Positions 1 through 64,000 of a stretch of DNA of 64,000 nt are shown here, piece by piece. Under the pieces are notes generated by a model. That model saw only the letters and a program-made list of their open reading frames with translations, was not told where the DNA came from and did not search any database. The position numbers and the translations under genes are program-made. Origin of the DNA: Octopus sinensis (lineage: Eukaryota); contig NC_043007.1 of the NCBI RefSeq assembly GCF_006345805.1, forward strand, positions 1,116,001 through 1,180,000. The letters run 5' to 3'. The first letter of the stretch is position 1; each line of letters begins with the position of its first letter.

Positions 1-12656: not shown

Positions 12657-13056
12657 CTCTTCTATTTTTTAATTATTATGTATCTTCCACTGAAGAGGGA
12701 GCCGGCTTCCAATAAAGATACAAGGTTCCATCTCTGGGATGTAGCTAACACAGACGAATTCACATTTGGAACTTGAGAAAAGTCTTGCATATTTTTACTG
12801 TTCCACTCACAGATTGCTCTTGTAATGTACGAATCAGCCGGTCGATTTCTCTTTCTGAAAATCCCAGTTTATCCAGATTCACCTTTAAGCATTTACTTAC
12901 AAAACCTAGTGCTCCAATTATTATTGGTATGAATATAAATTCATAGTCTGGATATAGAAACTGGAGATTTCGAAGAAGTTGTCCATAGATAACCTCTTTT
13001 TCTTTGATTTTCAAAGACATATTTATATCTGCAGGGCAGCTGACTTCTATGCTTAC
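12657..13056 (-). mobile_element. 5'-truncated RLE-type (R2-group) LINE: C-terminal endonuclease region plus 3' UTR
   Basis: VSIEVSCPADINMSLKIKEKEVIYGQL...IPIIIGALG...[14 protein letters not shown], resembling the IDVxxP...EKxxKY RLE pattern. A 3' UTR hairpin follows. (CATA)n lies on both sides. Confidence 0.75.
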
Positions 13057-13162
13057 ATGTATGTATGTATGTATGTATGTATGTATGTATGTATGTATGT
13101 ATGTATGTATGTATGTATGCATGTATGCATGTATGTATGTATTATGTATGTATGTATGTATG

Positions 13163-13195
<33 letters not shown>

Positions 13196-13960
13196 GCATG
13201 TATGCATGTATGTATGTATGTATGTTATGTATGTATGTATGTATGTATGTATGCATTATGTATGTAATGCATGTATGCATGTATGTATTATGTATGTATG
13301 TATGCATGTTGCATGTATGTATTATAGTATGTAATGTATGTATGCATGTATGCATGTATGTATGTAATTATGTATGTATGTATGTATGTATGTATGTAGT
13401 TGTATGCAATGTATGTATGTATGCATGTATGCATGTATATGTATGTATGGTATGTATGTATGTATTATGCATGTATGTATGTATGCCATGTATGTCTGTT
13501 ATGTATTATGTATGTATGTATGTATGTATGTATATGTATGTATGTATGTATGTATGCATGTATGTATGTTTTATGTATGTATGTATGTATGTATGTATGT
13601 ATGCATGCATGCATGTATGTATGTAATGTATGTATGTATGTATGTATTATGCATGTATGTATTATGTATGTATGTATGCATGTATGTATGTATGTATGTA
13701 TGTATGTATGTATGTTGTTATGCATGCATGCATGTTTTATGTATGTCTGTATGCATGTAATGTATGTTATGTATGTATGTATGTAATGTATGTATGTAAT
13801 GTATGTATGCATGCATGCATGTATGTATGTATGTATGTATGTATGCATGCATGCATGTATGTATGTATGTATGTATGTATGCATGTATGTATGTATGTAT
13901 GCATGTATGTATTATGTATGTATGTATGTATGTATGTATGTATGTATGTATGTATGTATG

Positions 13961-13994
<34 letters not shown>

Positions 13995-14010
13995 TGTATG
14001 TATGTACGTA
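13057..14010 (+). repeat. (TATG)n array, about 950 bp
   Basis: Direct reading of the sequence. Confidence 0.97.
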
Positions 14011-14285
14011 ACGTCTTGAGGCGTTAGAATATAGCACCTGTCCAATGTTAGCGTCTAATACGCTTCCCCCCAAAATTGCTGACTTTCTGCCTCGATTAGA
14101 AAGGATTATCATTAACATATGCATATATCCACACGCAGATGTATACAATCGTACGTATAGAAAATGCATATGTATATATATATTTATATATGCATATATG
14201 TATATGTGTATATATGTATTCATGCACACATACGCACATATATGCCTACAAACAAACACACACATATGTATATACATGTGTGTGT

Positions 14286-14334
<49 letters not shown>

Positions 14335-14439
14335 TATAGGTGAGAAAGTTGATGTATACATATGTATATACATGTGTATTTGTGTTTGTGTATATATATA
14401 TATATAGGTGAGAAAGTTGATGTATACATAGACATACAT

Positions 14440-14470
<31 letters not shown>

Positions 14471-14599
14471 CATATACATAAACATATATATATATATATG
14501 CATGCATCTATATAATATATAGGTATTATATATATACATGCATATACATAGACATACACACACATATACATATATATATATGTGTGTGTGTGTTTGTGT

Positions 14600-14847
14600 G
14601 TGTGCTTGTGTCAGTGTTTGTACCCCTATCACCGCTTGACACCCGCTTTAGGACTGTTTACGTTTCCGTAACTTAGCGGTTCGACAGATATGACCGGTAG
14701 AATGATTACCAGGTTTTAAAAAACATACTGGATTCGATTCTTTCGATTAAAAACTCTTGAAGGCGGTGCCCCAGCATGGCCGCTGTCTAATAATTGAAAC
14801 GACTAAAAAATAATGTGGTAGATGGAAACTGAAAGAATCCCGCCATC

Positions 14848-14905
<58 letters not shown>

Positions 14906-15110
14906 TGTTTTTGCTCCCCTCACCATCATGTGACAACCGATGTTGGTGTGTTTACGTCCCACTAAACTAGCGGTTCAGCATAAGAGATCGATATACTAAG
15001 TATCAGGCTTACGAAGAATAAGTCCTGGGGTCGATTTCTTCGACTAAAAAGGCAGTGCTCCAGCATGGCCGCAGTCTCGTGACTGAAACAAGTAAAACAG
15101 TAAAAGAGAT
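14600..15110 (+). mobile_element. Two tandem 5'-truncated family A SINE copies
   Basis: ACTTAGCGGTTC...GGTGCCCCAGCATGGCCG..GACTGAAAC body and tail occur twice. Confidence 0.7.
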
Positions 15111-15559
15111 ATAAACACTGATTTTAGATACAAAAACAAAGAGAGAGAGAGACACACACACACACATACACACACATACACAGACGTAGACACACATAGA
15201 CACACACATCACACACACAACACACACACACACACAAGCACACACACACACACAAGCACACACACAAGCACAACACACACACATACATTAAGAGTTGATT
15301 TACATATTTATACTACCACTTAACAAGCTTACAGAACAGAGTATCATATTTTTCTTTGTCTTTTTCTCTTCATATTTTAATATTTAAGTGATTATGTTTT
15401 TGAAAGAGATTAATTCTACTGTAGGATTGGCCTTGAAACCTTCCTACTTAAAAAAATGTTTAAATATATCTCCTATTTTCTAAGGCCTGCGTGTGTGTGT
15501 GTGTGTGTGTGTGTTTTTGGGAAAAGTGTACAAGTATATTGACAATAAAGAGGCAAAGG

Positions 15560-15610
15560 AACATGGCGCTGTCTGTTTGTAAAGCCGGAAATGAAGTGGT
15601 TGCTTCCGGT
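15560..15610. promoter_or_regulatory. YY1 + ETS motif cluster (housekeeping-promoter-like)
   Basis: AACATGGCG at 15560-15568, GCCGGAAAT at 15584-15592 and CTTCCGG at 15603-15609. Motif match only. Confidence 0.3.
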
Positions 15611-15764
15611 ATCTATCAACGGCTTTCACAATACTGCTAATTCTCTTATTGTTTTCTGACTTAAGTATTTTCCTTTGTGTTTAATAAGGATTGATTGGAT
15701 CCGCTTAACAGGAACAGCGAAATGAATTTGGTAGTGCAATAAAAAATCACACGGATCTATTTAA

Positions 15765-16210
15765 TTGGCAGAATCGTCAGAACGTCAGACACAATGCTTT
15801 GCAACATTGCTTCCGGCTCATTACGATCTAAGTTCAAATCTCGCCGAGATGAATTTGACTTTTAATCTTTTCGGGGGTCGATAAAATAAAGTATCAGTCA
15901 AATAATGGAGCCGATGGTATCGTCTGTCTTACCCCAACCCTCGTATTTCCTGCTCTTTTACTTCAATCAGAAATTATTACTCTCCGGCTCTAAGGCAGCG
16001 AGCTGGCAGAATCGTTAGCACGCCCGGGCAAAATGCTTGGCGGCATTTCATAAGTTTTTACGTCCTGAGTTCAAATTCCACTGAGGTCGGCTTTGCCTTT
16101 CATCCTTTCATGGTCGATAAAATAAGTACCAGTAAAACACTGGGGTCGATGTTATCGACTTATCCCCTCCTACCAAATGGCTGCCCTTGTGCCTCAATCA
16201 GAAATTATTA
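15765..16210 (+). mobile_element. Two family B SINE copies
   Basis: GGCAGAATCGT..AG head and GTTCAAAT.C B-box occur twice. Confidence 0.7.
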
Positions 16211-16436
16211 TTCTTCGGCTCTTTACGTTTCGAGTTCAAATCCTAACAAGGTTTACTTTGCCTCTAATCATTTCGGCATCGTTAAAAAAATTATGAATCC
16301 AAATCACTGGATCAGCGGAACTGTAAAATCGTTGGATTGGATCCTTGAGCAAAACACTTCATTTCACTTTGCTTTTTGTCCACTCGGCTGGCAAAATTGA
16401 GCAACCCTGTAACAAACCGGCGTCCTGCCCGTCCAA

Positions 16437-16651
16437 GAGAAACCGGGACACCGAGAAACCGGGACACCGAGAAATCGTGACACCGAGAAACCGAGACACC
16501 GAAAAACCGGGACACCGAGAAACCGGGACACCGGGAAACCGAGACACCGAGAAACCGAGACACCGAAAAACCTGGACATCGAGAAACTGAGAAACCGAGA
16601 AACCGGGACACCGGGAAACCGGGACACCGAGAAACTGGGACACGAGAAACT
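16437..16651 (+). repeat. 16-bp minisatellite GAGAAACCGGGACACC, about 13 units
   Basis: Direct reading. The unit is built of two related 8-mers. Confidence 0.92.
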
Positions 16652-17287
16652 GTTCTTCTTACAGAGTAATGTGGACTAACCTACACCTTTCAGTCTTGTT
16701 CACCACACAACCTCACTGGCCTAACTGACTTCCCTTGCCCAAGGAAGGTGGCTCTGCACTTTTTCCGAATTAAATATGCTGACAGCCATTAAAAGCTGTC
16801 CGAAATGTGCCTCATGTGACCCTCCTTATACGTCGAGGTACTGACCATTTCGATACCTGAGATTTGCAACAGCATTACGGTGAAACCATCCGTGCATGCA
16901 GATACACCTTGTATGTCCAGCCATTCCGTTCCGAGCAGAATGGCCCTCAAAGCATATAATTCCTGTAGGAGTGCCTGAAGTATCGAAGCGTCCAGGGACG
17001 ATGAGAGACGGCTTTAGTCTTGACGAAACGATCGTACGTATTCGAAAAGAATAACGGTTACCTTAATCCGTTTTTAATTTAGGGAAACGGCTTGCGGTGT
17101 TTGAGGTGAAGGGGTTAGTCGGTTACAGGGGGTGGGTGGGTTATTTTGTCAACTGCAAGGGATGAATAGGAAAGCTGACCTCGGTCGGATTTGAACCAAT
17201 CACCAGCGCTGTCGTCGCTGCCGCCGCCAACACCGCCCCGCTGCTGCTGTCACTACTACTACAACCACCACCACCACCACCACCACC

Positions 17288-17346
<59 letters not shown>

Positions 17347-17602
17347 CACCACCACCAATATTACTAATCCGCTTTCCTACAATATCCGGCTTTTTGACAA
17401 CATGGCTGAGTAAATCGCTGAGTAAAAATAAATAAATAAAAATTTTAAAAAAAAGAGAAAAGAGAAAAGAAAAAAAAAGAGAAGAATCTCCGTAAATTTT
17501 CGCCGTGGTAATAATCCATTATTTTTACTTGAAGAAAATGACATGAGAAAAACATCCTGTTGTTTATCGTTTTTGTTGACGCATTTACTCGGAGGATTGT
17601 GG

Positions 17603-17620
17603 CCAATCACGTGACCACGT
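17603..17620. promoter_or_regulatory. CCAAT box fused to an E-box (TCACGTGA)
   Basis: CCAATCACGTGACCACG in unique, CpG-retaining sequence, with (CCG)n nearby at about 17773-17790. Confidence 0.25.
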
Positions 17621-18132
17621 CGTTCGAACAGAGAACATCCATTGTTATTCGGCTGGGAGCAGTCAAAGAAAACAAAACAAAACTGGTTGTTGTTGTTCCT
17701 GGTTGTTGTTGTTGTTGTTGTTGTGTGCTCTATGTTCCTGCTAAATGTTCGTCTCCACTATATGCCAGGTCACCGCCGCCGCCGCCGCCGCTGTTTTTGT
17801 TTGATTTAAAACATAGACCAACGCTGATCCACCAAACCCGCGACTAATGTCATTCCCGTTGTGTCACCATTCCGTTATTTTAATGGGTTGCGTTCTTTTA
17901 ATGGGTTCCGTGCTTTTAGTGGGCTTAAACCTCGTGTAGAAGTAAACTCGGGAGTGTTTGTGTGTGTGTTTCTTTGCTTGTTCTACTCCACCACTCGACA
18001 ACCGTTGTTGGTTTGTTTACACGTCCCTTAACTAGCGTTTCGGCAAAAGTGACCGACGTGATAAACACCAGATTTACACAAAAAAATGTCCAGTGACTGA
18101 AACAAATTCAGAATGAAAGATTCCCCAGGTTT

Positions 18133-18171
<39 letters not shown>

Positions 18172-18172
18172 C

Positions 18173-18212
<40 letters not shown>

Positions 18213-18462
18213 GCACAGGAACACGCACATGCACACACACATGCACAGGAACACGCACACGTGCATACGTACACACACACGCACGCATGCATACATGCCC
18301 GTCACCCGCGCACGCACACGTTGAAGCACGGTCAGCCACAAACCGTACGGAAGACCCTATGAAAGGGACAACAATAAAATGTTGCTTCATTAAAAACACT
18401 TCTCTTCGTATGAACTTGAACCCTTGAGCATTCAAATTGCTCTGTCAAATGTAACGTTTGTT

Positions 18463-19058
18463 TATTACCTCCGCCCGCCTTAGCGAAGGCGGAGGTATTG
18501 TTTTCAGTTACGTTTGTTTGTTTGTCCGCGGACACGATATCTCAAGAACCGCTGGATAGATTCCAATGAAACTTTCAGGGATGTTTGGCCACGTGACTGG
18601 CACGAACCGTTTAGATTTTGGGATCGATCCGGTACCGGACAAGGATTCTGGATGTTTTGTTATATTTACTTTACAGGGTTACGATCTTACGTTAACTTTG
18701 AAGTCTTTCTCAATTACGCCCCTTTAGACTAACTATTTCGAATGATGAATTTGTTAACGTTGGCTTGTATTAGATAAGGATAAACTATTTATTACTGTTA
18801 CTAACTTTTCTACACCCACCTTCACATTCCATGACTACCATTGGGATCGATCAGGTACCGGACAAGGATTCTGGATTATTTTTCCGGGTATTTTTCTACT
18901 TAATTTTTGAGAGAGGTCGAGTTCATTTTTAGTATTCTCGTTTGTGAGAGCAGTCGAGTTTATTTCAGATATTCTCATTTTAAAAATCATCTCTGGCTAA
19001 TCGTTGAGAGGACGTTGGTGTCGCCTTGGCGGAGGTCTGCGCTCTCTGAGTGCCTCTT
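18463..19058 (+). mobile_element. Helentron-associated non-autonomous element (HINE/DINE-1-like architecture)
   Basis: 5' ACCTCCGCC (18467-18475) with its inverse GGCGGAGGT (18488-18496). 3' subterminal GGCGGAGGT (19028-19036), then a short hairpin GCGCTC-TCT-GAGTGC, with T-rich flanks. A second copy lies at 31175-31745. Confidence 0.65.
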
Positions 19059-19466
19059 ATTATTTATTTATTTATTTTAAAAATTATTGCAATCCACGAT
19101 GCTTTCATAACACGCGTTCGTAGGTACGCTACTTAATTTCCGATTCCCCATCTACAGGAATGCCCACTGATGTTAATGGCAATAACGGTGATATAAATTT
19201 CGCGCTAAAACAAATTGATATATTCAAATGACAGTGTCATACACGCAGTCCTTATTTGTCCTCATTGGCAGAGTTTTTCAAGTGGTTGAAGGAAGCATTC
19301 GGAAAAGAAGAAAAAAGCAAAATTAGAATTTAAGAAATGAAAACTGTTGATTTTAAGATTAAACTTTATTGTTTCGTGGAATACATTGGGTTTATGTTTA
19401 AGCTAATCGCTGAGAGGACATTGGTGTTGCCTTGGCGGAGGTCTGCGCTCTATTAGCACTCTTGTT
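19059..19466 (+). mobile_element. Extension of the HINE-like element ending in a second 3' terminus
   Basis: 19403-19466 duplicates 18997-19058. 19059-19402 is shared with 30833-31174. Confidence 0.6.
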
Positions 19467-19983
19467 CGCATTGTTTTGAATACATTGTCTCGCAGCTTCG
19501 AGATTTTGAGTGTTAATCTTTAAAATAACATTGTAGGGTTTGTCTGAGAAACCAGATCTGTGCAAATTGAATACTAAAAGGTTAACCAGGACGCTTTAAA
19601 ATGGGGATTATTATACAAGTCATGAGGGGTTAAACGTAAGCCTGTAAGGCTAACCGGAAGTGCTAAAACTTTGGATTTGAAGTATTGTCGGTCATTTGCA
19701 TCATCAAAGGACGGCCATATTGCGACTAAAGAAAAAAAAAGGAGTTAATTAAGGACAATCGATAATTAGGCAGTTTCTGACATTTATCTGGACTGACTAA
19801 TTAACAAGACGGAAGCGTATGGCGACAGAGCCCTGGTGTATAGCTGAGTGGTAGTAATTAGTTTTGTTGTTGTTGTCTTTTGTCTTAGGAACAATTGTAT
19901 GACACCACTATTGAGTGAGTCACGCGAACAACAGCAATGTGATATGTGTGTGTGTGCATGCGTATATATATATATATATATAT

Positions 19984-20014
<31 letters not shown>

Positions 20015-20189
20015 TGTGTGCGTGTGTGCGTGTATATATATATATATATATATATATATTCATATAAGCATGTATATATGTATGTATGTGTGTGTGTATG
20101 CATATATAAAAATATGTATATGTATGTATGTGTATGTGCGTGTGTGTGTGTGTGTGTGTGTGATGTGTGTGTGCGTGTGTGTGTCCCCG

Positions 20190-20500
20190 TGTACATACTG
20201 CAGGTCCATTTTGAGCAACCAGGCATCATTTGCTATGATAAAGCTGAACGTCATAAAAAAGAAAAAAAAAAAGAAAGAAAGAACATATCGATCAGTTTCC
20301 TTAATAAACGCAAAGTGTACAACTTTCTGGTGACTTCGATCGTTTTCTATGCGAAAGCTGGATATTCCCGACCGACACGGAACATAGAATGTAGATTCCA
20401 AGAAGTTCGTGCACCAATGCTTCAGAAGGTTGTTATGTACCTTGGACATAGAGCTCAAGACCAAACCTCTTCGCCAGAAAGTAGGTTACTAAGTGCAAGG
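20190..20500 (+). pseudogene. Degraded RTE-clade LINE RT-thumb fragment
   Basis: Frameshifted pieces FAMIKLNVI..NISISFLNKRKVYNFLVTSIVFY / ESWIFPTDTEHRM / QCFRRLLC, resembling RTE LYGCESW...KCFRRLL. Confidence 0.55.
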
Positions 20501-20579
20501 CGTTGGAGGTAATTCGAACGATTTTTCTTTCTAACCATAGTATGTATGTTATTGTTTGTAGTGTAATGCTCACATAAAT

Positions 20580-21050
20580 GTTGTTCTATGTTGTAGTAGT
20601 AGTATGTATGTATGTATGTAGTATGTATGTACTACGTGCGTATGTATGTATGTATGCATGTATGTATGTATGTATGTATGGTATGTATGTTATGTATATG
20701 TATTATGTATGTATGTGTATGTATAATGTATATGATGTATGTATGTATGTATGTATGTATGTATGTGTATGTATTATGTATGTATGTATGTATGTATGTA
20801 TATGTATAGTATTTGTCGTATAATGTATGTATGTATGTATGTATGTATGTATGTATGTATTATGTATGTATGTGTATGTATGTATGTCTATTATGTATGT
20901 ATGTATTATGTTGTATGTATATGTATGTATGTATGGTATGTATGTATGTATGCATGTATTATGTTGTATGTATGTATGTATGTATGTGTATGTATGTATA
21001 TGTATGTATGTGTAGATGTATGTTGTATGTATGTATGTATTCTGTATGTA
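20580..21050 (+). repeat. Degenerate (TATG)n array
   Basis: Direct reading. Contiguous with LINE copy C. Confidence 0.9.
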
Positions 21051-21054
21051 CGCA

Positions 21055-21243
21055 GATTTGTATGTTTTGTTTTACGTATGTATTCTCATACTATAGTTGC
21101 ATATCTAGACATGCTCATATATATCTAAATGCTAAACTTCTGGAAAGTTTTACAGATTTTTACACTTCCAGTGATGGATTGGATCTGTAGTCTTCGAATT
21201 AGCTTTCCCCTTTCTGGTTTTGAGAAGCTTAATTTCTCATGCT
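21055..21243 (-). mobile_element. RLE-type LINE 3' end, copy C
   Basis: Open frame EKLSFSKPERGKLIRRLQIQSITGSVKICKTFQKFSI*. Confidence 0.72.
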
Positions 21244-21317
<74 letters not shown>

Positions 21318-21747
21318 GCTCTCGCTCTCTCACTCTCATTTTCTCTCTCCCTCCCCTCTTTCTCCTGTCAACAGGCCTTACTCCATGCAAATACAAAGTC
21401 TCCAACCACAAGAAAATAAATGTTATTGAATCTAAAATATTGACTTCACGGAACATTTAAAATATGTAAACAAGACTTTCACCTTGAAAAACAGATTCAG
21501 AATGACTTAGCGATTTTCTTTCTTCTTTTCTTTATGTATTTATATATAAATATGGTTGTGTGGTGAAGGAGTTCAATTCGCAACCATGCGGTTCGAAGTT
21601 CGATCATTCAACTTGCTGGGTTGGACAAGGATCGTGGGTCATTGTCGTGGATAGAAGCCTGCTGAGTGCTCTGTATGTCGTCGTCGTCGTCGTCGTCATC
21701 ATCATCAAAAGCAGTAACAACAACAACAACAACAACAACAACATCAA

Positions 21748-21785
<38 letters not shown>

Positions 21786-22601
21786 ACAACAACAATAACA
21801 AACCCTTGGCATTATTGCCTCCATGTGTAGGAAGTCTCACACGGCCGTTTACCTGGTTGCCATGGGATGGGATCACAAAACACCTCCTGAGTAGAAGTGC
21901 CAGTTCGTTGCAGAGTAACTGATTTACAGCTGACCAGACTGGAGCAACGTGAAATGAAGTGAATTTCTCAAGAACACAACGCACCAGCGTGAAATCTGCC
22001 TTTAAATTTCCCTGTATCATGATTTGAATTGTTAGATTTATCTCTCCACCCTGAAGACGGCAGCCGGATCTACCCAGTGTTTATTTGCTTCCATAACTAG
22101 TTGCATACTTTTATGAACTACATCTGCCAACATTATGAAATAACTCCGAGCTCCACGAAACAGGTGTCGGACATGTAACACTATACCTTTCCCTTTGTAC
22201 TCTGTATACTCCGTGTAAGTTTGCTCTTTGTACGCTGTATCAGTTTGCTCTGTTAATATATAAATATCTATATATTTGTACTAGAATACTCATCGCCTGA
22301 AAATGTTCAGTCTTTGCTTTCTATACATACGTATATATCTTTATCTTTTACTTGTTTCAGTCATTAAATAGCGGTCATACTGGGGCACCGCCTTGGAGAA
22401 TTTTTAGTCGAATGAATCGACCCCAATACTTACTTTTTACTTACTTTTTTGCGGTTCGGCAAAATAGACATATAGAATAAGTACGAGGCTTACAAAGAAT
22501 AAGTCCTGCTGTCTATATGTGAGACTAAAGGTGGTGCTCCCGCATGGCCGCACTCAAAGACAAACAATAGAAGAAAAGAAAAAAGGAATATATGTATGTG
22601 C

Positions 22602-22641
<40 letters not shown>

Positions 22642-22750
22642 ATATTAGGGAGTAAATCCAAACTTACAGGGAAATTTGTCTCTAATTTAATATATATATA
22701 TATATATAAACATATATATATGTATGTATATATATATATATATGTATATG

Positions 22751-22846
<96 letters not shown>

Positions 22847-23668
22847 ATATATTATATTATATTATATTAAATTAGAGATAAAACCACTATTAGGCAAATC
22901 AAACAATGAAAAACATAAGCCAATACATAAAATTAATTAATTTATATTATTTAAATTGTATGTATGTATGTATGTAGGTAGGTAGGTAGGTAGGTAGGTA
23001 GGTAGGAAGGTAGGTAGGAAGGTAAGAAGGTAGGTAAGCAATGACGTCATAAAACAGCTGTTGAAGGTGCGTCATTGTTACAAAATGACAACAACAAAGT
23101 TAAAATTTATTCTCAGCCGGTATTGAAAAACAAAATGTCACAAATTGTAAATACAACAGTTTGAATAGCTTTGATGCCGGATCCTTGAAACGATCTGGTC
23201 ATCACTTTGGTCAACCGTCATCGAAATAGATTATTGGCTATGTGGTAAGAAGGTTGCTTTCCAACCACATGGCACCGGGTTCAGTCCCTCACCGTGCCAC
23301 GTTCGGCAAATGTCTTCCACTCTAGCCTCGGACCAACCAAAGCCTTGTGAGCGACTTTGGTTGACGGAAACTGAAAGGAGCTCGTCGTACACACACACAC
23401 TCACATACCTACATATGTATATATGTATGTATATATGTATGTTTGTATGTATGTATATATGTATGTTTGTATGTATGTATGTGTGTGTGTATGTATGTAT
23501 GTATGTATGTATGTATGTATGTATGTATGTATGTATGCATGTATGTATGTATGAATGTATGTATGTAGGCATGTATGCATGCATGCATGCATATATGCAT
23601 ATATGCATGTATGTATGTATGTATGTATGAATATATGTATGCATGTATGCATGTATGCATGTATGTAT

Positions 23669-24078
23669 GTAAATTAATCAAAATAAAAACATGATGCCAA
23701 GGATTCAGCGGTACATATGTTTCGGGCCTTTATTAGACGGATTTATAACAATGCATAATGTGTGTCTATGGCCTTCTTCAGCCGCGCACAACTACTACCT
23801 CAAGGACATGTATTACATCAAAAATTCTACATTGAGAGAAGGACGGGATGGACGCTTCATTTTTATGCTGTTGCCGCATTATGTCGTACGCGAATGAGAG
23901 GATTTGCATCCCCAACGTAGAATTTTTGATGTAATACATGCCCTTGACGTAGTAGTTGTGCGCGGCTGAAGAAGGCCATAGGCACACATTATGCATTGTT
24001 ATAAATCCGTCTAATAAAGGCCCGAAACATATGTACCGCTGAATCCTTGGCATCATGTTTTTATTTTGATTAATTTAC
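23669..24078. mobile_element. Foldback/MITE-like element with 166-bp inverted arms
   Basis: 23669-23834 is the reverse complement of 23913-24078 with 4 mismatches and a 78-bp spacer. TA dinucleotides lie at both ends. Confidence 0.75.
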
Positions 24079-24145
24079 TCCACCACCTACACCACCAAAC
24101 GGTATATACAGGTGCTTACAATTATCAAGTACTCACCCTGAATTT

Positions 24146-25310
24146 ATGTATGTATGTATGTATGTATGTATGTATGTATGTATGCATGTATGCATGCATG
24201 TATGCATGTATGAATGTATGTATGTATGTATGTATGTATGTATGTATGTATTTATGTATGTATGTGTGTATGTGTGTATGTGTGTGTGTATGTATGTATG
24301 TATGTATGTATGTATGTATGTATGTATGTATGTATGTGTGTATGCATGTATGTATGTATGTATGTATATATGTATGTATGTATGTATGCATGCATTCATG
24401 TATGTATGTATGTATGTATGAATGTGTGTATGTATGTATGCATGCATGTATGTATGTATGAATGTATGTATGCATGTATGCATGCATGTATGTATGTATG
24501 AATGTATGTATGAATGTATGTATTTATGTATGTGTGTGTGTATGTATGTATGTATGTATGTATGTATGTATGTATGAATGTGTGTATGTATGTATGAATG
24601 TATGTATGAATGTGTGTATGTATGTATGTGCATGTATGCATGTATGTATGCATGTATGTATGCATGTATGAATGTATGTATGTATGTATGCATGTATGCA
24701 TGTATGCATGCATGTATGCATGTATGAATGTATGTATGTATGTATGTATGTATGTATTTATGTATGTATGTGTGTATGTGTGTATGTGCGTGTGTATGTA
24801 TGTATGTATGTATGTATGTATGTATGTATGTATGTGTGTATGCATGTATGTATGTATGTATGTATATATGTATGTATGTATGTATGCATGCATTCATGTA
24901 TGTATGTATGTATGTATGAATGTGTGTATGTATGTATGCATGCATGTATGTATGTATGAATGTATGTATGAATGTATGTATTTATGTATGTGTGTGTGTA
25001 TGTATGTATGTATGTATGTATGTAGTATGAATGTGTGTATGTATGTATGAATGTATGTATGAATGTGTGTATGTATGTATGTGCATGTATGCATGTATGT
25101 ATGCATGTATGTATGCATGTATGAATGTATGTATGTATGCATGTATGCATGTATGCATGCATGCATGCATGCATGTATGTATGTATGTATGTATGTATGT
25201 ATGTATTATGTATGTATGTATGCATGTATGTATGTATTATGTATGTATGAATGCATGCATGTATGTATGAATGTATGTATGTATGTATGTATGTAGTGTG
25301 TAGGTATGTA
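24146..25310 (+). repeat. (TATG)n array with an internal duplication of about 500 bp
   Basis: Direct reading. Diagnostic variants (TTTA, GCATTCATG) recur about 500 bp apart. Confidence 0.93.
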
Positions 25311-27049
25311 TGTATGTGTGCACTTTCGTATATACGTATAAAACTAGCAGAAAACTGCGTGACACAAGAGTGTCGACTGCTCATTAACATATCATCCCAG
25401 ACATCTATCAATGGGCTACATCAAGTCTCTTTCTCATACCACTCAGATTATGTATATACACCTTCCTAATTAGCAAGGTAGAGAGTCAGATAGGTGGTTA
25501 TCTTATATCATTATAAATATTTATAAGTTGAAAAGCTACAAATAAAACCCCATTTAAATCTCACTTCACTTTACTTATTCTAATTGCAAATCTATCATAC
25601 GAAGGGAAATAAATCAAACATTTCTTTAATTTGTACTTACCTCCCCTGATCGGTTTTAGTAAAATGTGTAAAACAAACTGAACGCTATTTTTTCTGCCTT
25701 CCTTCAAATGCCTCATTAGTGTTTTTATACAATATAATAACTGCACAAAACGATTAGCAATTGTTTTATATCAGAAATACATTATATTAACCACTAAAAG
25801 TCTGGTATTGAGGGTACTCTATATACATATTTACTTTCTTGCACACGATTCTAGATTCTAACGGGTGCAAATGCTAAAATAGTAAAGACTGGTGAAGCCG
25901 TCTTTAGCGATTAATAATTGGGGGAAGTTTCGGATTTTATGCACATTGCAATGTTGTAAATTATATCCATGTTGTATAACATTTTATTTTAAACAAAACT
26001 GTTCACTTTTTATTGAAAATAGAAGAGTATGACAATTAGTCAAGTCCATGCTTAAAACAAATGGAATTTTTTCAAAGTAGCAATAAAATAAATCAATGGA
26101 GGAAAGAAAGGAACAGCATAAATACGTCGTTTGAACAGATACGCCATATTCAAGGAAGGGATTAGAGCGTTCGACTTGTTGGATCTTTCAAAATAGATTT
26201 TAAAATACCATCTTCAGATTGTATCGTGCTTTTACATCATTTGATGTTGAATGGTGAGGAACGATAATGCACTCGGATTTTGCAAAAAAAAAAAAAATAA
26301 AATAAAATAAAATAAAAATTTGCAAAAGGAAAAATAAGAATGATTTTCCGTTCTTTGATAACCTGTCGAACTTGAACTCTTTAAAAAGAAATCCTGTAGA
26401 AAATAATCGGGAATATTCTCTACAAAATAGATATATATTGAGCAGAAAATATTGATAATTTAATAACAATGATTTAGACACTTCTACACAGATTTAGGAA
26501 AATGGGAAACAAGATGAATAAGTAATTGATGGAGCAAAGTAAGAAATAAGATACAGACTACATTACAAAGATATAGATTACAAATCTGTCAAAAGTGAAA
26601 TCAGTCTGCAAATCCATGATTAGTCAATGGTGATAAAACTTACTGGAAGCAATCAAACGATAAGCTAACTTTAATCAGTCTTTAATCTCCCCAATATGTC
26701 AACCATATCTGGTAACGTATAAAACATATCTGACACCTGGTAGGTTTAATAAATGAAGACTTTTGTTGGCTTCAAACGGGCTGCATTCCTTTGGGTTGCA
26801 TTCTTTAGAATACAGATCGCATGGAATCACATTTATGGTATTATGGAGAATACGCAGACACTTTATATTATCTGTTCCAATGCAAAAATTACAAGTCTGG
26901 TCTTTAAACCGTGGTCAAGTTTCAAGGGCCAATTTAATATCAAGGATCCACTAGCCTTAAGCAATTTCCTTCACTTCATGGAGCCCCCCGCCCAAAGATT
27001 TAACTGCAAAAGTAATTGATTTGTTTATATATAATTATTTTATCTTTTC

Positions 27050-27422
27050 TTTTTTAATTCTTTTACTTGTTTCAATCATTTGACTGCGGCCATGCTGGAG
27101 CACCGGCTTTAGTCGAACAAATCGACCCCAGGACTTATTCTATCGGTCTCTTTTGCCGAACCGCAAAGTTACGGTGACGTAGACATACCAACATCGGTTG
27201 TCAAGTGATGGCGGGGTGGGGTGTCAAATAGACACACACACACACATACACACACACACACACACGATGAGCCTCTTTCAGTTTCCCTCTACCAAATCCA
27301 CTCACAAGGTTTTGGTCGGCCTGAGGCTATAGTAGAAGTCACTTGCCCAAGTGTCACACAGTGGGACTGAACCCGGAACCATGTGGTTGGGAAGCAAGCT
27401 TTTTACCACACAGCCACGCCTG
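27050..27422 (-). mobile_element. Family A SINE
   Basis: Same consensus as 2493-2930, reverse complemented. Confidence 0.78.
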
Positions 27423-27763
27423 CACCTATATTAGTACAGCTTCTTCTTCCCTTTTCTTTTTTAAAAAAAAAATTGTGTTTTTCTTACAGTTTATTCTTTT
27501 ATATAAGGGTCAGTTACGGTTTATAAACGTTTTAATTGATTAACTGAACAATCAAATATAAAAATCATTGAAACGTCAGAAGTTATCGTCTGCGTAAATT
27601 ATCTCCCTTTAATTTTTTTTCAAATGGACGATGTTGACATTAAAAATATTTTGTTTATCGTATATTATCGTTGTTGAAAATAAGATATTTCATGAGTTTT
27701 CTAATTCTGAACAGAACTTTTATTATTCACATAGATTATCATTCATAAGGAACTGAGAAATCT

Positions 27764-27838
27764 ATGTGTCTGCTTGCCTGCCTGCCTATCGGCGTGTCTT
27801 TCTGTCTGTCTGTCTCTGCCTGTCTGCCTGTCTGTCTG

Positions 27839-27879
<41 letters not shown>

Positions 27880-28200
27880 GTCTGTCTCTGTCTGTCTCTG
27901 TCTGTCTCTGTCCTGTCCTCTCTCTCCTCCCTCGGTCTCTCTCTCTTCTCCTCTCTCCCGCTCTCTCTCTCGTCTCTCTCTATCTCTCTCTCTCTCGCCT
28001 CTCTCTCTCCTCTTATCTCTCCCTCGGTCCTCTCTCTCTTCCCTCTCTCCTCTCTTCTCTCGTCTCCTCTCGTCTCCCTCTCTCTCCTCATTCTCTCCTC
28101 TCTCTCTCTCTTCTCTCTCCTCTCTCTCACTCTCTCTTCCTCTCGCCTTCCTCTTCTCTCTCTCTTCTCTCTCTCTCCTCTCTCTCTCTCTCTGTCCCTC
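27764..28200 (+). repeat. (CT)n/(CTGT)n pyrimidine-rich tract
   Basis: Direct reading of the sequence. Confidence 0.92.
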
Positions 28201-28566
28201 CTTGATTTATGACTCGGCAGTTGACATTTTGTCAAGTCGGTGACCTGACAGAATCGTAACCGTGCCGGACAAAACTGCATAGCAGCATTTCTTCCGAATT
28301 TATGTTTTATATTCAAACGCAACTGGGGCCAATTTTGCCTTTCGGGTGGATAAAATAAGCACCCGATGAGCATTGGGGTAACTATAATCAATTTACCCCG
28401 CTCCGAAATTCCTGGCCTTGTGCCAAAACTTTAAAGCCAGCATTTCATATTATCTTCATGCTGTATTTTTGATGTCCGTTTCTCCTGTCCGTTTAATGCA
28501 TGCTTCACTTATTCGTTGTTGCATCACTGAACAATGTTCGGGGTTATTAAATATCTCAGAGCAACA

Positions 28567-28727
28567 GGCGCAGGAGTGGCTGTGTGGTAAGAAGCTTGCT
28601 TCCCAACCACGTGGTTCCGGGTTCAGTTCCACTGTGTGATAACTTGGGCAAGTGTCTTCTCCTATAGCCTCAGGCCGACCAAAACCTGTGAGTGGATTTG
28701 GTAAATGGAAACTAAAAGAAGCTTGTC

Positions 28728-28776
<49 letters not shown>

Positions 28777-29090
28777 ATATATTTATATATATTATATATA
28801 TACAACACACACGCACATACATGTATGTATGTATGTAATGTATGTATGTATGTATGTACGTATATATATATATGCATATGTGTGTGTGTTTGTTTGTTTG
28901 TGTTTGTCCTCACACCATCGCTTCAAAACTGATGCGTGTGTTTACGTTCCCGTAACTTAGCGGTTCGGCAAATAAGACTGCCAGAATAAGTACTAGGCTT
29001 ACAGAGAATGAGTCCTGGAGTCGAATTTTTCATCTAAAGGCTGTGCTCCAGCATGGCCACAGTCAAATGACTGAAGGAAATATATAAAAA
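28567..29090 (+). mobile_element. Family A SINE, full length
   Basis: GGCGCAGGAGTGGCTGTGTGGTAAG head, core, internal microsatellite and tail. Confidence 0.8.
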
Positions 29091-29220
29091 AAATAGAAAA
29101 GTAATGGAAATAGCGTTGCCTTTATTTCAAAATATTTCTTAATCAAAGGTAGATAACTCTTCCGGGCTGGTGTAACTTATACACGAGTTATTTCCCCTGG
29201 ACTGCAAATGTTTATTTATA

Positions 29221-29622
29221 TTGGGTTGTCGGTAAAGTTCGTACCAGTTTATTGTAGCTTACTTTTCGACTTACTTTAAGACATGGTTGAGTCCATAAAA
29301 TAGGAGTTGACTTCACCTCCATTTAGAGCACAGTTTAAGCTATCTTTTCGTGGAAGAAGGTTTCTGTTCCGATAACTTGTGTCAATTCTATAACCCTTTA
29401 AAATAGAAGATAAGAAAGTTCATATTCGGCACTTGATGCTTTGGGAACCAGACAAAAATTGCTGCAGCTTGGCCGGGATGTGTTACCCCACCCTCCATAT
29501 TAACCAGATATTGTTCCTTCGGGTTTCCACTTATTCAGGTCTCTGCAGAATAGTCTTAATGGTAAAAATTTTAATTCCTTGGATGACGTAAAAAGATACC
29601 TTGATGACGTAAAAAGATACCT
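29221..29622 (+). pseudogene. Mariner (Tc1/mariner) transposase remnant with a large internal deletion
   Basis: TA then TIR-like TTGGGTTGTCGGTAAAGTTCG. N-terminus EDKKVHIRHLMLWE is fused to TRQKLLQLGRDVLPHPPY*PDIVPSGFHLFRSLQNSL (the mariner HPPYSPDLAPSDYHLF motif). Confidence 0.8.
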
Positions 29623-29834
29623 GTTCATTGGCTGTGTGGTAAGAAGCTTGCTTACCAACCACCTGGTTCTGGGTTCAGTCCCACTGCGTGGCACCTTGGG
29701 CAAGTGTCTTCTGAGTGGATTTGGTACTAGGCTTACAATGTATAAGTTCTAGGGTCGATTTGTTTGACTAAAGGCGGTGCTCCATCATGGCCGCAGTCAA
29801 ATTACTGAAACAAGTAAAAGAATAAAACATTATT

Positions 29835-29995
29835 TACATTATTTACATTTGATGGATATTTGTCCTCATCTTGTTTGTTGTTAACACAACATTTCGGCTG
29901 ATGTACTCTCCTGCCTTCATTATGTATCTTGGGGAAGTTTCGAACCTAAGTTCTCACTCCTAAGGTATTTTTCAGATGTATCATGTGATGGATCG
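29835..29995 (-). mobile_element. Penelope-like repeat fragment with a mutated hammerhead-like core
   Basis: Minus strand (a)TAATGA-AGGCAG...CAGCC-GAAAT-GTTGTG. The CTGATGA box is mutated. Confidence 0.35.
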
Positions 29996-30039
29996 ACTAT
30001 CGTAAGGCGTACTATATAATCCCACCGTTGGGGGAGGTT

Positions 30040-30715
30040 ATGAAACAGATAGAAGAGACGGGCTATAAGTACTTGGGGATTTTGGAAATGGACAAATTGA
30101 TGGAGAATCGATGGAGAAAGAAATGACAGAAAAATTTAAGGTGGAGTACTTACACAGACTGAGACTGATCCTTAAGTCGAAATTACACGGAGGGAATAAG
30201 GATGAAGCTATCAACACCTGGGCGGTTTCACTCCGTAGATATGGAGCAGAGGTAATCGCATGGACAGTGGACGAACTAAACAGCTTAGACAGAAAGATAA
30301 GGAAGTTACTAAATAGATATGGGTCACTCCACCCAAAAAGTGACACTGACAGACTGTACGTACCAAGTAAAAGAGAAGGAATAGGACTTATTGGATGCGA
30401 ACACAGCATTAGATCAGAAGAAAACAATATAACATAGTATGTAAAAAATGCCACAGAACCGCTGTTACTAGAAGTAAGAAGGTCAGGCTTGTGTAGGATG
30501 GAAGATTGCAAAGATAAAGCACTATACAAGAAACTGAAAACGAATGGAACTGAAAATAGGAGGGTAAAGAAAAGAATGCATGGTCAATTTCATAGGGATG
30601 TTGAAGATAAGACAGACAGAGAAAAAAGATGGCTGTGGATGACTAAAAGTGATTTAAAACCGGAAACAGATGCTATAATCTGTGCTGCCCAAGAGCAAGC
30701 ACTAAGGACAAACAT
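30040..30715 (+). pseudogene. R4/Dong-clade LINE fragment (post-RT region)
   Basis: IEETGYKYLGILE, EYLHRLRLILKSKL..NK..AINTWAV, HPKSDTDRLYVP..EG.GL, MHGQF, ETDAIICAAQEQALRTN. Confidence 0.85.
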
Positions 30716-30832
30716 AAAGGCGGTCACCTTCACTCACGCGTGCGCGCACACACAACAGAAAACCCTTGAAAGAGGTGCTCCAGCCTGGTCGCAGTCCAAT
30801 GACTGAAACAAGCCAAGAATAAAATTCAAATG

Positions 30833-31745
30833 CCTTAAACATAGACCCATTGTATTCCACGAAACAATAAAGTTTAATCTTTGAAATCAACAGTTTTCAT
30901 TTCTTAAATTTTAATTTTGCATTTTTTTTCTTTTCCGAATGCTTCCTTCAACCACTTGAAAAACTCTGCCAATGAGGACAAATAAGGACTGCGTGTATGT
31001 CACTGTCATTTGAATATATCAATTTGTTTTAGCGCGAAATTTATGTCACCGTTATTGCCATTAACATCAGTGGGCATTCCTGTAGATGGGGAATCGGAAA
31101 TTAACTAGCGTACCTACGAACGCGTGTTATGAAAGCATCGTGGATTGCAATAAGTCAATAAATAAATAAATAATAAGAGGCACTCAGAGAGCACAAACCT
31201 CCGCCAACGCAACACCAACGTCCTCTCAACAATTAACTGGAGATGATTTTTAAAATGAGAATATCTGAAATACACTCGACTGCTCTTACAAACGAGAATA
31301 CTAAAACTGAACCCGACCTCTCTCAAAAATTAAGGCCGGAAAAATAAGCCAGAATCCTTGTCCGGTACCTGATCGATCACAATGGTAGTCATGAAACGTG
31401 AAGGTGGCTGTAGAAAATTTAGTAACAGTAATAAATAGTCTATCCTTATCTAATACAATAAATTCACCATTCAAAATAGTTACAGCCTAAAGGGAGATAA
31501 TTGAGAAAGACTTCAAAGATAACGTAAGATCGTCATCATGTAAAGTAATTATAACAAATAATCCAGAACCCTTGTACGGTACCGGATCGATCCCAAAATG
31601 TAATCAGTTCGTGTCAATCATGACGCCAAACATCCCTGAAAGTTTCACTTGAATTTATCCAATGGTTCTTGAGACATCTTGTCCACAGACAAACAAACAC
31701 GACTGAAAACAATACCTCCGGCTTCGCTAAGGCGGAGGTAATAAA
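30833..31745 (-). mobile_element. Second HINE-like element plus shared 3' flank
   Basis: Reverse complement of 18463-19402 throughout, with the same subterminal repeats and 3' hairpin (31175-31205). Confidence 0.65.
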
Positions 31746-32719
31746 ATAAAACGACTTTTTGGCTATTTTGGGGCAAGAGAGGGCTTTTGTTTTGTCAATT
31801 CCTTATTTAATAACAAAGCGAACTTAGTGGTAAAACCTACAGACGGAGAAGAACATACTACCACCACATTCTTAATGATTAAATTAACCTCTCTGTATAT
31901 ATGTCTACCCTCTTTGTAATGTTGGCAAATATATAAAAATATGCATTGTCAGTTTAATTGAAAGATTCTATATGTGGCTGAAGATTGCTCGACATTTTAA
32001 AACTGATGTAATACTTACATTGTTTAATAAAATGAAGTAGCATGAAACGATTGTACTACACCACCTTGGATATCTTTGTTGCTTATTTTGATTATAATCA
32101 CCCCATTTGATTTATATAGATAATACCATACCAAATTCTGGTGCCTTTAACTTAAGTACCATATTCATCTGAATCTAAATTTTGCTGAACTTATATATAT
32201 ATATAAGGACGTTTGAAATAGTAGCTACGAGTGTAATGGGTAGGACTGTTATACAAGTTTGACTTTGTGCAGACATCCTAGTATGCAGTCCTACAAATTA
32301 TACTCACCTGGACGGTCGTACCGATGATCTACAGAGAATTATGTAATTTGTTGATAGTGAAACATGTATACGAATAATCCATATTTTTATTACTTTTTCT
32401 TTTGTCTTGCTCGATTACGTTTTGGTTGTTTTGCTAAATTTTTCTTGAGAACATTTCTTGGTGGTGAGACCGCAGCGGATCTATTTCTAGCATATGGGTG
32501 TCCACATAGGGGTTTCCCTCCCTTTCTCTCTATATATATGTATGTATGTATGTATATGCTTGTATGTATGAGTCTCACGAAAGGCAAGGTTTGGTTTTAT
32601 TTTTTCTAGAATTAATACAAAGCTGTTTCGGTGTTAGTGTTATGGGTGGGAACCAGTGAAAAGGTCACACGAGTTTAATGAAATGCATTGACAAAATAAT
32701 CACTTTGTTAATAAATTCA

Positions 32720-32725
32720 TTTATT
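32720..32725 (-). promoter_or_regulatory. Candidate polyadenylation signal of the SLC22-like gene
   Basis: AATAAA on the minus strand about 137 nt after the stop codon. Inferred from position only. Confidence 0.35.
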
Positions 32726-32861
32726 AGATGATAATTAAACAGTGCTGTAATGGCGGAATATCCTTTCCAATGTACAACAAAATCTGTTTCAACAACATAA
32801 ATAGAAAACAACACACACATATATTATTAAGTATATATATATATTACTGACTCTTTACGAA

Positions 32862-33071
32862 TCATGCTTTAGTAAGGCTTGTATTTTGATGATTTTCCGA
32901 GTTTGAACGCTTTTTCTTTTTCCTCTTCTGGGATTCTAGTTGATTTCGAACATCGTTCATTGTGGTTGGCATCTGTAAATGTTGAGTTTCTGGCATAAAG
33001 ATCAAAAGACAAACACTAGCAAGAGATCCAACAGCGAATATTGTCCCAGGTAGCCAAGGAACGTAGAGCAT
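32862..33071 (-). CDS. SLC22-like: SLC22-family transporter terminal coding exon
   Basis: Acceptor ctttctag. Encodes MLYVPWLPGTIFAVGSLASVCLLIFMPETQHLQMPTT...KA*, TM12 plus the PET motif. Stop TGA at 32862-32864. Confidence 0.92.
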   Translation of the reverse strand: MLYVPWLPGTIFAVGSLASVCLLIFMPETQHLQMPTTMNDVRNQLESQKRKKKKRSNSENHQNTSLTKA

Positions 33072-33544
33072 CTAGAAAGCAGAGAGAAAACAAGGAGGAT
33101 TATTTCATTAAAATGGTTACGTGAGACAGAGGTTAAATTCTGTTAGGAAAATTGTTTCTACTTCTGGTACTATGGCAGTGATTTTGCCTGGAGGGGCAGG
33201 TCGTTGGCATTACTTTTCTAGCATGGGTAAAGTAAGTACCAGGATCAACTGATACTTATTTGGCCCTCACCAGAAGGATGAAAAGTAAAGCCAACGTCGG
33301 TGGAATATGAACTCAGAACGTTAAAAGGCGGAAGTAAGGTCAACTAAATTTTTTTGTGTCCGCTGCTTTAACGATTGCACCAGTTTGACACCTCCAAATC
33401 TTACTATAAATATATACGATTAAAACTTTTGCTTGTCCTGTGTATCATATACGATACACAGGACATATTTCCCTAGTGGCCATGCATAATATATGATTCT
33501 CGGCGTTTTATCGTGTGTCCCATAATTTATTTGGTTTCTTCTTG

Positions 33545-33992
33545 ACCACTGCCTCTGATGACTAAAAAGGCCGATTTTTGCATGGAAGCGTCTGTTGCAA
33601 AGTTCACAGGGGATCTGTGGTAGAGGATTTGGTTGATACAGCCTCCATTTTCTTTCTTGTCGTTTCTCTTCCTCTTTCCTCTGTCGTTCAGTTTCAAAAT
33701 GATTTGTCACAGCGGAGATGGAATGATGCCAGTCGGGCCTGTCCTGAGCTTCTATGTCCCAGGCTTTGGGATCGATTCCAGTCATCTTTAGGCTTTGCTT
33801 CAACTGATCCTTGTATCGACGGAGGTGACGGCCACGGCGTCTTCTTCCAGTGGAAAATTCACTATTTAAAATTTGACGCGGCAGCCTGGTTTCTTCCATC
33901 CTTGTCACGTGGCTCGACCATCTCAGATGTTTTGGGATGGTAGCCTCGATACTGTTGCTTTTCGTTCTTTCCAAAACGGAGACATCGGTCAC
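33545..33992 (-). pseudogene. RTE-clade LINE 3' coding fragment
   Basis: LRWSSHVTRMEETRLPRQILNSEFSTGRRRRG..LRRYKDQLK..L..GID...W...AQDR..W, and a terminal zinc finger CELC..F..KIGLFSHQR. Confidence 0.85.
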
Positions 33993-34552
33993 ATGTTCCT
34001 TAAATCCTTAAAAATGTTTTGGCCGAAGGCCGCGGCCATGCTGGGACACAACCGCTGGTCGTTAAATTTTTTTTCACCGTTACTTGGTACTTATGAAAGA
34101 AAGCTTTATATTAGGCAGAACCGAGGTATGATAAAGTTATGAAACAAGGTATGCCAAAAGCCTGTAAATGATGATTAGGACTAACTTATAAAATGCTTTG
34201 GACAGAGAAAGGGTTAAACGGCATCCATTATGTAAGTGGCACAGTTTTAATAGATAAAAGTTACATTTAAAGACTGACAATATTTGAACAGTATGTACGA
34301 AACCAGCGCGGGAAAATATGAATAATATCAAATAAAATAAGGTAAACCCTTCAGATTTATCTTTTCGACTCTTATCTTTGAATTAATATTTAATAAAAGA
34401 GATAAGCGATTTGTAACTAACTACTAATCGAGCCAATGACAATACATACATACTTGCACACACACGCACGCACACACACATACGCACACACACGCACACA
34501 CACACACTCACACATACACACACACGCACCATATTGTATAAGTATATTTTGT

Positions 34553-34927
34553 AGTGTTGGGGGAAGGTCATTATGCCAACATAACTAACACACGCACTGG
34601 TTCAATTTCACTCCTTTATTATTAGCCAATTGGTTAAATATCGAACTAGCTAATCGATTGTTTAATTTGTTTGTTTTTTGTTTGCCAAAGTTCTTTCTAC
34701 TTGCAACCTTTTCAATGACTACTGACTCATGGACTCTTAGGTGACAAAGTCAATAGTCACTGAAAAGGTTACAAGTAGCAACGAAAGAACTTTGCCAATC
34801 AAAAACAAAGCAAATTAAACAATCGATTAGCTGGCTGGAGATTTAACCAATTGGCTAACAATAAAGGAGTGGAATTGAACCAGTGCGTGTGTTAATTATG
34901 CTGGTATAATGACCCTTCCTAGACACA
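34553..34927. mobile_element. Diverged foldback/MITE-like element
   Basis: 34561-34727 pairs with 34748-34920 along its length, with a spacer of about 20 bp. Confidence 0.7.
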
Positions 34928-35207
34928 GCAACATTTATTTCAATACACAAATATATTTCAATATACAATATATTTTGAATTTTTCATTTACTCCAGTGTC
35001 TAAACATAGTCGTAGAGATGTTACAAGAGCTTTACAACTAGATTTACATAGAAAATATCTAAGTGATAACTGCAAAAGAAGTGAAATATGCCCAGTGCGT
35101 ATGCCTTATTCGCTAAATGCCCCTACCTCGAAGTAAAACAGCATCTGTTCCATTTCAATTCGTGATGATGTTTCAACAACAGTCGTGCAAAATGTATCCA
35201 AAAACAA

Positions 35208-35259
<52 letters not shown>

Positions 35260-35266
<7 letters not shown>

Positions 35267-35505
35267 CTTCTTTGAGTCTCAAGTTCTTCGTGAGAGAGTT
35301 CAAGCCGGTTGCTAACAAAGCGACGAAACATTCGGAGTTGAGAGAGTTCCCGGTGTTTGTAAATATGAGGATGAGTTCTAGAGTGCTGGTTGAACCGTCG
35401 ATACATACACCCAAAGTGGGTGCATCTATTCACACAAGAATTTTTGGAATGTTTTGCAAACCTTCACTGTGCTACAAAGAAATAGAATTTGGAGAATCCA
35501 CTGAG
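35260..35505 (-). mobile_element. RLE-type LINE 3' end, divergent subfamily (copy D)
   Basis: ILQILFLCSTVKVCKTFQKFLCE*, then a different UTR. (CATA)n lies on the 5' side and (CA)n on the 3' side. Confidence 0.5.
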
Positions 35506-36860
35506 TATGTATGTATGTATGTATGTATGTATGTATGTATGTATGTATGTATGTATGTATGTATGTATGTATGTATGTATGTATGTATGTATGTATGTAT
35601 GTATGTATGTATGCATGATGTATGTATGTATGTATGTATGTATGCATGTATGTATGTATGTATGCATGTATGTATGTATGTATGTATGTAGGATGTATGT
35701 ATGTATGTATGTATGTATGTATGTATGTATGTATGTATGTATGTATGTATGAATGTATGTATGTATGTATGTATGCATGTATGTATGTATGTATGTATGT
35801 ATGTATGTATGTATGTATGTATGTATGTATGTATGTATGTATGTATGTATGTATGTATGTATGTATGTATGTATGTATGTATGTATGTATGTATGCATGT
35901 ATGTATGTATGTATGCATGTGTATGTATGTATGCATGTATGTGTGTATGTATGTATGTATGTATGTATGTATGCATGTATGTATGTATGTATGCATGTAT
36001 GTATGTATGTATGTATGTAGGAATGTATGTATGTATGTATGTGATGTATGTATGTAGTATGTATGTATTTATGTATGCATGTATGTATGTATTATGATGT
36101 ATGTATGTATGTATGTATGCATGTATGTATGTATGTATGTATGTATGTATGTATGCATGTATGTATGTATGAATGTATGTATGTATGTATGTATGTATGT
36201 ATGTATGTATGTATGTATGCATGTATGTATGTATGTATGCATGTATGTGTGTATGTATGTATGTAGGAATGTATGTATGTATGTATGCATGCATGTATGT
36301 GTGTATGTATGTATGTATGTATGTAGGAATGTATGCATGCATGTATGTGTGTATGTATGTATGTATGTATGTATGTAGGAATGTATGTATGTATGTATGT
36401 ATGTATGTATGTATGTATGTTTGTATGTATGTATGCATGTATGTATGTATGTATGCATGTATGTATGTATGTATGTATGCATGTATGTATGTATGTATGT
36501 ATGTAGGAATGTATGTATGTATGTATGTAGGAATGTATGTATGTATGTATATATGTATGTATGTATGTATGCATGCATTCATGTATGTATGTATGTATGT
36601 AGGAATGTATGTATGTATGTATGTATCTATGTATGCATGCATGCATGCATGCATGTATGTATGTATGTATGTATGTATGTATGCATGTATGTATGCATGC
36701 ATTCATGCATGCATGTATGTATGTATGTATGCATGTATGTATGTATGTATGCATGCATGTATGTATGTATGTATGTATGCATTTATGTATGCATGTATGT
36801 ATGTATGTATGTATATATATACGTATGTATGTATGCATGTATGTATGTGTGTGTATGTAT
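35506..36860 (+). repeat. (TATG)n array, about 1.35 kb
   Basis: Direct reading of the sequence. Confidence 0.97.
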
Positions 36861-36884
36861 GTAGAAAGATGAGGGAGAGAGATA

Positions 36885-37190
36885 TGGGGAAACAGTGAAA
36901 TAGATGCAGTTAAAACTGAGTGAAGATGTATATACAGTTTCTATAGATATAAAAGTACAATATAATCGTGAAATCTCGTCGTACGCAACCCGAGTATAAA
37001 CGCATGACGTCACAAATGTCAATGTATTTAAGAGTCTTTGTTTTTCTTGTAATGTGAGTTAAATGAAAACAAGATATTATTTGTAGAATCGCTTTGGGTG
37101 TTTCACTGGATATGTGACACGTTTACTGACATCTGTGAGAATAAGCGAAAATAAAATAGAAATTAGGACGGATAAGTTCGGTGTGCGTGT
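36885..37190 (+). repeat. Unclassified repeat of about 310 bp, copy 1 (copy 2 at 39185-39500)
   Basis: Shared blocks ATATAAAAGTACAA, TCGTGAAATCTCGTC, GCAACCC.AGTATAAA and CATCTGTGAGAATAAG occur in the same order. Confidence 0.7.
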
Positions 37191-37399
37191 TCTTGGCTGA
37201 GAATGAGCACCAGACAAACACTAAGCCTAGCACTTTCTTCCCTCAGCTTCTCGGCTTCCCCGCGAGGTCGGGGAAGTCGAGAAGCTGTTTGTGTCTGCCC
37301 GCAATGTGCAAACGCACCGAACATAATAACAGAATAACCGAATAACAGAACAAGCGAAAGCGTGGTACATGTGAGGGAGTCTAACGACGATTGACTCAT

Positions 37400-38871
37400 T
37401 CGTATGTATGTATGTATGTATGCATGTATGTATGTATGTATGTATGTATGTATGTATGTATGTATGTATGTATGTATGTATGCATGCATGCATGTATGTA
37501 TGTATGTATGTATGTATGTATGTATGTATGTATGCATGTATGTATGTATGTATGTATGTATGTATGTATGCATGTATGTATGTATGTATGTATGTATGTA
37601 TGTATGCATGCATGCATGCATGCATGTATGTATGTATGTATGTATGTATGTATGTATGTATGCATGCATGTATGTATGTATGTATGTATGTATGTATGTA
37701 TGTATGTATGCATGTATGTATGTATGTATGTATGTATGTATGAATGTATGTATGTATGTATGTATGTATGTATGTATGTATGCATGTATGTATGTATGCA
37801 TGCATGCATGCATGCATGTATGTATGTATGTATGTATGTATGCATGTATGTATGTATGTATGTATCTATGTATGTATGTATGTATGTATGTATGTATGTA
37901 TGAATGTATGTATGTATGTATGTATGAATGTATGTATGTATGTATGTATGTATGTATGCATGTATGTATGTATGTATGTATGTATTTATGTATGTATGTA
38001 TGTATTTATGTATGTATGTATGTATGTATGTATGTATGTATGTATGTATGTATGTATGCATGCATGCATGCATGCATGTATGTATGTATGTATGTATGTA
38101 TGTATGTATGTATGCATGCATGTATGTATGTATGTATGTATGTATGTATGTATGTATGTATGTATGTATGTATGTATGTATGTATGTATGTATGTATGCA
38201 TGCATGTATGTATGTATGTATGCATGTATGTATGTATGAATGTATGTATGTATGAATGTATGTATGTATGTATGTATGTATGTATGTATGTATGTATGTA
38301 TACATGTATGCATGCATGCATGCATGCATGCATGTATGTATGTATGTATGTATGTATGTATGTATGTATGAATGTATGTATGTATGAATGTATGTATGTA
38401 TGTATGTATGTATGCATGTATGTATGTATGTATGTATGTATGTATGTATGTATTTATGTATGTATGTATTTATGTATGTATGAATGTATACATGTATGTA
38501 TGTATGTATGTATGTATGCATGCATGTATGTATGTATGTATGTATTTATGTATGTATGCATGTATGTATGCATGTATGTTTGTATGTATGTATTTATGTA
38601 TGTATGTATGTCATTATTCAGTTTTATTCCAAGATTTCTTGCAATAGAGAAAGGGCCGGTTTCTAACATGTATGTATGTATGTATGTTTGTATGTATGTA
38701 TGTATGTATGTATGTATGTATGAATGTATGCATGTATGTATGTATGTATGTATGTATGTATGTATGTATGTATGTATGCATGCATGTATGTATGTATGTA
38801 TGTATTTATGTATGTATGCATGTATGTATGCATGTATGTTTGTATGTATGTATTTATGTATGTATGTATGT
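37400..38871 (+). repeat. (TATG)n array, about 1.45 kb, containing a duplicated LINE terminus at 38611-38669
   Basis: Direct reading of the sequence. Confidence 0.95.
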
Positions 38872-39124
38872 CATTATTCAGTTTTATTCCAAGATTTCTT
38901 GCAATAGAGAAAGGGCCGGTTTCTAACATAGACCCGAGGCTCCTTCCTTGGAATTTCAACATCAACAACAGGGTATTTTTTATTTCTTTGTATGTATATG
39001 TGGAAATTTGTATGCTTTGTTTTATGTATGTCTTCTCATGCACAAACTTTCATATCAAGAAATGCTCATATATACTTAAATGATAAACTTCTGGAAAGTT
39101 TTACAGATTTTTACAGTTCCAGTC
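38872..39124 (-). mobile_element. RLE-type LINE 3' end, copy E, with complete UTR and (CATA)n tail
   Basis: TGTVKICKTFQKFII*, a short internal CATA tract, and an AATAAAACTGAATAATGA(CATA)n end. Confidence 0.72.
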
Positions 39125-39184
39125 AAACAGAAATTCCAGTCATATTCCAGTCTCAGTCGTGTAGAAAGACAAATGAGAGCAATG

Positions 39185-39500
39185 TCGGGAGACAGTGAAA
39201 GAGATGCAATTAAAAGAGAGCGAAGACGTATATTTCTATAAATATAAAAGTACAACATACTCGTGAAATCTCGTCTGATTGCAACCCAAGTATAAAAACA
39301 TGATGTCATAACTGTTATTGCAGTTAAGACTTTTAAGACGATTTGTTTTCTTAGTAATGATATCATGGTAAGTGTGTTAAATGAAGGCAAGATATATTTG
39401 TTGAATCGGTTTGGGAATTTTACTGGAAATGTGACATTTTTTCTCTGTCATCTGTGAGAATAAGTTGAAAGAAAATATGAATGAGGTCAGATAAATTAGT
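39185..39500 (+). repeat. Unclassified repeat of about 310 bp, copy 2
   Basis: Colinear with 36885-37190. Confidence 0.7.
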
Positions 39501-40156
39501 TTAAATTATTCCATTGTGGAACAATGAAAAAATAGATGAAAGGAAAGGGAATAGAGATATAGGGAGAAGGCAGAGAAATAAAAGTACTACAAACATGCAC
39601 ATACTTACACAGACAAATAAAAGTACGAATGGCTCACACACACATACACACACGTCCGTGCATACACATTTCGTAAATTCTTGCATCCAATCGCAACACA
39701 AACACACACAGACACTCAAGCATTCATGGGAAAGTCAACCCAAACTCAACCAGCATTTACTTCTTGTGGTTTCTCATGTACCAGTGACCTGATTTTCAAA
39801 TAGAACAGACCGTATGCTCAGAGCCTAAAGATTGCCCGGAGACTCAATGTACGTTATGAAGACCTGCCTAGTTACGTGTCTTCACAGCAATAAACTAGTA
39901 GTAGTTCTTGCGTTTATACTGTGAACATTAAATGATACACACATACACACAGACACACAGACATACACACATATATAAACAATGAACATACATACACACA
40001 TATACACACACGCGCATATATATATACATACATATACACACGATATATATATATGTATATATATATATGTATATATATATGTATATATATATATATATGT
40101 ATGTATGTATGTATGCATATATGTATATACACAGACACACACACATGTATGTATGT

Positions 40157-40367
40157 CATTATTCAGTTTTATTTCAAGATTTCTTGTCAATAGAGAAAGA
40201 ACCGGTTACTGACCTAGATCCAAGGTTCCTTCATTGGAATTTTAACACCAACAACAGGGTATTTTTGTTTATATGTATGTGCGTGTGTGTGTGTGTATGT
40301 ATGTATGTATGTATGTATGTATGTATGTATGTATGTATACATGCATGTATGTATGTATGTATGTATG

Positions 40368-40401
<34 letters not shown>

Positions 40402-40479
40402 TGTATGTATGTATATATGCATGTATGTATGTATGTATGTATGTAAATATGTATGTATGTATGTATATATGTATGTATG

Positions 40480-40513
<34 letters not shown>

Positions 40514-40661
40514 TACATGCATGTATGTATGTATGTATGTATGTATGTATGTATGTATGTATATGCAGATTTGTATGTTTTATGTATGTTTCTCATGCAT
40601 ATAGTTTCATATCTAGAAATGCTCATATATATTTAAATGATAAACTTCTGAAATGTTTTAC
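40157..40661 (-). mobile_element. RLE-type LINE 3' end, copy F, with an expanded internal (CATA)n of about 300 bp
   Basis: CKTFQKFII*. The UTR halves match copy E but are separated by (TATG)n at 40265-40565. Confidence 0.7.
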
Positions 40662-40718
40662 ACACACATACACACACATGCACACACACACACACACACA
40701 CATACACACACACATATA

Positions 40719-42358
40719 CTGTGTTTTCCCGAAAATAAGACCTACTCCGAAAATAAGCCCTACCATGATTTCTTAAGATGTTTTTAAGATAAGCCCTACC
40801 CCGAAAATAAGACCTAGTCAAAAGGGCATCAGCTTGTTAGCAAGACCATATATTGTTTGCAAAATAAACCAGCAACCACAACTGGATATACTCCCAGAGA
40901 TATTCAAAGCATCACCTCATTGGTTGGATAACTTCCTTCAGTGATAAGAGCTTTCTCTAAGAAGATCGACAACATTGTTCAAATTGGAGGATGCTGAAGT
41001 GATTCAATGTGGACTTGCATTCAAGTTCTTCGTTGATGGCATCGAATTTTTAAATACAATCTCTCCAATATAATTGCTATGGGTGAAACCACAGTATTTA
41101 TGGGCCGAGCATCTAAAACGACAATTGAACAGACAGGTGCCTCGTCAATCTACGTTGCCTCAACGGGTTACGAAAATACAAGAGTTACTTGTAATTTAGC
41201 AATTCGTCTTGATGGAACAAAAATCCCACCAAAGAGCAAAAAAGAAAAAATAGAACGAGTTTCAGACATTTATGTCCTTGAAACGGAAAATGCTTGGTGC
41301 AACAAGTTGTTATAAAAAAATGGGTTGATTTAACTATGCTATTTGTTTTACGTGGTTCTCAAAGAGGTCTTTTAGTCTGGGATCCAGCCAGTACTCATTG
41401 CGCAAAAGATATGAAAAACTTTCCTTTCTGAATGTAGGATTGACAACATAATGATTTGCGCGGGAATGGCTTCATGTCTACAAACACCAGATCTTGTAAT
41501 AAACAAACCCTTCGAGGATTATTTGCGGATGGATGTGAATGAATATATTGAACATAGAATGGAGAGAGATCAGCGTGGAAACTTTGTCAAACCCAACCGT
41601 GAATTGGGTGAAGAATTCATGGAATAAAATTACCGACAGTTGCGTTGCCAATGCACTAAGAGTAGGGTACTTGACCAAAAAGTGTTCATTTCAGGAAGGT
41701 TGTATTGCCAAACATAAGAGATTTGTTCCTTTTCGAGCCATGCCTGGCTCATAAGGGCCGGTTTCCCGGTTTCCTTGGCGTATAGGTCTCCCACCTGGAC
41801 TGGACGCCGGTGTGTTGCAGGTGAGCTGCTAGATGCAGGAAGAAAGAGTGAGAGAAAGTTGTGGCGAAAGAGTCAGCAGAAGTTCACGATTACCTTCTGC
41901 CGGAGCCGATTGGAGCTTAGGTGTTTCACTCATAAACACACACATCGCCCGGTCTGAGATTCGAACCCGCGATCCCTCCACCGTGAGTCCGCTGCTCTAA
42001 CCACTGGGCCATGTGCCTCTACAAACATAAGAGATCGGAGTCTATGATTCGACAGGAAATGGATTTTCAAGAAACTCAGTCTGAAGTTCGGGGTTTGATG
42101 ATTTATGGCGATGTTCCAGAAGAGGACGAAATGTTGGTACTTGACTAAAAACAATCAGCAAATGAATAAACTTTTGATAACTAAAAACATGGGTCTTCTT
42201 TTTACAAGTTTTTCCTTTTACACGAGAACATGAGGCTTTTTTGTCTTTCTTGGATTTTTTTCCGCAAAAATATAAAACATCCCCCGAAAATAAGCCCTAC
42301 TGCGTTCTTTGGAGGCAAAATTAATATAAGACCGGCTTTTATTTTCGGGGAAACACAG
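40719..42358 (+). mobile_element. pogo-like (Tc1/mariner superfamily) DNA transposon relic with both TIRs
   Basis: TA|CTGTGTTTTCCCGAAAATAAG at the left end and TTATTTTCGGGGAAACACAG|TA at the right. Repeated CCGAAAATAAG motifs. DDE_1 remnants GETTVF, STGYENTRVTCNLAIRLDGTKIPP, VWDPASTH, LQTPDLVINKPF. Confidence 0.85.
41737..42022 (-). mobile_element. Family C SINE nested inside the pogo relic
   Basis: TGGCCCAGTGGTTAGAGCAGCGGACTC head and GGTTCGAATC B-box. Confidence 0.78.
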
Positions 42359-42635
42359 TATATATATATGTATATATACACAAAGACCACACACACACAC
42401 AAACACACACACATATATGTATACGACGGGCTTCTTTCAGTTTCTGTCTACAAATGTATTCACAAAGATTTGGGCGACCCGAGGCTATAGTAGAAGACTT
42501 GCTCAATGTGCCATACAGTAGGACTGAACCCGGAACCATGTGGTTGGGAAACAATTTTCCTACCACAAAGCCATGCCTGTGCCTATATATATATATATAT
42601 ATATATATATTTAATTATGATGATGATGATGATGA

Positions 42636-42673
<38 letters not shown>

Positions 42674-43159
42674 ATAATAATAATAATAATAATAAAAATA
42701 ATAATATTGCGATGTGTATGCAGCTGTGAGAGGAAATACACACACACACATATATGTATATATGTATTTATACATATAATTTATAGATATACATACACAC
42801 ACGCACATTTGTAAATATATATATGTATATATATTTATATGTATGTATATATGTGTGTACATATGTATGTATATATATTTGTGTGTGTATATATTATACA
42901 CATACAGACACGCAGAGATACAGACACAGACACACACTCATGCACACACACGCATACACATACATACATTCACACACGCACACACACATATAAATATACA
43001 TAGTTATAGATATATATTTGTTTACTTTTATGTGGGTGGAGGCACGGGGTAAGTCACTTAGGTAGGCACTTTTTGAGAAAGAAAGAAAGAAAGGAAGTAA
43101 GTAAGGAAGGAAGGAAGAAAGGAAGGAAGCATATATTCGATGACCTTAGATTTTAAAGT

Positions 43160-43610
43160 GAAGTGTAGTGGTGGTAGTGGTGGTGGTGGTGGTGATGGTG
43201 GTGGTGGTGGTGGTGGTGGTGGTGATGGTGGTGGTGGTGGTGGTGGATGGTGGTGGTGGTGGTTGTGGTGATGTGGTGGTGGTTGTGGTGATGGTGGTGG
43301 TGGTGATTGTGGTGATGGTGGTGGTGGTGGTGGTGGTGGTGGTGATGGTGGTGGTGGTTGTGGTGATTGTGGTTGTGGTGGTGGTGGTGGTGGTGATTGT
43401 GGTGTGGTGGTGGTGGTGGTTGTGGTGATGGTGGTGGTGATGGTGGTGGTGGTTGTGGTGATTGTGGTTGTGGTGGTGGTGGTGGTGGTGGTGGTGATTG
43501 TGGTAATGGTGGTGGTGGTGGTGGTGATGGTGGTGGTGGTTGTGGTGATGGTGGTGGTGGTTGTGGTGATTGTGGTTGTGGTGGTGGTGGTGGTGGTGGT
43601 GGTGGTGGTG
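43160..43610 (+). repeat. (GGT)n microsatellite with GAT/GTT variants
   Basis: Direct reading of the sequence. Confidence 0.95.
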
Positions 43611-43987
43611 GGAAGAAACGGTTTCAAGTTGAGAATGTGATAATATTGTGTTTATTTTTATGACCGATATTTACAAGGCGGGAGTGTCATGGGTGGAGAA
43701 ATAATCTAGGTAGGAAATTAGGCAGAAATATATAAGAAATGTGGGAGCGCGGGTGGGTGGGTGGTGCCGAATACATTAATATATGGAAATACTGTTAATT
43801 TTAGGTTTTGTTAAAGTTGTATTCAATTTCGACATTTCAAAGATTGATTACCAAATCTTTTATCATTTATGCTTAGCTTGATTCAGTCATTGGACTGCAG
43901 CCATACCAGAAAGCCGCTTTCATGGGTTTAGTCGGACAAATTGACCCCAGAACTGAATTGTTTAAGACTGGTGTTTACTAAAATAAG

Positions 43988-44150
43988 CACCAGTCTCGTA
44001 CGAGGGTAACAAAAGGTACCGAAACCGTCCCCCACCGGCACCGTGAAGCCGGGGCTCGAGATGTCAGTGGGTCATCCCGAGTCGTGCGAAAGCCTACCTC
44101 GTGGGATTGGTCACACTTTATCTCACTTTGAGATAACGTGTGTGCATTTA
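43988..44150 (+). ncRNA. Candidate HDV-like (nested double pseudoknot) ribozyme fold, probably degenerate
   Basis: P1 ACCAGTC (43989-43995) pairs with GATTGGT (44105-44111). P3/L3 is GCC-TACCTCGT-GG. P4 hairpin spans 44112-44142, with C at 44145. P1.1 and G1 are missing and P2 is imperfect. Confidence 0.3.
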
Positions 44151-44320
44151 TGTAAGAGGGAGGTGAGAGTTAGTGTGTGTGTGAGAGAGAAGGAGAGTGA
44201 GAGAAGGAGAATATAGAGAGACACTGACACACAGACAGACAGAGAAATAGACATAGAGAATGTGAGAGAAAGAATGAGGTTGAAAAACGAATAATTGAAA
44301 TGAGGGAAATATTTAATTCA

Positions 44321-45167
44321 GCAATGTTCAACTTTGCAATGACCACCTTAGAAATGCTCAACTTCGTAATAATCAGCTTTGTAATGATCAACTTCGTAAT
44401 GATCAACTTCGTAATGATCAACTTCGTAATGATCAACTTTGTAATGATCAACTTTGTAATGATCAACTTTGTAATGCTCAACTTCGTAATAATCAATTTT
44501 GTAATGATCAACTTCGTAATGATCAACTTTGTAATGATCAACTTTATAATGATCAACTTTGTAATGATCAACTTTGTAATGATCAACTTTGTAATGATCA
44601 ACTTCGTAATGATCAACTTTGTAATGATCAATTTTGTAATGATCAACTTTGTAATGATCAACTTTGTAATGCTCAACTTTGTAATGATCAACTTTGTAAT
44701 GATCAACTTTGTAATGATCAACTTTGTAATGATCAACTTTGTAATGATCAACTTTGTAATGCTCAACTTTGTAATGATCAACCATGTAATGATCAACTTT
44801 GTAATGATCAACTTTGTAATGATCAACTTTGTAATGCTCAACTTTGTAATGATCAACTTTGTAATGATCAACTTTGTAATGATCAACTTTATAATGATCA
44901 ACTTCGTAATGTTCAACTTTGTAATGATGAACTTTGTAATGCTCAACTTTGTAATGATCAGCTTTGTAATGATCAACTTTGTAATGATCAACTTCGTAAT
45001 GATCAACTTCGTAATGATCAACTTTGTAATGATCAACTTTGTAATGATGAACTTTGTAATGCTCAACTTCGTAATAATCAACATTGTAATGATCAATTTT
45101 GTAATGACCAGCATATGAACTGATTGACTTTGTAAATGAATATTCAATTCCATAATGATCAACTTAC
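44321..45167 (+). repeat. 15-bp minisatellite GTAATGATCAACTTY, about 52 units plus degenerate units reaching the splice donor
   Basis: Direct reading of the sequence. Confidence 0.95.
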
Positions 45168-45240
45168 CAAAATACGAGAAAATGGTGAAATCATACTTCC
45201 AATACTGCCACATAACGTCAGAAATCCCAAACCGATGTTT
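45168..45240 (-). CDS. SLC22-like: SLC22-family transporter exon (73 nt, phase 2-0)
   Basis: Acceptor actttcag, donor gtaagt. Encodes NIGLGFLTLCGSIGSMISPFSRIL (TM11, RN.G.G...G...SP). Confidence 0.92.
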
Positions 45241-45795
45241 CTGAAAGTATAGATAAACAATACAATGATCAGTGTTACTTTTGAAGTCGTGAGTTCGATT
45301 CCTGGACTGGGAAGGGAGTTATCTCCTCGAACAAGACACTTTATTTCACTAGGCACAAATAGCATCTTTCTCAGAACAGCGTGTAGTTTTCTTTACTGAA
45401 GATGGCAAGCAGTTTGATAAAGATTTGGCCGTTATTTCTCCCGCGAGGGTCCGTGTAGCTCCCCTGTTAATATATTTTCTTTGTATTGTTATGTTAAAGA
45501 TATATAATATTAAAGAATGAGGATCTGTTCTGTTTCGATCACAGATTTTAAAATTATTTTTTTAAACTAAACAGTTTGAAACTTCGTATACTGGTGTAAT
45601 TTCTCGTGCTGAACACGGTTCACATTCAACATTTTTGACAAAATTTCGTATTTCAGAAGTTATTTCGTGTTAAAGTTGTCGAATTTGGGTAATTTTAACC
45701 AATCAACGACGTGTATTCAGTTGAAGAAAGCTTACTGCTGTTTGCGATTGTAATTGAAGAACAACTTCAAGAATGATATCAAAAATACCACATAC

Positions 45796-45916
45796 CTTAG
45801 GTTAGTAGGATATACTTCTGGTGTGTATAACCAAATAACGCAATATGAAGCACTAATTCCAAACATGCCCATCATACTACACACTGTATTAATAATAGAA
45901 AGTACTTTGCCTCCTT
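45796..45916 (-). CDS. SLC22-like: SLC22-family transporter exon (121 nt, phase 1-2)
   Basis: Acceptor tatttcag, donor gtatgt. Encodes GGKVLSIINTVCSMMGMFGISASYCVIWLYTPEVYPTNL(R), the E.YPT..R signature after TM10. Confidence 0.93.
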
Positions 45917-46139
45917 CTGAAATAAATAAATAAGTAAATAAATAAATAAATAAATAATTGTAAACGTTATTTCATTTTACTTTGTGAAGAAAACATGGTT
46001 GTAGTGGAGGTAGAAGTTTCTATATTATAAGGGACAACATCATATTTTTGTTATACGAGATTAATAGACTGTTCGGGGATAGCTGCATAAAGATATTTCC
46101 GTATCGATCTCCTGCGAGTTGATAATATTTTGGCTAATA

Positions 46140-46375
46140 AACGACGGCGAGCTGGCAGAAACGTTATCACGCCCGGCGAAATGCTTAGCGGTATTTCGTC
46201 TGCCGCTACGTTCTGAGTTCAGATTCCGCCAAGGTCAACTTTGTCTTTCATCCTTTCGGGGTCGATTAAATAAGTACCAGTTACGCACTGGGGTCGATAT
46301 AATCGACTTAATCCGTTTGTCTGTCCTTGTTTGTCCTCTCTGTGTTTAGCCCCCTGTGGGTAGTAAAGAAATAAA
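46140..46375 (+). mobile_element. Family B SINE, near full length
   Basis: GGCGAGCTGGCAGAAACGTTA...GTTCTGAGTTCAGATTCCG...GGGTAGTAAAGAAATA. Confidence 0.78.
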
Positions 46376-47367
46376 TATTTTGGCTAATATATTTAGTGAA
46401 ACACTGTCTCCTAATATAAATTTGTTTGCATAAAAAAGGGGCACCCCGTCAGTTAAAATGACGAGGGTTCCAGTTGATACGATCAACGGAACAGCTTGCT
46501 CGTGAAATTAATGTGCAAGTGGCTGAGCACTCCGCAGACATGTATACCCTTATCGTAGTACTCAGGGAGGTTCAGCATGATACAGGGTGGTGGACTATTG
46601 GAATGTTTGGCACATGGGACGGGTATCATGCAGTATCCGTTCCGGTTCTTTGTGTTCTGAGTTCGAATCCAGCCGTGATCGACTTAATCCGCCACTGTCT
46701 AACTCCACTACACCCTGGTACTTTGTGTGTCCCTAACAGAAGACTCCACTCTATTGTAAGCATTTGAATTAGATTTCCAGTTTGAGGATATTTTCTTCCT
46801 TCCCTCTTTTGAGCTTTGGATGCCCTGAAAAATGTCAGGTATACAGTCCTGGCCCTTCTCTAAGAAATATAAGCAGGCATCCTTCAAATCACAAATTGCC
46901 ATCGTAAAATAAGAATGACTCAAGATTTTGAATGGAATAGTCAACACGTTTTAGTATAGGTACAAGACCTGTAATTTGGGGGGAATGGATTAATCGATTA
47001 CACTAACTCCAGTACACAACTGGTATTTATTTTAAGGATGAAAGGTAAAGTCGACCTGAAGAGTAACTATTACTCTCTGAAGGCCTTCCATGGGAAGAAG
47101 AGAAGTCGTGCTCGAATCAAAGATTAAGTTGGTACGACTGCTTCAAACAGAGCGGAATTCACAAAATCATCTCACAAGGCCCAAATGACGGTGTTGAACA
47201 AGGCGACGAATTAAGTTTACGGATAATCTTATTCGGGGTATACAGAAAGGAACAAAAATGTATTATTACGCATCTACCGAACAGGGAGCAGGGTTAACTC
47301 AGGGATAAACAACGATAAAAGCTGGTCTTTTAGTTGTACTGAACCGTTAAATTAAAAATCAACATAC

Positions 47368-47453
47368 TTCCAAAGTTGTTAACCAGGACCGCACAAAGAA
47401 GAGATACACCGGATAAACACTGGAATAATGCCATTGTTGAACGCCTTTGTAAC
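47368..47453 (-). CDS. SLC22-like: SLC22-family transporter exon (86 nt, phase 2-1)
   Basis: Acceptor ttttccag, donor gtatgt. Encodes LQRRSTMALFQCLSGVSLLCAVLVNNFG (TM9). Phases match both neighbours. Confidence 0.88.
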
Positions 47454-47524
47454 CTGGAAAATTTAAGAAAGATATTTACATACATCCATGCATACATACA
47501 TACATACATACATACATACATACA

Positions 47525-47555
<31 letters not shown>

Positions 47556-48089
47556 CAACAGAAAAAGTACAGTGAGATTGGTCTTGTAAAAATCCAACGT
47601 TTCGGAAAAAGTCTTTCTTCAGGAAAAAATTAACGTGAGTGAATTTAAAGAAAGACATCAAAGATTTACATCTTCTATGTTTGAGAAACTGGTTGCCACT
47701 CCAACATAAAATATATCAAATTCTGCCATCATTTTACTACTGTTAACTTAGTAGTCGTGCACACCACTTGTGTTGAGATCCTAAAACCCTTCAGTCGAAG
47801 TCACACAGTCACAGTCCACTTCAAACAGGAAGGTAGTTTTTTGTTAGAATTAGCTTAAGCCTATGTATCTCGTATATATTTCTGTACAAATTTCATATTT
47901 CTAAAGTAGCTCTTTTACTCCAAAGCTACTCGAATAAGTACCAAACTGTAAAAAAGGTTAATATTAGTGTCAATTTGCTTGACTAAAACCCTTCAAGGCA
48001 ATACCCCAGCATGGCCACAGCGAATATATGAAACAAGTAAAAAAAAGACAAAATGATAAAACAAAGGAACAAAAATAATGTATATTTAC

Positions 48090-48224
48090 TTGAAAAGCAG
48101 CATGGCCATCAATAAATTTGCGACCACTTCCGTAATGGATACCAAAAAGAAATTCAAATAATGATCGCCTGCCAGCGCAGACGACGTCAAATATATGCCG
48201 TAGTACGTTAGACTGTTCGACAAC
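48090..48224 (-). CDS. SLC22-like: SLC22-family transporter exon (135 nt, phase 2-2)
   Basis: Acceptor cgtttcag, donor gtaaat. Encodes LSNSLTYYGIYLTSSALAGDHYLNFFLVSITEVVANLLMAMLLF(K), the TM7-8 YYG...Y.NF...E motif. Confidence 0.93.
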
Positions 48225-49325
48225 CTGAAACGTTTTAACAGTTAAAAAGTATTTAATAAAGCATACATTAAAAAAATCTTTCTGTCGATAATAAATTTAA
48301 TCAATATTAACACTTATCTTTGCACAAAAAATGTATATTTATATCTAGACAACGATTCGAACTGCGATCGTCATCAGTTCTTTTCATTCCTATGTGTACA
48401 TGGCTGCTTACTTAAGAAATTCTTTCTATTCACGTTCATCAACCCCCAAGTTCGACCCCAAAGCATGGCATCTAAAGCAAGCAGTTTGTTTATTTATTAC
48501 TATTGTCTCGGATCAACTGTGAGTGAAACTGTTCATACTCGGATCAACTGTTCATAAAAATCTAATATAGGCTTATATAGAGATGATGGGCTAACCTTTC
48601 ACGGCTATGAAATTGACAAATTCAGAAGAAATGTAACAAAGACCTTTAAAAAATTCGACATAAAATAACAGTAGACACTAACAAATCTGGTAAACTACCT
48701 TGACTCTCGAAACACACCTTGCTAGCTCTTAGAGTTATCGGACTGTAGGATATGCGTTTCTGCGTTGTTGCACATCGTCAGCTATAGATATAATAAATTT
48801 GCTATTGTAAGCTTCGTAAAGCTGGAATTGGTTAACTAGCAACGCACTTAGCAGTGATGGTCAATGACCTATGGATTCAGTGTCTGTAACTTATGAAGTG
48901 TAACGATGCAGAAACAAACATATATCATACAGACTTCATTCATAGTCCAGCGTGGAGTATTTTCCCACTCATTATATATATATGTGTGCATGTGTGTGTA
49001 TATATATGTTGATATGCATATATAAGTATATGTATATATATATATAATTTATGTGTGTGCGCGTGCGTGTGTGTATGTGTAAGTATTGGAGGCAATATCC
49101 CCGCCTGAAGATCGCAGATACATGAAATTGTCTCATGTGACCAACTCTGTTTCACTCTCAATATAAAAGGAAACTATATTTTCTAGATGTATGGAACATT
49201 CCCTTTTCACCCTCCGTCATAAACCAACGTATGCACGCACGCACACACACGCACACACATACACACATACGCACATGTATGCACGTATGTATGTATGTAT
49301 GTATGTATGTATGTATGTATGTATG

Positions 49326-64000: not shown

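What the first reader, a model, noticed from the sequence alone, without database searches (positions are those of the whole stretch)
12657..13056. RLE-type LINE family tied to (CATA)n: a possible microsatellite-targeting and -seeding retroelement
Seen: this 5'-truncated element encodes [45 protein letters not shown] and sits between two (CATA)n arrays. Six other short repeats (4021, 4398, 21055, 35260, 38872, 40157) that look like anonymous SINE-like pieces encode the homologous end, with consensus YVTHCLNT.L.KLGFSKPE.RKLIRRLQIQSITGTVKICKTFQKF*. All seven are on the minus strand and all touch (CATA)n. Known: RLE-bearing non-LTR elements (R2, R4/Dong) are often sequence-specific, and Dong targets (TAA)n. 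Inference: a lineage that tails with, and perhaps inserts into, CATA tetramers could explain the kilobase TATG arrays here. Caveat: copies C, E and F lack CATA at their 5' junction, so strict targeting is unproven.
Basis: partly seen in the sequence, partly recalled or inferred. Interest (0 to 1): 0.8.

Follow-up and report, generated by a model that had tools for sequence, protein, structure and literature searches.

The report
Microsatellite-targeting LINE tied to CATA repeats
The flagged 400 bases are the broken-off tail end of a jumping gene (a Dong/R4-like LINE with a restriction-like endonuclease) whose lineage inserts into, and carries, CATA repeat tracts; this is a new target for a known kind of element, not a new kind of element.

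Summary
Window 13056->12657 (minus strand) is a 5'-truncated non-LTR retrotransposon copy. It keeps the last 98 codons of a restriction-like endonuclease (RLE) domain and a ~100-nt 3' UTR, and sits between (CATA)n tracts of 954 and 62 bp.

The seven copies are not one family. Five belong to one family (A, B, C, E, F+G). The focal copy is a diverged relative. Copy D ends in (CA)n.

Full-length relatives from public assemblies encode about 1150 aa: an N-terminal three-helix region without zinc fingers, then RT, CCHC and PD..E..K. Their best structural match is R2. They are flanked on both sides by sense-strand (CATA)n (L023, L028; L027 and L030 at the 5' side) or by the one-base variant (TTAC)n (L022, L003, L008). 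That supports insertion into the repeat, as known for Dong and (TAA)n.

A 3' UTR hairpin shows covariation across the lineage.

In the window, all 6 independent 3' ends abut CATA (p about 1e-6). Only 2-3 of 6 5' ends do. Three long arrays have no element upstream, and arrays also grow by internal duplication. Seeding of the kilobase arrays is therefore plausible but unproven.

Verdict: a new member (new target motif) of a known kind. Interest is moderate.

The parts
12657..13056 (-). Focal 5'-truncated RLE-LINE copy: ORF remnant 13056->12763 (98 codons), stop codon 12762-12760, 3' UTR 12759->12657
   Evidence: Translation and ORF list. 55-66% aa identity to the C-termini of RT+RLE proteins. 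The profile of full-length relatives matches at E = 3.9e-32.
12697..12730 (-). 3' UTR hairpin motif (aCC-TT-GTATCT-TTATT-GGAAGC-C-GGc), partly decayed in this copy
   Evidence: Covariance-model match, 28.6 bits, E = 6.5e-6 (this sequence was in the training set). Pair counts.
13057..14010 (-). (CATA)n array directly 5' of the focal copy
   Evidence: TRF; sequence; junction.
12595..12656 (-). (CATA)15 directly 3' of the focal copy (tail or rest of the target), followed by (GATA)n 12219-12594
4021..4394 (-). Family-1 copy A: ORF end, UTR1, 31-bp internal (CATA)n (4129-4159), UTR2 with hairpin (4060-4093), decayed tail. Its 5' junction lies in the CATA tract of copy B.
4397..4716 (-). Family-1 copy B (4716->4501: ORF end + UTR1, no UTR2) plus its 103-bp (CATA)n (4499-4397). 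Head-to-tail with copy A.
20587..21243 (-). Family-1 copy C (21243->21050: ORF end + UTR1, no UTR2) plus a 464-bp (CATA)n array. 5' junction in (GA)n.
38872..39124 (-). Family-1 copy E: last 14 codons, UTR1, UTR2 with hairpin (38911-38944). 5' junction in non-CATA sequence next to the end of repeat X.
35505..38871 (-). 3.4-kb (CATA)n array 3' of copy E. It holds a non-CATA island (about 36870-37400) and a duplicated 58-bp end of E (38612-38669).
   Evidence: TRF; self-alignment 37402-38669 vs 37658-38929 at 90.9%; sequences.
40157..40665 (-). Family-1 copy F/G: last 9 codons, UTR1 (40646-40563), internal (CATA)n expanded to 291 bp (40562-40272), UTR2 with hairpin (40197-40230), (CATA)3 tail. 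5' junction in (GT)n.
35210..35485 (-). Copy D: related but distinct family. Last ~15 codons, its own 3' UTR with a weak hairpin match (35300-35332), (CA)n tail 35264-35210.
   Evidence: Covariance-model hit E = 0.07; sequence.
58772..64000 (+). Comparator in the same window: a decayed Dong-like RLE-LINE (RT 58863-59827, CCHC 59818-60144, C-terminal end to 60399). It has (ATA)n at its 5' side (58772-58841) and 3.5 kb of (AAT)n at its 3' side (60480-64000).
   Evidence: Hairpin of the same layout in its 3' UTR.

Best explanation
The focal sequence is a dead, 5'-truncated copy of a non-LTR retrotransposon from a Dong/R4-like lineage. A full-length member has a single ORF of about 1150 aa. [quoted passage not shown]

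Shown:
- Members of this lineage lie in tetranucleotide microsatellites in one fixed orientation, with the repeat on both sides of full-length copies. The repeat is (CATA)n for the window's families and for L023, L027, L028 and L030. It is the one-base variant (TTAC)n, or (TTGC)n, for sister families.
- The 3' UTR ends in a conserved hairpin 40-70 nt before the repeat.

Inferred from the R2 paradigm:
- The protein binds the hairpin-bearing 3' UTR of its own RNA.
- Its N-terminal domain and RLE recognise and nick the microsatellite.
- The nicked (TATG)n strand primes reverse transcription, helped by pairing with the few CAUA units at the end of the RNA.
- Incomplete reverse transcription gives the 5'-truncated copies seen here.

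Because each new copy brings CATA units with it, it both interrupts old arrays and creates new landing sites. This would explain the head-to-tail pairs (B-A here; L028; L003). Family 1 also carries an internal CATA tract that differs in length between copies (about 10, 31 and 291 bp), so element-borne tracts do expand. Copies B and C stop at that tract. They may come from priming at the internal repeat or from later deletion between repeats.
For: Identity of the protein:
- 25 homologues at E = 4e-33 to 8e-6 extend upstream into HN(K/R)PD and CCHC.
- A full-length ORF in L003 has RVT_1 at E = 2.6e-23.
- CCHC, the D of PD and the K are invariant in 23 proteins (motifs).
- Best PDB sequence hits are R2 proteins, E about 1e-20.
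- An AlphaFold model (pLDDT 80.6) matches R2 TPRT complexes best, E = 3e-34 to 1e-27, ahead of LINE-1 ORF2p.
- No zinc-finger pattern occurs in the first ~400 aa. Helices 21-37, 43-54 and 63-75 span a conserved W...W block.

Target:
- L023 is full length, with (CATA)19 at the 5' side and (ATAC)8..(ACAT)9 at the 3' side.
- L027 has (CATA)41 at the 5' side. L028 is a tandem of truncated copies joined by (CATA)7-50.
- L030 has mixed (ATAC)/(TTAC) at the 5' side.
- (TTAC)n flanks occur in L003, L008, L009, L019, L020, L022 and L024, and (TTAC)(TTGC)n in coral-metagenome copies.
- In the window, 6 of 6 3' ends abut CATA, p = 1.5e-6.

Hairpin: 87% of cells are paired versus 24-50% when the partner is slid. 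7 of 9 pairs have compensatory changes, and 0 of 500 shuffles reach the observed score. Non-training hits occur in L019, L008 and L009.

Relationship: the RT neighbour-joining tree puts the CATA and TTAC elements in one clade (50-61% identity). The next clade holds the window's (TAA)n-flanked Dong-like element (33-38%). The two outgroup proteins used are at 23-28%.

[quoted passage not shown] Most RLE clades are target specific (PMC4640811).
Against: - Three of six window copies (C, E, F/G) have no CATA at the 5' junction, and 5' enrichment in the window alone is not significant.
- No reference sequences (Dong, R4, Rex6, Hero, NeSL) could be fetched. Clade placement therefore rests on architecture, target type and proximity to an unnamed (TAA)n-flanked element.
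- No HDV-like 5' ribozyme, which is reported for Dong and R4 (PMC3774820), was found by Rfam or by a crude descriptor.
- Pfam gives no Myb hit.
- Several relatives come from short metagenome contigs that may be the same locus sampled repeatedly (L003-L007; L013-L016).
- No activity, transcription or empty site was examined.
Confidence: 0.8

Rival explanations
1. This is a tail-bearing but non-targeting LINE. The element merely ends in a (CATA)n tail, as many LINEs end in short tandem repeats (from general knowledge, not checked here), and it inserts anywhere. CATA at 5' junctions arises only because new copies sometimes land in the tails of old ones.
For: C, E and F/G have (GA)n, non-CATA sequence and (GT)n at their 5' junctions. 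5' enrichment in the window is p = 0.13. L024 has (ATA)n at the 5' side and (CTTA)n at the 3' side. Coral copies keep element-proximal TTAC units before a TTGC array, which suggests that the first units are element-borne.
Against: Full-length copies carry long arrays of the same repeat at the 5' side: (CATA)19 in L023, (CATA)41 in L027, (CTTA)13+11 in L022, and L020 and L030 as well. The orientation relative to the repeat is always the same. Related Dong elements are accepted as (TAA)n specific (PMC7998251, PMC3812793). 5' flanks can be lost through target deletion at the 5' junction, so non-CATA 5' flanks do not exclude targeting.
Confidence: 0.12
2. Passive co-accumulation. CATA arrays and LINE debris pile up independently in a repeat-rich, low-recombination region, and their adjacency is incidental.
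For: The window is dense with microsatellites of many kinds and with other repeats. Three long CATA arrays have no element upstream. Arrays grow by internal duplication.
Against: All 6 element 3' ends join CATA at the same point of the element and in the same phase (.. aataatg|acatacata), p = 1.5e-6. The same junctions recur in unrelated datasets.
Confidence: 0.03
3. An anatomical rival for family 1. The ~112-bp UTR2 unit is a separate SINE-like non-autonomous element that shares the LINE's 3' hairpin and inserts into the CATA tails of B/C-type LINE copies. On this view A, E and F/G are composites.
For: B and C end after UTR1 + (CATA)n with no UTR2. UTR2 starts at the same base in A, E and F, as a discrete unit would. 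The CATA spacer before it varies from about 10 to 291 bp.
Against: In the focal copy and in all relatives, the hairpin-bearing module follows the ORF within the same element. No free-standing UTR2 copy exists in the window; the one candidate is an array duplication. Three composites out of five copies would need very frequent hits.
Confidence: 0.15

Closest known systems
Dong (Bombyx mori and relatives; R4 clade of RLE non-LTR retrotransposons)
   Same: Single ORF with RT + CCHC + RLE. No N-terminal zinc fingers, and a Myb/SANT-like N-terminus (PMC7998251). Orientation-specific insertion into a microsatellite, with the repeat on both flanks. A (TAA)n-flanked Dong-like copy in this window shares 33-38% RT identity, the GALG..LQ..GT..I.K C-terminal block and the 3' hairpin layout.
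   Different: The target is the tetranucleotide (CATA)n, or (TTAC)n/(TTGC)n/(CA)n in sister families, instead of (TAA)n. The lineage forms its own clade in the RT tree. The 5' HDV-like ribozyme reported for Dong (PMC3774820) was not found.
R4 (Ascaris) and R2 (arthropods, birds): rDNA-specific RLE LINEs
   Same: Same enzyme architecture and, by inference, the same TPRT mechanism, with recognition of the 3' UTR RNA. R2 proteins are the best sequence and fold matches among solved structures.
   Different: They target 28S rDNA. R2 also has N-terminal zinc fingers, which are absent here.
Waldo (R1 clade, APE-type), specific for (ACAY)n microsatellites in Anopheles and Forficula (PMC3812793)
   Same: Essentially the same target motif: (ACAT)n is (CATA)n.
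   Different: An unrelated endonuclease type (APE at the N-terminus, against RLE at the C-terminus here). No Exo_endo_phos domain is present in the relatives. This is convergent target choice.
Togen (NeSL-related, (TG)n specific) and microsatellite-specific HERO families (PMC4640811)
   Same: RLE LINEs that target simple repeats.
   Different: Other RLE clades. The relationship could not be tested because no reference sequences were available.
Transposable elements that carry or spread microsatellites (RTE in Lepidoptera, PMC2887409; TEs as SSR carriers in penaeid shrimp, PMC7878876)
   Same: Element-borne simple repeats that spread and expand, which is the 'seeding' idea.
   Different: PMC2887409 concerns RTE retrotransposons, which to my knowledge have an APE-type endonuclease and are not reported to insert specifically into the repeat they carry. 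PMC7878876 concerns several kinds of transposable element and reports no such targeting.

Membership tests
R4/Dong clade (RLE non-LTR retrotransposons) | Single ORF with a central reverse transcriptase | tested here: met
   Relatives only, because the focal copy is 5'-truncated. RVT_1 at E = 2.6e-23 in the L003 ORF. All full-length homologues carry PF00078.
R4/Dong clade (RLE non-LTR retrotransposons) | C-terminal CCHC motif followed by a PD-(D/E)xK restriction-like endonuclease | tested here: met
   C955, C958, H967, C972, D1042 and K1073 are invariant in 23 proteins; motifs. The focal copy keeps the E..K half (VSIEVSCP..KEKEVIY).
R4/Dong clade (RLE non-LTR retrotransposons) | No N-terminal zinc fingers | tested here: met
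   No C..C...H/C pattern in the first ~400 aa of 13 full-length proteins.
R4/Dong clade (RLE non-LTR retrotransposons) | Diverged N-terminal Myb/SANT-like domain (PMC7998251) | tested here: inconclusive
   A conserved W(T/S)xE...G(Y/F)M.R.K..W block is predicted as three helices with pLDDT 78-88. There is no Pfam Myb hit, and no separate fold search of the domain was run.
R4/Dong clade (RLE non-LTR retrotransposons) | Site-specific insertion into rDNA or a microsatellite | tested here: met
   The same sense-strand repeat lies on both flanks of full-length copies L023 (CATA) and L022 (TTAC). Tandem L028 and the 5' arrays in L027, L030 and L020 agree.
R4/Dong clade (RLE non-LTR retrotransposons) | RT phylogeny groups it with the reference elements Dong and R4 | not testable with these tools
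   No reference sequences could be fetched. Proxy: the neighbouring clade holds a (TAA)n-flanked Dong-like element, and it is closer than the two distant outgroup proteins used (P0065 and an APE-type LINE, P0066).
R4/Dong clade (RLE non-LTR retrotransposons) | HDV-like self-cleaving ribozyme at the 5' end (PMC3774820) | tested here: inconclusive
   No Rfam ribozyme hit at gathering threshold or at E <= 5. A crude P1-P4 descriptor found nothing convincing at seven 5' ends. Such ribozymes are hard to detect.
R2 clade | N-terminal zinc finger(s) plus Myb, and insertion into 28S rDNA | tested here: not met
   No zinc fingers. The flanks are microsatellites, not rDNA. Only the overall fold and RT similarity are shared.
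Waldo / R1 clade (ACAY-specific) | N-terminal APE-type endonuclease | tested here: not met
   No Exo_endo_phos domain in the L003 full-length ORF (Pfam scan), and none on record among the precomputed Pfam hits of the other full-length relatives. A C-terminal RLE is present instead.

The most novel reading that the evidence does not exclude
A widespread sub-clade of Dong-like RLE LINEs (at least in coral-associated and other metagenome-derived animal DNA, and in this genome) has repeatedly switched between microsatellite targets that differ by one base: (TACA)n, (TACT)n, (TGCT)n, and also (CA)n. Each family carries the matching repeat at its own 3' end behind a conserved hairpin. On this reading, target choice is set largely by pairing between the RNA tail and the nicked repeat. 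The elements would be a main engine that plants and spreads tetranucleotide arrays in this microsatellite-rich genome.
Probability: 0.3. Interest if true: 0.6.

Novelty: new member of a known kind. Interest (0 to 1): 0.4.

Why it matters
Microsatellite-specific RLE LINEs are known, with Dong and (TAA)n as the textbook case, so the principle is not new. Three points add something.

1. This is an RLE lineage aimed at (CATA)n and its one-base variants. In the papers I could search, that motif is reported only for the unrelated APE-type Waldo elements. It would be a case of convergent target choice and of easy target switching within one clade.
2. A short 3' UTR hairpin with clear covariation gives a concrete handle on RNA recognition outside R2.
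3. The element carries CATA tracts that differ in length between copies, while it interrupts other CATA arrays. That makes it a tractable system for asking how far retroelements create the simple-repeat load of repeat-rich animal genomes.

Site-specific RLE LINEs are also being studied as gene-insertion tools, so natural variants with simple, re-targetable sites are of some practical interest.

Tried and rejected
- Pfam on the 98-aa peptide gave nothing. The RLE end has no Pfam model.
- A search for the source organism with an SLC22-like exon found no candidate. The window's own peptide is not in the protein collection. The species stays unknown.
- The protein search with the full-length relative returned no named relatives apart from a distant APE-LINE from Anolis. 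No name-based classification was therefore possible.
- Rfam at gathering and at E-value thresholds gave only spurious mir-297-type hits on the CATA repeats themselves.
- A home-made HDV-like ribozyme descriptor gave no convincing hit.
- I first counted the UTR2 fragment at 38669-38612 as an independent insertion inside the array. I rejected this after finding that its downstream repeat variants are identical to those after copy E, which marks a 256-bp tandem duplication.
- I considered that the copies might be segmental duplicates. I rejected this because similarity stops at the element ends.
- L029 and L031 gave no information on tails. In L029 the contig ends before the tail, and L031 ends in poly(A).
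- The shared minus-strand orientation of all copies and arrays is suggestive, but there are only about five independent loci, so I did not treat it as significant.

Full report
WHAT IS THERE

On the minus strand, window 13056->12657 begins abruptly after a 954-bp (CATA)n array (13057-14010). An open frame of 98 codons follows (VSIEVSCPADINMSLKIKEKEVIYGQL...IPIIIGALGFVSKCL...[14 protein letters not shown]). After it come about 100 nt of untranslated sequence, then (CATA)15 (12656-12595) and a (GATA)n array. The window as a whole is AT-rich eukaryotic DNA packed with microsatellites and interspersed repeats. I could not identify the organism.

THE OTHER COPIES

They fall into three families.

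Family 1 (82-88% DNA identity):
- A, 4394->4021
- B, 4716->4501
- C, 21243->21050
- E, 39124->38872

The full 3' part of family 1 reads: ORF end (..GTVKICKTFQKFSI*), UTR1 (~90 nt), a short internal (CATA)n, UTR2 (~112 nt), then the (CATA)n tail. The internal tract is about 10 bp in E, 31 bp in A and 291 bp in F/G. B and C stop at this tract and lack UTR2.

The focal copy is a diverged relative. It has 47-53% aa identity to A and B, and its 3' UTR matches only the UTR2 profile (E = 9.6e-6).

D (35485->35265) has its own 3' UTR and a (CA)n tail.

A 58-bp UTR2 fragment inside the 3.4-kb array (38669->38612) is followed by exactly the same variant repeats as copy E. It lies in a 1.27-kb self-match offset by 256 bp. 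It therefore records a tandem duplication of the array and not an insertion. Similarity between copies stops at the element ends, so the copies are separate insertions and not segmental duplicates.

WHAT THE PEPTIDE IS

The protein search found 25 homologues (E = 4e-33 to 8e-6). They extend upstream into HN(K/R)PD(I/L) and then ..(I/V)E(F/V)SCPxDxN..EK...Y..L, which is a PD-(D/E)xK nuclease.

One of them led to locus L003. There a neighbouring 1149-aa ORF carries RVT_1 (E = 2.6e-23), a CCHC knuckle (CRLCKNQVEDMFHVISSC) and the same nuclease and C-terminal block.

In an alignment of 23 such proteins, the four CCHC residues, the D of PD and the K are invariant. None has a zinc-finger pattern in the first ~400 residues. 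All share an N-terminal W(T/S)xE...G(Y/F)M.R.K..W block.

R2 proteins are the best sequence matches among solved structures (E about 1e-20, RT region). An AlphaFold model of P0028 (pLDDT 80.6) predicts three helices over the N-terminal block. Its best fold matches are R2 proteins caught in target-primed reverse transcription (E = 3e-34 to 1e-27), ahead of LINE-1 ORF2p and Prp8.

A profile of the C-terminal end finds 3,633 cluster representatives at E <= 1e-3 and 631 at E <= 1e-10 among 1.84 billion proteins. The lineage is therefore large.

IS THE TIE TO CATA REAL?

In the window, CATA-type tracts cover 8.9% of the sequence. All six independent family-1 and focal 3' ends join CATA at the same element position (..aataatg|acatacata..agaagag|acatacata), p = 1.5e-6.

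At the 5' side, only the focal copy and A sit in clean CATA. B sits in a short degenerate CATA-like stretch. C, E and F/G sit in (GA)n, non-CATA sequence next to the end of another interspersed repeat (repeat X), and (GT)n. That is 2 of 6 (p = 0.13) or 3 of 6 (p = 0.02).

The decisive evidence comes from relatives:
- L023, a 4.5-kb JGI metagenome contig, is a full-length element (1217-aa ORF) with (CATA)19 at its 5' end and (ATAC)8..(ACAT)9 at its 3' end.
- P0028 is the closest full-length relative of the focal peptide (62.5% identity). In L027 it is preceded by (CATA)41.
- L028 is a head-to-tail tandem of 5'-truncated copies, each joined to the next by (CATA)7-50.
- L030 has (ACAT)8(ATAC)13(TTAC)14(ATAC)7 at its 5' end.

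Sister families show the same pattern with (TTAC)n:
- L022 is full length with the repeat on both sides.
- L020 and L019 have it at the 5' side. L024, L008, L009 and L003 have it at the 3' side or on both sides.
- Copies from Tara Pacific coral metagenomes end in (TTAC)1-3 followed by (TTGC)n.

The repeat is always on the sense strand. (TACA)n, (TACT)n and (TGCT)n differ by single bases.

RELATION TO DONG

The same window holds a decayed element on the plus strand (58863-60399) with RT, CCHC (CRICGKFTETIDHVVSGC) and a C-terminal ..LGTVSKNL...LQKTALLGTARILRKVLE*. It has (ATA)n at its 5' side and 3.5 kb of (AAT)n at its 3' side, which is the classic Dong situation. L025 and L026 are similar and also end in (TAA)n.

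A neighbour-joining tree on 329 RT columns puts the CATA and TTAC elements in one clade (50-61% identity to each other). Within it, CATA and TTAC users are interleaved. The neighbouring clade contains the (TAA)n element (33-38%). The two outgroup proteins used are at 23-28%.

The literature states that R4/Dong elements have RT plus an RLE, lack N-terminal zinc fingers, have a diverged Myb/SANT-like domain and insert into rDNA or microsatellites. It also states that Dong targets (TAA)n in insects, molluscs and cnidarians (PMC7998251). Other sources report that most RLE clades are target specific (PMC4640811) and list the known microsatellite targets: ACAY (Waldo), AC (Mino), TC (Kibi), TTC (Koshi), TAA (Dong) and TG (Togen) (PMC3812793, PMC4640811).

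I found no report of an RLE element aimed at (CATA)n or (TTAC)n, but I could not query Repbase or Dfam.

A CONSERVED 3' HAIRPIN

Forty to seventy nucleotides before the repeat, all families carry gCC-TT-[6 nt]-TTGTT-[6 nt]-C-GGc, in which the two hexamers are complementary but differ between families:
- GTTATC/GATAAC in L028
- GCTATA/TATAGC in L023
- GATTTC/GAAATC in L022 and L024
- GTCTCC/GGAGAC in L003

On a 12-sequence alignment, 87% of cells pair, against 24-50% when the 3' partner is slid. Seven of nine pairs show changes on both sides. No shuffle out of 500 reaches the observed covariation.

I derived the structure from these sequences, which favours it somewhat. However, a covariance model built from them also finds untrained instances in L019, L008 (followed by (TTAC)n) and L009, and weakly in copy D. 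The window's (TAA)n element has the same layout (CCTT-a-GTTCAC-tggta-GTGAAC). In the window's family-1 copies and the focal copy the stem is partly decayed.

HOW IT MOST LIKELY WORKS

Shown: the domain set, the fixed orientation in the repeat, the repeat on both flanks of full-length copies, the head-to-tail tandems, the conserved hairpin and the variable internal CATA tract.

Inferred by analogy with R2:
- The protein binds the hairpin-bearing 3' UTR of its RNA.
- The N-terminal domain and the RLE recognise and nick the repeat.
- The nicked (TATG)n strand primes cDNA synthesis, probably aided by pairing with terminal CAUA units.
- Abortive synthesis yields the 5'-truncated copies.

Non-CATA 5' junctions may reflect insertion at an array edge, target deletion at the 5' junction, or occasional off-target insertion that plants a new CATA tract. 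For E, the upstream flank is a repeat (X) whose other copy is followed directly by CATA. This hints that E landed at the start of an existing tract. B and C may result from priming at the internal tract or from deletion between tracts.

SEEDING

Element-borne tracts do change length: about 10, 31 and 291 bp at the same internal position. Four of the seven CATA arrays of 100 bp or more have a family element at their upstream edge (4397-4499, 20587-21050, 35505-38871 and 40272-40562).

Against this, arrays 13057-14010, 23414-23671 and 24145-25317 have none. The last two are one array split by a 410-bp insertion with inverted ends. The largest array grows by 256-bp duplications. Seeding is therefore plausible for some arrays and unproven as the general cause.

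VERDICT

This is a real feature, correctly recognised as an RLE LINE tied to (CATA)n. It is best filed as a Dong/R4-like, microsatellite-specific element with a new target motif: a new member of a known kind. Three caveats stand: formal clade placement was not possible, no 5' ribozyme was found, and the host is unknown. No step had to be referred.

Noticed in passing
window 58772-64000 (+): Decayed Dong-like RLE LINE (RT, CCHC, internal deletion of the nuclease core) with (ATA)n at its 5' side and at least 3.5 kb of (AAT)n running to the end of the window. It is a second, classic microsatellite-targeting LINE in the same window.
   Followed up: partly
window 36870-37175 and 39160-39494 (-): Two copies (75% identity) of an unclassified ~330-bp repeat 'X' ending ..tctttctac. 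One is followed directly by (CATA)n inside the 3.4-kb array, the other by copy E. X may itself be a CATA-tailed non-autonomous element.
   Followed up: partly
window 23669-23834 / 23913-24078: A 166-bp inverted repeat (97.6% identity) forms a ~410-bp palindromic insertion that splits one (CATA)n array into 23414-23671 and 24145-25317. It looks like a MITE or foldback element.
   Followed up: no
window 10245-12175 (+): APE-type LINE fragment (Exo_endo_phos at 10245-10622, RVT_1 at 11210-11821). It is unrelated to the RLE families and ends at a (TACC)n/(GATA)n tract.
   Followed up: no
window 30069-30803 (+): Fragment of another R4-like element (profile positions 713-939, E = 2e-29 and 7e-12), truncated at both ends.
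   Followed up: no
window 18475-19402 vs 30834-31735: A 931-bp inverted duplication (89.8% identity), 11 kb apart, of unknown nature.
   Followed up: no
window 44323-45107: A 15-bp satellite (AATGATCAACTTTGT), 52 copies, 91% matches.
   Followed up: no
window around 7000-7060: A run of N (seen as X in ORF translations 6762-7394). This is an assembly gap next to the (CT)n and (AGA)n tracts.
   Followed up: no
window 1428-2933, 9316-9463, 14845-15115, 22451-22575, 23235-23442, 27033-27431, 28566-29098, 29629-29827, 42384-42588: An abundant ~200-400-bp interspersed repeat family (75-95% identity, both orientations), probably a SINE or MITE. A second family lies at 7426-8105, 8805-9315, 15992-16177, 46145-46380 and 51175-51439.
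   Followed up: no
window 57009-57284 (-): ORF resembling a transmembrane exon of an SLC22-type transporter. It is the only candidate host-gene piece seen, and the protein search found no relative.
   Followed up: partly
L028 (ENA ERZ25072740 ctg115731, flagged circular, 18 kb): The contig consists of head-to-tail 5'-truncated CATA-LINE copies. Each has a ~450-nt internal 14-nt minisatellite (gtctatattgtctg-like) in its 3' UTR.
   Followed up: partly
L003 3460-3530 and 7800-7870: The full-length (TTAC)n element sits after a duplicated 70-bp piece of the CCHC-coding region of a second family, which ends in ..ttacttac. This suggests insertion at an internal TTACTTAC site or a template switch.
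   Followed up: no

What the first reader, a model, noticed from the sequence alone, without database searches (positions are those of the whole stretch)
18463..19466. Helentron-like element with two 3' ends and about 340 bp of captured flank shared with a second copy
Seen: after the first 3' end (subTIR plus hairpin, 19028-19058) come 344 bp of unrelated sequence, then a second copy of the 3' end (19403-19466). The inverted copy at 30833-31745 carries the same element plus the same 344 bp, and the match stops exactly where the second 3' end begins. Known: rolling-circle elements can bypass their terminator and capture flanking DNA. Inference: this is a snapshot of end bypass, transduction and acquisition of a new terminus.
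Basis: partly seen in the sequence, partly recalled or inferred. Interest (0 to 1): 0.7.

Follow-up and report, generated by a model that had tools for sequence, protein, structure and literature searches.

The report
Rolling-circle transposon copies sharing captured flank
Two diverged copies of a small Helentron-type (HINE/DINE-1-like) rolling-circle transposon carry the same ~340 bp of unrelated DNA after a complete right end, which looks like a known kind of terminator read-through, so this is an ordinary though tidy example and not a new mechanism.

Summary
Window 18461-19402 (+) matches 31745-30834 (-) at 89% over 945 bp. The 66-bp right-end module 18996-19061 recurs at 19402-19466. The homology between the two loci stops within 1 nt of that second module, and neither side shares any further flank.

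The ~600-bp element has HINE (non-autonomous Helentron) anatomy: a 5' subTIR with its complementary repeat forming a strong hairpin, a GT-rich microsatellite, a 37-bp central tandem repeat, and a 3' subTIR followed by a short palindrome. It has T-rich junctions and no target-site duplication. Two marine metagenome contigs carry relatives with the same ends.

The first right end is complete and abuts a (TTAT)n microsatellite, so the 340 bp behaves as former flanking DNA. Read-through (3' transduction) is the best explanation at about 0.55.

Three things are not shown:
- whether the 340 bp is rare or part of an established family consensus, because no genome-wide search was possible;
- which locus, if either, is the donor;
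- whether the second end was "acquired". Its palindrome is degenerate, and it may be a pre-existing 5'-truncated remnant.

One complication: identity rises from 87% (5' half) to 97% (captured part).

This is a known phenomenon in Helitrons and expected for HINEs. Interest is low to moderate.

The parts
18461..19061 (+). Element E, copy 1: ~600-bp non-autonomous HINE-like rolling-circle element (left flank module, core, central repeats, right flank module RF1)
   Evidence: Homology with copy 2 starts at 18461. The ends match the metagenome relatives L004 and L005.
18467..18496 (+). 5' subTIR ACCTCCGCC plus complementary inverted repeat GGCGGAGGT, forming the left-end hairpin
   Evidence: The pattern matches twice in the window against 0 expected. 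DNA fold -14.3 kcal/mol, z = -6.3.
18506..18527 (+). GT-rich (GTTT)n microsatellite-like stretch after the hairpin, as in HINE left flanks
   Evidence: Read. The relatives have (GTCT)n at the same place. HINE definition from PMC7492417.
18618..18653 (+). Internal 36-bp repeat, first copy; the second copy is at 18841-18876 (97% identical). It lies in the core stretch that also aligns with L004.
18903..18980 (+). Central tandem repeat, 37 bp x 2.1
   Evidence: TRF score 98, 78% matches.
18996..19061 (+). RF1, the first right-end module: 3' subTIR 19028-19036, palindrome 19039-19053, terminus CTCTTATT
   Evidence: Three copies in the window. Aligns with the 3' end of L005 through GAGTGC plus about 8 nt.
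19062..19402 (+). F, copy 1: ~340 bp of AT-rich (33% GC) non-coding DNA unrelated to E. It begins with (TTAT/ATTT)n and is the putative transduced flank.
   Evidence: 96.7% identical to copy 2. No similarity to E or its relatives. No open frame longer than 46 codons, and copy 2 adds stops. No Rfam or tRNA hit.
19402..19466 (+). RF2, a solo second right-end module (subTIR 19434-19442). Its first 50 nt are 94% identical to RF1. Its tail is diverged and its palindrome degenerate.
31172..31745 (-). Element E, copy 2 (inverted, 11.4 kb away). It has lost 10 CpGs, against 1 lost in copy 1.
30834..31171 (-). F, copy 2. It ends at ...GTTTAAG with no right-end module after it.
   Evidence: RF searches found no further copy. 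No downstream homology over 1.5 kb.
30760..30824 (-). 65-bp fragment of an unrelated multi-copy SINE-like repeat, 10-13 bp beyond the end of F at locus 2. It is context, not part of the element.

Best explanation
E is a non-autonomous Helentron-type rolling-circle element (a HINE/DINE-1-like element).

Proposed history:
1. At some source locus E sat in a T-rich (ATTT)n site.
2. In one round of rolling-circle transposition the transposase started at E's left end and failed to stop at the right-end signal RF1 (subTIR plus short palindrome).
3. It ran about 340 bp into the flank (F) and ended at an unmarked site (...GTTTAAG).
4. The resulting E+F unit is now present at two places 11.4 kb apart in opposite orientation. 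Locus 2 may itself be the source, or both may derive from a third locus.
5. At locus 1 the E+F unit lies directly against a solo 66-bp right-end module (RF2) of a somewhat different subtype. Most likely RF2 is a pre-existing 5'-truncated remnant beside which E+F landed. It could now serve as a replacement terminator.

Shown: the anatomy, the exact shared boundaries and the absence of further shared flank.
Inferred: read-through as the copying mechanism, the direction of events and any function of RF2.
For: 1. HINE anatomy:
- 5' subTIR 3-6 nt from the homology boundary, with a complementary repeat forming a strong hairpin;
- GT-rich microsatellite after the hairpin, and a 37-bp central tandem repeat;
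- 3' subTIR complementary to the 5' one, followed by a 6-bp palindrome 8 nt from the end;
- no target-site duplication and T-rich junctions.
These match the definitions in PMC4067079 and PMC7492417.

2. Independent relatives in JGI metagenome contigs share the left hairpin, the core motif and the whole right-end module. This fixes E's ends independently of the two window copies.

3. RF1 is complete up to the conserved terminus position and is followed by (TTAT)4.5. That is what an element/target junction looks like.

4. The E/F junction is the same in both copies. Homology begins at E's left end and ends at the same base of F. The flanks are unrelated (upstream p = 0.3-0.5; no hit within 1.5 kb downstream).

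5. F is unrelated to E and non-coding.

6. Read-through with flank transduction has been demonstrated experimentally for a Helitron (about 12% of events), and de novo ends without palindromes are documented. So is insertion next to 5'-truncated copies (PMC4778049). Capture by HINEs is expected (PMC4067079).
Against: - Only two copies were available, and both E copies in the window carry F. That is also what an established composite family would give.
- Divergence between the copies is uneven: 87.3% (18463-18760), 93.1% (18761-19062) and 96.7% (F); 5' half vs F p = 1e-5, and p = 0.004 without CpG sites. Copy 2 lost 10 CpGs in E and none of the 12 in F. One unit of one age does not predict this. 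It needs an add-on such as gene conversion between the nearby inverted copies or conversion of the E part by other family members.
- Having E+F abut RF2 exactly requires either a targeted or lucky insertion, or some other origin.
- The subTIRs are only 9 bp, against 11-15 bp in described HINEs.
- No autonomous partner was seen.
Confidence: 0.55

Rival explanations
1. F is simply an internal part of an established composite HINE family with the structure left flank - core - RF - F - RF. The window holds two ordinary members, and copy 2 has lost its terminal right-end module or never had it. Any read-through that created the family is old, so this is not a 'snapshot'.
For: Both E copies in the 64-kb window carry F. 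HINEs are modular, and each family is a different combination of flanks and internal segments (PMC7492417). RF2 starts at the boundary of the right-end module that is conserved across species.
Against: Copy 2 would have to be truncated within 1 nt of the start of RF2, which is a coincidence. RF1 is a full terminus followed by a T-rich microsatellite, as at a true element end. The RF2 tail and palindrome are degenerate.
Confidence: 0.25
2. The two loci arose by a local inverted DNA duplication, for example a replication template switch or repair event, and not by transposition. Later gene conversion between the inverted arms produced the identity gradient.
For: The copies are only 11.4 kb apart and inverted. 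Identity peaks at 98-99% in the middle of F and falls on both sides, like a conversion tract. HINE-like elements are known to sit at duplication breakpoints in Drosophila (PMC4067079).
Against: One breakpoint falls exactly at E's structurally defined left end, and the other falls at the first base of a right-end module. No other collinear homology lies around the loci.
Confidence: 0.12
3. F is a separate, younger mobile sequence that inserted independently, at the same T-rich site just after RF1, into two older E copies.
For: F is three times less diverged than E, and none of its 12 CpGs has decayed in copy 2 whereas E lost 10.
Against: F has no convincing terminal repeats, no target-site duplication, and no other copy in the window. 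The junction is identical in both copies apart from a 4-nt indel in the microsatellite. The 3' half of E barely differs from F once CpG sites are removed (p = 0.23).
Confidence: 0.05

Closest known systems
HINEs (Helentron-associated interspersed elements: HINE-Mo of the mite Metaseiulus, Drosophila DINE-1/INE-1, oyster Cg_HINE)
   Same: A 5' subTIR close to the left end with a complementary repeat forming a hairpin, then a GT-rich microsatellite. Central tandem repeats. A ~60-bp right flank with a 3' subTIR followed by a short palindrome. T-rich insertion sites, no TSD and no coding capacity.
   Different: The subTIR is only 9 bp (11-15 bp described). The 3' subTIR lies 25 nt from the end (38-60 in HINE-Mo). 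No sequence match to published subTIRs was found in the supplements searched. No autonomous Helentron with these ends was seen.
Helitron 3' end bypass and transduction, and de novo 3' ends (Helraiser; HelibatN541/542/580 in Myotis)
   Same: A precise left end, the original right end retained internally, downstream flank carried along, and a new end with no palindrome. Composites next to 5'-truncated copies also occur (PMC4778049).
   Different: Those are canonical Helitrons (5' TC / 3' CTRR, AT target), not Helentron-type elements. In those cases donor loci and empty sites were identified; here they could not be.
IS91-family one-ended transposition in bacteria
   Same: HUH rolling-circle elements that miss their terminator and co-mobilise adjacent DNA (mentioned in PMC4778049).
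   Different: Prokaryotic, protein-coding elements. This is only a mechanistic analogy.

Membership tests
HINE (non-autonomous Helentron) | 5' subterminal inverted repeat a few nt from the left terminus | tested here: met
   ACCTCCGCC lies at 18467-18475. Homology between the copies starts at 18461-18463. Relatives L004 and L005 have the same arrangement.
HINE (non-autonomous Helentron) | Inverted repeat complementary to the subTIR within the left flank (palindromic left end), 1-12 bp away | tested here: met
   Hairpin at 18467-18496, -14.3 kcal/mol, z = -6.3. Copy 2: -8.6 kcal/mol, z = -4.0. The outer 9-bp arms are 12 nt apart (8 nt in copy 2).
HINE (non-autonomous Helentron) | Microsatellite (often GTCY-type) following the left-flank repeat | tested here: met
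   (GTTT)3-like run at 18506-18527. The relatives have (GTCT)n there.
HINE (non-autonomous Helentron) | 3' subTIR complementary to the 5' subTIR, 11-15 bp | tested here: inconclusive
   GGCGGAGGT at 19028-19036 is perfectly complementary, but only over 9 bp.
HINE (non-autonomous Helentron) | Short palindrome (5-10 bp) after the 3' subTIR, 8-35 bp from the right terminus | tested here: inconclusive
   GCGCTC-TCT-GAGTGC at 19039-19053, 8 nt from the end, has one G:T and a centroid of only -3.2 kcal/mol. The 81-nt stretch folds no better than its shuffles. The palindrome is weakened in copy 2 and in RF2.
HINE (non-autonomous Helentron) | Insertion in T-rich sequence with no target-site duplication | tested here: met
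   Both 5' flanks end in T runs. RF1 is followed by (TTAT)4.5. There is no direct repeat across any candidate pair of boundaries.
HINE (non-autonomous Helentron) | Autonomous Helentron (Rep/helicase/endonuclease) in the same genome sharing the termini | not testable with these tools
   The source genome could not be reached. The window holds no Rep/helicase ORF.
Rolling-circle 3' transduction (end bypass) | Copies share a precise left end and the original right end, plus a downstream segment, with no homology beyond | tested here: met
Rolling-circle 3' transduction (end bypass) | The transduced segment matches a donor locus where it continues into unique flank, and most family members lack it | not testable with these tools
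   All DNA and protein routes to other copies returned nothing.
TIR-type MITE | Terminal inverted repeats flanked by a target-site duplication | tested here: not met
   The repeats are subterminal. Homology among the three right ends runs 25 nt past the repeat. No TSD is present.
Segmental duplication | Shared sequence extends beyond the transposon on at least one side | tested here: not met
   Upstream flanks are unrelated (p = 0.3-0.5). The 1.5 kb downstream shows no significant hit.

The most novel reading that the evidence does not exclude
The two loci really are successive stages in the birth of a new HINE family: read-through, capture of 340 bp, then recruitment of a fresh right-end module. 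In addition, the copy-specific direct repeats flanking each 5' hairpin would reflect a homology-guided integration step. In that step the element's post-hairpin microsatellite pairs with a similar T-rich target. This has not been described for Helentrons.
Probability: 0.1. Interest if true: 0.55.

Novelty: new member of a known kind. Interest (0 to 1): 0.3.

Why it matters
Read-through capture is how rolling-circle transposons shuffle host DNA and make new families. It is well documented for canonical Helitrons, but for Helentron-type HINEs it is mostly assumed. If genome-wide data confirm it, a clean E+F pair with a retained internal terminus would be a concrete HINE example. It would also be a handle on how the modular combinations of left flank, insert and right flank arise in mollusc-type HINEs. 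It changes no current understanding.

Tried and rejected
1. Reaching other copies in the source genome. All routes failed:
- Protein-word searches with two element ORFs gave no candidates.
- Exact look-up of 10 window ORFs found none in the collection.
- DNA pattern scans of viral, metagenome and prokaryote collections with the right-end motif, an F 24-mer and the SINE motif all gave 0.
- Only the 5'-hairpin pattern found relatives, two real and one chance hit, L003.

2. A LINE RT ORF search to identify the organism. The best hit was 74% identical, on an unnamed ENA contig, and the DNA was 75.7% identical. The organism remains unverified. The SINE-like repeat reminds me of octopus repeats, but that is memory only.

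3. F as an RNA gene or coding fragment: no Rfam or tRNA hit, and no conserved frame.

4. F as a MITE: only chance-level 12-nt inverted repeats.

5. F as a diverged copy of the E core, which would make a tandem dimer: no similarity.

6. Nested insertion into another full E: the upstream flank shows no E core, and there is no further RF near copy 2.

7. Homology resuming beyond RF2 or beyond the SINE fragment: none.

8. Literature search for the terminal sequences: none found.

Full report
**Observation**

The window is animal-type DNA, rich in simple repeats, with LINE fragments and a 100-N gap.

- 18461-19402 on the plus strand matches 31745-30834 on the minus strand at 89.3% over 945 columns.
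- 19402-19451 repeats 18996-19045 at 94%. With laxer scoring this extends to 19466/19061 at 86%.
- In the pairwise alignment the two loci part company after ...TATGTTTAAG. Copy 1 goes on with CTAATCGCTGAGAGG..., the second right end. Copy 2 goes on with unrelated sequence.
- The window holds no third copy of the element or of the ~340-bp segment.

**What the element is**

The ~600-bp element E (18461-19061) has the following parts, in order.
- It starts with TTTATT and the 9-nt ACCTCCGCC (18467-18475).
- A 12-nt spacer follows, then the complement GGCGGAGGT. Together they form a strong hairpin (-14.3 kcal/mol, z = -6.3; copy 2 z = -4.0). The pattern occurs exactly twice in the window, against none expected.
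- Next come a (GTTT)n-like stretch, a core, and a 37-bp tandem repeat x2.1 at 18903-18980.
- The right-end module RF1 (18996-19061) holds GGCGGAGGT (19028-19036), complementary to the 5' repeat.
- RF1 then has a 6-bp palindrome GCGCTC-TCT-GAGTGC (19039-19053) and the tail CTCTTATT.

This is the layout given for Helentron-associated elements.
- PMC4067079 describes subTIRs a few nt from the 5' end, a short palindrome 8-35 bp from the 3' end, T-rich targets and no TSD.
- PMC7492417 describes oyster Cg_HINEs with a left flank of subTIR, complementary IR and GTCY-type microsatellite, and a ~60-bp right flank of subTIR plus palindrome.

E departs from these descriptions in three ways. The subTIR is 9 bp instead of 11-15. 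The 3' subTIR lies 25 nt from the end. The 3' palindrome is thermodynamically weak and is eroded in copy 2.

**Independent support for the ends**

The only collection scan that found anything used the left-end hairpin pattern against JGI metagenome contigs. It returned three contigs.
- L004 has the hairpin, a GT-rich microsatellite and a stretch clearly homologous to E's core (ATATCTCAA...GGAT...TTAGATTTTGGNATYGATCCG).
- L005 holds a complete ~520-bp relative whose right end aligns with RF1 from TGAGAGGAC... through GGAGGT, the palindrome and GAGTGC plus about 8 nt.
- L003 is a GC-rich chance hit.

E's ends are therefore defined independently of the two window copies. The duplicated 66-bp block equals the conserved right-end module.

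**The 340 bp (F)**

F starts inside a (TTAT)4.5 / (ATTT)n microsatellite that abuts the complete RF1 terminus. That is the T-rich context in which HINEs insert.

F has these properties:
- It is 33% GC.
- It has no Rfam or tRNA match.
- It has no open frame over 46 codons, and copy 2 adds stops.
- Its inverted repeats are at chance level.
- It shows no similarity to E's core or to the relatives.

F therefore behaves as former flanking DNA.

**Is it a segmental duplication?**

The upstream flanks of the two loci are not similar (p = 0.3-0.5). Downstream, 1.5 kb on each side gives no significant match.

At locus 2, F is followed after 10-13 bp by a 65-bp fragment of an unrelated SINE-like repeat that has at least 10 copies in the window. 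No right-end module lies beyond it.

So the shared unit begins at E's structural left end and stops at one base of F. This is the signature of 3' transduction, not of a random duplication.

**Complications**

Identity between the copies is uneven.

| Region | Identity |
|---|---|
| 18463-18760 | 87.3% |
| 18761-19062 | 93.1% |
| F, overall | 96.7% |
| 19121-19308 | 98-99% |
| last 94 bp of F | 93.6% |

- The 5' half differs from F at p = 1e-5, or p = 0.004 without CpG sites.
- The 3' half differs from F at p = 0.04, or p = 0.23 without CpG sites.
- Copy 2 has lost 10 CpGs in E against 1 lost in copy 1, and none of the 12 CpGs in F.

One unit of one age does not predict this. Three readings could explain it: gene conversion between the nearby inverted arms, conversion of the E part by other family members, or different mutability. 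I could not separate them.

**The second right end**

RF2 begins at the boundary of the conserved module. Its first 50 nt differ from RF1 at 3 positions. Its last 15 nt differ at 6 (p = 0.003), although they are still more similar than chance (p = 0.007). The right arm of the palindrome is altered, so RF2 does not fold into the hairpin.

RF2 is therefore not a fresh duplicate of RF1. It looks like a right end of another subtype or an older remnant.

I considered the possible routes.
- If locus 1 were the donor, read-through should have ended after RF2, not before it.
- If the mobile unit were E+F+RF2, copy 2 would have to be truncated within 1 nt of the start of RF2.
- The route needing least coincidence is that E+F, ending at ...GTTTAAG, inserted next to a pre-existing 5'-truncated remnant.

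That last route is listed for bat Helitrons with de novo ends, alongside experimentally shown read-through in about 12% of Helraiser events and new ends lacking palindromes (PMC4778049). Locus 2 could itself be the donor. None of this can be decided with two copies.

**Known or new**

Read-through capture and composite ends are established for Helitrons. PMC4067079 expects them for HINEs, but few cases are documented there.

If, as I recall but could not verify, the SINE-like repeat marks an octopus genome, a recent annotation reports a Helitron expansion at JC distance ~0.09 (PMC13282606). That is in line with the ~10% divergence seen here.

My verdict is a new member of a known kind, an ordinary but neat example. 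The decisive genome-wide test is still to be done.

**Limits**

No tool reached the source genome. The copy number of E and F is therefore unknown.

Noticed in passing
window 18444-18460 vs 18506-18520; 31746-31762 vs 31690-31705 (minus strand): In each E copy, the 12-14 nt just upstream of the 5' hairpin resemble that copy's own sequence just after the hairpin. Copy 1 has GTAACGTTTGTT vs GTTACGTTTGTT. Copy 2 has AGTCGT-TTTATTT vs AGTCGTGTTTGTTT. Shuffle p is 0.002 and 0.007, and the genomic null gives 0.6-1.7% and 4-5%. Neither flank resembles the other copy's sequence, and the two upstream flanks do not resemble each other. The two metagenome relatives do not show this. It may be a preference for (GTTT)-like targets or something mechanistic.
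   Followed up: partly
window 18618-18653 and 18841-18876: A 36-bp piece of the cross-species conserved core (GGGATCGATCNGGTACCGGACAAGGATTCTGGAT) occurs twice inside E, 223 bp apart, at 97% identity. This is a second 'short repeat - unique - short repeat' structure, like RF1-F-RF2, and hints at an earlier internal rearrangement.
   Followed up: partly
window 30760-30824 and at least 9 other sites (e.g. 1450-1504, 2872-2928, 15055-15105, 27053-27104, 29771-29827, 43866-43929): An abundant SINE-like repeat with the consensus ...TTCTTTTACTTGTTTCAGTCATTTGACTGCGGCCATGCTGGAGCACCGCCTTTTAGTCGAACAAATCGACCCCAGGACTTATTC.... From memory it resembles the common octopus repeat. No tool or paper search confirmed the organism.
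   Followed up: partly
window 60480-64000; 35505-38871; 24145-25317; 13057-14010; 44323-45107: Very long simple-sequence arrays: (AAT)n of at least 3.5 kb running off the window end, (GTAT)n of 3.4 kb, further (TATG)n and (ATGT)n arrays, and a 15-bp minisatellite x52.
   Followed up: no
window 10245-11824 (+), 33420-33992 (-), 59132-59830 (+): Decayed LINE reverse-transcriptase and C-terminal fragments. The closest database protein is 74% identical, on a 767-bp ENA contig (DNA 75.7% identical). The other listed hits are 43-57% identical, on long eukaryote-like ENA contigs (one Logan).
   Followed up: partly
window 7426-9104, 16024-16215, 46145-46380, 51206-51429: Another ~160-236-bp dispersed repeat family with at least 6 copies in both orientations (76-91% identity). 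It is unrelated to the finding.
   Followed up: no
L004 1790-1850 and L005 (rc) 1441-1740: The metagenome contigs that carry the HINE relatives are themselves animal-like DNA. L004 has a (GTCC/GTCT)n run, and L005 has a LINE RT-like stretch downstream of the element.
   Followed up: no
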